Shown here piece by piece: positions 1 through 32,000 of a stretch of 32,000 nt of DNA. The stretch is from Minisyncoccota bacterium (GTDB lineage Bacteria; Patescibacteriota; Minisyncoccia; Minisyncoccales; Minisyncoccaceae). Both the position numbers and the translations under genes were made by a program. The stretch is taken from assembly GCA_041651335.1 (NCBI GenBank), contig JBAZJL010000002.1, positions 1-32,000 on the forward strand, in the 5' to 3' direction. Positions within the stretch are counted from its first letter, which is position 1. Every line of letters starts with the position of its first letter. The notes beneath the pieces were generated by a model. That model ran no database searches and was not told the origin of the DNA. It saw nothing but the letters and a program-made list of their open reading frames with translations.

Positions 1-3000
1 CTTGATCAGAATATCTATAAAATTGTAAATATTTTTCATAATATCCATTTTGAGAAGCTAGGGTAAAATTAGAAGTAAGGGCGCTACCATCAGATAGAAC
101 CGTAATCGTTGTTCCGTTTGTTCTTAATTCATAAGTATGATTTCCGGGGTAGTTAGTACTATTATAAATAGTTGATCCTGAATTTTCTCCAATAAATAAA
201 TCGGGTGTGCCATCATTTCCTGAAAACGTTGACATATTTTGCATAACATTGATTGAAGTTGAATTGGTTAAATAAAACCCACCATACCACCAAAGACCCT
301 GCCCAGAAGATTCATATTGTTTTGCATAATATCTTACGGCATAACCATTTCTTAAATCATATGCCTGGTTACTTTTTAAATAACAACCAGCATAAGAAGC
401 ATACGCAGAAGATCTAGCAGTAACAACTAATTCTCCGCTGACTATTGAAACAGATCCGCCACTATTAGTCCCTTCGCATGTTGCTGTCCATTTGCTTGTA
501 TTGATAGTGCCTGAATTAAAATCATCGAATAAAACAAATGTATTATCTCCACTGCTGACGCTAACTGCTGAAGCATTGCCATAATAAATATAAATAGTAT
601 TACTACCAGAAGCAAGGCTTGGTGCTTTAACCCAAAAAGTGGCAGTTGAAGAATCTGTTTTTGATTCTAACCAATAACTTAATTCCGTTGTTCCATCTGA
701 AGCAGTAAAACGGATATCATCAAAATCAGCTTGCATGTCAGAGTCATAAGCAACAACCACTTTAACTTGATAATTTGTTAAAGCCGATGATGATGAAACT
801 GTTACTGGTTTTCTTTTTGAATAATTTGTTAACCATGGCGAGCTAGCCGTACATGTCCATGCCCATGGACCAGAACCAGAAACAGCAGAAGCTGTTCCCG
901 CAGAACAAAGATTAGTTGTTGGTGCTATTGAAAATGTTCCACCATTAGATGATCCACAAGTGCCAACACCTACTACAACTATATTCGCCGAACAACTTAC
1001 AGCCAAAGAATCATTGCCAATACAAGTCCAAGTGTAAGTTGTTTCTCCAGTGGTGACAGAAGATGCTGTGCCATAGGTACAAAGATTTGTTGAAGGAGCA
1101 GATGAAAATGATCCGCCATTAGATGATCCACAAGTAGTTTTGTAAGTATAACAAGCTGCGTCTACGCCTGGATTATTAGTACAAGACCAAAGCCAAATAT
1201 TACTCGAAAGATTTAAAGTGGTATTGCTTCCATAAGCACAAAGATTGGTTGAAGGCTGATCTCTTCTCACGGTATTGTGATATGTTCCGCAAGCAACTTT
1301 TGGAGCAGAACAACTAGCTGTTGTTCCCCCGCCAGAACCAGTACATGACCAGGTCCAAGAAGAACCAGCATCAGCAAACGAAGTAAATGTTCCAGTAGCA
1401 CATCTTTCGGCGACTGTATCAATTTCACTAGTTGAAGTATATCCATGAGTATTGGCTGTTCCACAAGAACCATTAACAGATGTTAAATTAGCAGAACAGC
1501 TGGCTGTTGTTCCGCCATTGATTCCATTACAAGTCCAAGTCCAAGGTCCGGTTCCAGAAACAGCAGAAGACGTTCCCGCAGAACAAAGATTAGTTGAGGG
1601 CGCTGTTGAAAATGTTCCACCATTAGATGATCCGCAAACACCGTTAACTGTTCGGCTGGCTGAACAACTAGCTGTTGTTCCCCCGCCAGATCCAGTACAT
1701 GACCAGGTATAAGTTGAAGCATTGGTTGTTACTGATGTTGCGCTTCCCGCAGAACAAAGATTAGTTGCTGGTGCCGTTGAAAATGTTCCACCATTAGATG
1801 ATCCGCAAGTGCCATTAACAGGCACTACTCTAGTCGCTGAACAGTTGACTGCCAAAGAATCATTACCAGTACAAGTCCAAGTATAGGTTGTTTCTCCAGT
1901 AGTGACAGAAGATGCTGTGCCATAAGTACAAAGATTAGCTGAAGGAGCAGACGAAAACGATCCGCCATTAGATGATCCGCAAGTAGTTTTGTAAGTATAA
2001 CAAGCTGCGTCTACGCCTGGATTATTAGTACAAGACCAAAGCCAGACATTACTCGAAAGATTTAAAGTGGTATTGCTTCCATAAGCACAAAGATTGGTTG
2101 AAGGCTGATCTCTTCTCACGGTATTGTGATATGTTCCGCAAGCAACTTTTGGAGCAGAACAACTAGCTGTTGTTCCCCCACTAACCCCAACACAAGACCA
2201 AGACCAAGAAGAGGTATTGTCTGTAAATGATCCGCTAAATGTTCCTGCTGAACATCTTTCCGCGGCTGTATCAATATATGATGTTGCTTGATATCCATGA
2301 GCATTAGCTGTTCCGCAAACACCATTAACTCTACTGCAAATACTAAATGTGCTTATGTTTCCAATCACATATTCACGAATTAAATAAATATCATCAAATT
2401 CTCCATCACCATTTCCATTAACGTCGATTAAATTTAATGGCAATGTTTCTATTTGAGAAAATGCTACTTGCACATCATAATAATTAATAGATCCATTTTG
2501 GCTAGTATCTCCATAAGAACCACAAGGAATTGAACGGCTTAATTGATTAGAGCTACAAGAAGCTGTTGTTCCACCATTAGAGCCTGCACAAGTCCAGCCA
2601 AAGGTTGTTGCATTGGTTGTTACTGAAGAAGCAGTACCTGTATTACAAAGATTAGTTGGCACATCATAAGAAGATTGGCCATTAGCAGAACCGCAAGAGC
2701 CGTTCACTACTATCAATCTAGTTGCCGAACAACTAGCTGTTGTTCCGCCATTTGAACCTACGCAATTCCACGTGTAAGTTGTGTCTCCAGTTGTTACTCC
2801 TGTTTCAGTTCCTTGATAACAAAGATTACTAGAAGGAGCAGAGGTAAATGAACCTCCGCTAGAGGGACCACAAATTCCATCAATTGGTGTGGCGCCCTCA
2901 CCACCCATTAACCAAATCATGTCTGCACCCTCATAAGACACTACCGTATAATAACAAGTTTTACTTGTACCTCCATTGTGTCCACTACAATTAGCAACGC

Positions 3001-3616
3001 CGACGCCAGAAGGCAAATCCAAATTTGTTGTTTGAGTTCCTTTCTTACATATATTCCCCATACATTCGTTTGTAACATATGCGCCTGCATTCTGCGAAAA
3101 AATTGTACCACAAAGGGCGGTTCGCCTAAAAGCCCAGGTCAGGGTGCATTCAGCGTCTATCTTTTTTGGAGCAGAACAACTAGCGGTTCCGGCCCCATTA
3201 GCGCAAGACCAGTTAAAAATAGTTGTATAAGAAATCGGAGAGCCAGTATAAGGCACCTTTATTCCGCTCTCGGTAACACTAGAAGGAGTTCCTGTGTTAC
3301 ATAAAGCAGTTGGCGTGGTATAAGTTGCTACTCCATTAGCTGATCCACAAACAGGAGGTGACTCATAAGTATATGGAGCATAACACGCAACCATTGTTGG
3401 TGTTCCCCCAACACATAGCCACATCCATTGGTCGCCTTCAAGAGTAACTGATCCCGATGATCCGCTACTGCAAAGATTAACTGTTGGCTCTACCGGCCAT
3501 GATTGTTGTGTTGCTGTTCCGCAAGCAGCAGCTAAAACATTCCCACTGCTAAAAAACAAAAATACAAAACAGCTGGCAATAAAGAAAATTTGTTTGAGCT
3601 TGTTATTAAACCACAT
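1..3616 (-). CDS. Large secreted Cys-rich repeat surface protein. The C-terminus lies beyond the window edge (at least 1205 codons visible). It has a signal peptide, about 13 copies of a ~55-aa Cys repeat, a dockerin-like Ca-binding pair, a DUF2341-like domain and a LamG/concanavalin-like region.
   Basis: Not in the ORF track because there is no stop inside the window. The reverse-strand ATG at 3616-3614 opens MWFNNKLKQIFFIASCFVFLFFSSGNVLAAACGT. I read this frame by eye with no stop down to position 2 (...YLQFYRYSDQ), and both ends are in the same phase. No minus-strand sub-ORF in this frame is listed in the track, which is consistent with one open frame. The repeat pattern is NG.CG..NG..F...P..NLC..G..S.V....W.W.C.G..GG.T.SCSA. 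Dockerin-like motifs YGDTSQNGSINYYD and DVNGNGDGEFDD lie at about 2370-2525. The DUF2341-like stretch is RKPVTV...NYQVKVVV...DFDDIRFTASDGTTELSYWLE...FWVKAPSL...IYIYYGN at about 575-840. It is followed by DNTFVLFDDFNSGTINTSKWT. Confidence 0.8.
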   Translation of the reverse strand, partial: MWFNNKLKQIFFIASCFVFLFFSSGNVLAAACGTATQQSWPVEPTVNLCSSGSSGSVTLEGDQWMWLCVGGTPTMVACYAPYTYESPPVCGSANGVATYTTPTALCNTGTPSSVTESGIKVPYTGSPISYTTIFNWSCANGAGTASCSAPKKIDAECTLTWAFRRTALCGTIFSQNAGAYVTNECMGNICKKGTQTTNLDLPSGVGVANCSGHNGGTSKTCYYTVVSYEGADMIWLMGGEGATPIDGICGPSSGGSFTSAPSSNLCYQGTETGVTTGDTTYTWNCVGSNGGTTASCSATRLIVVNGSCGSANGQSSYDVPTNLCNTGTASSVTTNATTFGWTCAGSNGGTTASCSSNQLSRSIPCGSYGDTSQNGSINYYDVQVAFSQIETLPLNLIDVNGNGDGEFDDIYLIREYVIGNISTFSICSRVNGVCGTANAHGYQATSYIDTAAERCSAGTFSGSFTDNTSSWSWSCVGVSGGTTASCSAPKVACGTYHNTVRRDQPSTNLCAYGSNTTLNLSSNVWLWSCTNNPGVDAACYTYKTTCGSSNGGSFSSAPSANLCTYGTASSVTTGETTYTWTCTGNDSLAVNCSATRVVPVNGTCGSSNGGTFSTAPATNLCSAGSATSVTTNASTYTWSCTGSGGGTTASCSASRTVNGVCGSSNGGTFSTAPSTNLCSAGTSSAVSGTGPWTWTCNGINGGTTASCSANLTSVNGSCGTANTHGYTSTSEIDTVAERCATGTFTSFADAGSSWTWSCTGSGGGTTASCSAPKVACGTYHNTVRRDQPSTNLCAYGSNTTLNLSSNIWLWSCTNNPGVDAACYTYKTTCGSSNGGSFSSAPSTNLCTYGTASSVTTGETTYTWTCIGNDSLAVSCSANIVVVGVGTCGSSNGGTFSIAPTTNLCSAGTASAVSGSGPWAWTCTASSPWLTNYSKRKPVTVSSSSALTNYQVKVVVAYDSDMQADFDDIRFTASDGTTELSYWLESKTDSSTATFWVKAPSLASGSNTIYIYYGNASAVSVSSGDNTFVLFDDFNSGTINTSKWTATCEGTNSGGSVSIVSGELVVTARSSAYASYAGCYLKSNQAYDLRNGYAVRYYAKQYESSGQGLWWYGGFYLTNSTSINVMQNMSTFSGNDGTPDLFIGENSGSTIYNSTNYPGNHTYELRTNGTTITVLSDGSALTSNFTLASQNGYYEKYLQFYRYSDQ

Positions 3617-3646
3617 ATTTTTTTAATTATTTTATTTATTGCTTTT

Positions 3647-3675
3647 ATTATATAATTTTATTAAAAATCAAGCAA
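3647..3675 (-). promoter_or_regulatory. Candidate sigma70-type promoter for the large surface-protein gene
   Basis: Minus strand TTGCTT (3675-3670), a 17-nt spacer, then TATAAT (3652-3647), about 30 nt upstream of the ATG at 3616. Confidence 0.35.
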
Positions 3676-3676
3676 T

Positions 3677-3701
3677 AAAAAACAAGGGATTTCTCCCCTG
3701 T
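3677..3701 (-). terminator. Rho-independent terminator after clpP
   Basis: The minus-strand RNA forms ACAGGGG-AGAAAT-CCCTTGT (7 bp including one G:U) followed by TTTTT, 13 nt after the clpP stop. Confidence 0.5.
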
Positions 3702-3713
3702 TTTCAATTTTTG

Positions 3714-4310
3714 TTATTTTTTGCCAATAAACTGACTGGTAATCACTTGATCAACTACGCCATATTCTTTTGCTTCTTCGGCTGACAGATAAAAATCCCT
3801 ATCCGTGTCTTTGGCAATTTTGCTTAATGGCTGCCCAGTATGTTTTGCTAAGATTTTATTCATTTTTTCTTTTATCTTCAAAATCTGCTTGGCAGTAATT
3901 TCAATTTCCGATGCCTGGCCTTTTACTCCGCCCATTACTTGATGCAATAAAATCTCGGAATTAGGCAAAGCATATCTTTTGCCTTTAGCTCCGGCTGCTA
4001 GAATCAAGGCTCCCATTGATGCAGATAGTCCAATCGAAACGGTTGAAACATCGGGATTGATATATTGCATTGTATCATAAATAGCCAAGCCAGCAGTTAC
4101 TGATCCACCCGGACTATTAATATACATTTGAATATCTTTTTCCGGGTCTTTGCTAGCCAAAAATAATAATTGCGCCACAATTGAATTAGCCATATAATCA
4201 TCCACCACTCCGGCGACTAAAATAATCCTTTCTTTTAACAGCCGGGAATAAATGTCATAAGCTCTTTCCCCGTATTGTGATTTTTCAATAACAGTTGGTA
4301 TCAAGTTCAT
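3714..4310 (-). CDS. clpP: ATP-dependent Clp protease proteolytic subunit ClpP
   Basis: 198 aa. It contains [15 protein letters not shown], the catalytic Ser context [11 protein letters not shown], the His context LLHQVMGG and the Asp context [13 protein letters not shown]. Confidence 0.97.
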
Positions 4311-4348
4311 AATTTTATTAATTTAATTTTTATAAAATATTAAATATT

Positions 4349-5620
4349 TTAACAGCCCAATATCTTAAAAATCTTTTCTCTTTTTATTTCATCTGCCAAA
4401 TATGTTTTTGATTCGCTCTTTTCAATTTCTTCTTTCGCTTTTTTTGAATCAGGATATTGCTTGATAATTTGCTCTATTTTCTCGTTTATTTCTTCGGGCA
4501 ATGCTTCTATTTTTTCGTCTTTTTCTATTTGATTAAAAATTAAAAATAACTTTACTCTTTGTTCTGCTATTTTTTTAAATTCGTCTTTTACTTCTTGCTC
4601 GGTTTTTTTTATTTGCTCTAAGTATTGAGTTAAAGGAATTCCCATTTCCGAATTAACTCTGGCTTTTAAGTTTTCAAAAAGAGCATTTTCTTCTCGCGAA
4701 CATAAAGAGGCCGGGACTTCTACTTTTACTTTTTCTGATATTTTTTCCAATACCTCTCCCCTCTTTTTTTCTTGAGCAGCGATTTCTTTTTCTTTAGTTA
4801 TTCCTTTTTTAATGTCATTTTTTAGGCTGCTTATACTGTCAAAATTGCCAATTTGTTTTGCCCATTCATCATTAATTTCGGGCAATTCAACCTTTTTTAC
4901 CTCTTTTATTAACATTTTTACTTCCACTGACTCTTCTTTTTGATCTGCCCCTAAAACGATTTTAGCTTGAAATGTTTTCTCTTCTCCTTTTTTCATATTT
5001 AACAAAGCCTGGTCAATTCCTTTCAGATAATGATTCTTTCCAACAATAAAGCTGTCTTGTTGTAATCCCTTGGGCAGATTTTTTGGGCCTGATAAAAATT
5101 CAAAATTTATTTCTGCTAAATCCCCGTTTTCAATAGCTCCATTTTTAACTGCTATTTTTGATCTTGATTGTCGTAACCATTCAATCGTGTCTTCCACTTC
5201 TTTTTCGCCGACTATGATTGGTTCTTTTTGAGCACAAACCTTGGCCGCAATCTCTCTAATATTAGGCAATTCTATTTTCGGTAAAACTTCTACTTCTAAT
5301 TTAAAAATAAAATCATTATTTCTGGCAATTTTTATTATTTCTACCTCTGGTTGGCTGATTGTATCTATTTTTTCTGATTTTAATATTTTTAACCAAGTAT
5401 CTCTAATAGCATTTTCTGCTGCTTCAGACAAAAGAGCTTCTGATCCAATCTTTTCTTCAATCAATTTTTCCGGGGCTTTCCCCTTCCTAAAACCAGGCAA
5501 TTCCGCATCCTTGCTAAAGTTTTTTAAAGCTTGATCATAAAAATTATTAAATTCTTCAGCTGTTATTTCCGCTTCAATCTTTTTTTTGTTTGAAGAAACG
5601 TCTTTTATTTCGTATTTCAT
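4349..5620 (-). CDS. tig: Trigger factor
   Basis: 423 aa. The N-terminal ribosome-binding region contains GFRKGKAP. The protein is Lys/Glu-rich with the usual length and sits in the classic tig-clpP adjacency. Confidence 0.92.
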   Translation of the reverse strand: MKYEIKDVSSNKKKIEAEITAEEFNNFYDQALKNFSKDAELPGFRKGKAPEKLIEEKIGSEALLSEAAENAIRDTWLKILKSEKIDTISQPEVEIIKIARNNDFIFKLEVEVLPKIELPNIREIAAKVCAQKEPIIVGEKEVEDTIEWLRQSRSKIAVKNGAIENGDLAEINFEFLSGPKNLPKGLQQDSFIVGKNHYLKGIDQALLNMKKGEEKTFQAKIVLGADQKEESVEVKMLIKEVKKVELPEINDEWAKQIGNFDSISSLKNDIKKGITKEKEIAAQEKKRGEVLEKISEKVKVEVPASLCSREENALFENLKARVNSEMGIPLTQYLEQIKKTEQEVKDEFKKIAEQRVKLFLIFNQIEKDEKIEALPEEINEKIEQIIKQYPDSKKAKEEIEKSESKTYLADEIKREKIFKILGC

Positions 5621-5693
5621 CGCTATTTTTAATCTTTTTATCTTATTTTAATCTTTTTTTCATTTGCCCTATATATATAGGTAGCTGAGTTTA

Positions 5694-6959
5694 TTATTCT
5701 TCTGATTCTTCTGCTATTTCGCTCTCGTTAATCTCGCCATCTTCTGACTCTTCAACATCCAAAGAATCTTGATCGCTTTTTACATCCAGTTTCCAGCCAG
5801 TAAGCTTGGCTGCTAAACGAACGTTTTGTCCATCCTTGCCGATTGCTAAAGATAATTGATCTACTGGAACAACTACGATTGCTGTATTCTTGGGCAATGT
5901 TTTTACTTCAATTACTTTTGCTGGAGATAAGGCATTGGTAATATATTTTACAACATCATCAGAATATTCGATAATGTCTATTTTTTCTCCACCAAGCTCG
6001 GAAATCACAGCAGAAACTCTTACCCCGCGCTGACCAACCATGGCTCCGATTGGATCAACTCCTTCTGCTAATGAGGCAACTGCTATTTTTGTCCGATTCC
6101 CAGGCTCTCGAGCAATTGATTTTATTTCTATTTGATTGCTTGATATTTCTGGAACCTCTAATTCAAAAAGTTTAGAAATTAATTTTGGATATATTCGAGA
6201 TAATAAAATAACCGGACCCCTTGGAGTGGTATCAACCCTTAAGATATATAATTTTAAACGTTGCCCTTCTTTATAAAATTCACCCCTAATTTGTTCTTCT
6301 TTTGGTAAAACACCTAAGCTTTTTCCAATATCAAAATAAATATTAGGCCCTTCGATTTTTTGCACAATCCCAGAAACAATCTCCCCTTCTTTTGATTTAT
6401 ATTCTTCGATTACCGCATCTTTTTCTGCTTCTCTTATTTTTTGTAAAATTACTTGTTTGGCGGTTTGAGCAGCAATTCTGCCAAAATCTTCTTTTTGGTC
6501 AACTGGGATTATCTGTTCTTCGCCAACTTTTAATTTTTGAGCCCCTGCTTCTTCAATTAAAATATGCCTTTCTGGATTATATCTTACTCTTCTTTGAACT
6601 TCTGAACTTTGAGGAATTTCTTCAATATTTAATTCTGATTCTGTGGGACGATAGCTATCTTTAATTTCAAAATCAAAAGAATATTTTTCTTCTAATGGTT
6701 GTTCTGTGTCCCCTTCTTTTGGCTCAACTGGTTCGGGAATATAAACAATTGTGTCGTCTACTACTGATTTTGTTCGCCAAAAATCAACCTTTCCTGTTCG
6801 AGGGTCAATTTTTGCTTTTATTATTTGACCTTTTTGACCATATTCTTTTTTATAGGCCGAAGCCAAAGCATGTTCTACTGTTTCTAAAACTTTTTCTTGA
6901 GATAATCCTTTTTCTTCGGCAATCTGCGTAATTGCAGATAAAAATGACTGAAAATCCAT
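5694..6959 (-). CDS. nusA: Transcription termination/antitermination factor NusA
   Basis: 421 aa. The N-terminus is MDFQSFLSAITQIAEEKGLS. The S1 domain contains GEIVSGIVQKIEGPNIYFDIG. The KH domains contain DPIGAMVGQRGVRV and LSLAIGKDGQNVRLAAKLTGWKLDV. It has an acidic tail. Confidence 0.95.
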   Translation of the reverse strand: MDFQSFLSAITQIAEEKGLSQEKVLETVEHALASAYKKEYGQKGQIIKAKIDPRTGKVDFWRTKSVVDDTIVYIPEPVEPKEGDTEQPLEEKYSFDFEIKDSYRPTESELNIEEIPQSSEVQRRVRYNPERHILIEEAGAQKLKVGEEQIIPVDQKEDFGRIAAQTAKQVILQKIREAEKDAVIEEYKSKEGEIVSGIVQKIEGPNIYFDIGKSLGVLPKEEQIRGEFYKEGQRLKLYILRVDTTPRGPVILLSRIYPKLISKLFELEVPEISSNQIEIKSIAREPGNRTKIAVASLAEGVDPIGAMVGQRGVRVSAVISELGGEKIDIIEYSDDVVKYITNALSPAKVIEVKTLPKNTAIVVVPVDQLSLAIGKDGQNVRLAAKLTGWKLDVKSDQDSLDVEESEDGEINESEIAEESEE

Positions 6960-7052
6960 AATGTTTATTTATCCTTTTTGCTTAAAATAGCAGGATTTAT
7001 GTTTTTTAAATTTTAATTATTTATTCAAATAAAAACTTGATATTTTGCTAAT

Positions 7053-7075
7053 AAAAAAACCGGAATTCATTCCGA
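7053..7075 (-). terminator. Short intrinsic terminator/attenuator hairpin in the nusA leader
   Basis: The minus strand forms (U)CGGAA-UGAA-UUCCG(G) followed by 7 U. It lies between the candidate promoter at 7111-7138 and the nusA ATG at 6959. Confidence 0.4.
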
Positions 7076-7110
7076 TCAAACAAAAATCAATTTCCTTATT
7101 CGTTATTTTT

Positions 7111-7138
7111 ATTTTAACAGAATACCAATAGTTGTCAA
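7111..7138 (-). promoter_or_regulatory. Candidate sigma70-type promoter for nusA
   Basis: Minus strand TTGACA (7138-7133), a 16-nt spacer, then TAAAAT (7116-7111). Confidence 0.45.
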
Positions 7139-7166
7139 GCATATGTTTTTATATTAAAATACAATC

Positions 7167-8714
7167 ATGAATTCAATTAAAAAAACTATTCTTTCTCCAA
7201 ATAATAAAAAACAAGACATTATCATTCCTCAAAATGTCTTTTTCTGTATAAACACTTTAAAAGACCACGGTTTTACAGCTTTTATTGTTGGCGGATGTAC
7301 TCGTGATTTTCTTAGAGGAATAGAGCCAAAAGATTGGGATATTGCTACAAGCGCTACCCCAGAACAAATCCAAGAAGTATTTAATAAGTTAAATATTAAG
7401 ACTTTTTATGAAAATAATTTTGGCACAGTTGGCCTGGAATTTTTAAAAAACAAAAAATCAAAATCCGAAAATCAATACGAAATTATTGAAATAACTACCT
7501 ATAGGTCTGAATCTTCTTATTCAGATAGCCGACATCCAGATAAAGTAGCTTGGTCAAAAACCATTGATCAAGACTTAAAAAGAAGAGATTTTACTATTAA
7601 CGCAATTGCCCTATCCCCTTTAAAAAATAAGCAAGAATTTGAAATATTTGACCTATTTAATGGCCAAGAAGACCTAAAAACCCATTTAATTAAAGCTGTA
7701 GGAGACCCAAAAGAAAGATTTAAAGAAGATGCTTTAAGAATGATGCGGGCCATAAGATTTGAAGCCAGCCTGGGAAACAATTGGCAAATTGAAAAAAACA
7801 CTTATCAAGCCATAATCGAGTGCTCAAAAGGATTACAAAAAATATCAACCGAAAGAATCAGAGACGAGTTAAATAAAATAATTATGACAAAAAATGCTGC
7901 CAAAGGCATTGATTCTTTAAGGCAATCTGGACTTTTAAATTATATAATTCCCGAACTTTTAGAAGGCTGTAATATTTCCCAAAACAAACATCATGTTTAT
8001 GATTGTTATAAGCACAACTTAGAATCTCTTGATTATACAGCCAAAAAGGGCTTTAGCTTCCCTATTCGTTTGGCTGCATTGTTGCACGATATTGGAAAAC
8101 CAAGATCAAAACAAGGAACCGGCAAAGAGGCTACTTTTTATAATCATGAAATGATTGGTGCCCGAATGGCCCAAAAAATATTAGAAAGACTGCGCTATCC
8201 CAAAAAAGAATGCGAAAAAATTATTACTTTAGTTCGTTTTCATTTGTTTTATTATAATGTTGACGAAGTAAAAGAAGCATCTATTCGTCGGCTAATAAAC
8301 AATGTTGGAATAGAAAATATAGAAGATTTATTAAAATTAAGAATGGCTGATCGAATTGGAAGCGGATGTCCAAAAGCCGAACCCTACAAACTAAGACATA
8401 TGAAATATATGATTGATAAGGTTTCTCGAGATCCAATTTCTGTAAAAATGTTAAAAATTAATGGCTTAGATTTAATAAAAATTCTAAAAATTGAACCTGG
8501 ACCAAAAATTGGACAAATATTAGATATTTTGTTAGAAGAAGTATTGGATAATCCGAAAAATAATACTAAAAAATACTTACAAAAAAGGGTAAAAGACTTA
8601 GCAAGCTTAAATGAAATTGATTTAATTAAATTATCCAATCAAGCCAAAAAAACTAAACAAACAATGGAAAACAAAGCCAATGAAGAAATAAAAGGAAAAT
8701 ATTGGGTTTGTTAA
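7167..8714 (+). CDS. cca: CCA-adding tRNA nucleotidyltransferase with an HD domain
   Basis: 515 aa. It contains FIVGGCTRDFLRG..DWDIAT and RRDFTINA, plus the HD region AALLHDIGKP. Confidence 0.9.
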   Translation: MNSIKKTILSPNNKKQDIIIPQNVFFCINTLKDHGFTAFIVGGCTRDFLRGIEPKDWDIATSATPEQIQEVFNKLNIKTFYENNFGTVGLEFLKNKKSKSENQYEIIEITTYRSESSYSDSRHPDKVAWSKTIDQDLKRRDFTINAIALSPLKNKQEFEIFDLFNGQEDLKTHLIKAVGDPKERFKEDALRMMRAIRFEASLGNNWQIEKNTYQAIIECSKGLQKISTERIRDELNKIIMTKNAAKGIDSLRQSGLLNYIIPELLEGCNISQNKHHVYDCYKHNLESLDYTAKKGFSFPIRLAALLHDIGKPRSKQGTGKEATFYNHEMIGARMAQKILERLRYPKKECEKIITLVRFHLFYYNVDEVKEASIRRLINNVGIENIEDLLKLRMADRIGSGCPKAEPYKLRHMKYMIDKVSRDPISVKMLKINGLDLIKILKIEPGPKIGQILDILLEEVLDNPKNNTKKYLQKRVKDLASLNEIDLIKLSNQAKKTKQTMENKANEEIKGKYWVC

Positions 8715-8785
8715 GGGCCCGTAATTAAACGGTATAATACTACTTTCGCATAGTAGCGTTAGGAGTTCAATTCTCCTCGGGTCCA
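8715..8785 (+). tRNA. tRNA-Ala (anticodon CGC)
   Basis: Hand-folded cloverleaf. Acceptor GGGCCCG/CGGGTCC includes the G3:U70 Ala identity pair. D stem is ATTA/TAAT. Anticodon stem is CTACT/AGTAG with loop TTCGCAT. T arm is AGGAG-TTCAATT-CTCCT. Discriminator is A and no CCA is encoded. The gene starts on the base after the cca stop codon. Confidence 0.9.
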
Positions 8786-8807
8786 CTTTTTATTATTATG
8801 TCCGCAT

Positions 8808-8875
8808 ATTAAATTATGTGGACATAATATAGAAAAATTTTGTCCAGATTTGTCCACAAACAAATTATCTGGACA
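8808..8875. promoter_or_regulatory. Cluster of DnaA-box-like TGTCC(A/G)CA / TGTGGACA motifs (left cluster)
   Basis: TTGTCCACA at 8850-8858 matches TTATCCACA at 8/9 positions. TTGTCCAGA at 8840-8848 and TGTGGACAT at 8817-8825 each match at 7/9. Weaker TGTCCGCA and CTGGACA motifs are also present. Confidence 0.4.
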
Positions 8876-8879
8876 TTCC

Positions 8880-8950
8880 CGGGATGTAATATAAAGGCAT
8901 TATGCAGGCTTCGGGAGTCTGTAATCTGGGTTCAATTCCCAGCATCCCGA
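8880..8950 (+). tRNA. tRNA-Pro (anticodon CGG)
   Basis: Acceptor is CGGGATG/CATCCCG. Anticodon stem is CAGGC/GTCTG with loop TTCGGGA. T arm is CTGGG-TTCAATT-CCCAG. Discriminator is A and no CCA is encoded. Confidence 0.88.
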
Positions 8951-9265
8951 CCCATTATTTCACTGGGAATTGAAGGCGGAGGGCCGACGGGCCCGAGCCC
9001 GGCCTGACCGAAACTTCACCAGAAGTTTACGCGAAGGCAATTCCCAACATCCCGACCCATTATTTCACTGGGAATTGAAGGCGGAGGGCCGACGGGCCCG
9101 AGCCCGGCCTGAGCGAAACTTCACCAGAAGTTTACGCGAAGGCAATTCCCAGCATCCCGACCCATTATTTCACTGGGAATTGAAGGCAAAGGGCCGACGG
9201 GCCCGAGCCCGGCCTGACCGAAACTTCACCAGAAGTTTACGCGAAGGCAATTCCCAGCATCCCGA
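8951..9265 (+). repeat. Three tandem 105-bp units. Each holds a GC-rich three-helix module plus a copy of the last 18 nt of tRNA-Pro.
   Basis: CAATTCCCAGCATCCCGA occurs at 8933 (inside the tRNA), 9038 (one mismatch), 9143 and 9248, giving a period of 105 bp. The modules lie at 8963-9047, 9068-9152 and 9173-9257. Confidence 0.95.
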
Positions 9266-9324
9266 CCATTAGTTTTGTTGAGAATTAAGGGCAAATGGCC
9301 GATTAAGACCAAGTCAAGGCCTAA

Positions 9325-9395
9325 GGATCCGTAATTTAATGGTAAAATACTGCTTTCACACAGCAGCGACATGAGTTCGATTCTCGTCGGATCCA
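9325..9395 (+). tRNA. tRNA-Val (anticodon CAC)
   Basis: Acceptor is GGATCCG/CGGATCC. D stem is ATTT/AAAT. Anticodon stem is CTGCT/AGCAG with loop TTCACAC. T arm is ATGAG-TTCGATT-CTCGT. Discriminator is A and no CCA is encoded. Confidence 0.9.
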
Positions 9396-9461
9396 CATAA
9401 AAACACTAAAATATGCATAAAAATAGCGTTTTTTGTTAAAATTAATGAATTTTTATTAAAA

Positions 9462-9493
9462 AATAGGGATTTTAAAATAAAATCCTATTTTTT
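9462..9493 (+). terminator. AT-rich hairpin plus T-run; likely terminator of the tRNA Ala-Pro-Val cluster
   Basis: AATAGGGATTTTA-AAA-TAAAATCCTATT forms 12 bp with one bulged G and runs into TTTTTT. An A-run upstream means it could act in both directions. Confidence 0.45.
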
Positions 9494-9521
9494 ATATTCA
9501 ATCCAATGTCGCACAATATTA

Positions 9522-10285
9522 ATGTTCCACGTAGAACATATTGATTTTTAGATACCCCTACGTATTTTAGAGACGAATGATTAGCTGTTTCAGACAAAAT
9601 GAAAATATTTTAGAAAACATTTCTCCTAAAAATCATTAATCATTTAAGATGTTGTTTGTTTTATTGTTTAAAAATTAATGATGTTCCACGTGGAACATTC
9701 AATTTTTATGCTCTTAAAACATATGTTTATTGATGATCATGGTTTTGGGACAAAATTACATTTTAAAAAACTTTTGCTTTCCTAAAAATCATTAATCATT
9801 TAAGGTGCTGTTATGTTATTATTCTGTAAAATTACGTGTTCCACGTGGAACATTAATGTTTTTTATAGATTAAAATGCCATATTATTAATCATCTATGTT
9901 TTTAAGGAAAAATGTTTTCTAAAATATTTTCATTTTGTCAAAAATCATTAATCATTTAAAGTGTTATTTGTTTTATTGTCTAAAAATTAATGATGTTCCA
10001 CGTGGAACATTAAACTTATATATACTTAAAACTTACAATCATTGATGATCATGGTTTTGGGACAAAATTACATTTAAAAAAACTTTTGTTTTCCTAAAAA
10101 TCATTAATCATTTAAGGTGCTATTATGTTATTATTCTGTAAAATTACGTGTTCCACGTGGAACATTAATGTTTTTTATAGATTAAAATGCCTTATTATTA
10201 ATCATCTATGTTTTTAAGGAAAAATGCTTTTCAAAATATTTTCATTTTGCCTGAAACAGCTAATCATTCGTCGCTAAAATACGTA
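9522..10285. repeat. AT-rich repeat block with five regularly spaced GTTCCACGTGGAAC palindromes, alternating ~156-bp units (A-B-A-B), bounded by 68-bp inverted repeats
   Basis: Palindromes lie at 9522-9539 (one mismatch), 9681-9698, 9837-9852, 9993-10010 and 10149-10164. The marker AAAAATCATTAATCATTTAA recurs at about 9628, 9783, 9939 and 10095. The inverted repeats at 9559-9626 and 10218-10285 differ at about 6 of 68 positions by my count. Confidence 0.9.
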
Positions 10286-10336
10286 AAAACATAAAATTTT
10301 TAATAAAAAACACTAAATAATCTACTATAGTCTTTA

Positions 10337-10470
10337 TGTGGACATAAAATGTTACTTAAAACAAACATTATGTCCACTAATGTCCACTAAATTTTAATGG
10401 ACAAGGTATGTGGACAATTATGTGGAAAAACAATGATTTATGTGGACAAATCCGGACATATTATTTGGAC
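10337..10470. promoter_or_regulatory. Cluster of DnaA-box-like TGTGGACA / TGTCCAC motifs (right cluster)
   Basis: Three boxes match TTATCCACA at 8/9 on the minus strand: TGTGGACAA at 10409-10417, TGTGGAAAA at 10421-10429 and TGTGGACAA at 10441-10449. TGTGGACAT at 10337-10345 matches 7/9. There are also two TGTCCACTAA motifs at 10371-10390 and weaker GGACA motifs. Confidence 0.4.
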
Positions 10471-10559
10471 ATTCTTATTGTTTAAAATAAAAACAAAAAT
10501 TAAGTGGAAATAAAATATTTTGTAATTTTGTCTAATTAAGATATAATTTTAATAAAAAC

Positions 10560-10961
10560 ATGGCTAATTGTTTTAAGGTTGGAAAAATAGGGGAATTAAT
10601 TGCTGAAAAATATTTACAAAAAAACAACTATCAGATAATAGATAGAAATTTTTATTTAATAAGCAAAACAACGAATAAAAAAATAGGGGAAATAGATTTG
10701 ATTGCGAAAAAAAATAAAACCCATATCTTTGTAGAAGTAAAAGCAACTTGCAAAAAGGGCCTAAAAATACCATTAGAGGGTAAAATAAATAAGAAAAAGA
10801 AGAAAAGAATGATTATTGTAAGCGAGGCCTGGCTTTTAAAAAACAAATTGGGCTTTACCATCCCTTGGCAAATTGATATAATCACTATTGAAATTAATTT
10901 GATGGATAAAAAAGCTAGAGTCAAACATTATCAAAACGCAATTGAAGATATAAAAAAATAA
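10560..10961 (+). CDS. yraN: YraN-family (UPF0102) endonuclease-like protein
   Basis: 133 aa. It contains GELIAEKYL, GEIDLIA and FVEVKA. Its stop overlaps the plsY ATG (TAATG). Confidence 0.75.
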   Translation: MANCFKVGKIGELIAEKYLQKNNYQIIDRNFYLISKTTNKKIGEIDLIAKKNKTHIFVEVKATCKKGLKIPLEGKINKKKKKRMIIVSEAWLLKNKLGFTIPWQIDIITIEINLMDKKARVKHYQNAIEDIKK

Positions 10962-11557
10962 TGGAAAAACAACTAATTTTTATTTTTTTCTTAATCGCTG
11001 GATATCTATTAGGATCAATTCCTTTTGGCTACATTATTTCAAAAACAAAAAATATTGATATTCGTAAAAAGGGGAGTGGAGCCACGGGCGCAACCAATGT
11101 TTCTCGTTTTTTAGGACTAAAATATGCTATTTTAGTAGCAGTTTTAGATATTTTAAAAGCTATTATTCCAATATTTTTTGCTAAGTTTTATTTTCAGCCA
11201 GGAATAGAATTGGCCTTGATTTCCATTGCTCCAGTTTTAGGCCACATTTTTCCGGTTTGGCTTAATTTTAAAGGAGGGAAAGGGGTTTCTGTTATTTTTG
11301 CTTCTATAATTATGGTGATTGGATGGAAATATTCATTAATTATTTTGGCTTTTTGGGTTTTATTTTTATTCATTATTAAGATTATGAGCTTAACAAATAT
11401 TCTTCTTTTCTTAATCCTGCCTTTTCTTTTCTGGTATTTAACTCATTCTTATATATATGTAGGTCTGGGAATTTTTTATGTTTTGATTATCTGGTGGGCT
11501 CATCGAGAAAATATCAAACGATTATTGCAGGGAACTGAGCCAAAAATTATAAAATAA
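10961..11557 (+). CDS. plsY: Glycerol-3-phosphate acyltransferase PlsY (acyl-phosphate dependent), paralog 1
   Basis: 198 aa polytopic membrane protein. It contains LLGSIPFGYIISK, KGSGATGATNV and GHIFPVWLNFKGGKGVS. Confidence 0.9.
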   Translation: MEKQLIFIFFLIAGYLLGSIPFGYIISKTKNIDIRKKGSGATGATNVSRFLGLKYAILVAVLDILKAIIPIFFAKFYFQPGIELALISIAPVLGHIFPVWLNFKGGKGVSVIFASIIMVIGWKYSLIILAFWVLFLFIIKIMSLTNILLFLILPFLFWYLTHSYIYVGLGIFYVLIIWWAHRENIKRLLQGTEPKIIK

Positions 11558-11576
11558 AAATTTTAAAATCCTAATA

Positions 11577-12134
11577 ATGTTTTCTTTATTCTATTTTTTA
11601 TCTATATTTTATTTTTTTATTCCCGCTTATATTGCTAATTGCATTCCGCCTCTTTTGGGTAAAATTAAATTTTTAGATTATCCTTTGGACAACAACAAAA
11701 TACTCTGGGGCGCGCCGATTTTAGGTAGCCATAAAACTTGGCGGGGATTAGTTGCCGAGCTAATTTCTTGTAGCTTATTTACTTGGATCTTCTTTGAAAT
11801 AAATCATTATTTCCAGTCTGGAATTTATGAAAATTTAGGATTTTCTTCTTACTATGAATTTGGCGGGCTTGCTTTTGGCACGCTTTTGGGGACAGGTATA
11901 ATTTTTGGAGATGTTTTTTTTGCTTTTATAAAAAGACGGCTTCGCCTTCGGCCTGGTTTTCCTTTTGTTCCTTTTGACCAAACTAATTATGTAATTGGAG
12001 CCTTTCTTTTTGTTGAACCCATCGCTCATTTTGGTTTTAATTTTTGGGCTATTCTATTCTTTTTAACTTTTTTTATTCATATTATTTTTAATCGGATTGG
12101 GTATAATTTAGGCTTGCACAAAGCAAAATGGTAA
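11577..12134 (+). CDS. CDP-archaeol synthase-like (CarS/DUF46 family) membrane cytidylyltransferase homolog
   Basis: 185 aa polytopic protein. PAYIANCIPPLLGK...YPLD...LGSHKTWRGL fits the DUF46/CarS pattern as I recall it. Confidence 0.65.
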   Translation: MFSLFYFLSIFYFFIPAYIANCIPPLLGKIKFLDYPLDNNKILWGAPILGSHKTWRGLVAELISCSLFTWIFFEINHYFQSGIYENLGFSSYYEFGGLAFGTLLGTGIIFGDVFFAFIKRRLRLRPGFPFVPFDQTNYVIGAFLFVEPIAHFGFNFWAILFFLTFFIHIIFNRIGYNLGLHKAKW

Positions 12135-12163
12135 TATAAGATAAATTAGCCTTCAAAAAAGGC

Positions 12164-12829
12164 ATGAATTCATATTTTATGCAAAATATTTTTCAAATAA
12201 TCTCTCAAGCTTTTATTATTAATGCCTCTAATTTGATTTGGGGTATTTTTATCTTACTGGCCGGATGGTTTGTTTCTGTTAAAATTAGAAACATGGCTAT
12301 TGATATTTTTAATAAAATCAGACTCAACCAAATGGCAAAAACTTTGGGCTGGGAAACATTTTTTGATCGCTATGATGCTCATTTAAATATTGCAAAGTTT
12401 TTTGGGGCAATCATCGAAGCTCTTTTCCTTATTATGTTTTTTACGGTTTTCTTTGATATTATTGGTTTAAATCAGTTCAATTCGGTTTTAATGTCTATTA
12501 TTAGCTTTTTTCCGAATATCCTGATTTCAATGATAATTTTCATTTTCGCGATTTTTATCGCCAGCTTTTCAAAAAAAATAGTTTTAGTTAGCTTGGAAAA
12601 AGAAAAAATAACTTATTCCGGAATTTTAGGAAATATTATTTCTTCTGCTGCTTGGATTCTAGCTGTTTTAGCAATCTTGTATCAATTAAATATTGTTCCT
12701 ACCTTGATTCTTAGTATTTTTATTGGCTTCGTCGCCTTAATTGTTATTACTTTTGGTTTAGCTTTTGGGCTTGGCGGCAAAGATTTAGCAAAAAAATTAT
12801 TAGAGGGGTGGGAAGAAAAAATGAAATGA
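12164..12829 (+). CDS. Integral membrane protein of unknown function (4-5 predicted TM helices)
   Basis: 221 aa with long hydrophobic segments. It ends with a TGA stop, which shows that TGA is a stop codon in this genome. Confidence 0.6.
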   Translation: MNSYFMQNIFQIISQAFIINASNLIWGIFILLAGWFVSVKIRNMAIDIFNKIRLNQMAKTLGWETFFDRYDAHLNIAKFFGAIIEALFLIMFFTVFFDIIGLNQFNSVLMSIISFFPNILISMIIFIFAIFIASFSKKIVLVSLEKEKITYSGILGNIISSAAWILAVLAILYQLNIVPTLILSIFIGFVALIVITFGLAFGLGGKDLAKKLLEGWEEKMK

Positions 12830-12834
12830 TAACA

Positions 12835-12860
12835 AAAGAGGAAACCCATTTCCTCTTTTT
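12835..12860 (+). terminator. Terminator-like hairpin between the membrane-protein gene and the fakA-like gene
   Basis: AAAGAGGAAA-CCCA-TTTCCTCTTT forms a perfect 10-bp stem followed by TT. The next ATG is 6 nt downstream. Confidence 0.4.
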
Positions 12861-12865
12861 AACCT

Positions 12866-14653
12866 ATGGAAACACTTACTTATCAGGAGCTGAAAAAAAT
12901 GTTTGTTTTCTCTGCGGAAAAAGTAGAGAGAGACAAAGAACAAATAAATAAAATAAACGTCTTTCCTGTTCCAGACCAAGACACGGGAAGCAATCTTGCT
13001 GCCACGCTTATTGGAATAAAACAAGCAATTGCGGAAAAAGAATTCAAAGGAATGGAAGACTTTGGAGAAACGGTTTTAGACGCTGCCTTAACTGCAGCCC
13101 AGGGGAATACCGGCATAATTTATACTGGTTTTTTGGCTGGATTTATCCCTGCGCTTGATAATAAAGACCCTCAAGCCAAAGATTTAGGCAATGCTTTTAC
13201 TAAAGGATATGAACGGGCCAAAGATTCTATTCAAAACCCAAAAGAGGGAACCATCTTAGACGTTATCAAGGCTTTTGCCGAAACCTTTAATCAAAGCGCT
13301 CAAAACGAAACTGATATTACCAAGCTATTTTTAGAGGCATTTAAATCTGCCAACACTGCTTTATTGGAAACACCAAATAAAATGGAAATTTTAAAAAAAG
13401 CCGGGGTAGTTGATGCCGGTGGCTTAGGTTTTCTTATCATCCTAGAAACATATCTTGATGTTTTACTAGAGAGGTCAGAGGCTTTTTCTGCTGTTAAACC
13501 AGCAATTCTTCGCGAAGAAGAGTCAGCAACAAAAAAGTTTGTTCAAATCTTGTCCAATCGCTACGAAGTTGTTGCTTTAATGCGCCGAACTGATACCAAA
13601 GAATCGGAAATGAGAAATCAGCTTAAAAATTTGGGAAACTGCCTGGACATTATTCAAATAGGCGATCGAACAAAAATTCATATCCACACCGACGATCCTT
13701 ATGACGTTCGAGATATTATTTCAAAAATGGGAGCAGTGGAAAATCTTAGAATTCAAGATATGGCCATGGAAATAGTGGGCGAAGAATCGATTGTAAAAGA
13801 TGTTTCTATTGGAATTGTAATTGACGAAAGAGCAGGATTAAGCCAAAAAATTATTCAGCACTATGATATTGAAGTTATTCCTTTTCGAATAAGCTGGCCC
13901 GAAGAACAACAATTAGAAGGTGAAAATGTTTGCGAAAAAATAAAACATGCTCAAAAAAAAGGGTTGCACAATCGGCCAAAAATAAATCCAATTTCTCCAG
14001 AATTTTTTATGGAATCATTTAAAAAACAACTGGAAAAATTTGAAAACGTTATTTGCATTGTCAGCAGTAGCAAACTTTCAAATAATTATCTTTCTGCCTT
14101 AAAAGCAAAAAGTATGCTAAGCTGGAATCAGAAAGAAAAGATTTTTATAATCGATTCACGACAAATAAGCGCTGGTCAATCCTTGGCAGTTTTAGAAGCA
14201 ATTGAACTGATTAGAGAGCAAAGAAAAATAAAAGAAGTGGTCGCCAGATTGGAAAAAATAATTCCCCAAATTCATTTTTCTGGAATTTTAGAAAACGATC
14301 GCTGGGAGAAAAAGAAAAAATTACCTTCTTGGTTTCAAAAAGAATCTCAAAAAGAATATCTGCTTATCGAAACAAGAGCTGGCCGAATAATCCCAACCCA
14401 AAAAATCAGATCAGAAGATTTTGCCGGAATCCTTTTTAACAAAATAGAACGTTTCGCCCGCCGAGATTTGCAATCTGGAAAAAAAATACGAGCAGTTATT
14501 GCCCATGCCGACAATCCCGAACAAGCGGAAAAGCTAAAAGCTGGATTAAAAACAACAAAAAAGGCTGATATTTCTTTTATCGGAATAACTGATCCAGTAA
14601 CCAGTATTAATGCCTGCCCTGAAAGTTTATTTGTGGGTTGGATAATAAAGTAA
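12866..14653 (+). CDS. fakA: DAK2-domain fatty acid kinase subunit (FakA/YloV-like) with a C-terminal DegV-paralog domain
   Basis: 595 aa. The N-terminus carries INKINVFPVPDQDTGSNL, the DAK2/YloV signature. The C-terminal ~280 aa start IGIVIDERAGL...IPFRISWPEE and contain AHADNPEQAEKLK, which closely resembles the two downstream DegV proteins. Confidence 0.8.
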   Translation: METLTYQELKKMFVFSAEKVERDKEQINKINVFPVPDQDTGSNLAATLIGIKQAIAEKEFKGMEDFGETVLDAALTAAQGNTGIIYTGFLAGFIPALDNKDPQAKDLGNAFTKGYERAKDSIQNPKEGTILDVIKAFAETFNQSAQNETDITKLFLEAFKSANTALLETPNKMEILKKAGVVDAGGLGFLIILETYLDVLLERSEAFSAVKPAILREEESATKKFVQILSNRYEVVALMRRTDTKESEMRNQLKNLGNCLDIIQIGDRTKIHIHTDDPYDVRDIISKMGAVENLRIQDMAMEIVGEESIVKDVSIGIVIDERAGLSQKIIQHYDIEVIPFRISWPEEQQLEGENVCEKIKHAQKKGLHNRPKINPISPEFFMESFKKQLEKFENVICIVSSSKLSNNYLSALKAKSMLSWNQKEKIFIIDSRQISAGQSLAVLEAIELIREQRKIKEVVARLEKIIPQIHFSGILENDRWEKKKKLPSWFQKESQKEYLLIETRAGRIIPTQKIRSEDFAGILFNKIERFARRDLQSGKKIRAVIAHADNPEQAEKLKAGLKTTKKADISFIGITDPVTSINACPESLFVGWIIK

Positions 14654-14657
14654 TTTT

Positions 14658-15548
14658 ATGCTTATGGAAAACTCTTTAGAAAATAAAAAAAATATTGGAC
14701 TGATTGCCGATGAAATGGGAGACTTGCCCGAAGACATGGTTATGGCCAATGAAGTTTCGATTGTAAAATTTAAAATAGATTATGGAGAATTGGAGTCTTT
14801 TCCTGGAAACGTTTATCAAAAAATAAGAGAGGGGGAAAAAAGGGGATTGCCTTCACTATTAAAAACTTCCCAACCATCAATTAATGATTTTTTAAAAATT
14901 TTTAAAGAAAAGCTTCAAAATTTTGAAAAGGTTATTTGTGTCACTTTTTCTTCAAAAATATCAGGCGCTTATAACTCTGCTATTCAAGCAATTAAATTTT
15001 TACCAGCAACAGACCAAAAAAATATTTATGTTTTAGATTCTCTTCAAGGAAGCGGAGCCGAAGGATTGATTATTTTAAAAGTAGCAGAAATGATTAAAGA
15101 GGCTAAATTAAAATTCGAAGAAATTATTGAAGAAATCCAAAAAAATCTAAATAATTTCCGCTTAGTGGCCACTTATGACAAGCCTAAATGGATTGAAGCA
15201 AGTGGACGCTTGCCAAAATTTCTGCCTCTTGCCTTAAATCAAGCGGAAATTCGTAATATTAAACCTATTTTTACTATTAAAAACGGAAAACTAAGCATTA
15301 TCGGCATTAAAAAAAATATCAATGGATTGGGCCAAGCAATTTTTGAAGAATTCAAAAAACAAACTACCAACATTACCACCAAAATCAAGGTGGCAATCAA
15401 CCACGCCGACAATCCCGAACAAGCAGAAAGATTAAAAGGCTTAATCAAAACTTTACCAAACTGCGAAATTGCTTATGTAAATCTTGCCTGTTTCACTATT
15501 GGATCCCATACTGGTCCTGGAACAATGATTCTTTCCTGGCAACAATAA
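14658..15548 (+). CDS. DegV-family fatty-acid-binding protein (FakB-like) 1
   Basis: 296 aa. It contains TSQPSINDF, FSSKISGAYNSA, HADNPEQAERLK and IGSHTGPGT. Confidence 0.88.
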   Translation: MLMENSLENKKNIGLIADEMGDLPEDMVMANEVSIVKFKIDYGELESFPGNVYQKIREGEKRGLPSLLKTSQPSINDFLKIFKEKLQNFEKVICVTFSSKISGAYNSAIQAIKFLPATDQKNIYVLDSLQGSGAEGLIILKVAEMIKEAKLKFEEIIEEIQKNLNNFRLVATYDKPKWIEASGRLPKFLPLALNQAEIRNIKPIFTIKNGKLSIIGIKKNINGLGQAIFEEFKKQTTNITTKIKVAINHADNPEQAERLKGLIKTLPNCEIAYVNLACFTIGSHTGPGTMILSWQQ

Positions 15549-15579
15549 AATAAATATAATTTTATTAATAAATAAAAAT

Positions 15580-16458
15580 ATGAAAAATACTACCATAATC
15601 ATCGGTGATAGCGCTCCTATGACGCCAGAAATAGTAGAAAAATTCGGATTCAATATAGTTGAATTCAAAATTGATTGGCCAGAAGAAGCTGGAATTTTTG
15701 GAAAAAATCTTTTTGAAAAAATGCGCGAAGCAAAAAGAATGAACGTTAAAACAACGCCCAAAACTTCTCAGCCTTCTATTGGCGCTTTTAAAAAAGCTTA
15801 TGAACAAGCTTTTAAAAAAGCTCCCAATGTTTTGGCAATTACTATTAGTTCTGGAATTTCCGGTACTTATAATTCCGCGATCCAGGCAAAAAAAATGTTT
15901 AGCGCAGAAGAACAAAAAAGAATTTTTGTAGTCGATTCTTTTAATGCTGATGCTGCCGAAACAATGCTTGCAATCAAAGCTGCAGAAATGGACGAAATTG
16001 GCATGGAAGCTGAAGAAATTGCTAAAAAAATTGAAAGTTTAAAGCCTCAAACAAAATTATTTGGAATGATTGAAAGCCCTTATTGGCTTGAAGCCGGAGG
16101 CAGACTAAGCCATCCAATCGCCGTGCTTTTAGAACAAATGCAAAAAATAGGAATGAGACCGTTATTGTCAATTATTGATGGAGTAATTAAGCCAGCTAAT
16201 TTAAAAATGCAGGCCAAGGATACGGCCAATGCTTTATTTAAACAAATCGAGGAGCTTGTTAAAGAGCCGTTAGCCCAAGGAAAAAAAATAAGCATCGGAA
16301 TCTCTCATTCCGACACTCTATTCGAAGCAGAAAAATTAAAAGATTTAATTATTAAAAACTTTCCAGAAATAAAAATAGAATTTTTAACCACTATGGGTCC
16401 AGCCATTGGATCGCATACTGGTCCAGGAACTTTAATTTGTTGTTTTGTTGAAGATTAA
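15580..16458 (+). CDS. DegV-family fatty-acid-binding protein (FakB-like) 2
   Basis: 292 aa. It contains TSQPSIGAF, ISSGISGTYNSA and IGSHTGPGT. Confidence 0.88.
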   Translation: MKNTTIIIGDSAPMTPEIVEKFGFNIVEFKIDWPEEAGIFGKNLFEKMREAKRMNVKTTPKTSQPSIGAFKKAYEQAFKKAPNVLAITISSGISGTYNSAIQAKKMFSAEEQKRIFVVDSFNADAAETMLAIKAAEMDEIGMEAEEIAKKIESLKPQTKLFGMIESPYWLEAGGRLSHPIAVLLEQMQKIGMRPLLSIIDGVIKPANLKMQAKDTANALFKQIEELVKEPLAQGKKISIGISHSDTLFEAEKLKDLIIKNFPEIKIEFLTTMGPAIGSHTGPGTLICCFVED

Positions 16459-16475
16459 TAATATTATTTAAAAAT

Positions 16476-17198
16476 ATGGCCTTATTTCCAATTTTGTTAA
16501 TTATTGCTATTTTCTCTTATCTTCTTGGCTCTATTCCTTTTGCACTTGTTTTCAACAAATTAATTTTTAAACAAGATCCTCGTCAAACTGGATCAAAAAA
16601 TTTAGGAGCTTTAAATACTTTAAGAATTAGCACAGAAAAAAAAGGAAAAATAATTGGAGCCCTGTCTTTTTTAATTGTATTTCTCTTGGATGCAGGTAAA
16701 GGGGTAATTGCTGTTTTTTTCGCTCAAAAATTAGCCTTAGCCACAATTACTAATCCTCTTTTACTTGGCCCGGAAGGAACTTCTGTTATAATTTTAGTTG
16801 CTTCGATGGTTGCTGCTTTACTTTCAGTTGTTGGCCATAATTACTCGCTTTATCTTAAATTCAAAGGCGGTCGAGGAGCGGCAACCTTGTTTGGTATTAC
16901 TTTATTTTTAAATTGCCAACTTGCTTGGCTTTGGGCTGGTATCGTTCTTTTAGTAATAATTATTGGAGAAATTTTAGCTGGCCATAAATTTAATAAAAAA
17001 TTAATTCCCCAGGCTATAAATAATCAAATTTTGGGACGTTTGATTGGAGAAATCCTAGGCTTAGGATTAATTTATTTTCTTAATCCTTATATTTTTGCTA
17101 TTGTTTGTTTGCCCTTATTGCCAGTGCTTTTAGCCCATTCTGATCGCCTAGAAGAACAAATGAAAAAAATTAAAGCAAAAAATTACTTAGCAAAATAA
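16476..17198 (+). CDS. PlsY-family acyltransferase, paralog 2
   Basis: 240 aa. It contains LLGSIPFALVF, GSKNLGALNTLR and GHNYSLYLKFKGGRGAAT. Confidence 0.75.
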   Translation: MALFPILLIIAIFSYLLGSIPFALVFNKLIFKQDPRQTGSKNLGALNTLRISTEKKGKIIGALSFLIVFLLDAGKGVIAVFFAQKLALATITNPLLLGPEGTSVIILVASMVAALLSVVGHNYSLYLKFKGGRGAATLFGITLFLNCQLAWLWAGIVLLVIIIGEILAGHKFNKKLIPQAINNQILGRLIGEILGLGLIYFLNPYIFAIVCLPLLPVLLAHSDRLEEQMKKIKAKNYLAK

Positions 17199-17199
17199 A

Positions 17200-17865
17200 A
17201 TGCCTCAACTTTTATTATATTTTTGTTTTTTTGTTTTTTCTTATCTTTTGGGATCAATTCCTTTTAGTTATTTGATTACAAAAATTTTTACTAAAAAAAA
17301 TGTTTTTGAATTAGGTTGGAAAAAAAGTTCGGCCAGCAATGTTATTAAAAACATTGGAAAATTACCAGGAATTTTAGCTTTTTTATTGGATGTTGGTAAG
17401 GGATTTTTAGTGGTTTATTTGGCTCAACAATTGCAATTTTCTTCTTTTCTTCAAGCCTTGGCTGGAATTTGCGCAATCTTAGGACACAATTGGTCTATTT
17501 TTGTAAAAGGCAAAGGAGGAAGGGGTTTGGCCACTTTAGTTGGCGCTGTAATCGGGTTTTCTCCTGTTTTTCTTTTTATTATTGTTATTCCTTGTATTAT
17601 TTTTACTTTTATTTGGACTGCTTCAATCGGCACGATTTTATCTTTAGTGTTTGGAGTTTTTTTGGGTTTTGCTTTTGCAAAGTGGCAAGCGCCTGGATTT
17701 TTAATTTTGATTTCTCTTCTGCCAATTTTTATTAAACGACTAAGTCCGATTAAAGAAATAAATAACATTACTGATCAAGGGGAAAAAAGAGCATTAATCG
17801 AAAACAGACTTTTGTTTGATCAAGACACGGTTCCCAGCTTTCGCATTAAATTTTTTAAAAAATAG
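17200..17865 (+). CDS. PlsY-family acyltransferase, paralog 3 (divergent N-terminal motif)
   Basis: 221 aa. It contains LLGSIPFSYLITK and GHNWSIFVKGKGGRGLAT. The GSGN.GATN motif is degraded to KKSSASNVIKN. Confidence 0.65.
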   Translation: MPQLLLYFCFFVFSYLLGSIPFSYLITKIFTKKNVFELGWKKSSASNVIKNIGKLPGILAFLLDVGKGFLVVYLAQQLQFSSFLQALAGICAILGHNWSIFVKGKGGRGLATLVGAVIGFSPVFLFIIVIPCIIFTFIWTASIGTILSLVFGVFLGFAFAKWQAPGFLILISLLPIFIKRLSPIKEINNITDQGEKRALIENRLLFDQDTVPSFRIKFFKK

Positions 17866-17907
17866 TTTTGACTTTTTTGTTAATAAGTTGTATTTTTTAT
17901 ATCTAAT

Positions 17908-17979
17908 GCCCCCGTAGCTCAACGGATAGAGTTCTGGTCTTCGGAACCAGCGGTGTGGGTTCGAATCCTGCCGGGGGCA
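17908..17979 (+). tRNA. tRNA-Arg (anticodon TCG)
   Basis: Acceptor is GCCCCCG/CGGGGGC. D arm is GCTC-AACGGATA-GAGT. Anticodon stem is CTGGT/ACCAG with loop CTTCGGA. T arm is GTGGG-TTCGAAT-CCTGC, with two wobble pairs. Discriminator is A and no CCA is encoded. Confidence 0.86.
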
Positions 17980-17980
17980 C

Positions 17981-18021
17981 CCTAATACAAAAGATGGCTC
18001 CATGCCATCTTTTGTATTAGG
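17981..18021 (+). other. Perfect 18-bp hairpin immediately 3' of tRNA-Arg
   Basis: CCTAATACAAAAGATGGC-TCCAT-GCCATCTTTTGTATTAGG. Its 3' arm overlaps the 5' arm of the GC-rich module that follows. Confidence 0.7.
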
Positions 18022-18215
18022 ATTGATTCGAAGCCGGAGGGCCGACGGACCCGAGGCAGGCCCTGAGGAATTTTCAGTAGAAAATTACCGAAGGGCGAAT
18101 CCTGCCGAGATATTTTTGAAGGCGAATCCTGCCGAGATATTTTTGAAGGCGAATCCTGCCGAGATATTTTTGAAGGCGAATCCTGCCGAGATATTTTTGA
18201 AGGCGAATCCTGCCA
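18019..18215 (+). repeat. One GC-rich three-helix module (18019-18103) followed by five tandem 27-bp units that re-copy the module 3' edge and the tRNA-Arg T-arm 3' strand
   Basis: GGCGAATCCTGCCGAGATATTTTTGAA starts at 18094, 18121, 18148, 18175 and 18202 (the last copy is decayed). CGAATCCTGCCG is identical to tRNA-Arg positions 17962-17973. Confidence 0.93.
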
Positions 18216-18359
18216 AAATTCTTTTTAAAAGCAAATTTTTTAGCTTAATAATTCAAATACAAAGCCATAACAACGGCAAACAAAAAATAAACAAGTTTTA
18301 CTAAAATTTTACCCAAAAACAAAAAAATAGTGGATTTAGGCTTTAAGTAGTCTTTTCTC

Positions 18360-18388
18360 TTGATTTTTTAAACAAAATAAACTATACT
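18360..18388 (+). promoter_or_regulatory. Candidate promoter of the short pilin-like gene
   Basis: TTGATT (18360-18365), a 17-nt spacer, then TATACT (18383-18388), 27 nt upstream of the ATG. Confidence 0.3.
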
Positions 18389-18414
18389 CAACCCAGAATA
18401 GCAACCTAAAAAAG

Positions 18415-18852
18415 ATGATTTTTAATAAAAAATTCAAATATTTTTCTTTTCTTAGCCTTCTTTTTTTGGTTTTTGTTTCTTTTCCAATTATTGCTAATGC
18501 TGCCACTTGTCCAACCTGCGACTCAATTGTTTGTTGTGGAAACGAAGGCCAGCCTGCTTGTACTTTAGCGGATTTGTTTTGTTTAATCCAAAGCATAATA
18601 AATTTCATCTTATGGCAAGTAGTTCCGCCATTAATAGTGATTTGGTTTGCTTATGCTGGTTTTTTAATGCTTACCTCTGGAGGAGATCCTGGAAAAACAA
18701 AACAAGCCAAAGACATGGTTACCGCAGCTTTTATTGGAATAATTCTTGTTTATTCTGCTTGGATGTTAGTTTACTGGTTTATCAGCTTTATCGGAGGGCC
18801 AACTCAAAGTAATTGGCTATTGCAGTTTTTTACTACTCAAACCACTCCTTAA
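18415..18852 (+). CDS. Small secreted two-TM pilin-like protein (TrbC/VirB2-like, the pilin type seen in Patescibacteria) with a Cys-rich N-terminus
   Basis: 145 aa. The signal peptide ends IIANA. Six Cys lie in ATCPTCDSIVCCGNEGQPACTLADLFC. Next come TM1, then LTSGGDPGKTKQAKDMVTAAFIGIILVYS, then TM2. The same core is found in the N-termini of the ORFs at 28789-30096 and 30101-31480. Confidence 0.7.
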   Translation: MIFNKKFKYFSFLSLLFLVFVSFPIIANAATCPTCDSIVCCGNEGQPACTLADLFCLIQSIINFILWQVVPPLIVIWFAYAGFLMLTSGGDPGKTKQAKDMVTAAFIGIILVYSAWMLVYWFISFIGGPTQSNWLLQFFTTQTTP

Positions 18853-18884
18853 TTTTAATAATAGTCTGGTTAATCTGAAATCAA

Positions 18885-18957
18885 GCCCCGTTAGCTCAGT
18901 TGGTAGAGCAGGAAGCTCTTAACTTCAAGGTCGTGGGTTCGAATCCCTCACGGGGCA
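18885..18957 (+). tRNA. tRNA-Lys (anticodon CTT)
   Basis: Acceptor is GCCCCGT/ACGGGGC. D arm is GCTC-AGTTGGTA-GAGC. The anticodon loop is CTCTTAA. T arm is GTGGG-TTCGAAT-CCCTC, with one T:T mismatch. Discriminator is A and no CCA is encoded. Confidence 0.86.
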
Positions 18958-19411
18958 CAAACGAACACATGACAGGATAGAAAATATTGATTAATTTAAA
19001 ACGCCGATTAACGAAAGAGGGATTCGAAGCCGGAGGGCCGACGGGCCCGAGGCAGGCCTAAGCGAAACTTCACCAGAAGTTTACGCGAAGGCGAAACCTC
19101 ACGGGGCACAAACGAACACATGACAGTATAGAAAATATTGATTAATTTAAAACGCTGATTAACGAAAGAGGGATTCGAAGCCGGAGGGCCGACGGGCCCG
19201 AGGCAGGCCTGAGCGCAATTTCACCAGAAATTGACGCGAGGGCGAAGCCTCACGGGGCACAAACGAACACATGACAGTATAGAAAATATTGATTAATTTA
19301 AAACGCTGATTAACGAAAGAGGGATTCGAAGCCGGAGGGCCGACGGGCCCGAGGCAGGCCTGAGCGCAATTTCACCAGAAATTGACGCGAGGGCGAAGCC
19401 TCACGGGGCAC
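18958..19411 (+). repeat. Three tandem ~151-bp units. Each has a 60-nt AT-rich spacer, a GC-rich three-helix module and a copy of the tRNA-Lys 3' end.
   Basis: CCTCACGGGGCAC occurs at 18945 (in the tRNA), 19097, 19248 and 19399. The modules lie at 19017-19100, 19168-19251 and 19319-19402. Units 2 and 3 look identical. Unit 1 differs by paired substitutions in a hairpin. Confidence 0.95.
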
Positions 19412-19572
19412 ACAAAAGACCACGACAAAGAACAAGATTGATAGATAAAAAATTAAACAAGGAAGAAAGGAAAAAGTATTTTTTAAAAATTAACAATTAA
19501 ATATCGAAGAGACACCTGTTTTGGTTAAAAAACTAAAACAAGGCGCATAATAAAAAGTAAAAAAATAAAAAA

Positions 19573-19839
19573 ATGTTATCACCAGAAGACAAAACAAGTA
19601 TTATCGATAAGTTCAAGACTCACGAAAAAGATACTGGTTCGGCCGAAGTTCAAATCGCTTTATTGTCAAAAGAAATTGAAAGGCTATTAGAACATCTAAA
19701 AGAACACAAAAAAGATCTTCATTCAAAAAAAGGACTTTTGAAAATGGTTTCTAAAAGAAGAAAACTTTTAAAATACCTTCAAAAGACCGATGAGAAAACT
19801 TATAAAGAAATCACTAAAAAAATCGGCCTTAAATCTTAG
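19573..19839 (+). CDS. rpsO: 30S ribosomal protein S15
   Basis: 88 aa. It contains TGSAEVQIALLSKEIERLLEHLKEHKKDLHSKKGLLKMVSKRRKLLKYL. Confidence 0.96.
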   Translation: MLSPEDKTSIIDKFKTHEKDTGSAEVQIALLSKEIERLLEHLKEHKKDLHSKKGLLKMVSKRRKLLKYLQKTDEKTYKEITKKIGLKS

Positions 19840-19851
19840 GGCCGTATTTTT
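19824..19851 (+). terminator. Hairpin plus T-run at the rpsO/pnp junction (partial terminator or processing site)
   Basis: CGGCC-(11 nt)-GGCCG spans the rpsO stop codon and is followed by TATTTTT. The pnp ATG is at 19866. Confidence 0.35.
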
Positions 19852-19865
19852 GTATTTGTAAAACT

Positions 19866-21980
19866 ATGGAAACAAAATCATTTAAAAAGGAAATAAACGG
19901 CAAATTACTAGAAATAGAATTTAATGGATTGGCTGAAAGGGCAAATAGTTCTGTTTTTGTAAAATACGGGGACACTGTAGTGATGGCTAATTGCGTTATT
20001 GCAAAAAAAGAAATTGAAAATGCTGACTTTTTCCCTTTAACCGTGCTCTACGAAGAAAAATATTATGCTGTTGGAAAAATACTTGGCTCTCGTTTTATGA
20101 AAAGAGAAGGCCGTCCGTCAGAACAGTCTATTTTAACCTCCAGACTGATTGACCGAGCAATTCGTCCGCTTTTTCCATCTGATTTACATCACGAGGTCCA
20201 GGTTATTGTTACTTGCTTGTCTTGGGATCAAGAATCAGATCCAGCCTCTTTAAGTTTGCTGGCCGCTTCAGTTGCCTTGCTTTGTTCTGATATTCCTTGG
20301 CACGGACCAGTGGCTCCAATCAGAGTAGGGGAAAAAGACGGCCAGATAATTATTTTCCCAACCACCAAAGAAAGAGAAGAAGGAAATCTTGATTTAACAA
20401 TTTCTGCCCTAAAATCAGAATCAGGAAAAGAAATTTTAGTGAATATGATTGAGGCCGGGTTAAAAGAAGTTTCTGAAGAAATGCTCTTAAAGGCTTTTGC
20501 CGAAACAAAAAAAATTCAAAAAGAACTTTTAGATTTTCAAGAAGACATTCAAAAACAAATCGGCAAAGAAAAAATAATACTTAAGGAATATCCGATTAAT
20601 GAAGAAATAAAAAAAGAAGTAATTAATTTTCTTGGAGATCGCTTGGAAAAAGCTTTATTTAAAAAAACAGAAACTATTGAAGATTTAAAAAATGAACTAG
20701 CCGAGCATTTAAAAGCTTTGAATGATGACCCCCAACAATTAAGACAGGGTTTGAATATTTTCGAAGCAGAAACCGAAAAAGCCATGCATCGTGGAGCAAT
20801 AAAAAATGGATTAAGAACTGATGGCCGAAAAATAACAGAGCTAAGAGAATTAAATTGTCAAACAGGATTATTCAAAAGAACCCATGGCACGGGATTGTTT
20901 ACTCGTGGCCAAACCAAAGTTTTATCTTTTCTTACTTTGGGTGCCCCGGGAGATCAAAAAATTATTGATGAAATGGAAATCCAGGGTAAAAAAAGGTTTA
21001 TGCATAACTACAACTTTCCTCCTTACAGCGTAGGGGAAACTGGACCAATGCGTGGACCAGGCCGAAGAGAAATAGGGCACGGAATGTTGGCCGAAAAAGC
21101 CTTGCGACCAATGATTCCTTCAGCCGAAGAGTTTCCTTATACGATCAGGGTTGTTTCTGAAGTTTTGTGTTCTAATGGATCAAGCTCAATGGCTTCAACT
21201 TGTGCTGCTTGTTTAGCTCTTATGGATGGGGGAGTGCCAATCAAAAGGCCTGTTTCTGGAATCGCAATGGGGTTAATGATGGAAATAAATAATGAAAAAA
21301 GCACAGAAGATAAAGAATATATTGTTTTAACCGATGTTCAAGGAGAAGAAGATCATTATGGCGATATGGATTTTAAAGTTGCTGGCACGGAAAAAGGAAT
21401 CACTGCCTTGCAAATGGATATTAAAATAAGGGGAATTACTGATAAGATTATCAAACAAGCTCTTGAACAGTCTCGTCCTGCCCGAGAAGAAATAAGAAAC
21501 ACCATGGCTAATATTTTAGCAGAGCCAAGAAAAGAATTATCTCCTTATGCTCCAAGAATTTTTGTTATTAAAATAAATCCAGAAAAAATAGGAGAAGTGA
21601 TTGGCACGGGCGGAAAAATAATCAATGAAATTATCGAAACTTGCAACGTGACTATTGATATCGAAGATTCTGGAGAAATATTTATTACTTCGGAAAATCA
21701 AGAATCAGCCCAAAAAGCAATTGAATGGATAAATAACATTGTTAAAGAAGTAGAAATAGGTGAAATTTATCAAGGAACAGTAAAAAGAATAATGGATTTT
21801 GGCGCGTTTGTTGAAATTCTTCCTGGGCAAGAAGGCTTAGTTCATATTTCTCATTTGGACAATAAACGCGTAAACAAGGTAACTGATGTTGTAAAACTAA
21901 ATGATGTTATTCCAGTAAAAGTCATCTCTATTGACGAACAAGGCAGGATTAATCTATCATTAAAAGAAGCAAAGAAATAA
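19866..21980 (+). CDS. pnp: Polyribonucleotide nucleotidyltransferase (PNPase)
   Basis: 704 aa with two RNase PH-like halves. The KH domain contains IGEVIGTGGKIINEI. The S1 domain contains GEIYQGTVKRIMDFGAFVEILPGQEGLVHISHL. Confidence 0.97.
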   Translation: METKSFKKEINGKLLEIEFNGLAERANSSVFVKYGDTVVMANCVIAKKEIENADFFPLTVLYEEKYYAVGKILGSRFMKREGRPSEQSILTSRLIDRAIRPLFPSDLHHEVQVIVTCLSWDQESDPASLSLLAASVALLCSDIPWHGPVAPIRVGEKDGQIIIFPTTKEREEGNLDLTISALKSESGKEILVNMIEAGLKEVSEEMLLKAFAETKKIQKELLDFQEDIQKQIGKEKIILKEYPINEEIKKEVINFLGDRLEKALFKKTETIEDLKNELAEHLKALNDDPQQLRQGLNIFEAETEKAMHRGAIKNGLRTDGRKITELRELNCQTGLFKRTHGTGLFTRGQTKVLSFLTLGAPGDQKIIDEMEIQGKKRFMHNYNFPPYSVGETGPMRGPGRREIGHGMLAEKALRPMIPSAEEFPYTIRVVSEVLCSNGSSSMASTCAACLALMDGGVPIKRPVSGIAMGLMMEINNEKSTEDKEYIVLTDVQGEEDHYGDMDFKVAGTEKGITALQMDIKIRGITDKIIKQALEQSRPAREEIRNTMANILAEPRKELSPYAPRIFVIKINPEKIGEVIGTGGKIINEIIETCNVTIDIEDSGEIFITSENQESAQKAIEWINNIVKEVEIGEIYQGTVKRIMDFGAFVEILPGQEGLVHISHLDNKRVNKVTDVVKLNDVIPVKVISIDEQGRINLSLKEAKK

Positions 21981-22004
21981 TTTAAAAATCTCGCCTATTT
22001 TTCC

Positions 22005-23816
22005 ATGGAGGAAAATATTTTCACAATAGAAACCACCAAAATAAGGACGATGAAAAAAGACATTAACGCCGCGCAAAGAGAACAGGCTAATGCGCAGGGT
22101 GTTTTTTTGGACACAAAAAAAGAAAATGTTAAAAACCAACTGGAAAAAGAAAAGGCCGCTATTGCTGCTTTGGCCCAAAAAGAAAAAGAGATTGAACAAA
22201 AGCAGGCTCTAGAGGAAAAAAATCTTAGCTCAACAAAAAAAGATATGCCTGTTATCGAGGGGAATGCGATTATTGTGCCAATGGAAAAAAGAAATCAAAT
22301 AAAAATAAATGTAGCCGAGGGGGATAGCGAAGAAGAAAAAGAACTAGCCCCTCACATTGAAGAAAAAATTGCCCCAACCAATATAGAATCTATTTTTGAA
22401 GAAAGCGAGCCAGAGCCAAAACTGCCGATACCAGCTTTTATTCCGCCCCAAAAAGATTTAATCAAGCAAGAAATTAAAGAAACTGCCCCGAAAGAAAAGG
22501 TGTTAATCAAAGAAAACACTCCAGAAGAAATTAAAGAACCTGAAGCAAGGCCAAAAGAAATTCAACAAGAAACGGAAACTCTTGATTTTGTTGAAGAAAA
22601 TCAAGCTTTGGCCGAAGATTTAACAGGCCTTGAACAAGAATTGCCTAGTCTTTCAAAAAACTATCCCGAAACTGGTCTCACTATTGATGATTTAGAAAAT
22701 ATGGAATTATCAGAAAGCGATCACGAGCAGATAGATATTGGAGAAATTCCGGGATTAGAGCTAGATGATGAAATAAAAGAAGAGCAAGAGCTGCGCAGCG
22801 TTGATCTGCCTCAAAAAGATTCTTTGGAAGAAAAAAGCCAAGAAGAAAAAATAATTTCCTTAGAACAACTAAAACCTGAAAAAACCGAGGAAGACGTAAA
22901 AAGCAAAGAAAAAACCGAGGAAGACTTTCTTTTAAGAGACGAATTTATCTTTTCAAAAAAAGAAGAAACTCAAGAAGAAAAATTAAGAAAACTAACTGAT
23001 CTTGTTTTTGAAATAGAACAAAATATTATTCAAATCAATGATGAAAAAATTCCTTTCGAAGAAAAAAGAAAAGATATCGAAAGAGAAATAGATAAGGCTC
23101 GCCAGCGATTGGATTTGATTTTAGAAAGAAAAAAAAGAATTGAAGAGCTAAAAAAGACCACGGAGAACAAAGAGGAATCCGCAGAAACAGCTGAAGAAAA
23201 AAGAAATATGGAAAAAGAGCGCTGGAAAATAGAAGACGAAAGAAATGCGGTAGAACAAGAAAAAAATAAAAAAGAAGATGAAATAAAATCATTACGCCTT
23301 CAATTAAATGAATTTAATCTTAATTTTGAAAAAATTCTTTCCCGAGAAAAAGAACTTAATATGGAGCTTGATCTTTTAAAAAGAGACAAAGACCATTTGG
23401 TTTTAAACGAAGAAAAAGAAAAATTATTGGAGAAACTGGAAAAATCTCAAAAAGAAGCAAATAGCATAAAAGATTTAATGAACGATAACACTTCTCAAAA
23501 AGAAGCAATTGATAAAAAAATAAATAAAATAAAAGAAGAAGAGCAAACAATTGAAGAAGAAATAAAAGTTTTAGAAAAAAGAACTGATTTAACGGTTCCA
23601 GAGGCAGAATTGAGAAAATTAGAAGCGCAAAGAAAATCAGCCGAAGAAAAAAGAAGAAAAACAGAAGAGCAGAGATGGCAAGCAGAAGATGATTTAAACA
23701 AGGCTGAGGCTTTGCGTTTGGAATTAAGAGAAAAATACCAATCTTTTGCCTCCGAAGCTAATATGCTAAAAGAAAAAATTACCGAGATAAATAAAAAAAT
23801 GAATAAAAACGATTAA
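22005..23816 (+). CDS. Glu/Lys-rich coiled-coil protein of unknown function
   Basis: 603 aa with no TM segment or signal peptide visible. Its C-terminal ~270 aa are paralogous to the next ORF. Confidence 0.7.
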   Translation: MEENIFTIETTKIRTMKKDINAAQREQANAQGVFLDTKKENVKNQLEKEKAAIAALAQKEKEIEQKQALEEKNLSSTKKDMPVIEGNAIIVPMEKRNQIKINVAEGDSEEEKELAPHIEEKIAPTNIESIFEESEPEPKLPIPAFIPPQKDLIKQEIKETAPKEKVLIKENTPEEIKEPEARPKEIQQETETLDFVEENQALAEDLTGLEQELPSLSKNYPETGLTIDDLENMELSESDHEQIDIGEIPGLELDDEIKEEQELRSVDLPQKDSLEEKSQEEKIISLEQLKPEKTEEDVKSKEKTEEDFLLRDEFIFSKKEETQEEKLRKLTDLVFEIEQNIIQINDEKIPFEEKRKDIEREIDKARQRLDLILERKKRIEELKKTTENKEESAETAEEKRNMEKERWKIEDERNAVEQEKNKKEDEIKSLRLQLNEFNLNFEKILSREKELNMELDLLKRDKDHLVLNEEKEKLLEKLEKSQKEANSIKDLMNDNTSQKEAIDKKINKIKEEEQTIEEEIKVLEKRTDLTVPEAELRKLEAQRKSAEEKRRKTEEQRWQAEDDLNKAEALRLELREKYQSFASEANMLKEKITEINKKMNKND

Positions 23817-23824
23817 TTTCGAAA

Positions 23825-24715
23825 ATGGAAAAAGAAAAGATTGACAATCTAAAAAAAGATTTAAAAAGTATAAAATTAAAAATAGAGGTTCTAGAAAAAG
23901 GGCTTGATTCGTTCAATTTATCGGCTGAAAAAGATTCTTCAAACAACTTAAAACACAGCCTTCCCCAAGGAATGTCCTTTGAGGATAAGCGTAAAGAAAT
24001 AGAAAATGAAATAGAAAAAGCAGAAAAAAGGTTAGAATTGCTTTTTGAAAGAAAAAAAAGAATCGAGCAGCTAAAAAAAGAAATCGAATCTAAAGAGGCA
24101 AAGGCAAAAACCCCAGAAGAAAGAAAAGACGCAGAGCAACAAAGAAGAATTGTCGAAGACGAAAGAAACTTAGTAGAAGAAAATTTAGCTCAAAAAAAAG
24201 AAGAGGTAAAATTAATGAAGCTTCAATTAAAAGACTGGGATAAGTTTTATTATGAAAAAACCGAATGGAATCCTGATTTTGAAAAAAGCCTTGACTCTCT
24301 TGTTTTAGAAGAAGAAAAACAAAATCTAATGCTTGATTTGGAAAAAATTCAAACCCGAACCACTGGGCTAAAAAATCTTTTACACGACACCGCCGCCCAA
24401 CGAGAAGTTTTAAATAAAAAATTATCGGAAATAAACAAGGCCGAGGAAATGGCAGAGCAAGAAATTAAATCATTGGAAGAAAAAATAAATTCTACTTCTT
24501 CGGAAGAAACTAGAGAAATAGAAGCTCTCAGAAGATCAACAGAAGAAAAAAGACGAGAGCTTGAACAGGCCAGATGGGAGGCAGAAGATGAGCTAGATCA
24601 CCTGGAAAACGTTTACACCAAGCTAAAAGCAGAATACCAGGTTATGCCTTTGGATATTAATAATATTAAAGAAAAACTAGCTCTAATAAATAAAAAAATG
24701 GATGAACAGATTTAA
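23825..24715 (+). CDS. Coiled-coil protein, shorter paralog of the upstream ORF
   Basis: 296 aa. FEDKRKEIENEIEKAEKRLELLFERKKRIEQLKK aligns with FEEKRKDIEREIDKARQRLDLILERKKRIEELKK in the upstream ORF. EEKRRELEQARWEAEDE aligns with EEKRRKTEEQRWQAEDD. Confidence 0.7.
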   Translation: MEKEKIDNLKKDLKSIKLKIEVLEKGLDSFNLSAEKDSSNNLKHSLPQGMSFEDKRKEIENEIEKAEKRLELLFERKKRIEQLKKEIESKEAKAKTPEERKDAEQQRRIVEDERNLVEENLAQKKEEVKLMKLQLKDWDKFYYEKTEWNPDFEKSLDSLVLEEEKQNLMLDLEKIQTRTTGLKNLLHDTAAQREVLNKKLSEINKAEEMAEQEIKSLEEKINSTSSEETREIEALRRSTEEKRRELEQARWEAEDELDHLENVYTKLKAEYQVMPLDINNIKEKLALINKKMDEQI

Positions 24716-24718
24716 AAA

Positions 24719-24799
24719 ATGAGCCTCTTAAAAAAAATACTGATTCGCGCTATTTATCTTTTGGTAATAATAATAATTATTTTTTTAATTATAAAATAA
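24719..24799 (+). CDS. Candidate 26-aa single-TM micro-protein
   Basis: ATG at 24719 and TAA at 24797-24799, encoding MSLLKKILIRAIYLLVIIIIIFLIIK. It fits exactly between neighbours, 3 nt after the upstream stop and 2 nt before the next ATG. It is below the size cutoff of the ORF track. Confidence 0.35.
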   Translation: MSLLKKILIRAIYLLVIIIIIFLIIK

Positions 24800-24801
24800 A
24801 A

Positions 24802-25167
24802 ATGGATCAAGCTTTAATACAAGAACTAAAAAATCAATTGGAAATTAAAAAATTGGAACTGGAAAAAGAATTAGAATCAATTGGGCAAAAATCTCAAGAG
24901 GGGAGCGAGCATTGGGAGCCAAGTTTTCCTAATGACGACACAAATACTGATATTGACGACGAAACAACAGAGGTAGAAGATTTTGAAAATATTTTGCCGG
25001 TTGGATATGTTTTAGAAGAAGATTTAAAAAATATAAATTTGGCTTTAAAAAAAATAGCCGACAACACTTACGGCAAGTGCGAAAATTGCAAAAAAGAAAT
25101 TTCCGAAGAAAGGCTAAAGGCTTTTCCCGAGGCAAGATTCTGCAATGAATGCAGTGCTAATAAATAA
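24802..25167 (+). CDS. DksA/TraR-family C4 zinc-finger protein
   Basis: 121 aa with an N-terminal coiled coil and the C-terminal motif CENCKKEISEERLKAFPEARFCNEC. Confidence 0.8.
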   Translation: MDQALIQELKNQLEIKKLELEKELESIGQKSQEGSEHWEPSFPNDDTNTDIDDETTEVEDFENILPVGYVLEEDLKNINLALKKIADNTYGKCENCKKEISEERLKAFPEARFCNECSANK

Positions 25168-25169
25168 AT

Positions 25170-26693
25170 ATGTGTGCCAAGGTTTTTTCTTCGGCCATTT
25201 TAGGAATATCTGCCCAAATAATTGAAGTGGAGGTAGAGTGCACCAATGGATTAAGATCATTTAGTGTTGTTGGTATGGCTACCAAGTCTGTAGATGAATC
25301 AAAAGAAAGAGTAGACTTGGCTATTAAAAATACTGGAATCAAAAGCCCAACCGAACAAACCCAAAAAGTAGTTGTTAATTTAGCGCCCGCGGAAATAAAA
25401 AAAGAAGGGGCGCTTTTTGATTTACCAATTGCCTTGAGCTATCTTTTGTCTTCAAAGCAATCCTATTTTAATCCTGATAAAAAAATGATTATTGGAGAGC
25501 TTTCTTTGGACGGACGACTAAAATCAATTAAAGGAGCTTTGATTATTGCCAGCGAAGCTAAAAAACAGGGCTTTGAAGAAATAATTCTTCCCAAACAAAA
25601 TAGCCAAGAAGCAGCGTTGGTAAAAGGAATTAAAGTCTTTGGATTTGAAAATTTAAAACAAGTTATTTGCCATTTAGAAGAAACAAGAATAATACCCGAA
25701 ACTATAATTAATGATTCTGAATTGCGCCTTGGTGAAACAATAGAACAAGGGGCAAATATCGGCTGGGTTCAAGGCCAAGAATATGCAAAACGCGCTTTAG
25801 AAATAGCAGCTGCCGGTGGGCATAATTTACTTATGGAAGGGCCTCCGGGCACAGGCAAAACTTTGCTGGCTAAATCTTTTGCTCGGCTTCTTCCTTTTTT
25901 AAACCAAGAAGAATCTTTAGAGGTAACAAAAATAAACAGCTTAATCGGAAGCTTGCCCATTGATTACCCTTTGATTGTTTCCGCGCCCTTTCGCTCTCCA
26001 CACCACACTTCGTCTGAGGCTGCTCTCTTGGGCGGAGGAAACCCGCCTTTACCAGGAGAAATAACTTTGGCGCACAAAGGTGTTTTATTTTTAGACGAAT
26101 TGCCAGAATTTCATCGCGATGTTTTAGAGTCTTTAAGACAGCCCCTAGAAGAGGGGGAGATAAACATTTTAAGAGCAAAAACAAAAATAAGTTTTCCAGC
26201 TCAATTTATTTTAATTGCCACGGCCAATCCTTGTCCTTGCGGTTATTATGGAGATCCAGAAAAAACCTGTACTTGCTCTGCTTCCCAAATTCAAATGTAT
26301 CGTCGAAAATTATCAGGACCATTGATGGATAGAATTGATATGTTTATTAATGTTCCTCGGATAAATTTTGATAAATTAAATGCTGAAGAGAATAAATCCT
26401 TGGAAAAAGAAATTAAAACCAGAGTTAAAGATGCTCGGAAAATCCAAGCTAATCGCTTTAAATATTCTCAAATATTAAAAAATTCAGAAATGCAAATTCC
26501 AGAAATCAAAACTTTTTGTAGTTTTGACAATGACTCGAAAAACCTTTTAAAACAAGCTGTTGATTCTGGCAAACTTTCTCCCAGGGCTTATCACCGTGTT
26601 TTAAAAGTAGCCCGAACAATAGCGGATTTGGATGCTTCGGAAAATATTCTTTTCTCTCATATTTCCGAAGCTTTAATGTATCGAAAAAAATAA
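25170..26693 (+). CDS. comM: YifB/ComM-family Mg-chelatase-like AAA+ ATPase
   Basis: 507 aa. The N-terminus is a Lon-like domain. Walker A is GPPGTGKT. It also contains LFLDELPEF and the ATANPCPCGYYGD Cys cluster. Confidence 0.92.
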   Translation: MCAKVFSSAILGISAQIIEVEVECTNGLRSFSVVGMATKSVDESKERVDLAIKNTGIKSPTEQTQKVVVNLAPAEIKKEGALFDLPIALSYLLSSKQSYFNPDKKMIIGELSLDGRLKSIKGALIIASEAKKQGFEEIILPKQNSQEAALVKGIKVFGFENLKQVICHLEETRIIPETIINDSELRLGETIEQGANIGWVQGQEYAKRALEIAAAGGHNLLMEGPPGTGKTLLAKSFARLLPFLNQEESLEVTKINSLIGSLPIDYPLIVSAPFRSPHHTSSEAALLGGGNPPLPGEITLAHKGVLFLDELPEFHRDVLESLRQPLEEGEINILRAKTKISFPAQFILIATANPCPCGYYGDPEKTCTCSASQIQMYRRKLSGPLMDRIDMFINVPRINFDKLNAEENKSLEKEIKTRVKDARKIQANRFKYSQILKNSEMQIPEIKTFCSFDNDSKNLLKQAVDSGKLSPRAYHRVLKVARTIADLDASENILFSHISEALMYRKK

Positions 26694-26696
26694 AAA

Positions 26697-26726
26697 AACG
26701 CCTCTTTTAGGCGTTGTTATTTTTTA
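26697..26726. terminator. Bidirectional rho-independent terminator between convergent comM and the M23 peptidase gene
   Basis: AACGCCT-CTTTT-AGGCGTT is flanked by an A-run upstream and TTATTTTTT downstream. Confidence 0.6.
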
Positions 26727-26731
26727 AAAAA

Positions 26732-27751
26732 TTAATAAGAAACTTTTGTGCCTACTTTATATTTTGTCAAAGGATTGGTTGTGCCTCGAACATCAAAATG
26801 CAAGTGAGATCCATTTCCGCCCAAACTAATTACTCTTCCAGTATTACCCATATAGCCAATAATCTGACCTTGCGTTACTGTTCCGCCAACAGTTAAACCC
26901 TTTGCAAACGCATTCAAATGGGCGTATAAGGTGACAACACCATTTGGATGAGCAATTGTAATATAATTGCCATAAGGCCAAACATTTTTCATAATTTGAA
27001 TCTGTCCTCCAGCAGCAGCCAGGATTGGAGTTCCAATAACATTAGAAATATCTATGGCATTGTAATAACTTCGGCCATTAGAAACATAAGAAAAATGAGC
27101 ACCTTGAGAAATCGTTCCCACAGCTGGCACGATAAAATAAGAATCAGATAAAGTTATTTGCGTGCTCGATCCAGCGCCAGAAACATCCTTAACTTGTGGT
27201 TTAGCTACTTGTTTAATTGGCATTTTTCCTCCTGGAATAATTAAAATATCTCCCACATAAATATCTCCGCTTTCCGACAAACCGTTAAAATCAATAATTT
27301 CTTGTTCATCTGCCTTATAGATCAAAGCCAAAGATTTCACAGTTTCTCCTTTTTCCACCATATGCATTATGCCATTAACAGGCAAAATCATTAATTCCTG
27401 TCCTGGAACGATTCGGCTGGTTGTTAATTCATTTGTTAAAAGAATGGTATCTATAGAAATATTGAATTTATCCGCAATTTCAGAAAGAGTTTCTCCTTTT
27501 TCTACTATATATTTAACAATAGATCTAGAATTTTCAGAACTACTATCATCAACCAATAACACGCCTAAATTTTGAGAAGAAATAAAAACAGGGGAGGGTA
27601 TTGCGCTCACAATACTATTTCCCCCGATAATCAAACTAGGTGCGGCTTGTGCTCCAGGCTCAATATTGGTAAAATTATTATAAGATTTAGCAAAAATACT
27701 GGTCTGTTCTTTATTTAAAGGCAAAACAGCAAAAACACCATAAGCAAACAA
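26732..27751 (-). CDS. M23-family metallopeptidase with two LysM domains (cell-wall hydrolase); start codon uncertain
   Basis: 339 aa from a TTG start. The LysM domains contain YIVEKGETLSEIADKFNISIDTI and HMVEKGETVKSLALIYKADEQEI. The M23 core contains YGNYITIAHPNGVVTLYAHL and GSHLHFDV. The frame stays open for 47 codons upstream. Confidence 0.85.
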   Translation of the reverse strand: MFAYGVFAVLPLNKEQTSIFAKSYNNFTNIEPGAQAAPSLIIGGNSIVSAIPSPVFISSQNLGVLLVDDSSSENSRSIVKYIVEKGETLSEIADKFNISIDTILLTNELTTSRIVPGQELMILPVNGIMHMVEKGETVKSLALIYKADEQEIIDFNGLSESGDIYVGDILIIPGGKMPIKQVAKPQVKDVSGAGSSTQITLSDSYFIVPAVGTISQGAHFSYVSNGRSYYNAIDISNVIGTPILAAAGGQIQIMKNVWPYGNYITIAHPNGVVTLYAHLNAFAKGLTVGGTVTQGQIIGYMGNTGRVISLGGNGSHLHFDVRGTTNPLTKYKVGTKVSY

Positions 27752-27947
27752 AGCTAAGACAATTAAACAAAAAAATCTGCCCTTTGGGCTTTTTAAATAG
27801 CTTATTAATCCTGATTTTTTAAGGATTTTAAGCGCAAAAGATGTTTTTTTTGATTTCTTTAAAATAAGCCTTGAAAATAAAATAATAAATTCTCACCATT
27901 AAATCGACACTATCTACGTATTATTAAGTTTACCTTGTTTTAAGCCT

Positions 27948-28811
27948 ATGTCAAGCAATTTTTCCACTGAAAAAACGTTCTTAAATAAGGCCTTTTCTGG
28001 TCCAATTTTAGCTAAAAAATCACTTGGCCAGAATTTTTTACAAGACAAAAATATTATTAATAAAATAATCGCCTCAGCTGGAATCACCAAAAATGATAAT
28101 ATTCTGGAAATTGGGCCAGGCCAAGGGGCTTTAACTTTTTTGTTGGCTTATCATGCAAATAAAGTAATTGCTATTGAAAAAGATGATAATTTAAGCCAAT
28201 TATTAAAAAAAACGATCCAAGATTTAAAAATTAATAATATCGAAGTTTTCAATTCTGATATTATCAAAGAATTAAAACAGGGGAGAGAATCAGAAGCAAT
28301 TAAAAAATTAGGCCGGCATTATCGGGTTATTGCCAATATCCCTTATTATCTTACTGGGCTTTTAATCAGGCTTCTTTTAGAGTCCACTCCTCAGCCAGAA
28401 AACATTACTTTAATGGTCCAAAAAGAAGTGGCACAAAGAATTGTTGAAGCTCCACCAAAAATGAGTCTACTTTCTGTGGCAGTTCAATATTATGCTAATC
28501 CAAAAGTCTTATTTTACGTCTCCAAAACCTGCTTTTGGCCACAGCCCAAAATAGACAGCGCAATCATCAATTTAGAAACTAAAAAATCCCATACTTTAGA
28601 GGCTCAGCTTTTTTTCAAAATTATTAAAGCTGGGTTTTCTTGCCCGCGAAAACAATTATTAAATAACCTATCTTCGGGTTTAAAAATAAGCAAAGAAAAA
28701 TTAAAAAACCGCTTTTTGGAAAACGGTTTTAATCCTTTGCGCCGAGCTGAATCGCTATCAGTAGAAGAATGGGAAAATTTATTAAAAATTATTTACCCGG
28801 CAAAATCGTAA
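27948..28811 (+). CDS. rsmA: 16S rRNA (adenine1518/1519-N6)-dimethyltransferase RsmA/KsgA
   Basis: 287 aa. It contains LGQNFLQD, the SAM motif ILEIGPGQGALT and ANIPYY. Confidence 0.93.
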   Translation: MSSNFSTEKTFLNKAFSGPILAKKSLGQNFLQDKNIINKIIASAGITKNDNILEIGPGQGALTFLLAYHANKVIAIEKDDNLSQLLKKTIQDLKINNIEVFNSDIIKELKQGRESEAIKKLGRHYRVIANIPYYLTGLLIRLLLESTPQPENITLMVQKEVAQRIVEAPPKMSLLSVAVQYYANPKVLFYVSKTCFWPQPKIDSAIINLETKKSHTLEAQLFFKIIKAGFSCPRKQLLNNLSSGLKISKEKLKNRFLENGFNPLRRAESLSVEEWENLLKIIYPAKS

Positions 28812-30096
28812 AATATAAAGGTTTTGTATTTTTTCTATCCTCTATATTATAAACCTTTCCATAGGTAATAGAATTAATACAATTACTTAATCCTTGTTTT
28901 CTAAATAATTGGCAATTCCCATCTTTGTCTTTTAGTAATAAAATAGTTCCTTCACTTATTTTCGCTGACAAAATAGTGTCTCCATCTTGGGGCATTGTTT
29001 CGCAAACTTCAAATTTAAATTCTTTTTGATATTCTGGAACAACGCAATAATTTGGCTCAATAAATGATTTTGTTGAATCATCCCAAATAGAATCTTTTGA
29101 TTCACAATTTGTGCCATTATAAAGCACAACCTCGGAAAGGGGAGTGGCTGGGTCAATTTTTAAAATATAAATAGAAGAAACTTGGCCGATTCCAGAAAAT
29201 TCATCGCTCTCATTAACTCGGACGCTATTTTCTTCGGAATTGTTCGGACTAACTTCGTTTATATTTGATAAATCATTCATTACCCAAGAGCACTTTCCAG
29301 TATAATTATCACCAGAAAAAAGCACGGCCCCATACTTAACAAATCCTTGTTCTGATGGTTGAACTATTTTGATTGATGCGGTTTTTTTATCAAACCCATT
29401 ATTGCCTAAAGCTGGCTGACTATTTAATAAATATAAAGGCGATTTTCTATTATCAAGTTGATAATCAGGGGCATTATAAAGATAAACCCCTGGCCTTTGC
29501 CAATCAAAAGAAATCGAACTGCTTTTGGCAATAAAAATATTGCTTCCGTTCATCACTTCTTGAGGAGTTCCGGAAAAATCTTTTTGCGGGAAAACAAATA
29601 TTCTTGGCAATTCTGATTCGCTGGAAAGCCATTTTATACTAGCTGTATTTTGAGGAACTTCGGTCATATCTCCAGCAATATTCTGTTCTTGCCCATTTTC
29701 GTATTGTAAAATTATTCCTCCGGAATATTGCCCTGGATTCAAGCTTTCTAAGGTATTTTTATTAATTCCGGAATTAATCGTGTTTAAAATCATTATTGAG
29801 CCGAATAAAACAATAAGCCCAACAAAAGATCTTGTTATTTCTCTTTTTGCTTTTTCTATTTTCCCGATTTCTCCCTTGGAAAGAAAATAGGAGATAGCTC
29901 CAAAAATAAGAACAAATGAGGCTGCTACCATTCCAAAAAATAAAGCAAAATTAAAAAAATAAACAAAATAATTAGTAAACGTAGGATTAGCAGGTAAAGA
30001 CACTCCGCCAATTGAAGGATAAGTAATTTCCATTGCCCAAGCATTATTGCTATAAAACAGTCCCAAAATAAATAAAAATAAATTGTTTTTTTCCAT
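28789..30096 (-). CDS. Secreted protein with a pilin-like two-TM N-terminal module and a Cys-containing beta-rich C-terminal domain (paralog A)
   Basis: 435 aa. It has a signal peptide and the core FGAISYFLSKGEIGKIEKAKREITRSFVGLIVLFGSIMILNTIN. The C-terminal motifs are VVLYNGTNC and DGNCQLF. Confidence 0.7.
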   Translation of the reverse strand: MEKNNLFLFILGLFYSNNAWAMEITYPSIGGVSLPANPTFTNYFVYFFNFALFFGMVAASFVLIFGAISYFLSKGEIGKIEKAKREITRSFVGLIVLFGSIMILNTINSGINKNTLESLNPGQYSGGIILQYENGQEQNIAGDMTEVPQNTASIKWLSSESELPRIFVFPQKDFSGTPQEVMNGSNIFIAKSSSISFDWQRPGVYLYNAPDYQLDNRKSPLYLLNSQPALGNNGFDKKTASIKIVQPSEQGFVKYGAVLFSGDNYTGKCSWVMNDLSNINEVSPNNSEENSVRVNESDEFSGIGQVSSIYILKIDPATPLSEVVLYNGTNCESKDSIWDDSTKSFIEPNYCVVPEYQKEFKFEVCETMPQDGDTILSAKISEGTILLLKDKDGNCQLFRKQGLSNCINSITYGKVYNIEDRKNTKPLYFTILPGK

Positions 30097-30100
30097 AAAT

Positions 30101-31480
30101 TTAATCTATTGGCAAAAATTCAAAAATATCAGGATTGCTAACGCTAGTTTCTAAAATTGAACAAACGCAATTACCAGAACAAAAATCTTTTTTATCAAAA
30201 TATTGACATTTATTCCCTTCAACTAAAACCACGCCGACAGGGCCATTAATTTTAAATGATTTTATTTTAAAGTCTTGGCCACAAGCTGAATCTAAATAAA
30301 TTCCCCAAGGATTTTCATAAATTTCTTGTTCGCAAGATTTTTGTTCGGGATCGCTTTCGTTTTTTTGACAATTAAGAGTATTATAAAAAGTTACTGTCCC
30401 ACTTACTTCCGTGCTTCCTGTTGTAGTGTATTTAAAAGCAATGGCTGAGCTTACATTATAGCCAAAAGGAATTAATGGCTTGCCTAATTGTCCCTCTTGA
30501 TTCAAATCAGAAAATCCAGTCCCGGTTCCTCCAGTTGGAAAAAACTCCAAACATGTTCCTCTAAATTCAGGCTCGGAAAAAAATACTGCTCCGGGCGTAG
30601 TTCCTAAAAATCCAACATGATTTTCTGGATCGGCTATAGTAAATCGCGGGGCAATAATTTGAACTGATTGAGTTTTATGAAAAAAATTAGGATTAGTTTT
30701 AGAAAAATCATTAACACTGCCTGTTAAGAAAAATGGAGAAATCGACCCATCGCCAACTTCAAAATTAGGCTTGTCGTATAAATAAATTCCTTCTCTTTTT
30801 TCAATTATTTTATAAGATTTTAACTTTGTGCCATCAACAGTTGGACTAAGTGCTAAGTCTTTTACTTCTGCTTCGGGATTAGCTGGATCAGGAAAAAGCT
30901 TAATCGGCGACCCTTTAAAGCCAGATTCAACAAATCCCCAAATTTCTTTTAAGCCATCGTATTTTGTAATCACAATACTTTCTCCTTCTTGTAATACTAA
31001 ATTATCATTAGCCATTGGAATAGACATTTCCAACGTTGTTTTTGCCTTTTCATTTATTATTTTCGTAACTGTTACGCAGATTGGAACGTCTTTGCATTCT
31101 ATTGCTTTGATTGGAGTATTAACTAAAGATTTATTAACCGTATTTAAGATTAAATGGCAAGAAAATAAAACAATCAAACCCACAAAAGCTCCCAAGGCTT
31201 GATTTCTGGCTGAGCTTATTTTCGTGGGTATTCCTCCACTGTTTAAAAAATTAAAACCAGCCATTACCAAAACAATAAATGCGATTATCGCTCCTAGGCT
31301 CACTAAAACATAAAACATATAAACAACATACTGGTCTGGGGTAGATTCATCGGTAATGGTTATTTTTTGGCCATCGATGGTTGTTATTTCCGGATATTGA
31401 GTTTCCAAAGCAGAGCAGGGCTGGATTAAAAAAACTGCTAATAATAAAACTCCGAAAATAATTATTGATGTTTTTTTCAT
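30101..31480 (-). CDS. Secreted protein with a pilin-like two-TM N-terminal module and a Cys-containing beta-rich C-terminal domain (paralog B)
   Basis: 459 aa. It has a signal peptide and the core MAGFNFLNSGGIPTKISSARNQALGAFVGLIVLFSCHLILNTVN. The C-terminal motifs are VTFYNTLNC, GNKCQYF and SGNCVC. Confidence 0.7.
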   Translation of the reverse strand: MKKTSIIIFGVLLLAVFLIQPCSALETQYPEITTIDGQKITITDESTPDQYVVYMFYVLVSLGAIIAFIVLVMAGFNFLNSGGIPTKISSARNQALGAFVGLIVLFSCHLILNTVNKSLVNTPIKAIECKDVPICVTVTKIINEKAKTTLEMSIPMANDNLVLQEGESIVITKYDGLKEIWGFVESGFKGSPIKLFPDPANPEAEVKDLALSPTVDGTKLKSYKIIEKREGIYLYDKPNFEVGDGSISPFFLTGSVNDFSKTNPNFFHKTQSVQIIAPRFTIADPENHVGFLGTTPGAVFFSEPEFRGTCLEFFPTGGTGTGFSDLNQEGQLGKPLIPFGYNVSSAIAFKYTTTGSTEVSGTVTFYNTLNCQKNESDPEQKSCEQEIYENPWGIYLDSACGQDFKIKSFKINGPVGVVLVEGNKCQYFDKKDFCSGNCVCSILETSVSNPDIFEFLPID

Positions 31481-31492
31481 ATTGGCTTTTTA

Positions 31493-32000
31493 TTATAATT
31501 TTTTTTCATAAGGAATGATTATAAAATTATTGATTTCCGCTTTTCGAAAAAATATATTATCACTAACACAATTTCCGCTAATAAGATTTGGACTATCAAT
31601 ATCAAAAAAATTGCAATATCTTTTGTTTGATGATTCCGCAATCATCAAAACACCCGATTCTTCTGATATTTTAACAGACAAAACATCTCCCGCAGATATT
31701 CCCGAACACGCAGAGATTGGAATTTTTTGCAATTTAAATAATCCTTCAAAAGGGGCAGAACACTCACTTAGCTGGCTTGATGTTGAGCCCAGGGGAATAT
31801 AACAGTTTAGGGTGTTATAAAAAGTTATCCCTGGATTATGGTTTTGAGCCAAAAAAGAATCTGAGCTTTTGAAAATCAAAATCGATCCGCTCTCTCCAGA
31901 AAAAGACGGATCATCTTCTTCGATTACATCGCTACAATCCGGGCTGGGAAGCTGAGGATAAAAATTATAATCATAGCTGTTATTATATTTTTCCAAAGCA
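31493..32000 (-). CDS. C-terminal part of a third paralog of the pilin-like/C-terminal-domain family (N-terminus beyond the window)
   Basis: The frame is open to the window edge, so the TTG start in the ORF track is probably not the real start. It shares ITFYNTLNC, RYCNFF and SGNCVS with the two neighbours. Confidence 0.6.
   Translation of the reverse strand, partial: ALEKYNNSYDYNFYPQLPSPDCSDVIEEDDPSFSGESGSILIFKSSDSFLAQNHNPGITFYNTLNCYIPLGSTSSQLSECSAPFEGLFKLQKIPISACSGISAGDVLSVKISEESGVLMIAESSNKRYCNFFDIDSPNLISGNCVSDNIFFRKAEINNFIIIPYEKKL

Follow-up and report, generated by a model that had tools for sequence, protein, structure and literature searches.

Direct repeats of a tRNA 3′ end around inserted DNA make up the attL/attR signature, and the T-loop is a known sublocation of integrase crossover. 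Repeats of this kind lie behind the tRNA-Pro gene in the window analyzed here, i.e. the whole stretch of 32,000 nucleotides at positions 1 to 32,000 (forward strand) of contig JBAZJL010000002.1 (GenBank:GCA_041651335.1) from a Minisyncoccota bacterium, and they raise the question of what was inserted and by what kind of process. Our analysis revealed that the sequence between the repeats, hereafter the module, is a conserved covarying element family, of which the array at tRNA-Pro is one instance and not a one-off att-site scar. The host chromosome is AT-rich (about 30% GC, Patescibacteria/Paceibacteria), with genes for NusA, trigger factor, the CCA-adding enzyme, PNPase, PlsY and pilins of a type IV secretion system (T4SS).

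Organization of the array behind tRNA-Pro

All features described in the window are on the + strand. The tRNA-Pro(CGG) gene was located at 8880..8950 (ARAGORN / Rfam end 8950/52; Rfam tRNA, 57.4 bits). Tandem Repeats Finder reported a repeat at 8933-9271 with a period of 105, 3.2 copies, 97% matches and 0 indels, the phase of which starts at C56 of the T-loop of tRNA-Pro, equal to position 8933. The 18-mer CAATTCCCAGCATCCCGA, which extends from C56, the third base of the T-loop TTCAATT, to the discriminator A73, was found exactly at 8933, 9143 and 9248 and with 1 mismatch (CCCAAC) at 9038, the chance expectation being 0. A preliminary description of this locus had placed the start of the repeat phase at the third position of the T-loop, which agrees with both the Tandem Repeats Finder result and the tRNA calls, and had listed the 18-mer at the same four sites, all of which do carry it, that at 9038 with the one mismatch.

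Unit 1 (8951..9055; covariance model match at 8963-9048, 104.3 bits; variant CCCAAC) opens with a 12-nt spacer and the 5′ arm CTGGGAATTG, continues with the module and ends in a copy of tRNA 56-73. It is followed by unit 2 (9056..9160; match at 9068-9153, 104.6 bits; variant TGAGCG) and unit 3 (9161..9265; match at 9173-9258, 100.7 bits), the latter having the variant GGCAAAGGG in common with a decayed fourth copy. This fourth copy (9266..9324, found by alignment) has about 67% identity, has decayed towards AT and breaks off within the start of hairpin B (last letters ...GGCCTAA). It directly adjoins tRNA-Val(CAC) (9325..9396; ARAGORN / Rfam), the right boundary of the insertion, and takes the place of a spacer that measures 13-15 nt in relatives. 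In all, 372 nt separate tRNA-Pro from tRNA-Val, and the whole array lies within a cluster of tRNA-Ala, tRNA-Pro and tRNA-Val in which no terminator was predicted. The three unit differences noted before (GGCGG/GGCAA, TGACCG/TGAGCG and CCCAAC/CCCAGC) were all recovered in the alignment; likewise, each Pro unit does end in a copy of tRNA 56-73, regenerating the tRNA 3′ end, and the copies enclose no protein cargo, the units (105-151 bp over the loci discussed below) being without a gene. A feature that the preliminary description did not contain is that the 5′ side of the module is the reverse complement of tRNA positions 56-65.

In three independent assemblies of the same organism (L029-L031) the contigs end inside the T arm of tRNA-Pro, and a fourth contig (L032, GenBank:GCA_030154545.1) enters the array from the tRNA-Val side, containing at least 1.5 units with 3 base differences relative to the window. 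Because this independent contig has its own differences, the array is real and polymorphic, three being the number of units as assembled.

Further copies in the window

The core of the module, GGAGGGCCGACGGGCCCGAG, occurred 7 times in the window (3 behind tRNA-Pro, 1 behind tRNA-Arg and 3 behind tRNA-Lys) versus 0 expected. The second host, tRNA-Arg(TCG) (17907..17982; ARAGORN), is separated from a single module (18021..18106; covariance model, 85.1 bits) by a terminator-like perfect hairpin (17981..18021; repeat search, with an 18-bp stem in the fold), and the 3′ arm of this module is a copy of tRNA positions 56-67 only. Repeat searches also detected, at 18094..18214, a perfect array of 4.5 module-less units of 27 bp, each in the order GAAGG, tRNA-Arg 56-67 and spacer. 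The third host, tRNA-Lys(CTT) (18885..18957; ARAGORN / Rfam), is followed by three 151-bp units (18958..19410; covariance model matches at 19017-19102, 19168-19253 and 19319-19404) in each of which a 59-nt spacer and the 5′ arm GAGGGATTCG precede the module and a copy of tRNA-Lys 56-73 with slight divergence follows it. Sequence comparison suggested that the region next to them (19411..19480) is a degenerate remnant of a further spacer plus 5′ arm, and this region is absent from the empty orthologous site in contig L003.

Open reading frames were noticed at 8970-9272 and 18002-18304, which are incidental to the repeats. A protein-coding repeat was rejected on the periods, which are 105 for Pro, 151 for Lys and 147 for a tRNA-Val array in contig L005, 151 not being a multiple of 3. 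A type III toxin-antitoxin RNA array (ToxI-like) was rejected as well, the arrays preceding tRNA-Val, a pilin ORF or rpsO-pnp and not a toxin endoribonuclease.

Predicted fold and covariation

The element is about 86 nt long with a core of about 65 nt, and it is predicted to fold into a three-way junction formed by 1) P1, the closing stem, in which the 5′ arm is the reverse complement of tRNA 56-65 and the 3′ arm is the direct tRNA copy from C56, 2) hairpin A, in which a GGA/GA internal loop joins a 3-bp stem to a 5-bp stem capped by a GACG loop, and 3) hairpin B, which starts with a GCC/GGC stem and continues through a UGA/GAA internal loop, 2-3 bp and a bulged A to a 7-bp stem capped by an ANNA tetraloop. 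Both hairpins carry GA-type internal loops. In an alignment of 51 distinct copies, which was fitted to the covariance model and therefore somewhat favours the structure, 94.4% of cells were paired versus at most 60% when the partners were slid, 24 of the 28 pairs had changed on both sides, and the covariation score was 0.439 versus 0.134 after shuffling, none of 500 shuffles scoring as high. RNAalifold run on a MAFFT alignment, which is independent of the model-fitted one, found 17 of 28 pairs compensated.

The best conserved positions are the unpaired ones, with junction and loop bases at 86-100%: the junction GAA at 93-98%, the GACG loop at 90-95%, the inter-hairpin G at 100%, the A..CA of loop B at 100, 86 and 100%, and the bulged A at 90%. 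G.U cells (25) and A.C cells (20) were about equally rare, and the folded form under selection may be either RNA or single-stranded DNA, of either strand. It was also noticed that some variants of hairpin A are an inverted duplication of the adjacent GGCGGAGGG, and this indicates that fold-back template switching acts on modules.

Distribution of the module and its linkage to tRNA genes

A covariance model built from 14 copies of the module matched Paceibacteria contigs totalling 280 kb at 80 sites, of which 51 are distinct, and pattern scans detected the core in contigs of Patescibacteria/Paceibacterota only, at 7 genome loci and 21 metagenome loci. Going by the covariance model matches, at least 16 tRNA species host a module downstream, namely Pro-CGG, Arg-TCG, Arg-GCG, Lys-CTT, Ala-GGC, Thr-TGT, Val-TAC, Leu-TAG, Leu-TAA, Leu-GAG, Ser-TGA, Ser-GCT, His-GTG, Cys, Ile-TAT and Ile-GAT. 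Nearly all modules are located 10-60 nt 3′ of the tRNA, and all tRNA-linked cases but one are on the strand of the tRNA. A module was present no more than 150 nt downstream and on the same strand at 26 of the 55 distinct tRNA loci of the fetched contigs, a proportion that is enriched for the module since these contigs were collected via the module search. Other tRNAs and other samples likewise have arrays of 2-3 units. By local GC skew, 36 of 51 modules are on the G-rich strand, a weak bias among non-independent copies that is confounded with gene orientation.

One subfamily of the module, characterized by an extra hairpin, is found with no tRNA nearby, within REP-like hairpins (ATGTTTGGGGG...CCCCAAACAT). 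P1 is constant only in this non-tRNA subfamily (ATGTTTGGGGG/CCCCAAACAT); elsewhere it varies with the host tRNA. The preliminary description had pictured a structured module inside an att-type array; the module is indeed present, but it turned out to be the element itself, occurring behind at least 16 tRNA species.

Boundaries, arms and derivative copies

Whatever the host tRNA, the tRNA copy begins invariably at C56, directly after GAAGG. Its length varies from 8 to 46 nt, the right end lying between -11 and +30 relative to the tRNA 3′ end, and the universal part is positions 56-65 only, i.e. the 3′ strand of P1. The earlier statement that each unit restores the full tRNA 3′ end therefore applies to tRNA-Pro and some other loci, but across the family only positions 56-65 are always kept. 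On the other side, the 5′ arm matched the complement of tRNA 56-65 at 136 of 160 positions, compared with 66 of 160 for a direct copy of the 5′ half of the T arm, and six cases matched at 10 of 10, among them Pro, Thr, Leu-TAG, Ser-GCT, one Lys and one Ala copy. The left flank of the module always ends in ...GAA, a regularity that is confounded with the complement of the T-loop.

Since the tRNA copies include trailer sequence and never CCA, mature tRNA was not their source. Three simple models, namely plain insertion into the T-loop with a 5-nt duplication, a direct copy of the T arm, and reverse transcription of a mature tRNA, are each contradicted, either by the Pro, Ala and Leu arms or by the trailer sequence together with the lack of CCA.

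Single copies usually lie 3′ of the tRNA's own terminator-like hairpin, and arrays typically finish in a truncated or decayed unit, as at 9266-9324 and in the terminal copies of L003, L004 and L005. Module-less units were found in the window (18094-18214) and also in L005 and L010; they resemble the products of deletion between the GAAGG(C) direct repeats on either side of the module. Contig L011 contains a complete pseudo-tRNA-Arg(GCG) with a module in its T-loop in the opposite orientation, followed by an intact copy of the tRNA.

Presence and absence among relatives

Synteny is conserved around the Pro locus, with ClpP, Tig and NusA on one side and the CCA-adding enzyme, tRNAs, UPF0102 and PlsY. 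In the closest relatives (L035 and L038; CCA-adding enzyme 87-88% identical) only 13-15 nt lie between tRNA-Pro and tRNA-Val, and the covariance model gave 0 matches on these empty sites. The same gap in L041, a 74%-identical relative, contains an ORF of 103 aa for a GIY-YIG protein, and neither an integrase nor a further copy of the tRNA-Pro end is present. The preliminary description had considered that an integrase-bearing island at the orthologous position might identify the array as a deleted remnant; such an island was looked for in the related genomes, and no integrase was found at the orthologous loci of L035-L042.

Because three relatives, an outgroup included, show no trace of the tRNA-Pro module, the 372-nt interval is most parsimoniously read, from this sequence comparison, as a gain in the lineage of the window. 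As a counterpoint, precise deletion between the direct tRNA-end repeats could have produced the empty sites secondarily. The orthologous tRNA-Lys site is empty in L003, has 2 units in L010 and 3 in the window; the units of L010 have unrelated spacers and lie within a 46-nt duplication that starts at C56 and extends 27 nt into the trailer on their flanks.

Searches for enzymes and known relatives

Pfam scans of 20 ORFs of the window detected no integrase, reverse transcriptase or transposase domains. With Rfam 15 at gathering thresholds, the whole window yielded tRNAs only, and at E≤10 the region 8850-9330 yielded tRNAs and noise, with no ribozyme family. A pattern scan of viral contigs for the core gave 0 matches, and BLAST against phage and plasmid collections gave none. 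Promoter and terminator scans returned counts not above those of shuffled sequence, and a full-text literature search found no account of a tRNA-flanking structured repeat in CPR.

GIY-YIG nucleases were considered as mobilizers, small ORFs of this type being located 3′ of tRNAs in L041/L042 and L020; none lies beside a module and none is in the window, so that a GIY-YIG nuclease as the mobilizing enzyme is a lead only. Among known structural motifs, a hammerhead was rejected on the alignments, which show CUGA but not CUGAUGA and have GAA(G), 1-2 nt and 0 nt between the helices, and the K-turn and bulge-helix-bulge were rejected by hand on the same kind of evidence, the lengths of the junction strands and the sizes of the bulges not fitting.

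Nature of the element

Taken together, we consider it somewhat more probable than not that the module is a selfish, non-autonomous structured element residing in T-arm-derived hairpins beside tRNA genes, with its enzyme encoded elsewhere and with local amplification by recombination or slippage. According to this model, the element would lodge in a T-arm-derived hairpin 3′ of a tRNA gene, on the strand of the tRNA, and leave the tRNA intact. At the Pro locus, 1) an element would have been gained between tRNA-Pro and tRNA-Val in the lineage of the window, 2) an old copy would have decayed and become truncated, and 3) unequal recombination between the repeated tRNA 3′ segments, or slippage of replication between them, would have produced the three near-identical units. 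A folded single strand, either RNA or ssDNA, may be recognized by a trans-acting enzyme; selection combined with hairpin-templated (quasipalindrome) template switching may create or preserve the perfect 5′ arm; and spread between tRNAs may take place via the near-universal sequence of the T-loop. That template switching also creates the tRNA-specific 5′ arm at each new tRNA is something we infer only. The truncated, decayed, module-less, antisense and non-tRNA-hairpin copies were counted as signs of selfish behaviour. Against this, neither a mobilizing enzyme nor an intermediate of transposition came to light, and conserved unpaired bases and covarying stems are also expected of an RNA that benefits its host.

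That the module is instead an active RNA device, be it a guide-bearing ribozyme or RNA-guided insertion at the 55/56 junction or a three-way-junction switch with a decoy copy controlling tRNA maturation, seems rather unlikely. Of the specific forms this might take, the somewhat likelier one, itself unlikely, is a cis-acting, tRNA-linked RNA switch or processing element that is co-transcribed with the tRNA and tunes its maturation or stability. The 5′ arm would pair either with positions 54-65 of the genuine tRNA, so that the T arm unfolds, or with the downstream copy, so that P1 forms; which pairing prevails would be set by the junction, working as an aptamer or as a platform for protein binding. 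The strand and the 10-60 nt spacing of the tRNA-linked modules are as such a switch would have them, and so are the position of the Pro array inside a tRNA cluster without a predicted terminator and the combination of conserved junction and loop bases with covarying stems, which is riboswitch-aptamer-like. Furthermore, complementarity of the 5′ arm extends over 12 nt in the genuine tRNA (54-65) but only 10 nt in the copy, and predicted global folds prefer the alternative register (Pro, -73.4 versus -67.0 kcal/mol; Lys, -85.7 versus -69.7 kcal/mol), although such a preference is a trivial outcome of the repeated sequence, and the prediction takes account neither of the tertiary structure of the tRNA nor of folding during transcription. 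The preferred fold, which is plausible on physical grounds, is tRNA-like: the downstream copy supplies the 3′ side of both the T stem and the acceptor stem, and the intervening sequence becomes a large T-loop insertion. However, the module is patchy among close relatives, in which the orthologous tRNA-Pro and tRNA-Lys work without it, and its copy number ranges from 0 to 3; many copies lie beyond a strong terminator-like hairpin, antisense and non-tRNA copies exist, and truncated or decayed ones are common.

Less probable still is a self-inserting small ribozyme or guide-bearing mobile RNA, in which the 5′ arm would serve as a guide pairing with positions 56-65, and the module end (...GAAGG) would be joined to C56 by RNA-catalysed or RNA-guided strand transfer, like a reversed splicing step, the product reaching DNA via reverse transcription or an RNA-guided recombinase. 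The GAAGG|C56 junction is invariant across tRNAs, the guide-like complementarity is particular to each tRNA, and, much as in catalytic cores, conservation is concentrated in junctions and loops, two of the internal loops being of the tandem G.A type; the order of 5′ arm, module and 56-73 in a unit may also be read as the topology of an "intron plus 3′ exon" intermediate. On the other hand, no Rfam ribozyme matched even at E≤10, the core is only about 65 nt, the scanned ORFs of the window include no reverse transcriptase, and the presence of trailer without CCA points away from mature tRNA as the source. The antisense copy and the copies in REP-like hairpins argue for a DNA target, and there is no excess of G.U pairs over A.C.

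That islands or phages carrying an integrase entered an att site of tRNA-Pro one after another and later lost all their cargo is very improbable, and this reading is largely refuted. The likeness to att-site duplications pointed out in the preliminary description is genuine, in that a direct repeat of the tRNA 3′ segment bounds the insert as attL and attR classically do and the phase starts at a known crossover sublocation. A fixed attP for tRNA-Pro is excluded as the explanation because the module follows at least 16 tRNA species, with arms matching each; besides, the units of 105-151 bp have no gene, no integrase is encoded by the window ORFs tested or at the orthologous loci, the viral, phage and plasmid collections gave no match, and the length of the tRNA copy is variable. 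Finally, an assembly expansion or collapse, which the breaks of short-read assemblies of the same organism at the tRNA-Pro array might suggest, is hardly credible in view of the units differing at 3 positions, the variants of the independent contig L032 and the arrays of 2-3 units at other tRNAs and in other samples.

Comparison with known systems

As in the tRNA elements of tyrosine integrases that use the T-loop sublocation, the module is an insert 3′ of an intact tRNA followed by a direct tRNA copy starting in the T-loop, and its tandem arrays resemble accretion at an att site. It differs from them in having neither integrase nor cargo, in units of only about 100-150 bp, in at least 16 host tRNAs, in the variable length of the copy, and in the stem that the direct copy makes with an inverted copy of tRNA 56-65.

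Yeast mitochondrial GC clusters (PMC4478555) and the double-hairpin or repetitive hairpin-forming elements of fungal and sponge mitochondria (PMC2800124) are likewise short, GC-rich, folded, non-coding intergenic repeats of AT-rich genomes, with presence/absence polymorphism, merging and shuffling of units and no transposition enzyme assigned. In GC42 of yeast mitochondria, substitutions concentrate in the loops while the stems are conserved (PMC4478555), whereas the module conserves its loops and junctions and its stems covary. In addition, the organelle elements have short fixed target duplications (AG), and none is tied to the T-loop or has a closing stem derived from the target.

With REP/BIME and the palindrome-associated elements derived from IS200/IS605, which belong with HUH (Y1) transposases, the module shares imperfect bulged hairpins with conserved loops, for which recognition would take place in single-stranded DNA, strand-specific features, nesting near other hairpins and a non-autonomous nature; it differs in being a three-way junction whose closing stem varies with the host tRNA. 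Those of the compared families whose defining features could be tested are not matched by the module. A MITE was also rejected: there are no family-constant terminal inverted repeats, P1 varying with the host tRNA, and no target-site duplication of fixed length, the duplicated tRNA segment being fixed at its left end and variable at its right, so that it measures 8-46 nt.

Group I and II introns and self-cleaving ribozymes resemble the module in a guide-like complementary arm beside an invariant junction and in conserved junction bases with covarying helices; the module differs in a far smaller core (about 65 nt), in having no Rfam match and in lying outside the tRNA. Variants of Neurospora mitochondrial retroplasmids capture tRNA sequence and integrate at a tRNA gene by homologous recombination; these plasmids are kilobase-sized and encode a reverse transcriptase, and the tRNAs captured carry CCA. 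They are similar to the module as small elements that gain tRNA 3′ sequence and sit by a tRNA gene between duplicated tRNA sequence, but the module has no reverse transcriptase and no CCA, and its copy includes trailer. We found no prior description of a structured element that has a closing helix derived from the host tRNA and is anchored at C56 of the T-loop.

Implications for Patescibacteria

CPR/Patescibacteria have tiny genomes with few recognized mobile elements or non-coding RNAs. In these bacteria, a compact and structurally conserved element occupies a large share of tRNA 3′ flanks, building its closing helix from host T-arm sequence and leaving the tRNA intact. The module explains the recurrent assembly breaks at tRNA genes in metagenome-assembled Paceibacteria genomes, and the covariance model is a ready means for its annotation. 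If the element is mobile, it would represent a new way to target the most conserved hairpin in biology without an encoded enzyme, and also a route to duplicated tRNA 3′ ends, a possible step to split or intron-bearing tRNA genes. Should it prove to be a functional RNA, no earlier cis element would be known that is tRNA-specific and acts on folding of the T arm; and an active RNA device, in either form, would constitute a new class of RNA mechanism specific to CPR bacteria.

Predicted alternative fold and variants of the module

Folding of the tRNA together with unit 1, at 8880-9055 for tRNA-Pro and 18885-19108 for tRNA-Lys, predicted a minimum-energy structure in which the 3′ strands of the acceptor and T-stem were supplied by the downstream tRNA copy, while the 5′ arm paired with positions 54-65 of the genuine tRNA. 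The predicted product, a tRNA whose T-loop contains a giant insertion, was 6-16 kcal/mol lower in energy than the modular fold.

Among the other contigs compared, L011 carried a complete pseudo-tRNA-Arg(GCG) (5520-5800) with its T-loop split by an antisense module of the extra-hairpin subfamily (CTTGATTG...CAATCAAG), and an intact tRNA-Arg(GCG) copy was located 39 nt past the interrupted gene. Copies of a non-tRNA subfamily were found in L002 (60-330 and 1450-1750 (-)), L008 (300-620 (-)) and L025 (5380-5700 (-)); their closing stem (ATGTTTGGGGG / CTCCCAAACAT) was invariant, they had an extra hairpin, and they were adjoined by intact REP-like hairpins, e.g. ATGTTTAGGGG-TAACA-CCCCTAAACAT. In the copies at L028 5061-5159 and L010 2600-2831, hairpin A was replaced by a hairpin (CCTCCGCC-AATT/AGCT-GGCGGAGG) formed by inverted duplication of the adjacent GGCGGAGGG. 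These duplications are evidence of fold-back template switching.

Behind tRNA-Arg, a perfect tandem array of GGCGAATCCTGCCGAGATATTTTTGAA (27 bp x4.5, 18094-18214) had units consisting, in order, of GAAGG, tRNA-Arg positions 56-67 and an 8-nt spacer. The array appears to be a derivative of the element that lacks the module and was amplified separately.

Genomic surroundings of the arrays

The repeat region with flanking word clusters covered 8795-8880 and 9420-10560 of the window. Past tRNA-Val lay a 1.1-kb, AT-rich, non-coding stretch of 156/312-bp tandem repeats, each containing the palindrome ATGTTCCACGTGGAACAT, and the DnaA-box-like words TGTGGACA and TGTCCACA were clustered on its flanks. 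The word TTATCCACA, at no more than 1 mismatch, occurred 12 times vs. 7.9 expected, which is not significant by itself. The stretch possibly represents an oriC or iteron region.

Three PlsY paralogues (10961-11557, 16476-17198 and 17200-17865), together with a FakA-like gene and two further DegV genes (12866-16458), were all situated inside 7 kb, a local expansion of lipid-handling genes that is unusual for a small genome. The tRNA-Arg and tRNA-Lys arrays bracketed a gene for a 145-aa T4SS pilin (18415-18852, +), and two large ORFs of 435 and 459 aa (28789-31480, -) had weak T4SS-pilin domain matches.

tRNA 3′ flanks and contig breaks

Small GIY-YIG nuclease ORFs of about 80-103 aa, each preceded by a GC-rich hairpin leader, were located directly 3′ of tRNA-Pro and tRNA-Ser(CGA) in related genomes (L041/L042 5380-5691; L020 10482-10721, -). 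Several small elements seem to use tRNA 3′ flanks as landing sites, and the GIY-YIG nuclease is a possible candidate for a trans-acting factor.

The window's organism is also represented by three independent short-read assemblies (L029, L030 and L031), all of which had contig ends inside the T arm of tRNA-Pro (8928-8948). Therefore, in these metagenome-assembled genomes the element systematically causes contigs to break at tRNA genes.

Follow-up and report, generated by a model that had tools for sequence, protein, structure and literature searches.

The modules that follow tRNA genes in this DNA are members of a hitherto undescribed family of small repeats, GC-rich and structured. Our preferred reading, held tentatively and with slightly less than even confidence, is that they are non-autonomous repeats that colonize hairpins, and that their complementarity to the neighboring tRNA comes from the pairing of the closing stem with a duplicated tRNA segment. 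The conserved core always lies within a hairpin loop, and the stem of that hairpin serves as the helix that closes a three-way junction; most commonly, the colonized hairpin is built from the adjoining tRNA. The complementarity of the 5' arm to the tRNA would thus follow from its role as stem partner of the duplicated tRNA segment, rather than from action as a guide in trans.

Modules in the window

By window, we mean the whole stretch of DNA that was analyzed, 32 kb in length. It contains seven modules (one MAG possesses at least nine), which are listed here with the tRNA genes that precede them; scores in bits for modules are those of the covariance model.

8880..8952, plus strand: tRNA-Pro (CGG), from ARAGORN, Rfam (tRNA, 57.4 bits), and the sequence
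8931-8942, plus strand: T-loop and 3' T-stem of tRNA-Pro, TTCAATTCCCAG, with C56 at 8933
8963..9057, plus strand: Pro module 1 (5' arm 8963-8974, core 8975-9037, 3' arm 9038-9057), 99.7 bits with covariance model R1
9068..9162, plus strand: Pro module 2 (5' arm 9068-9079, core 9080-9142, 3' arm 9143-9162), 107.4 bits, TRF period 105
9173..9267, plus strand: Pro module 3 (5' arm 9173-9184, core 9185-9247, 3' arm 9248-9267), 98.3 bits
17907..17982, plus strand: tRNA-Arg (TCG), from ARAGORN and Rfam
17981..18021, plus strand: terminator-like perfect hairpin between tRNA-Arg and the Arg module, CCTAATACAAAAGATGGC...GCCATCTTTTGTATTAGG, from the sequence
18019..18107, plus strand: Arg module (5' arm AGGATT[GATT]CGAA 18019-18032, core 18033-18095, 3' arm CGAATCCTGCCG 18096-18107), 84.9 bits
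18094..18214, plus strand: 4.5 repeats of the 27-nt unit GGCGAATCCTGCCGAGATATTTTTGAA, 100% matches in TRF, from the sequence
18885..18958, plus strand: tRNA-Lys (CTT), from ARAGORN, Rfam, and the sequence
18938-18949, plus strand: T-loop and 3' T-stem of tRNA-Lys, TTCGAATCCCTC, with C56 at 18940
19017..19109, plus strand: Lys module 1 (5' arm 19017-19028, core 19029-19091, 3' arm CGAAACCTCACGGGGCAC 19092-19109), 95.4 bits
19168..19260, plus strand: Lys module 2 (5' arm 19168-19179, core 19180-19242, 3' arm 19243-19260), 93.2 bits, TRF period 151
19319..19411, plus strand: Lys module 3 (5' arm 19319-19330, core 19331-19393, 3' arm 19394-19411), 93.2 bits, followed by native flank

ARAGORN and Rfam together confirm five tRNAs in the window, two of which (tRNA-Ala and tRNA-Val) possess no module. 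A 20-nt piece of the core occurs seven times in the window where none would be expected, and TRF reports the arrays with periods of 105 and 151. The minimum-energy fold of Pro module 1 is the three-way junction (z = -4.8), and Lys module 1 reaches z = -5.0. Individual copies differ slightly: the P2 internal loop GGA has become AAA in Pro module 3, after which the native flank starts again at 9268; the inner stem of P2 in the Arg module carries one G-to-A change; and P4 of Lys module 2 shows compensatory changes relative to Lys module 1.

The Arg module has the same architecture as its ortholog in L008. Its 5' arm overlaps the terminator-like hairpin by 3 nt, its 3' arm ends within the acceptor strand, and the 27-nt unit repeated at its end consists of the last P4 nucleotides, the 3' arm, and 10 nt of flank. 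The same terminator-like hairpin gives spurious matches to miRNA hairpins in an Rfam search.

Two coding questions should be disposed of here. The 100-aa ORFs at 8970-9272 and 18002-18304 are repeat artefacts, since a period of 151 nt is not divisible by 3 and the substitutions are pairwise compensatory. The ORF-free 3.6 kb at the window start, considered as a non-coding RNA, is instead a long minus-strand gene running off the edge.

Arms that match the neighboring tRNA

The first-pass annotation had proposed that the 5' arm is reverse-complementary to the T-loop and 3' T-stem of the preceding tRNA, and this is exact in all seven window modules. The Pro arms (CTGGGAATTGAA, at 8963-8974, 9068-9079, and 9173-9184) are 12/12 reverse complements of TTCAATTCCCAG, as are the Lys arms (GAGGGATTCGAA, at 19017, 19168, and 19319) of TTCGAATCCCTC, while the Arg arm matches tRNA-Arg TTCGAATCCTGC at 10/10 over positions 54-63 once the GATT duplication is set aside, or at 8/8 ungapped. 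Overlooked at that stage was a forward copy of the tRNA, beginning at C56, which closes every module in the window. These copies are the seven 3' arms listed above, read directly from the plus strand; that of Pro module 1 differs from the tRNA by a single G-to-A at 9047.

In the tRNA-linked form, the 5' arm is an inverted copy of tRNA positions 54-65 that ends where the T-stem ends, whereas the 3' copy starts at C56 of the T-loop in essentially all tRNA-linked modules and continues through the acceptor strand, usually to the discriminator, this last part being left unpaired. The modal lengths are 12 nt for the perfect 5' arm and 19-20 nt for the 3' copy. The junction between U55 and C56 is fixed, and the G directly before C56 is invariant.

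The specificity of the match was assessed with 38 non-redundant module/tRNA pairs from 28 sources, using 2000 permutations of the tRNAs. The T-stem part of the 5' arm matches its cognate tRNA at 3.58 of 5 positions (permuted mean 2.56, maximum 2.97), and the loop part at 6.29 of 7 (5.56 permuted). Since the T-stem part outperforms every permutation, the match exceeds what the near-universal likeness of T-loops would provide.

The argument made earlier from the Pro loop, that the arm is a complement and not a forward copy, can be generalized: where the T-stem possesses a G.U or mismatched pair, the arm is the reverse complement of the 3' strand in nine cases and a copy of the 5' strand in two. 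tRNAs with such non-Watson-Crick T-stems rule out copying of, or gene conversion from, the T-stem 5' strand as the source of the 5' arm. A further observation, that the Lys arm pairs better with the real tRNA (12 pairs) than with its in-unit partner (8 pairs), is correct in the window but should not be taken as a general rule; at most other loci the in-unit copy is perfect, and the poorer Lys pairing is a local peculiarity.

Fold and conserved core

The paired 5' and 3' arms close a three-way junction around a core of ~66 nt, in which AA, P2, NGG, and P4 follow one another. P2 has two helices, of 3 bp and then 5 bp, with the GGA/GA internal loop between them and a GACG tetraloop as its cap, and P4 is a long, variable hairpin. 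The unpaired elements (AA, GGA/GA, the GACG tetraloop, and NGG) are near-invariant. Among 60 distinct sequences, compensatory changes are seen in 30 of the 31 base pairs, with 91.3% of cells paired; in an unbiased MAFFT alignment the values are 25 of 31 pairs and 90.9%, which none of 500 shuffles equalled. Single modules have the three-way junction as their minimum-energy fold (z -3.2 to -5.0), and for a tandem array a three-helix fold is predicted in either register of the unit.

The helices are nearly pure Watson–Crick (8 G.U versus 5 A.C in ~1200 internal cells), which fits recent templated copying or a DNA-level constraint; as a means of assigning the strand, the same counts are uninformative. 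CUGA/GAA within P4 is a tandem G.A motif, in place of which L004, L047, and L054 have Watson–Crick pairs. An inverted duplication, CTCCGCCAATTGGCGGAG, is found within P2 of L056:5056, a similar one in L026:2728, and others recur elsewhere in the family.

Two additional pairings were tried and rejected. A pseudoknot joining P2 (GGGCC) to the GGCC ahead of P4 fails since GGCC changes to GUAC or GUCC without compensation, and pairing of the P4-loop ACCA with the junction GG shows no covariation.

Distribution and variation in presence

The covariance model detects 62 distinct modules in Paceibacterota assemblies, 49 of which lie at most 300 nt downstream of a same-strand tRNA; these tRNAs represent ~20 anticodon classes. 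The collection of further copies by covariance model, as the first-pass annotation had suggested, bears out that the arms track the local tRNA at the tRNA-linked loci, and the picture of a conserved core with variable, tRNA-matched arms holds across many assemblies. Modules are nearly always downstream of the tRNA and on its strand, at a distance of 10-125 nt and often past a terminator-like hairpin; hairpins resembling that of tRNA-Arg are present at L004, L007, L008, L016, L021, and L054. Modules at different tRNAs possess identical cores and unrelated spacers, the sharing being limited to the core, and no conserved motif precedes the arm across the modules compared.

Linkage to a tRNA gene, which the first-pass annotation had treated as essential to its interpretation, is the rule (49 of 62) but not universal, which counts in part against that interpretation: 13 distinct modules have no upstream tRNA. 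In approximately seven of these 13 the arms are the stem of some other hairpin; the hosts are REP-like hairpins, a partial tRNA copy (through its T-arm), a T-arm in antisense orientation, and the P2 hairpin of a second module. The core is unchanged in modules whose arms are not derived from a tRNA. In L016, a module is nested within the P2 hairpin of a type-B module whose uninterrupted twin is found in L004. In L045 a module occupies the T-loop of a partial tRNA-Arg copy adjoining the intact tRNA-Arg gene, in L028 one lies antisense within a T-arm, and the REP-like hairpins that carry modules in their loops are also found unoccupied.

Presence varies at orthologous sites. At tRNA-Lys there are no modules in L008, one in L001, two in L026, and three in the window, and L011 and L014 have syntenic tRNA clusters in which different tRNAs bear the modules. 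Copies truncated at the 5' or the 3' end are common. The L026 trailer is present on both sides of the insertion, for which allelic recombination is an alternative cause, and none of the compared loci offers an insertion event with both junctions unambiguous. Altogether, the family looks mobile or dispensable. On the other side, orthologous modules at Ala-TGC, Ile-GAT, Thr-TGT, and Arg-TCG are kept across assemblies with compensatory changes, showing persistence under structural selection, which is compatible with a host function. Because the Lys array lies upstream of the S15 gene, autoregulation of rpsO was considered; it was rejected on finding the same gene order in L008, there without modules.

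As far as seen, the family is restricted to some Paceibacterota (Patescibacteria), and it has no match in Rfam, IMG/VR, or the searched literature. A phage origin was likewise discarded; the single IMG/VR pattern match is due to chance and falls in a GC-rich coding region with no tRNA.

Origin of the modules and alternative explanations

If the modules are hairpin-colonizing repeats, the core would spread between loci through a putative trans-acting activity, or by template switching or gene conversion, and the arms would be templated locally. The simplest route would be fold-back (snap-back) copying from a break or nick between U55 and C56. Arrays might then grow and shrink if the tRNA 3' end recombined unequally with its duplicate, or if insertion recurred at C56 each time that site was regenerated. 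We infer that mobility is the cause of the pattern, and any effect on the tRNA would be incidental. The 32-kb window encodes no reverse transcriptase, integrase, or transposase. Several points count against this reading: no mobilization enzyme or intermediate was found, the arms end at structural landmarks of the tRNA, some modules persist at orthologous tRNAs, and the invariant unpaired nucleotides call for a specific ligand or a catalytic role. Simpler duplications were also considered. A simple target-site duplication suits L026 but fails for Arg and for loci with a terminator-like hairpin between the copies, and a 4-bp CGAA duplication around the core would apply to TTCGAA loops only, which excludes the Pro loop.

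A different possibility, which we regard as unlikely, is that the module is a cis-acting RNA device. Here the 5' arm would invade the T-loop and T-stem, and the downstream copy would replace the 3' strands of the T-stem and acceptor, giving a tRNA-like fold in which the module forms a giant insertion in the T-loop; the fold might serve as a switch for maturation, stability, quality control, or the production of 3' tRNA fragments. When tRNA-Pro or tRNA-Lys is folded together with a module, the predicted minimum-energy structure is precisely this strand-exchanged fold. Over 38 loci, the tRNA acceptor 5' strand is predicted to pair with the downstream copy in 30 and the 5' arm with the real T-loop and T-stem in 19, and the gain over separate folds is 2-16 kcal/mol in nearest-neighbor energies, which omit tRNA tertiary structure and modifications. 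The arm lengths use every nucleotide of this fold (12 nt pair with positions 54-65, and the copy reaches the discriminator), and ends placed at such tRNA landmarks suit the alternative fold with the real tRNA and hint at selection for an RNA-level interaction. The near-constant position downstream on the same strand and the orthologous conservation with covariation would also be expected of such a device. However, the tRNA is transcribed first and should fold first, many 3' arms are too short for the alternative fold (e.g., Arg, Thr, and Gln), and the module is missing at the same tRNA in close relatives, from tRNA-Ala and tRNA-Val in the window, and, conversely, some copies have no tRNA at all. 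Terminator-like hairpins also part the tRNA from the module at many loci. The earlier suggestion that a co-transcribed module competes with T-arm folding thus gains thermodynamic support from the predicted folds, whereas the co-transcription that it presupposes is not assured, given these hairpins.

We consider it doubtful that the modules are mobile at the RNA level, as a small ribozyme or protein-assisted "T-loop intron" carrying its own copy of the 3' exon. The arm would pair with positions 54-65 as an internal guide, and strand exchange between U55 and C56 would regenerate the upstream tRNA, an RNA analog of attP x attB with fixation in DNA by reverse transcription and recombination. A core that is itself a small RNA of a new kind, either catalytic or recruiting an enzyme, with arrays that could yield unit-length or circular RNAs, seems to us just as doubtful. 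The invariant junction with its invariant G just 5' of C56, the ribozyme-like combination of a near-invariant unpaired core with covarying stems, the 3' copies that most often end at the mature tRNA 3' end (19-20 nt), the three-helix structure in either array register, and the choice of hairpin loops, which are accessible in RNA, all agree with the RNA-level reading. Nevertheless, the module is unlike any self-cleaving or self-splicing Rfam family even at E up to 10, its catalysis is putative, the window has no reverse transcriptase nearby, the near-absence of G.U is unusual for an RNA-selected fold, and the model alone leaves the re-templating of arms for new tRNA species unexplained.

Direct repeats of a tRNA from the T-loop to the 3' end are the classic signature of tRNA-targeting integrases, and one might read the modules as footprints of site-specific integration, that is, integrase-less miniature elements mobilized in trans, with attL in the tRNA, attR at the displaced 3' end, and arrays formed by tandem accretion. 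The identity block does often end at the tRNA 3' end, L026 has tandem units with different spacers, and the hairpins that follow two tRNAs of one MAG (L004 and L016) have feet that are identical at 17/18 positions, from which it follows that the spacer may travel with the element. We nevertheless find this improbable. The units of 105-151 bp are far below the size of any known att-flanked element, the core alone, and not the spacer, is common to different tRNAs, no integrase was found in the window, and some insertions lie in the loops of non-tRNA hairpins or nested within P2. Covarying, freely changing stems argue against sequence-specific binding sites in double-stranded DNA, and the inverted 5' arm goes unexplained. 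The recombination half-site offered as a second option by the first-pass annotation therefore fares unevenly, with the U55-C56 junction and the att-like duplication of the tRNA 3' end in its favor, and the lack of a linked recombinase and the inversion of the arms against it; it comes closer than its first option, a guide.

That guide, a 5' arm directing the module RNA or a bound effector to mature tRNAs, is highly improbable: although the arm pairs with the cognate tRNA without a mismatch and gains 2 bp (AA:U54U55) over the in-unit partner, it is not free, its usual partner being the module's own 3' arm, with which it closes the covarying three-way junction and in which it is sequestered in the predicted fold of the isolated module, while the target is buried in the T-arm and elbow of the folded, modified tRNA, the same core occurs in modules without tRNA-derived arms, and the window holds no linked effector gene.

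Significance

If our description of the hairpin-colonizing repeat holds, a core that moves from locus to locus, with its closing stem templated anew on the local T-arm, one strand inverted and one direct, is an arrangement absent from Rfam, IMG/VR, and the searchable literature. It would point to copying that is anchored at a single phosphodiester, within the loop that is the most conserved in biology, the candidates being fold-back synthesis, a single-strand transposase, or RNA-level strand exchange. The predicted folds suggest re-pairing of the tRNA precursor, which, if true, would be a new selfish or regulatory route into tRNA biogenesis in organisms with minimal RNA-processing repertoires. 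Were the RNA-level reading true, the module would do at the RNA level what integrases do with attP and attB, or, put differently, would be a harmless mobile "T-loop intron."

For those working with such genomes, the invariant GGA/GA-GACG hairpin offers a handle for finding a partner protein. Partial tRNA copies beside tRNAs in Patescibacteria MAGs should not automatically be recorded as the att sites of prophages or islands.

Comparison with known systems

A search of Rfam 15, whose families include HDV, HDV-F-prausnitzii, hammerhead, twister, twister-sister, pistol, hatchet, tmRNA, and group I/II intron domains, gave only the five tRNAs at the gathering score. At E up to 10, the module regions returned chance matches of 10-28 bits to unrelated eukaryotic families, and the covariance-model signal for twister, pistol, and hatchet was nil.

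Hammerhead ribozymes possess a three-way junction with CUGANGA ... GAAA core strands. The junction strands of the module are AA, NGG, and none, and the CUGA...GAA of P4, from which a hammerhead might be suspected, lies within a helix and is dispensable. HDV-like ribozymes are nested double pseudoknots. Their 7-bp P1 has a 5' strand that begins where cleavage takes place, and they also possess P1.1, a short L3, and, in J4/2, a catalytic C. The 3' end of the module ("...GG-CGAA-helix strand") bears a superficial likeness to J4/2-P2, but P1 and P1.1 are missing, the N-G-G (3-4 nt) between P2 and P4 leaves no room for the 3' strand of P1, the 19-nt "L3" is a covarying hairpin, and CGAA is a duplicated T-loop whose C pairs with the 5' arm. 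Theta and other HDV-like ribozymes adjoin phage tRNAs (PMC10879173) and, like the module, are small structured RNAs 3' of tRNA genes; they differ in topology, and the module is separated from the tRNA by 10-125 nt, which often include a terminator-like hairpin.

In split and intron-containing archaeal tRNAs, and where intervening sequences replace hairpin loops of bacterial rRNA, a structured element is likewise inserted in the hairpin loop of a functional RNA, and in the alternative fold the module resembles a T-loop intron with pairing flanks. The module differs in that the upstream tRNA is complete, the interrupted copy is partial, and the junctions have no bulge-helix-bulge.

Among DNA elements, integron attC sites consist of R''/R' sites (RYYYAAC ... 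GTTRRRY) bounding an imperfect hairpin beside cassette ORFs; the module arms, being derived from T-arms (...ATTCGAA / CGAAT...), are off this consensus, and the units have no ORFs. The msr-msd of retrons also has a closing stem of terminal inverted repeats, followed by a conserved hairpin and then a long variable one. Retrons are, however, single msr-msd loci next to a reverse transcriptase, whereas the module is ~90 nt, has tRNA-derived arms and dozens of copies per genome, and has no adjacent reverse transcriptase in the window. MITEs have terminal inverted repeats common to the family and a target-site duplication of one set length; in the modules, the inverted arms differ at every tRNA and the direct duplications run from 9 to >45 nt, and type-X copies have neither terminal inverted repeats nor a target-site duplication.

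Integrative elements that target tRNAs, with their integrase-less, cis-mobilizable derivatives, are also comparable. They share the direct repeat of the tRNA from the T-loop to about its 3' end, which in those elements starts at the crossover site and in the modules at C56, the intact tRNA upstream, the displaced partial copy downstream, and tandem accretion at one tRNA. They also have a recombinase, in the element or acting in trans, and element-specific sequence between the att sites, whereas the modules are ~100-150 bp (units of 105 and 151 bp), have no integrase in the 32-kb window, have unrelated spacers, with only a 66-nt core common between tRNAs, possess an inverted tRNA copy on the other side, and are inserted in the loops of unrelated hairpins as well.

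Other comparable repeats are REP/BIME/REPIN sequences and GC clusters. The mobile GC clusters of yeast mitochondria are small GC-rich palindromic repeats (PMC4478555), and the same paper cites mitochondrial tRNA genes of Neurospora flanked by GC-rich palindromes. In REPs the sequence is fixed and carries a GTAG or CGTC tag at its end (PMC3733652). Like these, the modules are short intergenic repeats in multiple copies, rich in GC within an AT-rich genome and able to form hairpins, with near-pure Watson–Crick stems, presence that varies among relatives, and some copies flanking tRNA genes. There is no RAYT gene in the window and no terminal tag on the module, although the P2 tetraloop holds an invariant GACG (CGTC on the other strand). 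Where a REP fixes its sequence, the module fixes only its unpaired nucleotides and one tetraloop, folds as a three-way junction, and has its outer stem copied from a tRNA.

tRNA genes and repeats in the window

The window contains five tRNA genes, identified with ARAGORN and Rfam, all on the + strand and none encoding CCA:

8715-8786, + strand, tRNA-Ala
8880-8952, + strand, tRNA-Pro
9325-9396, + strand, tRNA-Val
17907-17982, + strand, tRNA-Arg
18885-18958, + strand, tRNA-Lys

Their neighbours are housekeeping genes, among them those for ClpP, trigger factor, NusA, a CCA-adding enzyme, PlsY, DegV, a T4SS-type pilin, S15, and PNPase, in a small, AT-rich genome, and the most similar public sequences come from Paceibacterota MAGs. 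Seven copies of a 20-nt GC-rich core, GGAGGGCCGACGGGCCCGAG, are present where none would be expected. Three follow tRNA-Pro as a tandem array (period 105), one follows tRNA-Arg, and another three follow tRNA-Lys as an array with a period of 151. Each core lies between a 5' arm and a 3' arm, the whole being referred to here as a module.

The gene for the CCA-adding enzyme (7167-8714; PolyA_pol head, HD, and tRNA_NucTran2_2 domains) stops one base short of tRNA-Ala. DnaA-box-like 9-mers (TTGTCCACA / TGTGGACAA) number 11 in the window against 4.7 expected, and seven of them fall into two clusters (8790-8870 and 10330-10470) that flank tRNA-Pro, the Pro modules, and tRNA-Val on either side; with the minimum of the cumulative GC skew at ~7-10 kb, this region may be a replication origin. 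Between the clusters lies a very AT-rich (22-24% GC) 156/312-bp tandem repeat (9624-10268), each unit of which includes GTTCCACGTGGAAC, a perfect palindrome; a related copy is found at 9524-9537. Positions 1-3620 appear ORF-free and are higher in GC because they hold a long minus-strand gene for a secreted, Cys- and Gly-rich protein with internal repeats, whose signal peptide begins near 3612 and which continues past the window edge. T4SS-pilin/TrbC-like domains are found in three genes, namely the small T4SS-type pilin gene between tRNA-Arg and tRNA-Lys (18415-18852) and two on the minus strand (28789-31480), whose 435- and 459-aa proteins match pilins weakly.

Arms and the adjacent tRNA

The first-pass annotation had proposed that the 5' arm of each module is the reverse complement of the T-loop plus 3' T-stem of the tRNA it follows, and its coordinates and match counts prove correct when read from the sequence. 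The Pro arm CTGGGAATTGAA (at 8963, 9068, and 9173) is a 12/12 reverse complement of TTCAATTCCCAG in tRNA-Pro (8931-8942), the Lys arm GAGGGATTCGAA (at 19017, 19168, and 19319) matches TTCGAATCCCTC in tRNA-Lys (18938-18949) at 12/12, and the Arg arm, AGGATT[GATT]CGAA at 18019-18032, fits positions 54-63 of tRNA-Arg after dropping the 4-nt duplication.

The first-pass annotation did not stress the other end of the module, which in every window copy is a forward copy of the same tRNA whose first base is exactly C56 of the T-loop (tRNA numbering). This 3' arm is CAATTCCCAGCATCCCGACC in the Pro modules, CGAA(A/G)CCTCACGGGGCAC in the Lys modules, and CGAATCCTGCCG in the Arg module. Since one arm is inverted and the other is a forward copy of the same tRNA, the arms form an inverted repeat, and the "tandem repeat" is a reiterated block consisting of the tRNA 3' part, spacer, 5' arm, and core.

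Distribution of the module family

GTDB species genomes and JGI metagenomes were scanned with a pattern for the core, and matches lie almost only on Paceibacterota and Patescibacteria contigs; those in GC-rich Streptomyces and Acidobacteria fall inside genes and are due to chance. A covariance model (R1) yields 88 matches, 62 of them distinct, from 33 sources, with several comparison loci drawn from the same samples. A same-strand tRNA lies ≤300 nt upstream of 49 of the 62 distinct modules, and the module-bearing tRNAs represent ~20 anticodon classes: Pro, Lys, Arg (three), Ala (two), Thr, Val, Ser (three), Leu (three), Gln, His, Ile (two), Cys, and Gly.

In the tRNA-linked modules, the 3' arm begins with C56. 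Counted from U54, the 5' arm is perfectly complementary to the tRNA over a modal 12 nt, which is the end of the T-stem, and the 3' copy is perfectly identical over a modal 19-20 nt, which is the discriminator plus one. The T-stem part of the arm agrees with its cognate tRNA at 3.58/5, compared with 2.56 (maximum 2.97) in 2000 permutations, so this tRNA-specific part of the arm tracks the adjacent tRNA; the relationship noticed in the first pass is confirmed and holds far beyond the window. Where the T-stem has G.U or mismatched pairs, the arm is the reverse complement of the 3' strand in nine cases and follows the 5' strand in two. The 5' arm is therefore a templated inverted copy, and both a copy of the T-stem 5' strand and slow compensatory drift are ruled out by these non-Watson-Crick stems.

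A conserved three-way junction

The fold was first seen by eye and then examined in 34 modules aligned with MAFFT (A1), where the module is a three-way junction. In the closing helix, P1, the 5' arm pairs with the 3' arm over ~10 bp, and the two A's matching U54 and U55 stay unpaired. P2 comprises a 3-bp helix (NNC/GNN), a GGA/GA internal loop, a 5-bp helix, and a GACG tetraloop; an N-G-G linker leads to P4, a ~13-bp hairpin that has one bulged A and in most cases also a tandem G.A motif; the final G of P4 stacks straight onto C56.

Paired cells make up 90.9% in A1, and 25 of the 31 pairs show changes on both sides, a level reached by 0 of 500 shuffles; sliding the partners by 1 to 3 columns lowers the paired cells sharply, to 23.6-55.9%. 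In an alignment of 60 distinct covariance-model sequences, fitted to the model, paired cells come to 91.3% and both sides change in 30 of 31 pairs. Within P2, the inner stem alone takes the forms GGGCC/GGCCC, GCAAC/GUUGC, GCCGC/GCGGC, GCCAC/GUGGC, GGCGC/GCGCC, GCUGU/ACAGC, and AGUCC/GGACU, among other variants; the nearly invariant unpaired positions are AA, GGA, GA, GACG, and the G preceding C56. The junction is also the minimum-energy state of single modules (z -3.2 to -5.0). Stems covarying around fixed unpaired nucleotides mark a structure under selection that has a specific ligand or activity.

The helices are nearly pure Watson-Crick, with 8 G.U against 5 A.C in ~1200 internal cells, so they lack the strand asymmetry usual for RNA. 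Both recent templated copying and a DNA-level constraint fit this, and it does not discriminate between the two.

Departures from the common form were seen. Some 5' arms beside tRNAs with a TTCGAGT T-loop read ...GACGAGAA rather than the exact complement ...GACTCGAA (comparison loci L014:1559, L052:112, L047:5605, L049:908, and L011:4075, given as locus:position); their central CGAG is a direct, not an inverted, copy, and facing the CGAG of the 3' arm it would make a tandem G.A motif, as in P2 and P4. At L056:5056-5159 and L026:2728-2831, a perfect palindrome made from the inverted start of the core (CTCCGCC-AATT-GGCGGAG and CCGCC-AGCT-GGCGG, respectively) takes the place of the 5' half of P2, and inverted duplication seems to be a recurring rearrangement among modules.

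Copies without a tRNA match

As potential refutation, the first-pass annotation had named copies that sit away from tRNA genes or have arms unlike the neighbouring tRNA. Such copies exist (type X); they have lost the tRNA match and keep the core and the closing helix. Type X lacks a tRNA-derived 5' arm and has its own 5' hairpin, CUUGAUUG-UAAUC-AAUCAAG. Some copies occupy the loop of a REP-like hairpin (CATGTTTAGGGG...CCCCTAAACATG), a hairpin also seen empty; one lies in the T-loop belonging to a partial copy of tRNA-Arg(GCG) directly upstream of the intact gene (L045:6678), and one lies antisense within a T-arm (L028:5568). In L016, type X is nested in the P2 hairpin of a module of another subtype, type B, whose uninterrupted twin is in L004, from the same MAG.

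The REP-like hairpins (CATGTTTAGGGG-loop-CCCCTAAACATG) are a separate intergenic family, seen in L006 (just downstream of 132-222, minus strand), L024, L028, L045, and L053; only some hold a type-X module, and tandem half-copies (AATGTTTAGGGGCTTGATTG, two repeats) are present at the left junction. Another repeat family (GCAGTAATTAGTAGTTTGTAGTTTGTAATTAGGGTAAGGAAATTATTAGGATA...AAATTTGCTCCCAAAGTAC) follows tRNA-Arg and tRNA-Lys in L001 (2824-3060 and 4078-4200), standing between tRNA-Lys and its module. Terminator-like hairpins after tRNA-Thr/tRNA-Gln in L004 (3625-3670) and L016 (about 300-255, minus strand) have feet in common over 17/18 nt (CATTCATA(A)TGAAAAGACC ... GGTCTTTTCAT(T)ATGA) and different tops, and may be part of the repeated unit rather than of the tRNA gene.

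Evidence for dispensability

The block plsY, tRNA-Arg, pilin, tRNA-Lys, rpsO is syntenic in the window, L008, L026, and L001. Its tRNA-Lys is followed by three modules in the window, two in L026, one in L001, and none in L008, tandem copy numbers that may be mis-assembled in a comparison set composed mostly of MAG or metagenome contigs; the spacer differs at each locus and the core variant partly differs. L011 and L014 have syntenic tRNA clusters in which modules follow different tRNAs. Modules of different tRNAs can have identical cores and unrelated spacers, and no conserved motif upstream of the 5' arm was found among those compared.

Truncated modules are common: the second Arg module of L008 ends after P2, L014 has an isolated 5' arm, and L054 and L045 have fragments consisting of P4 and the 3' arm. 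At 18094-18214 the window has a perfect 27-nt repeat of 4.5 units, made only of the last P4 nucleotides and the Arg 3' arm plus 10 flanking nt, which could stem from slippage or from repeated abortive insertion at the boundary of core and 3' arm (G|C56). Together, these are evidence that the family is dispensable and acts like a mobile repeat.

Origin of the modules

We tentatively favour the view that the module is a non-autonomous hairpin-colonising repeat with locally templated arms. The core would always occupy a hairpin loop, the "arms" being the stem of that hairpin; beside a tRNA, the stem would pair a duplicated stretch of the tRNA (from 56 onward) with an inverted copy of that stretch. 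Such occupancy would explain why the arm matches the tRNA and varies with it, and why non-tRNA copies have unrelated yet complementary arms. The suggestion that the 5' arm resembles a guide finds partial support only: the arm tracks the tRNA, but its simplest reading is a hairpin stem.

The inverted 5' arm requires a templated origin, most simply fold-back (snap-back) synthesis from a 3' end at U55|C56 after the donor core had been copied, the product of which would be exactly [rc(56-65)]-AA-core-[56-...]. Perfect inverted duplications do occur elsewhere in the family (e.g., CTCCGCCAATTGGCGGAG in P2 of L056:5056). Genes for a reverse transcriptase, integrase, or transposase are absent from the 32-kb window. 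Unequal recombination of the tRNA 3' end with its downstream copy might give rise to arrays, as might renewed insertion each time the C56 site is regenerated.

Ranked second, and rather unlikely, is a cis-acting (regulatory or processing) device on tRNA precursors. The predicted minimum-energy structure of tRNA-Pro with module 1 (8880-9062) is strand-exchanged: the downstream copy pairs with the 5' strands of both the acceptor stem and the T-stem, and the 5' arm pairs over 12 bp with the real T-loop and T-stem 3' strand, the AA with U54-U55 included. The nearest-neighbour model behind this prediction, however, leaves out tRNA tertiary structure and modifications, and because transcription reaches the tRNA before the module, folding during transcription favours the tRNA. 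tRNA-Lys with its module gives the same exchanged fold, and by locus the exchange involves the acceptor strand in 30/38 and the 5' arm in 19/38. The modal arm lengths also suit it, the arm ending at the T-stem boundary and the copy running through the acceptor strand, a part left single-stranded in the simple fold. Further points against a required role are that 3' arms are often short, that terminator-like hairpins separate tRNA from module at many loci (the window Arg included), and that module presence differs among close relatives. An RNA-level integrating element, a "T-loop intron carrying its own 3' exon", seems improbable.

Comparison with known systems

The proposed hairpin-colonising repeat has no match among Rfam 15 families, even at E up to 10, and no true copy in IMG/VR, and the literature searched has no description of tRNA-armed modules in Patescibacteria. 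A direct repeat from T-loop to tRNA 3' end is the att signature of tRNA-targeting integrases, and the module also has one; but its units are of a different size, no recombinase is encoded in the window, its stems covary, one arm is inverted, and targets other than tRNAs are used. REP/REPIN elements, MITEs, and mitochondrial GC clusters are likewise small, GC-rich in an AT-rich genome, hairpin-forming, and patchy, but their sequences or termini are fixed. Retron RNA shares the layout of closing stem, conserved hairpin, and variable hairpin, but requires an adjacent reverse transcriptase.

The ending "...GG-CGAA-strand" recalls HDV-like and theta ribozymes (PMC10879173), but their P1 and P1.1 are absent and the CGAA is duplicated T-loop. 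A hammerhead was also rejected: the CUGA...GAA falls inside P4 and is replaceable by Watson-Crick pairs. On the defining tests applied, the module could be placed in none of the known families considered, and we conclude that it is a real, strongly structured, and apparently undescribed element.

Follow-up and report, generated by a model that had tools for sequence, protein, structure and literature searches.

A non-coding block in the genome of a Paceibacterota bacterium probably serves as a chromosomal centromere, with five closely packed parS sites at which ParB dimers would load. We put the probability of this reading at about 80%. The block was analysed within the window, the whole 32,000-nucleotide stretch of DNA considered here, and its palindromes, inverted arms and higher-order units are as follows.

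9523 to 9538, unstranded: parS1, TGTTCCACGTAGAACA, departs from the perfect palindrome at one position; external to the left inverted arm
9682 to 9697, unstranded: parS2, perfect TGTTCCACGTGGAACA, the same as P. aeruginosa parS2/parS3
9837 to 9852, unstranded: parS3, perfect TGTTCCACGTGGAACA
9994 to 10009, unstranded: parS4, perfect TGTTCCACGTGGAACA
10149 to 10164, unstranded: parS5, perfect TGTTCCACGTGGAACA
9559 to 9644, plus strand: left inverted-repeat arm, 86 nt, with a conserved 23-bp outer core, TACGTATTTTAGNGACGAATGAT
10200 to 10285, minus strand: right inverted-repeat arm, 86 nt
9628 to 10251, plus strand: two tandem 312-bp higher-order units, each with two parS and two AATCATT-AATCATT pairs

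The palindromes and their likeness to parS

The palindrome TGTTCCACGTGGAACA was matched five times in the window (four exact matches and one with a single mismatch), with 0 matches expected based on 100 window shuffles. The spacings from parS1 to parS5 are 159, 155, 157 and 155 bp, in agreement with the sequence-only reading, which had described five palindromes at a fixed spacing. That reading had also called the palindromes perfect, which holds for four sites and fails for the first copy. The mismatch in parS1, a G-to-A change, also occurs in the orthologous site of a related locus with full synteny (L124), and parS1 is missing from another relative (L126). The contig span examined was ~46 kb, comprising the window, ~4 kb to its left (all within a giant repetitive gene, up to the contig end) and ~10 kb to its right; no further full parS site was found in the 32-kb window and the ~14 kb of flanking contig.

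The 16-mer TGTTCCACGTGGAACA is identical to the published chromosomal sites P. aeruginosa parS2/parS3 and P. putida parS, and it fits the universal parS consensus tGTTNCACGTGAAACa (PMC4368675 Table 1; PMC7022226 Table 1). The same 16-bp palindrome characterises the origin-proximal parS clusters of P. aeruginosa (parS1-4), C. glutamicum (ten identical sites) and M. xanthus (22 listed sites), the exact counterparts being the two P. aeruginosa sites already named. Since the 16-mer is the canonical chromosomal parS, the block most likely serves to load ParB at its several sites. The sequence-only reading had suggested that a dimeric DNA-binding protein binds there repeatedly, with a parS-like function as one option, and this option now appears to be the right one.

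By analogy with ParABS, each palindrome would be bound by one ParB dimer, and the bound ParB would close into a CTP-dependent clamp that slides over the neighbouring kilobases. The partition complex would then be moved by ParA and would recruit SMC, and multiple closely packed sites may give a higher loading rate and robust segregation. In C. glutamicum, which has ten identical parS sites, the high number was considered by the authors to have likely evolved for robustness (PMC7083940).

Origin-proximal parS clusters consist of several redundant sites, mostly intergenic and near the origin, and the block likewise has several redundant sites. It is far more compact than the C. glutamicum cluster, with five sites in 642 bp compared with ten sites in 35 kb (PMC7083940). 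It also differs from known chromosomal parS clusters in being a tandem higher-order repeat with inverted arms and in not lying beside parAB, with no ParB seen in the ~46 kb. Another point of comparison is the partition site of a plasmid. In the F-plasmid sopC, SopB binds an inverted repeat present in each of twelve 43-bp repeats. The block resembles sopC in its head-to-tail non-coding units, each with what would be one palindromic ParB-family site, and differs in its unit length (156/312 bp), its chromosomal parS consensus, its housekeeping chromosomal flanking genes and the absence of plasmid similarity. BLAST of the block against plasmid and phage collections returned no match, so a plasmid or phage origin is not supported.

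To place the array among other bacteria, we scanned reference genomes, one per species, for pairs of perfect parS sites separated by 125-155 bp. The scan yielded at least 120 loci in many phyla, many of them dense arrays with up to 26 sites in 1.5 kb; the genome studied here was not among the matches listed. Among the at least 120 parS loci listed, ParB was found within 8 kb in ~50 and ParA in 48; for Patescibacteria, none of the 15 loci among the matches listed had ParB or ParA within 8 kb. Southlakia, a cultured Patescibacterium, encodes ParA/ParB (PMC10633639 supplement), and literature searches on parS or ParB in Patescibacteria or the CPR yielded nothing relevant. Very dense perfect-parS arrays were seen in uncultured Bdellovibrionota, Acidobacteriota, Planctomycetota, Myxococcota and Moraniibacteriota (L089 and many other loci among L004-L123). 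The 26-site case (L089 4518-5998) has perfect parS in ~50-bp and 83-bp steps beside parA-parB. Two MAGs labelled Bdellovibrionales (L034, L111) encode a CCA enzyme 50-54% identical to that of the window beside their parS arrays, as in Moraniibacteriota, and these labels may reflect mislabelling or mis-binning.

Repeat architecture and its history in close relatives

The repeat finder and TRF both reported a 312-bp period in two copies, and 9628-9927 is 93% identical to 9940-10239. The spacers parS2-3 and parS4-5 are 90% identical, and the remaining spacers are mosaics at 71-78%; the ~312-bp higher-order repeat noticed in the sequence-only reading is thus real, and the percentages judged there by eye were roughly right. 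The middle spacer consists of the left half of the right-terminal segment fused to the right half of the left-terminal segment, a structure that tandem duplication of a three-site ancestral element would yield.

The inverted repeats are present as had been described, although each is longer than the 68 bp first given, with arms of 86 nt that are 87% complementary to each other. Their 23-bp core TACGTATTTTAGNGACGAATGAT is kept in inverted orientation in three species (the window, L124 and L126). Tandem AATCATT-AATCATT pairs, also recognised from the letters alone, start at 9631, 9787, 9943 and 10099, each pair 50-51 bp before the start of one of parS2-5. More broadly, there are 13 WATCAT[TC] heptads per block in both the window (9576-10268) and L124 (9068-9760), and in both they are co-oriented on the plus strand except in the left arm. 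Besides the 23-bp arm core, the CCTAAAAATCATTAATCATT module is a conserved element.

No ORF of at least 50 aa was found in 9397-10559, from tRNA-Val to yraN, which extends the absence of ORFs of at least 60 aa reported before, and none of the 25-41 aa ORFs in the block is conserved in the orthologous L124 block. An assembly artefact had been named as something that would overturn the array. The region 9397-10559 is 100% identical in contigs of two separately deposited assemblies, GCA_030154545.1 (NCBI) and ERZ27247363 (ENA), so the block is not an assembly artefact, and a different species has the same architecture. Several short-read assemblies break inside the block, and the block accounts for these breaks.

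Loci of relatives were collected by a metagenome scan with the CCA-enzyme protein, giving 57 related loci. Those most informative about the block are listed here with the identity of their CCA enzyme.

L124, CCA enzyme 87%, full synteny: same tRNAs, both box clusters, both arms and five parS at 169/154/158/154 bp; without the 105-bp repeat
L126, CCA enzyme 73%: same arm cores around two parS, 573 bp apart; ~12 head-to-tail ATGTCCACT boxes upstream, and more boxes abutting the second parS
L127, CCA enzyme 64%: three TGTTTCACGTGAAAC[A/T] sites set among the same three tRNA genes, plus a box cluster; no arms
More distant relatives, CCA enzyme at most 60%: mostly without parS near the gene

A comparison of palindrome, arms and block presence across relatives had been proposed, and it gave a graded picture: the five-site block in L124, arms with two parS in L126, and three parS without arms in L127. 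Relative to L124, the parS 16-mers are 100% identical, the left arm 90%, the right arm 88%, the heptad modules 88%, cluster 2 of the DnaA-box-like motifs 87% and the linkers 47-53%. The parS sites are under purifying selection, and within the ~46 kb they are confined to this one tRNA-rich intergenic region.

The 312-bp copies are 93% identical within the window and 98% within L124, and only 79-81% identical between the two species. Copies that are closer within a genome than between species point to concerted evolution or recurrent duplication, and they indicate that the regular spacing results from duplication and homogenisation and not from a conserved phasing rule. The fixed spacing claimed in the sequence-only reading accordingly stands for the window and L124, where the 312-bp duplication gives ~156 bp, and not for distant relatives (L126 has 573 bp, and arrays elsewhere in Patescibacteria have 30-350 bp). 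The array appears to have grown via tandem duplication of the 312-bp unit from an ancestral state of one to three sites.

The ParB model leaves the inverted arms and the AATCATT heptads unexplained. Their conservation, close to that of the box cluster, suggests that they have a structural role or are bound by a second factor. The heptad differs at one position from WATCACW, the heptad of the omega protein, and this is a lead only. As candidates for the identity of the heptads and arms, the IHF consensus and dif sites gave no fit when compared by eye.

The inverted arms allow other views of the block. It could be a foldback or MITE-like mobile element that is defined by its terminal inverted repeats and carries parS by chance, an alternative raised with the first description of the arms. 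The 86-nt, 87% complementary terminal arms would suit such an element, as would the lack of the block in L127 (64% identity). However, the bases next to the arms show no target-site duplication in the window or L124; across ~46 kb and all 188 fetched loci, the arm core was found at this locus alone; the arms hold the same syntenic position in three species with differing interiors; and there is no plasmid or phage similarity. We therefore consider a mobile element very improbable. The arms might instead be recombination sites that make the block invertible or excisable, perhaps through the adjacent YraN-family nuclease or a distant recombinase. The 23-bp core is indeed inverted at both ends in three species, and a UPF0102/YraN gene lies directly downstream of the block. 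Against this, the block has the same orientation in all assemblies and in both five-site species, outside the left arm all its heptads lie on the plus strand, and the neighbourhood has no recombinase gene; YraN is not known to act as a site-specific recombinase. This explanation is more doubtful still. The least probable is that the palindromes are bidirectional intrinsic terminators, or operators of an unrelated CACGTG-binding regulator. A terminator scan does flag the palindromes, with 7-8-bp stems and T-rich tails (8 sites compared with 1.1 expected), but there are just 3 G-C pairs per stem, and the runs of T are explained by the AT-rich surroundings. Such a role leaves the 16/16 parS match in four copies unexplained. 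No transcribed gene ends within the block, a separate hairpin (9457-9494) directly follows tRNA-Val, and the same 16-mer arrays lie beside parAB or dnaA in many phyla.

Gene context and the origin question

The reading of the block as a parS array raises the question of whether it lies at the replication origin. The features that bear on this are the tRNA genes and the motif clusters around the block.

8715 to 9396, plus strand: genes for tRNA-Ala(cgc), tRNA-Pro(cgg) and tRNA-Val(cac), which frame the region and also flank parS in L124, L126 and L127
8799 to 8875, unstranded: DnaA-box-like cluster 1, 6 motifs, between tRNA-Ala and tRNA-Pro
10337 to 10471, unstranded: DnaA-box-like cluster 2, 7 TGTCCACA-type motifs on both strands (TTGTCCACA variant)
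10472 to 10559, plus strand: AT-rich stretch, GC ~0.18, with a promoter-like TTGTAA-16-TATAAT just upstream of yraN

The minus strand carries, up to 6959, the giant repetitive gene and then clpP, tig and nusA. The plus strand carries, from 7167, the CCA-adding enzyme, tRNA-Ala, tRNA-Pro, a 105-bp tandem repeat, tRNA-Val, the block, yraN, plsY and lipid-related genes. The gene strand thus switches at ~7 kb. Rfam searches at gathering and permissive thresholds matched only the three tRNAs. No ParB, ParA or DnaA was detected by motif scan in the window or in the 57 syntenic loci of relatives (L124-L180), and our own HMMs of ParB and DnaA gave no match in the window, the flanking contigs (L181, L183) or any of the lineage's fetched loci.

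Several other elements of this neighbourhood were observed. The giant repetitive ORF left of clpP (>2552 aa; window 1-3620, minus strand, and L183 10695-18350) is truncated by the contig end. It contains the half-parS TGTTCCAC five times, at 935, 1457, 1613, 1784 and 2567, where it is probably a repeated coding motif. The 105-bp tandem repeat (8933-9271) has 3.2 copies with 97% matches and a GC of ~0.57, compared with ~0.33 for the genome. Its units each end with a copy of the tRNA-Pro(cgg) 3' end, CAATTCCCAGCATCCCGACC, and it may be a small insertion that duplicates this tRNA 3' end; one diverged copy is present in L126 and none in L124. Folded as RNA, one unit reaches -40.4 kcal/mol (z = -3.7) with a closing stem and two hairpins, and it has no Rfam match. 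Downstream of the block (10961-17865, 18415-18852 and L181 1-10000) are three PlsY paralogues, a CarS-like protein, and a FakA-like protein that ends in a DegV domain, with two stand-alone DegV proteins after it. Downstream of these genes is a T4SS-pilin/TrbL-type cluster, which fits a host-dependent Patescibacteria lifestyle.

The window has 23 matches to TGTCCACA-type motifs, a number reached by 0 of 100 shuffles, and 13 of them fall in the two clusters, which together span 212 bp. The motifs are 9-mers with at most one mismatch to TTATCCACA, with TTGTCCACA/ATGTCCACT as the dominant variant, and not the strict consensus. Cluster 1 is kept in L124, and L127 has a similar cluster. Cluster 2 begins 52 bp past the right inverted arm and is 87% identical to its L124 counterpart. 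Among the options offered by the sequence-only reading were origin iterons, and this one survives in part: the DnaA-box-like clusters beside the block are origin-like, and the palindromes themselves are not. The ATGTCCACT motifs of L126 (6558-6690 and 7520-7570) are unusually dense, alternating in 9-bp and 13-bp steps with further copies abutting parS. This relative alone also has, apparently between tRNA-Ala and tRNA-Pro (~5757-6010), a small GIY-YIG-like ORF (MFYVYLIKSKIKNWTYIGYSTNLTKRFREHQKG...), as judged by eye.

There is weak evidence for the AT-rich stretch 10472-10559 as a candidate DNA-unwinding region and/or the yraN promoter. The GC content is 0.18 at 10450-10549, but the whole intergenic region is likewise AT-rich (0.15-0.30). 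Within the window, the cumulative GC skew is lowest near 8 kb, a local minimum that coincides with the gene-strand switch. Since the skew in the window follows the gene strand, it is not independent evidence for an origin.

In the reference scan, two Moraniibacteriota MAGs (L088, L023) have a parS array followed by canonical DnaA boxes and then a Pfam-confirmed dnaA-dnaN, and one of the two has its CCA-enzyme gene 1.9 kb past the dnaN cluster. They were the only Patescibacteria loci fetched in which DnaA adjoins parS. With their arrays close to dnaA-dnaN and the CCA gene, the CCA-enzyme neighbourhood looks like the ancestral origin/centromere region in the clade. These arrays resemble the block in being dense, perfect parS in AT-rich non-coding DNA of Patescibacteria, with adjoining DnaA boxes and a CCA-enzyme gene nearby. 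They differ in that they are followed by TTATCCACA boxes and directly by dnaA-dnaN, whereas the block is followed by TTGTCCACA boxes and then yraN-plsY. They also differ in their spacings of 53-243 bp and in having no inverted arms or AATCATT heptads.

Based on these observations, we tentatively place the array in the replication-origin region, between two TTGTCCACA box clusters and at a gene-strand switch. We see close to even odds that the adjacent clusters are oriC itself, the other possibility being a non-origin DnaA-box cluster. The clustered 9-mers resemble both oriC and non-origin clusters in lying within one mismatch of TTATCCACA, on both strands and by AT-rich DNA, and they differ from both in their dominant variant TTGTCCACA/ATGTCCACT and the absence of an adjacent dnaA. 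The motifs could belong to a non-origin DnaA-box cluster or bind another factor, and they are unlike the TTATCCACA boxes of Moraniibacteriota.

The block could be a centromere array that is not at the origin, with the TGTCCACA clusters being an origin-distal DnaA-box cluster of titration or regulatory function, similar to the B. subtilis DBC, or sites for another protein; we give this somewhat less than an even chance. No dnaA or dnaN lies in the ~46 kb examined (the window and the flanks L181 and L183), the fetched loci of the lineage gave no DnaA match, and adjacency of dnaA to oriC is common in bacteria and not universal. The motif differs from the canonical boxes upstream of Moraniibacteriota dnaA, and the ~12 head-to-tail copies in L126 would be an unusual layout for an origin. 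DnaA-box clusters outside oriC have been described in B. subtilis (PMC3245932). On the other side, the locus is where genes change strand and where the skew has its local minimum, parS arrays adjoin DnaA boxes and dnaA in related phyla, and an AT-rich stretch lies beside the boxes. A more elaborate proposal, which we regard as unlikely, is that, in an ultrasmall CPR bacterium, the block belongs to a module combining centromere and origin. In such a module the box clusters would be a true oriC without adjacent dnaA; the 23-bp inverted cores and co-oriented heptads would bind a second factor, acting as a boundary or roadblock for sliding ParB clamps or as an adaptor; and the array would be homogenised like a miniature satellite centromere.

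Meaning for segregation in Paceibacterota

The ParABS system is already known, and the block, read as a parS array, is a tidy, compact example of it that leaves the understanding of ParABS unchanged. It is of moderate interest for its occurrence in the poorly studied CPR and for its repeat architecture, which shows that a centromere array can expand and yet stay homogeneous via tandem duplication. Paceibacterota (CPR) have no cultured representative, and the searched literature held no description of parS or oriC for them. The block provides a sequence-level marker by which the segregation locus of a Paceibacterota genome, and probably its origin region, can be recognised. Possible uses of such a marker are as an anchor for replication-rate (PTR) estimates and in the design of stable vectors for Patescibacteria.

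Follow-up and report, generated by a model that had tools for sequence, protein, structure and literature searches.

A family of structured repeats anchored at tRNA genes of Paceibacterota and its probably decayed micro-array behind tRNA-Arg

Integrative elements that target tRNA genes (ICEs and CIMEs) measure kilobases, accrete in tandem at tRNA 3′ ends and are integrase-specific. R2 targets 28S rDNA, and tRNA-derived SINEs are mobilized in trans. REP/BIME sequences and the pneumococcal BOX elements, built as A-B(n)-C, are modular intergenic repeats with neither tRNA specificity nor target-derived arms. ToxI of type III toxin-antitoxin systems and CRISPR arrays are tandem RNA repeats with an adjacent toxin or cas gene. 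Organellar genomes contain GC-rich palindromic clusters, such as GC42 of yeast mitochondria, the PstI palindromes that flank mitochondrial tRNA genes in Neurospora, and the repetitive hairpin-forming elements of sponges (PMC4478555 and references therein; PMC2800124). The organellar GC clusters are simple hairpins with target duplications of 2 nt, which is AG for GC42 (PMC4478555; PMC2800124).

The window analyzed here, a stretch of 32,000 nucleotides from a Minisyncoccota bacterium (contig JBAZJL010000002.1, positions 1 to 32,000 of the forward strand), is AT-rich, with a GC content of 34%, and its genes are of the housekeeping kind: a CCA-adding enzyme, FakA/DegV, two PlsY paralogues, a T4SS-type pilin, S15 and PNPase. 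CCA is encoded in none of its five tRNAs, and at 8714-8715 the first base of tRNA-Ala stands directly after the stop codon of the CCA-adding enzyme gene. The order at tRNA-Arg is tRNA, terminator-like hairpin, single module and core-less array, and the genes on the 3′ side of the array are those for the pilin and tRNA-Lys, rpsO and pnp. The features of this locus and the related arrays are as follows.

8933..9271, + strand: family members behind tRNA-Pro, a 105-bp unit in 3.2 copies, then a decayed fourth unit (TRF; covariance model, 100-108 bits)
17868..17896, + strand: promoter-like TTGACT-17-TATTTT 5′ of tRNA-Arg, a putative site (consensus scan, match only)
17908..17979, + strand: tRNA-Arg, anticodon TCG, without encoded CCA (Rfam, 63.7 bits; ARAGORN, 17907-17982)
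17962..17973, + strand: T-loop C56 to acceptor G67 of tRNA-Arg, CGAATCCTGCCG, source of the downstream 12-mer
17981..18021, + strand: perfect 18-bp hairpin with a 5-nt loop (inverted-repeat scan, RNA fold)
18019..18030, + strand: module 5′ arm AGGATTGATTCG, the 3′ strand of the T-arm in inverted copy, with a GATT duplication breaking it
18031..18095, + strand: module core, P2 and P3 (folds; covariance model, 81 bits; family covariation; consensus)
18096..18107, + strand: module 3′ arm, a copy of tRNA C56-G67, of which C18096 also closes P3
18094..18214, + strand: 27-bp array, 4.5 copies, 100% identical (TRF, exact-word counts)
18360..18388, + strand: promoter-like site of the pilin gene (gene 18415-18852), its sequence conserved in the related loci L003 and L011
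18946..19412, + strand: family members behind tRNA-Lys, a 151-bp unit in 3.1 copies (TRF; covariance model, 94-95 bits)

The module behind tRNA-Arg belongs to an undescribed family of small, GC-rich structured repeats that lie behind tRNAs and that we trace only in Patescibacteria/Paceibacterota. The core word of the family occurs seven times in the window, always on the + strand and always behind a tRNA (three copies at Pro, one at Arg and three at Lys). Among 185,579 species, each represented by one genome, the exact core pattern is found only in three Patescibacteria/Paceibacterota MAGs; a metagenome scan returned further AT-rich contigs of the same kind, along with six chance matches in GC-rich DNA. 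A search with a covariance model built from 28 copies gave 100 hits and 71 distinct copies, 55 of which lie within 500 nt downstream of a same-strand tRNA, representing 20 isoacceptors, while the others are mostly at locus ends or of a variant type. Because this sampling was seeded by the exact P2 pattern, the breadth seen is what such a seed reaches. The modules have a GC content of 56-62%, against 34% for the window. Tandem arrays of whole units are common over the loci, with periods of 105-151, 1.9-3.3 copies and 90-100% identity. A full-text literature search found no description of a tRNA-anchored three-helix element. Phage sequences matched by BLAST at tRNAs alone, and plasmid sequences gave no match. 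Viral contigs were rejected as hosts, all 24 of their matches to the P2 word being random GC-rich sequence.

The window contains other repeats near the tRNA-Pro array. The decayed fourth Pro unit (TTGAGAATTAAGGGCAAATGGCC...) occupies 9262-9324 and reaches tRNA-Val; distal copies of arrays tend to be the most eroded. Positions 9500-10270 hold five copies of the palindrome ATGTTCCACGTGGAACAT inside tandem repeats of ~156/312 bp, and this block is bracketed by an inverted repeat, AGACGAATGATTAGCTGTTTCAG at 9572-9594 and CTGAAACAGCTAATCATTCGTC at 10251-10272. Dense, DnaA-box-like clusters of TGTGGACA/TGTCCAC lie at 10330-10470 and 8795-8875, and may mark a replication origin beside the tRNA cluster; counted over the whole window, the DnaA-box consensus is not above chance.

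Each typical unit of the family is tied to the tRNA that precedes it. Its 3′ flank is the sequence of the adjacent tRNA starting exactly at T-loop C56, a nucleotide that also closes P3, and its 5′ flank is the reverse complement of T54-65 of its own tRNA. The order is thus the tRNA segment from C56, the inverted copy of T54-65(+) that makes up the 5′ arm, a core of ~66 nt, and the next C56. The boundary between module and T-arm to which the preliminary description drew attention is real: GAAGG|C56 recurs as the 3′ junction of every typical member, and all typical copies lie on the tRNA's own strand. The copied tRNA segment ends in one of three ways, near nt 65-67 (8-12 nt, as at Arg in the window), at the discriminator plus 1-2 nt (18-20 nt), or past the trailer hairpin (23-46+ nt). 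For the outer 4 bp of P1, pairing with the unit's own 3′ arm is seen in 109 of 160 cells, compared with 76 for shuffled partners (0 of 10000 shuffles reach the observed value). P1 mostly stops at the end of the T-stem, and in some copies it extends to 12-15 bp; the 5′ arm is therefore a contiguous inverted copy and not a borrowed T-stem.

A variant type of the element carries an extra hairpin, CTTGATTGTAATCAATCAAG, and is lodged in the T-loops of incomplete tRNA-Arg(GCG) copies, sense in L030 and antisense in L013; it is also found in the loop of a REP-like hairpin. To judge by sequence, the Arg 5′ arm of the window, AGGATTGATTCG, looks like a collapsed form of this extra hairpin; L011 has the same form of 5′ arm, GAATTGATTCG. 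The REP-like hairpin family, ATGTTTGGGGG...CCCCCAAACAT, is present in L002/L010, L009, L013, L030 and L038, in some cases with the module in its loop. L030 (~985-1015) holds a second small hairpin element, GTCCTGCTTCGCCAAGGCTTCGCAGGAT, which interrupts a 3′ copy of tRNA-Ser at C56|G57, and a related CCTGC...GCAGGAT hairpin follows a GAAGG junction at ~3880-3910 of L001; the two point to several element types nesting at the same site. Between plsY and tRNA-Arg(TCG) in L025 (1895-2110, + strand) there is an ornate element of 216 nt, made up of a closing stem of 16 bp, a pair of P3-like hairpins, an AT hairpin, P2 and another hairpin with a GACG loop. Its folding energy is -98 kcal/mol (z = -10.4), and Rfam contains no match to it.

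The family folds as a three-way junction with P1 formed by the two flanks. P2 consists of a 3-bp outer helix, a GGA/GA internal loop, a 5-bp helix and a GACG loop, and P3 is a long hairpin that usually has a UGA/GAA internal loop, a bulged A and a C-ANNA-G loop. The single module reported earlier behind tRNA-Arg is borne out at 18019-18107, where the covariance model aligns to 18020-18109 with 81 bits (E = 9e-20), the lowest score among the copies of the window. Its core junction nucleotides are G18030, which it has in common with the inner register of the 5′ arm, A18031 and A18032. P2 (18033-18057) is made of the outer strands GCC/GGC, the internal loop GGA/GA, the inner strands GGGCC/GACCC with one C-A mismatch, and the loop GACG. 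The junction AG separates it from P3 (18060-18096), which runs through GCCC/GGGC, the loop UGA/GAA, GG/CC, the bulged A18087 and AAUUUUC/GAAAAUU to the loop AGUA. The Arg module is an old, slightly damaged and decaying copy of the family.

Over 62 distinct copies, 92.3% of cells are paired and compensatory changes, on both sides of the pair, occur in 28 of the 30 pairs. The covariation score of these copies is 0.446. Shuffles score 0.137, with none of 500 attaining the observed value, and slid partners score no more than 0.099. Conservation lies at 89-100% for the unpaired GAA, GGA, GA and GACG, the G of the junction, the A..CA of the loop and the bulged A. Such covariation together with conserved loops reads as the signature of a selected fold, whether of RNA or of single-stranded DNA. 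Counts of G-U against A-C pairs were rejected as a means of telling RNA from DNA pairing, since they are confounded by AT-rich flanks and alignment shifts. A protein-coding reading of the ORF at 18002-18304 was also rejected, as its translation, (ANPAEIFLK)x4, is merely a translated repeat; unit lengths over the loci are not multiples of three, which likewise counts against coding.

A selected fold could be of use to the host. The family would then be a non-coding RNA or ribozyme that is co-transcribed with tRNAs and whose three-way junction binds a protein or self-cleaves at GG|C56; it would help to process pre-tRNAs, provide insulation against genes downstream, or yield defined tRNA 3′ fragments. 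Dosage would be tuned by arrays, and that of the 27-mer would be a dead remnant. The compensatory changes, the near-invariance of the unpaired nucleotides and the common strand of typical copies and tRNA all argue in this direction. So does the array between tRNA-Pro and tRNA-Val, which has no intervening promoter-like site and is thus very likely transcribed. However, Rfam offers no ribozyme or RNA family to which the module could be assigned. Over the whole window, tRNA is the sole Rfam 15 family to pass the gathering threshold; at E <= 10, over 17850-19500 and over 1700-2400 of L025, non-tRNA matches stay far below their thresholds, and the families without a match include hammerhead, hairpin, twister, twister-sister, pistol, hatchet, HDV-like, YrlA and T-box. 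Mapped by eye and by reasoning only, the junction strands and loops misfit a hammerhead, a K-turn and a hairpin ribozyme, and these identities were rejected. In addition, many units have their module behind a terminator-like hairpin, and a processing role leaves the copying of the tRNA 3′ part unaccounted for. We regard a host function as possible but rather unlikely, and further evidence on both sides of it comes from related genomes.

The gene order plsY - tRNA-Arg - pilin - tRNA-Lys - rpsO - pnp is kept in the window and in L003, L011 and L025, with identities to the window in plsY, pilin and pnp of 85-88% for L003 and L011 and 66-80% for L025. Against this stable background, occupancy is patchy, which speaks against a host function: behind tRNA-Lys there are three units in the window, two in L011 (with different trailers and identical cores), one in L025 and none in L003. 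Decayed, truncated and core-less copies are common in the family, and this too counts against a host RNA. Behind tRNA-Arg, the window, L003 and L011 have the hairpin position and the first module in common, while the content between the first 3′ arm and the pilin promoter is wholly different among the three. The right-hand border of this variable zone is the promoter-like site at 18360..18388, conserved in all three. By manual count, the first Arg modules of the window and L003 differ at 5 of ~60 core positions, and the Arg module is better conserved than the flanking genes between the window and its relatives, an observation that favors a host RNA. The Arg module is kept in three genus-level relatives, and was therefore inherited vertically there and not recently inserted, a point against a mobile element. 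At tRNA-Lys, P3 of the first unit (19060-19095) is identical to P3 of the Pro array (9000-9040) and differs from that of Lys units 2-3 by compensatory changes. The identity with the Pro array suggests exchange or gene conversion between the loci.

The perfect 18-bp hairpin noted in the preliminary description at 17981-18021 is present as described. Its arms (17981-17998 and 18004-18021) are 100% complementary around a loop of 5 nt, and it is the longest perfect inverted repeat of the window. As RNA it folds at -29.3 kcal/mol (z = -9.8), with none of 200 shuffles as stable; it carries GATGGC/GCCATC at its top and has a U-rich 3′ arm (CATCTTTTGTATT). Many positions of the hairpin have changed among the window, L003 and L011, and yet pairing is full in all three, apart from one G-U in L011, the orthologues folding at -28.7 kcal/mol in L003 and -20 kcal/mol in L011. 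A simple terminator scan makes no call here because the T-run lies within the stem: the upper stem GATGGC/GCCATC is followed by TTTTGTATT, a run that is paired with the upstream A-tract. Hairpins of similar A-tract, stem and U-tract build, without modules, lie behind tRNA-Ala (8787-8836) and downstream of tRNA-Val (9457-9494), and in relatives they lie behind many tRNAs and are there included in the repeated unit. The Arg hairpin is thus not special in kind to its locus, as the same build is found behind other tRNAs with or without modules, and it is most likely a native terminator or processing hairpin of the tRNA transcript.

The hairpin and the module had been proposed to be mutually exclusive, which overstates their overlap. 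The module 5′ arm, AGGATTGATTCG, has two pairing registers, an outer one, AGGATT (18019-18024), and a junction-proximal one, GATTCG (18025-18030). The hairpin overlaps the outer register by 3 nt and leaves the inner register clear, and it is the latter that pairs with CGAATC (18096-18101). The predicted fold of the whole region shows the hairpin, P2 and P3 together. As modeled, then, the hairpin would not be an alternative to folding of the module.

The array that follows the module was described earlier as a 27-mer repeated five times. The array is real, but the 27-mer GGCGAATCCTGCCGAGATATTTTTGAA occurs in exactly four full copies (18094-18201), followed by the first 13 nt of a fifth (18202-18214), so that a count of five holds for the 11-13-nt T-arm part alone. 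TRF reports 4.5 copies over 121 bp with 100% matches, and zero such arrays are expected by chance. A single copy of the T-arm word CGAATCCTGCC lies in the tRNA (17962-17972), and five more follow downstream. As proposed, the 27-mer joins the 3′ junction of the module to 12 nt of the tRNA-Arg T-arm (CGAATCCTGCCG, C56-G67); in full it consists of this 12-nt 3′ arm, the U-rich spacer AGATATTTTT and GAAGG. The contrast drawn with Pro and Lys also stands, as whole units of 105 and 151 bp are amplified there. The 27-mers adjoin head-to-tail without spacers. Compared with a typical unit, the 27-mer has the composition of a core-less unit that is also without a 5′ arm. The 27-bp array shows no significant RNA structure (z = -0.89), nor has the 27-mer a predicted fold of its own, and its junction is absent from 65 of 65 other loci, the array being seen in the window alone. 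Given the lack of a fold, the junction absent elsewhere and the homogeneity of the copies, we read the array as a core-less, arm-less unit that was recently expanded.

Single core-less units are present in related genomes, in L005, L011 and L034; the junction in L005 is GACGAGAAGG|CGAGTCC, with the same form in L034, and the L011 unit reads ...AATTTTCGATGG|CGAGTCCTGCCG. At the position orthologous to the array, cored units are found: L003 has CGAGTCCTGCCG-TATAATTTT-CGGACTCGAAGCC and then a core, and L011 has CGAGTCCTGCCG-GATAAAATTAGCAAAAGTTTT-CGAAGG followed by a core. With homologous spacers joined to a core, and single core-less units elsewhere, the 27-mer is not a de novo product of repeated breakage. 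The preliminary description had suggested repeated breakage and rejoining, or slippage, at the boundary; of these, slippage accounts most economically for 27-bp copies that are 100% identical. A strongly folded core between direct repeats is a classic substrate for slippage deletion, and the core of the family is strongly folded and flanked by direct GAAGG(C) repeats. We hypothesize that a short second unit at Arg first lost its core and 5′ arm, probably by slippage deletion between these repeats, as core-less units elsewhere look to have done, and that the leftover 27 bp would then have been expanded by replication slippage or unequal recombination. On this reading the Arg micro-array is a decay product of the tRNA-anchored repeat family.

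An array that is 100% identical over 121 bp and confined to the window might instead reflect mere simple-sequence instability or an assembly artefact, in which case it would be a random tandem repeat beside a tRNA. We give this hardly any credence. The 27-mer is built of two family-specific pieces, GAAGG and C56-G67 of the adjacent tRNA, and independent assemblies hold homologous spacers and single core-less units. The array is also shorter than a typical read pair, which would make misassembly unlikely.

For the family as a whole, we lean on balance towards a non-autonomous and probably selfish structured element, anchored at the T-arm of Paceibacterota tRNA genes, whose Arg array arose by core loss and then amplification. 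Such structured elements would occupy tRNA T-arms and other hairpin loops, where their two arms pair as P1 and close the three-way junction. Units would pass on by vertical inheritance or be lost, recombination would exchange them between loci, unequal recombination would amplify them, and slippage would erode them. The fixed 55/56 junction, the variable duplication length and the same-strand bias make one fixed and one variable break the simplest arrangement, and we conjecture that at primary insertion the T-loop is broken site-specifically at 55/56 while the place of a second break varies. Our leading guess is that insertion is duplicative and is completed by copying of the structured RNA or of a single strand; snap-back synthesis could make the inverted 5′ arm. 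Neither the window nor the neighboring ORFs of the loci yielded a transposase, integrase or reverse transcriptase, and the ORFs beside module-rich loci (RecG, PGA_cap, AdoHcyase and others) are of the housekeeping kind and include no enzyme of a mobile element. A host-useful RNA or ribozyme would account equally well for unpaired nucleotides that are near-invariant and for a conservation that exceeds that of coding genes. A MITE or transposase-mobilized element was rejected, as the arms are copied from the local tRNA and not from the element, and the duplication is not fixed but ranges from 8 to 46+ nt.

A more specific form of this hypothesis, which we put forward tentatively and consider improbable, makes the module the RNA component of a homing element of SINE-like or R2-like type. 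The T-loop, which would be the most conserved DNA word of any genome, might be nicked at 55/56 and the structured RNA copied, with a duplication of the tRNA 3′ part that would keep the tRNA alive; the junction might recruit an enzyme or be catalytic itself, possibly as a small ribozyme at GG|C56, and the 5′ arm might be made by snap-back copying. CCA after terminal tRNA copies (in L025, and perhaps at Pro in the window) was rejected as a retro-signature, being not significant and compatible with chance.

The copied tRNA segments could also be footprints of an integrase. Under this scenario, the units are small cis-mobilizable elements whose attP is the tRNA 3′ end; integration in the T-loop restores the tRNA, repeated integration accretes units in tandem, and the module is conserved cargo. 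Such a history is suggested by a direct repeat whose start lies within the T-loop and whose end often coincides exactly with that of the tRNA (18-20 nt), by trailers of terminal copies that differ from that of the tRNA-proximal copy, and by L011, where A59 of the tRNA contrasts with G59 in every downstream copy, a difference that replacement of the 3′ end would produce. Yet neither the window nor the neighboring ORFs of the loci contain an integrase or recombinase domain, and viral contigs, phages and plasmids are without copies. One core at 20 or more tRNA targets is unlike integrase-specific att sites, units of 88-151 bp are far below known integrative elements, and the arms flank a 66-nt core and not a 7-bp overlap region. 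The variability of the duplication (8 to 46+ nt) is a further difficulty, and we consider this scenario quite doubtful.

If the family is indeed a selfish structured element, then streamlined candidate-phyla genomes tolerate its proliferation, and the problem of finding a safe site is solved by nesting in the T-arm of essential single-copy tRNA genes, which are regenerated. The family would also offer an RNA motif of ~90 nt, with its compensatory changes in 28 of 30 pairs, for tests of ribozyme activity or protein binding, as well as a natural marker for strain-level turnover in uncultured Paceibacterota. The Arg array mainly illustrates how units decay, by core loss between short repeats and then slippage.

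Compared with the described systems, the family resembles ToxI and CRISPR arrays only in that the 27-mers are short, identical, head-to-tail and on one strand. It differs from them in that there is no toxin or cas gene (a T4SS-type pilin lies downstream), there are no spacers, and the 27-mer has no predicted fold. With REP/BIME and BOX elements it shares a modular build, a variable number of internal modules, an intergenic position and, very likely, transcription with neighboring genes; unlike them, it is tRNA-specific, has target-derived arms and has strongly conserved unpaired nucleotides. R2 and SINEs provide a parallel in the use of a multicopy conserved RNA gene as a safe target, in one fixed junction with a variable duplication, and in a structured RNA part that could recruit a trans-supplied enzyme. 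However, no reverse transcriptase, poly(A) or other retro-signature has been shown for the family.

The likeness to ICEs and CIMEs is closer, as the tRNA 3′ segment is directly repeated from the T-loop, the tRNA is left intact and units stack in tandem. A direct repeat of the tRNA 3′ segment flanks the units, as in integrative elements, but there is no cognate integrase among the ORFs searched and no single tRNA target: units of 88-151 bp share one core at at least 20 tRNAs, and carry an extra inverted copy, the 5′ arm. Like the organellar GC clusters, the family is small, GC-rich, structure-constrained and non-autonomous in an AT-rich genome, and it shows presence/absence polymorphism, merging and shuffling, and both single elements and tandem arrays, some of them beside tRNA genes. 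It is, as they are, a dispersed, polymorphic, non-coding, small GC-rich structured repeat, and would offer a bacterial counterpart of them. In contrast to these clusters, it is neither a simple hairpin nor bordered by a short fixed target duplication; it is a three-way junction of a bacterium, its unpaired nucleotides are invariant, the arms that close it are copies of the neighboring tRNA, and its boundary is fixed at C56 with a duplication of variable length. Its nearest described counterparts are the organellar GC clusters and hairpin elements together with the tRNA-targeting integrative elements, whose logic it shares. What sets it apart from both is the fold, the invariance of the loops, the derivation of the arms from the target, and the lineage of its hosts.

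Follow-up and report, generated by a model that had tools for sequence, protein, structure and literature searches.

Several described systems come close to the element reported here. In CTX-phi attP(+) (XerCD), inverted segments anneal within the single strand and rebuild a duplex resembling the target. Integrative elements of the T-loop class, reportedly set out by Williams in 2002, leave the tRNA 3′ end directly repeated, from the T-loop onward. The integron attC site is described as strand-specific and as carrying conserved extrahelical bases (PMC5027507). In TIGR arrays, two alternating 8–12-nt repeats with ~9-nt spacers lie beside a Nop-domain Tas gene, and the "stem arrays" of CPR bacteria comprise stem units with box C/CCA and box D/UG (PMC12045711). 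Here we compare with these systems, and with small structured repeats and tRNA-like RNAs, a short module found behind tRNA genes in a Minisyncoccota genome and in other Patescibacteria.

Within the window (the whole stretch of 32,000 nt analysed here), the 20-mer GGAGGGCCGACGGGCCCGAG has seven matches at ≤3 mismatches, all on the + strand, where 0.00 are expected by chance. All seven fall within the module copies proposed by a first-pass annotation of this DNA, and a covariance model built from homologues recovers exactly seven modules, again on the + strand (81–104 bits), confirming the copies and their positions. Each is located 3′ of tRNA-Pro, tRNA-Arg or tRNA-Lys. The module, GC-rich and 85 nt long, has a core of ~62 nt with two hairpins (P2 and P3), closed by an outer stem (P1) whose 5′ strand, X′, is 10 nt followed by AA and whose 3′ strand is X.

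The three-way junction drawn by the first-pass annotation, with its structure-preserving substitutions, is the minimum-free-energy fold of the window modules (RNA z-scores −3.8 to −6.6), and it holds in 58 distinct homologues from Patescibacteria genomes and metagenomes (~50 beyond the window copies). In this set 94.0% of cells are paired, compared with 72.5% in shuffles, and double changes are seen at 29 of the 30 pairs. The covariation score, on which the annotation had staked the fold once more homologues were added, is 0.476 vs 0.146 in shuffles; it was reached by 0 of 500 shuffles, and slid controls stayed at ≤0.105. The swap in P2 (GCC..GGC vs GGC..GCC) and the double substitutions in P3 are likewise present in the sequence as claimed. 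While the stems covary, the loops, bulges and G·A internal loops are nearly invariant. Specifically, P2 follows the pattern GSC-GNA-5 bp-GACG-5 bp-GA-GSC and P3 is a long hairpin with tandem G·A pairs, a bulged A and an ANCA loop; the bulged A occurs in 41 of 46 copies, an N is bulged in GNA/GA, and the stems around them are variable. The G·A pairs stand in a symmetric or 1-nt-bulge context. The purine-rich junction strands, previously described as single-stranded, instead pair together, "(G)GCCTGA" with "GAAGG(C)", forming a P3 base that contains the tandem G·A pairs and that itself covaries. Structural selection acts on the family as a whole. The assertion that this is "not a decaying repeat" is correct only in part: arrays end in truncated or decayed units, and core-less units also occur.

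Wobble pairs are rare, at 9 of ~940 (about 1%) in P2 and P3 compared with 40 of 672 (6%) in the tRNA stems of the same loci, while A·C mismatches number 3 in P2 and P3 vs 1 in those tRNA stems. The balance of G·U against A·C (9 vs 3 in P2/P3, 21 vs 18 in P1) is a weak basis for choosing a strand. On sequence grounds, the scarcity of wobble pairs, together with the location behind terminator-like hairpins, makes us lean toward ssDNA over RNA as the folded molecule.

The main clue to the nature of the element is that P1 is derived from the T-arm of the adjacent tRNA and is accompanied by a duplicated tRNA 3′ end. P1 had been annotated as an outer helix built from locus-specific flanks, and it is indeed an outer helix, but its strands are not arbitrary: X′ is the reverse complement of positions 56–65 of the adjacent tRNA (the 3′ half of the T-loop plus the T-stem), and X is where the directly duplicated tRNA 3′ end starts. 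This duplication spans 8–90 nt, starting at C56 and ending variably on the right, so that X-acc copies run from C56 to the tRNA end or further. P1 consequently differs at every tRNA, equalling that tRNA's T-arm (outer stem example X′/X: GAGGGATTCG/CGAATCCCTC). In tRNA-Lys, the segment complemented by X′ (positions 56–65) is CGAATCCCTC, and P1 is imperfect in all three Lys copies, with X reading CGAA[A/G]CCTC vs CGAATCCCTC in the tRNA. Mismatches of X′ average 1.36 against the complement of its own tRNA and 3.46 against other tRNAs, a difference matched by 0 of 10,000 permutations. Among cases with unlike upstream and downstream copies of X, the better fit to X′ was the tRNA-side (upstream) copy 10 times and the downstream one once. 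We rejected the possibility that X′ is the 5′ half of the T-arm, because non-palindromic T-loops, as in Pro (TTCAATT), give the complement (AATTGAA) in X′ and not a copy. Two sources for the duplication were rejected as well, namely a 3′ fragment of the terminated primary transcript, as the duplicated segment does not reliably end at the terminator on its right, and a mature-tRNA template, as CCA is found in the duplicate at one or two loci only and other duplications reach into the trailer.

In the window, tRNA-Lys(CUU) at 18885..18958 (+; ARAGORN; Rfam tRNA 67 bits) is the target gene of an array of 151-bp units, repeated 3.1 times at 18946..19412 (+; Tandem Repeats Finder, 97% matches, score 871). 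Each unit runs from X and the acceptor 3′ strand (the tRNA 3′ end copy) through a trailer copy of ~58 nt to X′ and the core. Module Lys-1 occupies 19017..19100 (+; covariance model 96 bits; RNA fold −41.1 kcal/mol, z −5.9), with X′ at 19017–19028 (GAGGGATTCGAA), the core (P2 and P3) at 19029–19091 and X at 19092–19100 (CGAAACCTC), directly followed by the acceptor 3′ strand ACGGGGCA. Lys-2 (19168..19251, +; covariance model 94 bits; fold z −4.7) carries the P3 variant GCGCAATTTC/GAAATTGACGC, and Lys-3 (19319..19402, +; covariance model 94 bits) has the same sequence as Lys-2. On the 3′ side of Lys-3, a diverged copy of the tRNA trailer continues into the rpsO upstream region; its alignment with the unit's trailer scores 45, a value reached by 2 of 500 shuffles.

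Behind tRNA-Arg(UCG) (17907..17982, +) stands a single module (18019..18104, +; covariance model 81 bits; fold z −3.8), preceded by a terminator-like hairpin that the sequence gives as a perfect 17-bp palindrome between the tRNA and X′ (17982..18020, +) and that is part of a block exchanged between strains. The X′ of this module is degenerate (GGATTGATTCGAA), P2 has one mismatch (GACCC), and X is CGAATCCTGCCG at 18096–18107. A 27-bp repeat of core-less units follows, present 4.5 times at 18094..18214 (+; Tandem Repeats Finder, 100% matches) and composed of X (CGAATCCTGCCG), GAGATATTTTT and GAAGG; from this composition, the repeats look like module units whose core was deleted between flanking GAAG repeats. 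The core-less repeats are also present in locus L152, and a comparable core-less unit is found in L047.

The third array belongs to tRNA-Pro(CGG) (8880..8952, +), whose T-loop is TTCAATT and whose T-stem 3′ strand is CCCAG. Its 105-bp units, repeated 3.2 times at 8933..9271 (+; Tandem Repeats Finder, 97% matches, score 643), are placed inside a tRNA cluster, with no terminator between tRNA-Pro and the first module. In Pro-1 (8963..9047, +; covariance model 99 bits), X′ at 8963–8974 (CTGGGAATTGAA) is the exact reverse complement of the tRNA-Pro T-loop and T-stem 3′ strand, the core lies at 8975–9037 and X starts at 9038. Pro-2 (9068..9152, +; covariance model 104 bits; fold −47.1 kcal/mol, z −6.6) is followed by Pro-3 (9173..9257, +; covariance model 95 bits), in which the P2 internal loop GGA has become AAA. 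A fourth, decayed and truncated unit (9257..9324, +; local alignment score 54, reached by 0 of 500 shuffles) escapes detection by the covariance model; its sequence can be followed through the first (5′) half of P2, to ~9302, and it lies directly against the start (5′ end) of tRNA-Val. Across the 105- and 151-bp units, only spurious ORFs were found.

Similar placement is seen across the family. Nearly all of the ~58 distinct modules lie downstream of a tRNA gene and on its strand, with first copies at 11–63 nt, and the module-bearing tRNAs represent at least 12 amino acids. Module orientation equals tRNA orientation in all but one case, most modules stand behind a long terminator-like palindrome, and the same tRNAs (Arg-UCG, Lys-CUU, Val-UAC) carry modules in several genera. 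At module-bearing loci, 29 of 62 distinct tRNA genes have a module, a figure that is biased because the sampled loci were selected for module content; the same isoacceptor is occupied in some loci and empty in others. Some copies are placed differently: in L056 one module lies antisense, inside the T-loop of a duplicated tRNA-Arg; in L002 modules sit in the loop of a non-tRNA hairpin; and in L124 three modules of mixed orientation lie between housekeeping genes, this variant alone having its own terminal inverted repeat.

Closely related strains differ in what they carry. L003 is an empty orthologous site, a tRNA-Lys without a module, and in L047 the same site is filled, with a duplicated X-acc and 27 nt of trailer. 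Lys units number one in L135 vs three in the window, and L132 and L133 have other P3 types. L152 shows an allelic replacement of the block that runs from the terminator through X′ to the core, with a different hairpin allele between identical flanks. The first-pass annotation had read inter-locus differences as compensatory evolution in place, but at one and the same tRNA, strains whose flanks are identical have very dissimilar P2/P3 variants; these comparisons indicate that module variants are swapped in by recombination or insertion.

Searches for relatives or partner genes returned little. At the Rfam 15 gathering threshold only five tRNAs pass in the window, and with E-values up to 10 in both module regions no module was covered, the output being noise at <15 bits; the earlier suspicion that the module falls outside known RNA families was borne out, and the Rfam models for ribozymes and other candidates (hammerhead, twister-sister, hatchet, pistol, group II intron D5-D6, Y RNA, 5S and tRNA-like elements among them) gave no match to it either. 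GenBank phages and PLSDB plasmids yielded no blastn match to the module. Two patterns run against IMG/VR hit GC-rich contigs at ≤28 bits only, which we treated as chance, and 19- to 24-mer matches to high-GC contigs from genomes and metagenomes (including Streptomyces, Nitrospira and Dormiibacterota) were dismissed on the same footing. Literature searches turned up no description of the module, and the exact core string appeared only in an unrelated human paper. A promoter scan detected no promoter-like site inside the units. Among the window ORFs, a Pfam scan identified housekeeping genes only and no intI, Nop, Tas or Cas gene; no recombinase, transposase, reverse transcriptase or HUH nuclease was found in the window or beside the modules examined, and the genes beside non-tRNA module copies are housekeeping only.

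How, then, does the module compare with the systems introduced above? As in integron attC, structure is kept while sequence varies, copies within one genome are alike, and the site is complete only when unit ends are joined; the conserved unpaired bases would add to this likeness if the active form is DNA. As with integron cassettes, short units are arrayed beside a fixed site and distal units are degenerate. However, the module lacks the RYYYAAC (R″)/GTTRRRY (R′) core sites and the AAC...GTT boxes of attC, its outer stem being X′/X. It has no intI or attI nearby and docks at the tRNA T-loop, and its units contain no ORF, only the tRNA 3′ end and a terminator; the outer stem copies the target. 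The likeness to CTX-phi attP(+) is one of form only: inverted segments anneal in the single strand to rebuild a target-like duplex, X′/X being the duplex of tRNA gene positions 56–65 just as CTX-phi-type attP rebuilds its target. Here, though, the target is the tRNA T-arm and not dif, a P1 of only 10–12 bp tops a three-way junction, the module has no attached phage genome, and no convincing copy in an ssDNA phage or virus was found. With T-loop-class elements the module shares the direct repeat of the tRNA 3′ end from the T-loop (X-acc from C56), an inserted copy that restores the tRNA and the possibility of tandem arrays. Yet its units are about 100–170 bp without integrase or cargo, and one family serves many tRNAs, each with its own anti-T-arm and with the local trailer duplicated.

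REP/BIME repeats and MITEs are similarly short, GC-rich, structured, intergenic and non-coding, with many copies per genome and some of them truncated. The module departs from REP and MITE in its extreme choice of target and fixed orientation behind tRNA genes, from MITEs in an inverted repeat that is target-derived and not shared by all copies, in the lack of any parent insertion sequence found, and in a duplication of 8–90 nt with a variable end vs a short fixed target-site duplication (2–10 bp), and from REP/BIME in being a branched 84-nt three-way junction with conserved loops vs a simple palindrome of ~20–40 nt, without a GTAG head. We know of no RAYT (REP-associated transposase) or parent insertion sequence for it. 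Like t-elements and mascRNA, the module is structured, lies beside tRNA genes, borrows tRNA sequence or shape and has a helix of about one turn with T-stem sequence; unlike them, it lacks both a T-loop and the 5′ strand of an acceptor stem, is usually behind a terminator, and is polymorphic and arrayed. TIGR-Tas and CPR stem arrays share with it a CPR host, tandem structured units and short segments complementary to both target strands, but the module has no dual-repeat or box C/D pattern and no Tas gene nearby, and its "guides" match only the neighbouring tRNA, and each other. Three further candidates were tried and rejected: a box C/D guide RNA (this would need a C box RUGAUGA and a D box CUGA that form a K-turn with a 3-nt bulge, plus a guide ending 5 nt upstream of D; most copies contain CUGA, but neither RUGAUGA nor such a bulge is present), a hammerhead (junction strands of 2, 1–2 and 0 nt; no CUGAUGA or GAAA core) and group II intron D5/D6 (P2 of 25 nt without the AGC triad and no RF00029 match, despite a bulged A 8–9 nt from the core end).

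We tentatively favour a reading in which the module is a non-coding cassette whose insertion site is the tRNA T-loop and whose recognition site is its own folded single strand; with the same reserve, we place it in a large undescribed cassette family of Patescibacteria (Paceibacteria-type genomes). We count for it the T-arm-specific X′, the duplication, the empty site, the strain polymorphism, the remnants and the rare wobble pairs. We count against it that no recombinase-type gene was found nearby and no copy in a phage or plasmid, and that it gives no account of how a new tRNA's X and X′ are acquired. Tandem G·A pairs, a bulged A and conserved tetraloops are moreover typical of protein-binding RNAs, the Pro array is probably transcribed, because no terminator precedes it and it lies inside a tRNA cluster, and ordinary homologous recombination following DNA uptake could explain how the strains differ. 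The main rival is a possible though rather unlikely alternative, that of a host-useful structured RNA in tRNA 3′ trailers, which would be cotranscribed or reached by read-through and fold as a three-way junction. Its P1 or X′ might mimic or pair with the T-arm, and it might act as an RNase P/RNase Z signal (like plant mitochondrial t-elements), as a block to 3′ exonucleases or as a site for a CPR-specific protein. Such an RNA would account for the shared orientation of module and tRNA in all cases but one, for conserved unpaired purines, tandem G·A pairs, bulged A and tetraloops amid freely covarying stems, for very stable RNA folds, for the terminator-free Pro array within its tRNA cluster, for the recurrent use of the same three tRNAs in several genera, and for an X′ that stays complementary to the tRNA even where the downstream X drifts. 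It sits poorly, however, with strong terminator-like palindromes ahead of most modules and no promoter-like site in any, with wobble pairs six-fold rarer than in same-locus tRNAs, with presence, copy number and allele differing among near-identical strains, with common truncated and decayed copies, and with antisense and mixed orientations; nor does a plain closing helix need T-arm sequence or a duplicated tRNA 3′ end.

The duplication beginning in the T-loop is the signature of T-loop-class integration, and the cassette restores the tRNA 3′ end, often with a terminator, which together speak for attR-side relics of prophages or bigger integrative elements whose tyrosine integrase was of the T-loop class. 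The core would then be the attP arm beside the crossover, left after internal deletion like a solo LTR. We consider such relics improbable: the units, only 105–170 bp, have no integrase within or adjoining them, no phage, plasmid or viral contig with the module was found, duplications contain locus-specific trailer, and a double-stranded site would lack its left half-site beside the T-loop. A single protein-read attP is excluded because one core is shared behind tRNAs of at least 12 amino acids, and X′ matches the tRNA every time. That tRNA-specific antisense X′ (10–12 nt), immediately 5′ of a conserved scaffold, also brings to mind a guide-RNA gene in which X′ (and X) would guide to the T-arm, in the tRNA itself or in its gene, with the core serving as protein scaffold, by analogy with the dual guides of TIGR-Tas or IS110 (both DNA strands) or with archaeal box C/D guides for Cm56. 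X′ and X jointly match both strands of one site, tandem G·A pairs and a CUGA motif are present, and Nop-domain guide systems with "stem arrays" are reported in CPR bacteria (PMC12045711). Even so, we hold such a gene to be highly improbable, since X′ and X are mutually complementary and would mask each other, the alternating 8–12-nt repeats with 9-nt spacers, the C box (RUGAUGA), the 3-nt K-turn bulge and the CCA/UG box pattern are missing by eye, no Nop, Tas or Cas gene occurs in the window, and the guides are not diverse, each matching the neighbouring tRNA only. Plain tandem duplication of tRNA-flanking DNA, with structure as an unselected by-product of GC-rich palindromes, draws on the 97–100% identity among copies within one locus, an identity because of which array copies are uninformative on selection. 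It is barely credible given ~50 further distinct copies that keep all helices by double substitutions with loops fixed, the failure of shuffled and slid controls, and 0 chance 20-mer matches expected.

In the T-loop cassette reading, insertion behind tRNA genes would proceed by recombination with a fixed end in the T-loop at position 55/56, and the cassette would consist of X-acc (tRNA C56 to the 3′ end), often a terminator-like hairpin or trailer copy, then X′ and the core. In the single-stranded or circular unit X′ would anneal to X, and the resulting duplex atop the three-way junction would rebuild the exact tRNA stretch where exchange happens, with the invariant unpaired purines as features read by a trans-acting enzyme. 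The tRNA would be left intact on insertion, its 3′ end being provided or duplicated by the cassette, and the old 3′ end would be displaced and then decay; unequal or repeated recombination would generate arrays, core-less units and allele swaps. We infer ssDNA rather than RNA as the active form, and also a circular intermediate. Fold-back copying of X may be what writes X′, and the sharp end of X′ at position 65 (by eye) fits such copying without proving it. More speculatively, and in our view doubtfully, the module could be a gene-less target-templated mobile element or a T-arm-directed guide RNA (X′ plus core). As a target-templated element, it would be a folded strand (DNA or RNA) bearing the tRNA T-arm recombination segment as its outer helix, fold-back synthesis at the three-way junction would renew that helix each time the element moves to a new tRNA, and some CPR enzyme would recognise the invariant purine loops.

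To our knowledge, very few non-coding elements have been described in Patescibacteria, and the module adds a well-supported structured non-coding family to them, with 29 of 30 pairs covarying and nothing alike in Rfam. Its practical consequences are that module arrays break short-read assemblies at tRNA genes and could pass for pseudo-tRNAs or CRISPR-like arrays. The tRNA-copied outer stem, duplicated tRNA 3′ end, empty sites and strain swaps point to a targeted insertion process. If the module is a single-strand mimic of its target, tRNA genes and minimal cassettes of ~100 bp would fall under the same logic as attC and CTX-phi; if it acts as an RNA, it would represent a new tRNA-linked RNA class; and if the target-templated or guide reading is true, it would reveal an undescribed tRNA-directed, structure- or RNA-guided form of recombination or modification.

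The core 20-mer of the module, a GC-rich element of ~85 nt, occurs seven times in the window where none is expected, always on the + strand and directly 3′ of a tRNA gene, which confirms the seven copies observed in the first-pass annotation. Three copies follow tRNA-Pro (8880–8952) as a tandem array of 105-bp units, three follow tRNA-Lys (18885–18958) as a tandem array of 151-bp units, and a lone copy follows tRNA-Arg (17907–17982) and is succeeded by a perfect 27-bp × 4.5 repeat. The modules have a G+C content of 56–65% (vs. ~34% for the window), and they lie among typical chromosomal genes (CCA-adding enzyme, NusA, trigger factor, PlsY, S15, PNPase).

Several other features share this neighborhood. 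The tRNA-Ala/Pro/Val cluster is flanked by two clusters of a DnaA-box-like motif, TTATGTGGACA, at 8799–8875 and 10334–10510 (also 9624–10268), with 20 matches at ≤2 mismatches vs. 7.6 expected; together with a cumulative GC-skew minimum near 7–8 kb and a 156/312-bp tandem repeat with GTTCCACGTGGAAC palindromes, these clusters suggest a chromosomal replication origin. One lipid-related cluster combines three paralogs of PlsY (glycerol-3-phosphate acyltransferase), two DegV genes, and a FakA-like gene (10961–11557, 16476–17198, 17200–17865, 12866–16458), an unusual redundancy for a small genome. Between tRNA-Arg and tRNA-Lys is a small T4SS-pilin-like ORF (18415–18852), and this order is kept in three homologous loci from other genomes or metagenome contigs (L047, L101, L152; L-numbers denote such loci throughout), and two large proteins have weak pilin-domain matches (28789–30096, 30101–31480). 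The apparent absence of ORFs at 1–3620, where Rfam also gave no match, arises because a stop-free − strand frame of >1207 aa continues past the window start.

As read from the sequence and checked on homologs, each unit comprises, in order, X-acc, a copy of the tRNA trailer, X′, and the core. X-acc repeats the tRNA from C56 onward (T-stem 3′ strand, acceptor 3′ strand, discriminator), X′ is the reverse complement of tRNA positions 56–65 followed by AA, and the core (~62 nt) folds into two hairpins, P2 and P3. The outer helix, P1, pairs X′ with X, the first stretch of X-acc, of the next unit; it is thus not built from arbitrary locus-specific flanks, as had been proposed, but is a duplex copy of the T-loop/T-stem segment of the neighboring tRNA gene. 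In tRNA-Pro, the T-loop TTCAATT is non-palindromic and X′ reads AATTGAA, so X′ complements the T-loop; the same comparison rules out X′ as a copy of the T-arm 5′ half. P2 follows the pattern GSC-GNA-5 bp-GACG-5 bp-GA-GSC. The strands previously taken for single-stranded junction are instead the base of a long P3 hairpin, in which GCC-U-GA-G… pairs with …C-GA-A-GGC through tandem G·A pairs, below a bulged A, 7 bp, and an ANCA loop. The resulting three-way junction is the minimum-free-energy fold (z −3.8 to −6.6 as RNA, −2.5 to −6.1 as DNA).

Apart from three GC-rich chance matches, a pattern scan of species-representative genomes hit nothing but Patescibacteria/Paceibacterota MAGs, and a metagenome scan added ~30 low-GC loci. 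A covariance model trained on 24 distinct copies gave 90 matches (58 distinct) in the genome and metagenome loci and, in the window, none beyond the seven already known; many newly found copies have very different P2 and P3 stems. Across the 58 distinct homologs, 94.0% of cells are paired (vs. 72.5% in shuffles), both sides have changed in 29 of 30 pairs, and the covariation score of 0.476 (vs. 0.146) was reached by 0 of 500 shuffles, with slid controls at ≤0.105; the seed alignment behaves in the same way. The conserved positions are the unpaired ones, i.e., the AA following X′, G-N-A facing G-A in P2, the GACG loop (45/46), the G·A pairs at the P3 base, the bulged A (41/46), and the A-N-C-A loop. 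Replacement of these G·A pairs by Watson–Crick pairs in L001 and L122, and by GGTCGCG/CGTGACC in L034, L051, and L093, confirms that the P3-base strands are paired. The conserved three-way junction of the first-pass annotation therefore holds, and the structure is real and under selection at the family level; a repeat without selected structure is contradicted and retains only a very small probability.

The tie to the tRNA is specific. Nearly every copy lies on the tRNA's strand, first copies 11–63 nt 3′ of the gene, and the tRNAs concerned are Lys, Pro, four Arg isoacceptors, Val, Ala, Ser, Thr, Leu, Cys, Gln, Ile, and Gly. Against positions 56–65 of its own tRNA, X′ has a mean of 1.36 mismatches, compared with 3.46 against other tRNAs (a fit equaled by 0 of 10,000 permutations). 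At nine or more loci where the 10-mer is perfect, complementarity, judged by eye, ends at position 65, the T-stem end. The duplication from C56 spans 8–90 nt, often reaching the tRNA end and sometimes the trailer, and the spacer between tRNA and X′ in most cases contains a long palindromic terminator-like hairpin. Where the upstream (tRNA-side) and downstream X are unlike, X′ is the better match to the former in 10 cases and to the latter in 1, which indicates that it is complementarity with the tRNA itself that is conserved and that the downstream copy decays; in the Lys copies of the window, X′ is perfect against the tRNA and X carries one substitution and one deletion.

Modules are gained, lost, and exchanged. 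The tRNA-Lys of Paceibacterota LW4_57 (L003) has no module, its trailer continuing straight into the rpsO upstream region, and at this site L047 has two, with X-acc and 27 nt of trailer directly duplicated on either side. Among strains with identical S15 protein, L135 has one Lys unit vs. three in the window, and others differ there in P3 type and contain partial units; most short-read assemblies of such public contigs (L132–L141) end within or at the edge of the Lys array, and this repeat array breaks assemblies at the locus. In L152 (GCA_030154545.1), with flanks identical to those of the window, the terminator hairpin, X′, and core behind tRNA-Arg are all different, and L003 and L152 have hairpin and X′ in common with different cores, so exchange affects the block as a whole and also the core by itself. 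The differences between loci, earlier read as compensatory changes in place, are thus swapped family variants. Within module-bearing loci, 29 of 62 distinct tRNA genes carry modules, and one isoacceptor may be occupied or empty.

Decaying copies, which the first-pass annotation had discounted, are present as well. A truncated fourth Pro unit (9257–9324) reaches the first base of tRNA-Val; its alignment score of 54 was matched by 0 of 500 shuffles, and the covariance model does not detect it. Other remnants have cores cut after 6, 10, or 34 nt or retain P3 only. The repeat behind the Arg copy (18094–18214) consists of core-less units of X (CGAATCCTGCCG), 11 nt, and GAAGG; it is common to L152, and L047 has a similar core-less unit. 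In L006, tRNA-Ile(UAU) is followed by a terminator and X′, after which the core breaks off at 10 nt, and tRNA-Leu(GAG) is followed by an anti-T-arm 13-mer (GGGGACTTGAACC) in a terminator-like hairpin loop without core.

Some modules occupy other contexts. On metagenome contig Ga0302250 (L056, 5540–5800), an antisense module with an extra hairpin (CTTGATTG-taat-CAATCAAG) lies inside the T-loop of a second tRNA-Arg(GCG) copy, 40 nt from an intact one, and the duplication stops exactly at tRNA position 1. The extra-hairpin variant is also found within the loop of a hairpin that is not part of a tRNA (ATGTTTGGGGG…CTCCCAAACAT) in L002 (100–260 and 1560–1740, on either side of a gene that, from its translation, we take to be a putative rarA), L035, and L042, one of these sites having an additional unit with P3 only. 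Three modules of mixed orientation lie between uvrC and ddl in L124 (5380–5730), with no tRNA nearby; they have a GAGA loop in P3 and are bounded by a conserved inverted repeat of their own (AATAGTCTT…AAGAGCTATT). L101, a more GC-rich relative sharing the gene order of the window, has a five-hairpin composite (1900–2100) 80 nt upstream of tRNA-Arg, enclosed by GGACG…CGTC and made up of a P3-like hairpin, an AT-rich hairpin, P2, P3, and a further P2-like hairpin capped by a GACG loop.

We tentatively favor, at slightly less than even confidence, the interpretation that the module serves for recognition and recombination within a very small non-coding cassette, which consists of X-acc, a terminator or trailer, X′, and the core and inserts at the tRNA T-loop. 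Insertion there would leave the tRNA undamaged; once the cassette is single-stranded or circular, X′ would pair with X and restore the target duplex atop the three-way junction, whose fixed purines could be read by a trans-acting enzyme, and X′ itself may be written by fold-back copying of X. The single-stranded DNA form, circle, and enzyme are conjectural, while the anatomy, covariation, tRNA-specific X′, duplication, empty site, polymorphism, arrays with decayed distal units, and rarity of wobble pairs are observed. The logic would be that of integron attC sites and CTX-phi attP(+), although the defining sequence features of both are absent from the module. Against the cassette stand the lack of a candidate enzyme gene in the window or among the neighbors of the non-tRNA copies, the failure to find a phage or plasmid copy of the module, and the absence of any account of how new tRNA specificity arises.

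The main rival, in which tRNA trailers carry a structured RNA (processing signal, stabilizer, or protein-binding site), seems to us unlikely though still worth serious consideration: module orientation matches that of the tRNA, the internal loops are rich in purines, as is typical of RNA, and no terminator precedes the Pro array. However, most copies lie behind a terminator-like hairpin, a promoter scan found no promoter-like site in any unit, some copies are antisense or of mixed orientation, and wobble pairs are scarce in P2 and P3 (9/~940 vs. 40/672 in the acceptor and T stems of same-loci tRNAs; A·C mismatches number 3 vs. 1), all of which lean toward DNA. The evidence would also suit a mobile element that moves through an RNA intermediate. 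That the modules are relics of integrase-borne elements is improbable, and a guide RNA against the T-arm slightly more so.

As a kind, the module is already known, whether as a small structured intergenic cassette or repeat or as a tRNA-targeting insertion, and a categorically new mechanism is an unlikely prospect. Rfam holds no matching family, in line with the first-pass annotation, which had not recognized the module as a known RNA family, and a literature search found no description of it. The module is a new, well-supported structured element, and its target-derived stem is unprecedented.

Follow-up and report, generated by a model that had tools for sequence, protein, structure and literature searches.

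The array 3' of tRNA-Lys is best explained as a small non-coding element, present in three copies, that depends on its structure and is both anchored to the neighbouring tRNA and specific for it. The window (the whole stretch of 32,000 nucleotides that was analysed) is housekeeping chromosome, carrying cca, nusA, plsY, rpsO and pnp, and the element in it is undescribed; it belongs to a structured nucleic-acid family that is restricted to CPR bacteria. The tRNA-Lys(CTT) gene lies at 18885-18958 on the + strand (ARAGORN and Rfam) and is followed, as the earlier note had described, by three 151-bp units that each close with a pseudo 3' end of the tRNA. Tandem Repeats Finder agrees with this, reporting a repeat at 18946-19412 with a period of 151, 3.1 copies, 97% matches and a score of 871. 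The additional 0.1 copy corresponds to CCTCACGGGGCAC of the tRNA itself, and the tRNA-Lys is therefore in phase with the array, as had also been proposed.

Unit 1 (18959-19109, + strand) is composed of a spacer (18959-19016), a 12-nt guide GAGGGATTCGAA (19017-19028), a core (19029-19091, with P3 allele AACTTC/GAAGTT) and the pseudo tRNA 3' end CGAAACCTCACGGGGCAC (19092-19109). The corresponding guide, core and pseudo 3' end of unit 2 (19110-19260, + strand) are located at 19168-19179, 19180-19242 and 19243-19260, its core having an outer P2 of GCC/GGC, an inner P2 of GGGCC-GACG-GGCCC (19186-19199), a J23 of AGG and a P3 (19208-19242) with tandem G.A. Unit 3 (19261-19411, + strand; guide 19319-19330, core 19331-19393, pseudo 3' end 19394-19411) shows 0 differences from unit 2. 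Unit 1 differs from both at 9 sites, 4 of which make up two compensatory P3 pairs (C-G to U-A and A-U to C-G), and this compensated P3 is that of the Pro array. Two module alleles do coexist in one array, in line with the first reading. Each unit ends with CGAA[A/G]CCTCACGGGGCAC, which is slightly decayed relative to CGAATCCCTCACGGGGCAC of the tRNA-Lys itself. When the sequence 3' of the array was scored as a decayed spacer, the result (2.0, vs -1.5 +/- 3.7 in shuffles) was not significant.

With up to 3 mismatches allowed, the window contains 7 occurrences of the core 20-mer GGAGGGCCGACGGGCCCGAG (0.00 expected), always on the + strand and 3' of a tRNA: three copies follow tRNA-Pro(CGG), one follows tRNA-Arg(TCG) and three follow tRNA-Lys. 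The Pro locus (8880-9324, + strand) consists of the tRNA (8880-8952) and three 105-bp units, with guides CTGGGAATTGAA at 8963, 9068 and 9173 (their partner in tRNA-Pro being TTCAATTCCCAG), cores at 8975-9037, 9080-9142 and 9185-9247, and tRNA 3' copies at 9038, 9143 and 9248; a decayed fourth unit (9268-9324) adjoins tRNA-Val. At the Arg locus (17907-18214, + strand) the tRNA (17907-17982) is followed by a terminator-like hairpin, a single module with an imperfect guide (18020-18032) and a core (18033-18095), and then 4.5 perfect 27-bp repeats (about 18094-18214), i.e. core-less mini-units that run from C56 to G67, then AGATATTTTT, then GAAGG.

Outside the window, a scan of one genome per species placed the core only in Paceibacterota/Parcubacteria/Patescibacteria MAGs, the other matches being chance matches in high-GC genomes. 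In related Paceibacterota assemblies it lies 3' of tRNAs for at least 12 amino acids, with tRNA-specific flanks each time; the module-bearing tRNAs include Lys, Arg (two anticodons), Pro, Thr, Cys, Ala, Ile, Ser, Leu, Val and Gln. The module of the first unit is found 10-63 nt 3' of a tRNA on the same strand, the sole exception being the Lys locus L001 (125 nt). In a metagenome scan with the gapped pattern GAAGSCGGAGN5GACGN5GAGSC many of the matches listed were GC-rich chance matches, and 1 of 80 loci screened among them with the covariance model R1 was genuine (L088), while the same pattern gave six loci in viral contigs, 0 of which were confirmed by covariance model. No match was obtained by blastn against phage and plasmid collections, and in a scan of the whole window at Rfam gathering scores only the tRNAs passed.

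The guide lies directly 5' of the 63-nt GC-rich core. For tRNA-Lys it is the exact reverse complement of positions 54-65 of the tRNA (TTCGAATCCCTC, 18938-18949, with C56 at 18940), which comprise the T loop and the T-stem 3' strand; it is made up of the last three bases of what had been taken as spacer (GAG) and the start of the module, and was overlooked in the earlier note. Complementarity between guide and own tRNA is 12/12 in 12 of the 28 units scored and at least 9/12 in nearly all of them (some guides reach 7-9 of 12), and the Gln guide of L016 is also 12/12 after manual correction of a mis-parsed T loop. The idea that the guide is a copy of the T-arm 5' half was rejected, as the Pro guide AATTG complements the loop CAATT, the Lys guide reads GAGGG vs GTGGG in the tRNA 5' strand, and the Thr guide reads GACGG, not GGGGG.

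Among related lineages there are three tRNA-Lys alleles (TTCGAATCCCTC, TTCGAGCCCTCC and TTCGAACCCTCC), which differ at T-loop positions 59-60 and in the stem, and their guides change in step (..GGGATTCGAA, ..GGGCTCGAA and ..GGGTTCGAA), with guides ATTC.., GCTC.. and GTTC.. for loops ..GAAT, ..GAGC and ..GAAC. At the Lys locus of L165 the guide fits the present tRNA and the downstream copy is another allele (CGAATCCCTC), and likewise at the Arg locus of L161 the tRNA 3' part and the guide belong to one allele and the downstream copy to another. Judging from these alleles, changes in the genuine tRNA are accompanied by matching changes in the guide, also at loci with a decayed downstream copy. 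At 10 loci with a copy that differs from the tRNA, the duplex energy of the guide favours the tRNA in 9 cases and neither partner in the remaining one. Two extra A-U pairs, with U54 and U55, contribute about 2.5 kcal/mol to this advantage, and after allowing for them 7 of the 10 loci favour the tRNA and 1 favours the copy. In the minimum-free-energy fold of tRNA-Lys plus unit 1 (z = -6.6) the guide pairs with positions 54-65 of the tRNA itself, and the 5' acceptor strand of the tRNA pairs with the downstream copy. Taken together, the tracking of tRNA alleles, the duplex energies and this fold indicate that the guide has the genuine tRNA sequence as its conserved partner, the downstream tRNA copy behaving as a relic.

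RNAalifold, applied to 17 copies, yields a three-way junction of P1, P2 and P3 in which 19 of 26 pairs have double changes. P1 is the guide paired with the downstream tRNA copy, P2 is GSC/GSC around a GC hairpin with loop GACG, and P3 (CCU-GA-stem-loop-GA-AGG) abuts C56. The covariance model R1 detected 34 copies in the window and 12 related loci, and in the alignment of these 34 matches 93.1% of cells pair, vs 69.9% in shuffles, with compensatory (both-side) changes in 27 of 31 pairs (slid controls 24-52%); this alignment was fitted to the model and leans towards it, and its E-values come from a quick calibration and are rough, while the independent RNAalifold prediction and the variants read by hand agree with it. 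In the same alignment pairing in P2 and P3 amounts to 96-99%, with compensatory variants at every pair of these two stems. The hand-read variants of P2 include GCCAC-GACG-GTGGC (L001), GGGCU-GACG-AGCCC (L088) and GGCGC-GACG-GCGCC (L007). The three-way junction is thus strongly backed by covariation, and on that evidence the fold is real.

The pairs of P2 and P3 comprise 607 Watson-Crick pairs, 3 G.U and 3 A.C, and such a near-absence of wobble fits folding as single-stranded DNA. The two hairpins share no similarity, P2 being GC-rich with loop GACG and P3 AT-rich with loop ANCA. In the three-way junction, which the core forms together with the guide helix, the 3' end of the core (..GAAGG) meets C56 with zero unpaired bases in between.

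The copy of the tRNA 3' of the core starts at C56 at every locus, and after every unit it spans C56 to the discriminator plus one base. The junction GAAGG|C56 is constant, while the distal end of the duplicated segment is locus-specific. In L161, for example, an identical direct repeat of 46 nt stands on either side of a two-unit insertion at the Lys locus. It consists of tRNA positions 56-74 and 27 nt from the start of the trailer, and the distal copy of this repeat runs into the native trailer, as found at L008, where the site is empty. At the Arg locus of L088 the duplication takes in about 43 nt of trailer and at the Ala locus of L007 none, and the length of the duplicated target varies between loci from 19 nt to over 60 nt. 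With one end always at C56 and the other locus-specific, it follows that the GAAGG|C56 joint arose at each locus in a separate event. The joint shows no microhomology (GAAGG|CGAA in the unit vs GGGTT|CGAA in the tRNA); polymerase template switching was rejected as its origin, both for this reason and because the junction it predicts keeps TT. An origin from mature tRNA was rejected as well, since CCA is lacking and trailers are co-duplicated.

From these observations a mechanism may be proposed. The unit, read 5' to 3', is a tRNA copy from C56 to the discriminator +1, a locus-specific AT-rich spacer, the 12-nt guide and the 63-nt core with its two hairpins, P2 and P3. Pairing would take place between the guide and positions 54-65 in the gene (or transcript) of the cognate tRNA, and we infer that it specifies a strand-joining reaction at U55|C56, by which the unit would be inserted or re-copied into the T loop. 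Because the unit starts with its own copy from C56 to the end, the tRNA gene would stay intact, and the former tRNA 3' end would be displaced downstream, where it is seen as the pseudo 3' end. Repeated insertion, together with unequal recombination between the repeated 3' ends, would make arrays, shrink them and allow their clean deletion, and gene conversion would shuffle core alleles between loci. The favoured joining agent, by analogy with the logic of IS200/IS605, would be a structure-specific enzyme acting on folded single-stranded DNA; a reaction at the RNA level is the alternative. That the element is guide-directed and self-copying in this manner, inserting at U55|C56 and bringing its own tRNA 3' end, is put at somewhat below an even chance, based on sequence comparison. 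What speaks against it is that linkage could keep guide and tRNA matched without any function, with breakpoints falling in the conserved core, and that arrays ending in truncated or core-less units (L009, L014 and the Arg array of the window) require extra deletion steps under an insertion reading.

The strong compensatory conservation of the fold and the maintained complementarity of the guide to the genuine tRNA would also be expected of a non-coding RNA that is useful to the host. Its guide would invade the T arm of the tRNA, either co-transcribed or mature, and tune tRNA maturation or stability, with the downstream copy as a decoy partner (P1) and the core, perhaps bound by a ligand or protein, deciding between the pairings. 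The computed fold of tRNA-Lys and unit 1, with the guide on positions 54-65 and the acceptor 5' strand on the copy, agrees with this, as does the Arg site, which is filled in 9 of 10 related lineages (the comparative set being about 15 related lineages of one clade). However, an intrinsic-terminator-like hairpin stands between tRNA and module in many loci, there is no consistent downstream gene, and the Lys site holds 0-3 units in close relatives (copy numbers that assembly collapse may affect), module-free orthologues among them. Furthermore, copies that are nested, truncated or core-less are what selfish repeats typically show, P2 and P3 show no enrichment in wobble pairs, and there are few invariant unpaired nucleotides, the tandem G.A and the P2 internal loop being dispensable in some copies. 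A host function of this kind therefore appears unlikely, although it has to be taken seriously.

The sites turn over rapidly. At one and the same site, strains whose S15 or pilin proteins are identical differ in alleles, partial modules and apparent unit number: a single Lys unit is found instead of three (L152, where assembler collapse is possible), other P3 alleles and a 5'-truncated module with P3 only occur, and at the Arg site there is a wholly different core allele, as well as 3 vs 4.5 mini-units. The array interior is the breakpoint of most short-read contigs. Exchange between loci is indicated by Lys unit 1 of the window, with its Pro-array P3, and by a private P2 variant (U-A) that is common to both modules of L088, where cores have been homogenised inside one genome. 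A sister type, in which a small hairpin of its own (CTTGATTG-TAA-TCAATCAAG) replaces the tRNA guide, occurs as a nested copy within the P2 loop of other modules, where it follows GAC(T)GG. Its position is the same in L016 and in L162/L165, whose outer alleles differ, and the sister type is also present in the loop of an unrelated palindrome in L006. Core-less units (guide-GAAGG-C56.. in L014, 27-bp mini-units in the window and in L011) result from deletion between GAAGG repeats. In its sequence record, then, the family behaves like a mobile element. One apparent example of an empty Lys site (L164) beside a filled one (L165) was rejected, as it proved to be a scaffold gap of Ns.

The element could also have arisen passively, through local duplication. 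An old hairpin of the tRNA trailer (a partial inverted copy of the T arm) may have gained a GC-rich insert, after which slippage and unequal crossover produced arrays and gene conversion homogenised the cores, the guide being nothing but a closing strand without a role in targeting. The perfect 27-bp and 151-bp repeats do point to active tandem amplification, the internal direct repeats GGGCC and GAAGG can explain why partial and core-less units recur, there are core mosaics between loci, and direct repeats of the tRNA 3' end permit clean loss. Local duplication does not account, however, for a junction that is exactly at C56 everywhere despite locus-specific trailers and the absence of microhomology, nor for a guide that follows the tRNA and not the strand that would close the stem. 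It is likewise hard to reconcile with the same core at tRNAs for at least 12 amino acids, with the five-base T-stem complements matched each time, or with the sister type at identical positions in unrelated hairpins, and it is considered improbable.

HDV-like theta ribozymes lie 3' of phage tRNAs and form a precedent for ribozymes beside tRNA genes (PMC10879173); they are the nearest published idea, nothing comparable to the element having been found in the literature searched. Like them, the element is a small structured RNA module 3' of tRNA genes, and a small self-cleaving ribozyme that processes tRNA transcripts could be envisaged, either cutting at G|C56 to give unit-length RNAs or exchanging tRNA 3' fragments at the RNA level. 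The position of the module directly after tRNAs would fit, as would the compact three-way junction with its 3' end stacked on a substrate-like helix and a guide layout that resembles an internal guide sequence. Unlike theta ribozymes, though, the element lacks the double pseudoknot of HDV-like folds, stands apart from the tRNA with a spacer or terminator in between, carries a guide and a duplicated tRNA 3' end, and is chromosomal in CPR bacteria instead of phage-borne. Scans of the Pro and Lys arrays against Rfam 15 at E<=10 revealed no family besides tRNA; over the modules there was no match to a ribozyme model, with hammerhead, HDV-like, twister, twister-sister, pistol, hatchet and hairpin among those covered, nor to group I or II introns, T-box or riboswitches. 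Manual threading on known topologies failed: for the hammerhead, CUGA and GAA do flank P3, but the NGA equivalents (G8, A9) are missing and CCU/AGG covaries as a continuous helix, and for HDV-like (theta) folds no spacer contains an upstream strand complementary to the segment after P3 and hence no P1 strand. Twister, K-turn (C/D-like), group II domain V, integron attC and dif/Xer were threaded by hand too, and none fits. In addition, conserved unpaired nucleotides are very few, putative core motifs such as the tandem G.A are replaced by Watson-Crick pairs in some copies (L004 Thr_a, L011 Ile_a), and the inclusion of trailer without CCA excludes an origin of the copies from mature tRNA. Self-cleavage is accordingly regarded as quite improbable.

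The last reading, in which the repeats are attachment-site scars of integrase-mediated elements or prophages at tRNA 3' ends, is highly improbable and effectively refuted by the anatomy of the units: direct repeats of the tRNA 3' end from the T loop are the classical signature of integration, but the units are 94-151 bp without an ORF, integrase or cargo between the repeats, the same structured core lies between them at all these tRNAs, the left arm is an exact complement of loop and stem and not a T-arm-like core site, the duplication varies in length, and a scan of 10 window ORFs that flank the arrays detected no integrase. Three further classes were considered and rejected. A MITE does not agree with inverted arms that are specific to the tRNA and not to the element, nor with so variable a target duplication; in a type III toxin-antitoxin array (ToxI-like) a toxin endoribonuclease would be expected, whereas the arrays of the window precede rpsO, tRNA-Val and a T4SS-pilin-like ORF; and in contrast to a CRISPR array it is the whole 151-bp unit that is repeated, spacer included.

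Several known systems resemble the proposed guide-directed element in part. IS200/IS605-family transposons, together with their miniature derivatives (PATEs), act as folded single-stranded DNA, in which a guide of 4 nt at the 5' side of a hairpin foot pairs with the upstream cleavage or target site; insertion takes place 3' of a fixed sequence, classical terminal inverted repeats are absent, and similar subterminal hairpins are recognised by one TnpA. Their topology of target, linker, guide and hairpin would fit tRNA 54-65 (as a putative target), spacer, guide and P2, and this layout, like the near-absence of wobble in P2 and P3, is reminiscent of such transposition on single-stranded DNA. The guide is, however, 12 nt instead of 4 and pairs mostly with the first 10 bases of the element itself, P2 and P3 are unlike each other where two similar hairpins are expected, and the element carries a copy of the 3' part of its target. 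The 10 window ORFs that were scanned are all housekeeping and include no transposase, integrase or reverse transcriptase, nor a Y1 HUH transposase (TnpA). Given the unlike hairpins and the lack of a transposase among these ORFs, membership of IS200/IS605 is not claimed.

Some integrative elements target the T loop of tRNA genes and are flanked by direct repeats of the tRNA 3' end. They share with the present units a replacement 3' end that keeps the tRNA intact, the old end being displaced as a direct repeat, but the units are only about 100-150 bp, lack an integrase, cargo and att arm structure, and have an RNA-like fold with an antisense guide in place of protein-binding core sites. Mobile group II introns recognise their target through EBS-IBS pairing, and there too a base-pairing guide within the element spans the insertion site, so that specificity resides in the nucleic acid of the element itself; here, however, a catalytic core of group II or group I type is lacking (63 nt, no Rfam match), as are a reverse-transcriptase ORF and splicing out of a gene. 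Mobile GC clusters and double-hairpin elements have reportedly been described in AT-rich mitochondrial genomes, and with these and with bacterial REP/BIME repeats the family shares GC-rich hairpins in an AT-rich genome, nesting, tandem arrays, rapid turnover between strains and insertion into the loops of other hairpins. A target-specific antisense guide and a duplicated tRNA 3' end are absent from those elements, and there is no sequence relationship.

In its most far-reaching form the guide-directed reading describes a minimal nucleic-acid-guided homing system, in which the guide and a folded core of about 63 nt would programme joining at U55|C56 of one chosen tRNA, the carried tRNA 3' end making the insertion harmless; this is a tentative suggestion that is probably too ambitious. 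If true, the choice of target would be written in 12 bases of the element's own sequence, and the problem of insertion into an essential gene would be solved by a spare part that is carried along. It would then be a new type beside group II introns, IS200/IS605 guides, bridge RNAs and CRISPR-associated transposons, and a candidate scaffold for programmable insertion; should the chemistry lie in the RNA or DNA fold, or in a small enzyme that reads the fold, it would represent a new class of programmable insertion machinery. Homing would also provide a natural route for swapping tRNA 3' halves, and would explain why short-read Paceibacterota assemblies break beside tRNA genes. A conservative reading still leaves a new, covariation-supported family of structured nucleic acids restricted to CPR bacteria, with hypervariable sites that are useful for strain typing, and it makes the 3' flanks of tRNAs in these reduced genomes hotspots of repeat turnover.

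The earlier note had further suggested that the imperfect T stems of tRNA-Lys and tRNA-Arg derive from an exchange of their 3' portions with the units. The imperfections themselves are indeed present, with U50:U64 in tRNA-Lys and a pair of G.U wobbles in tRNA-Arg, and no array-less tRNA-Arg orthologue with an identical T stem was found among related loci. At the Lys locus of L165 and the Arg locus of L161, the allele pattern would fit replacement of the tRNA 3' part together with the unit, and ordinary recombination between strains explains it equally well. For tRNA-Lys in the window the suggestion has to be given up, as the syntenic loci L008 and L163, with no module between tRNA-Lys and rpsO, show the same GTGGG/CCCTC stem with U50:U64, an observation that the earlier note itself had named as refuting. 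The mismatch is due to the T at position 50, which is in the 5' strand and thus outside any segment that a unit could replace, and the 3' strand CCCTC is the same in tRNA-Lys and in intact flank copies. U50:U64 is common to lineages with a pilin identity to the window of down to 64%.

Downstream of the tRNA-Arg module, positions 18094-18214 of the window are occupied by 4.5 copies of a perfect 27-bp repeat (GGCGAATCCTGCCGAGATATTTTTGAA), which are mini-units without a core in which the boundaries of the full unit (i.e. C56 at the start and GAAGG at the end) have been kept. A close strain (contig L159) carries three of these mini-units, versus the 4.5 in the window, and two analogous ones lie 3' of tRNA-Val in a related Paceibacterota locus (L011). 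The Pro array ends in a fourth, decayed unit (TTGAGAATTAAGGGCAAATGGCCGATTAAGACC..GGCCTAAGG, window 9268-9324), which abuts tRNA-Val (starting at 9325) without any gap.

Most of the public short-read contigs that carry the rpsO found next to the tRNA-Lys array (L149-L158) start inside that array, and it therefore breaks assemblies; in a further related contig (L164), a run of Ns is found at the position of the array. Open reading frames some 100 codons in length extend across the arrays (window 8970-9272 and 18002-18304, as well as 3078-3359 in the related L161), and the length of the Pro unit (105 bp) is a multiple of three. A public assembly lists one array-spanning frame among its genes, and this frame has no Pfam match; the frames are probably artefacts of the repeats.

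Among the related loci, the module also lies 3' of a tRNA-Cys whose anticodon, ACA, is unusual (L004 169-243, minus strand, predicted by ARAGORN), as it does at other tRNAs. A second small repeat family, whose termini are inverted (CCACTTCGC ... GCGAAGTGG) and which has hairpins of the GCGAAGC type, occurs at L001 4297-4420, L165 2403-2525 and L021 ~1160-1290 (minus strand), and in two lineages it has inserted exactly 3' of the module's copy of the tRNA 3' end (..ACGGGGCAC|CACTTCGC..). A palindromic element (AATGTTTGGGGG-loop-CCCCCAAACATT) was found repeatedly across different Paceibacterota genomes (L006 100-135 and 230-250, minus strand; L165 1627-1656), and in L006 its loop houses a module of the sister type.

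The region around the tRNA-Ala/Pro/Val cluster (window 8790-8870 and 9500-10470) possibly resembles a replication origin. It contains five TGTGGACA/TGTCCACA boxes, compared to the 0.3 expected, and an AT-rich tandem repeat of 156/312 bp (9624-10268) in which the 16-bp palindrome TGTTCCACGTGGAACA is present five times. The two arms of a 22-bp inverted repeat, at 9572-9593 and 10252-10273, delimit the region. The cumulative GC skew reaches its minimum at ~7-8 kb of the window, and gene orientation flips at the same place. The gene for the CCA-adding enzyme (7167-8714) ends one base short of tRNA-Ala, and the window holds three paralogues of plsY (G3P acyltransferase; 10961-11557 and 16476-17865), two of which are adjacent to each other.
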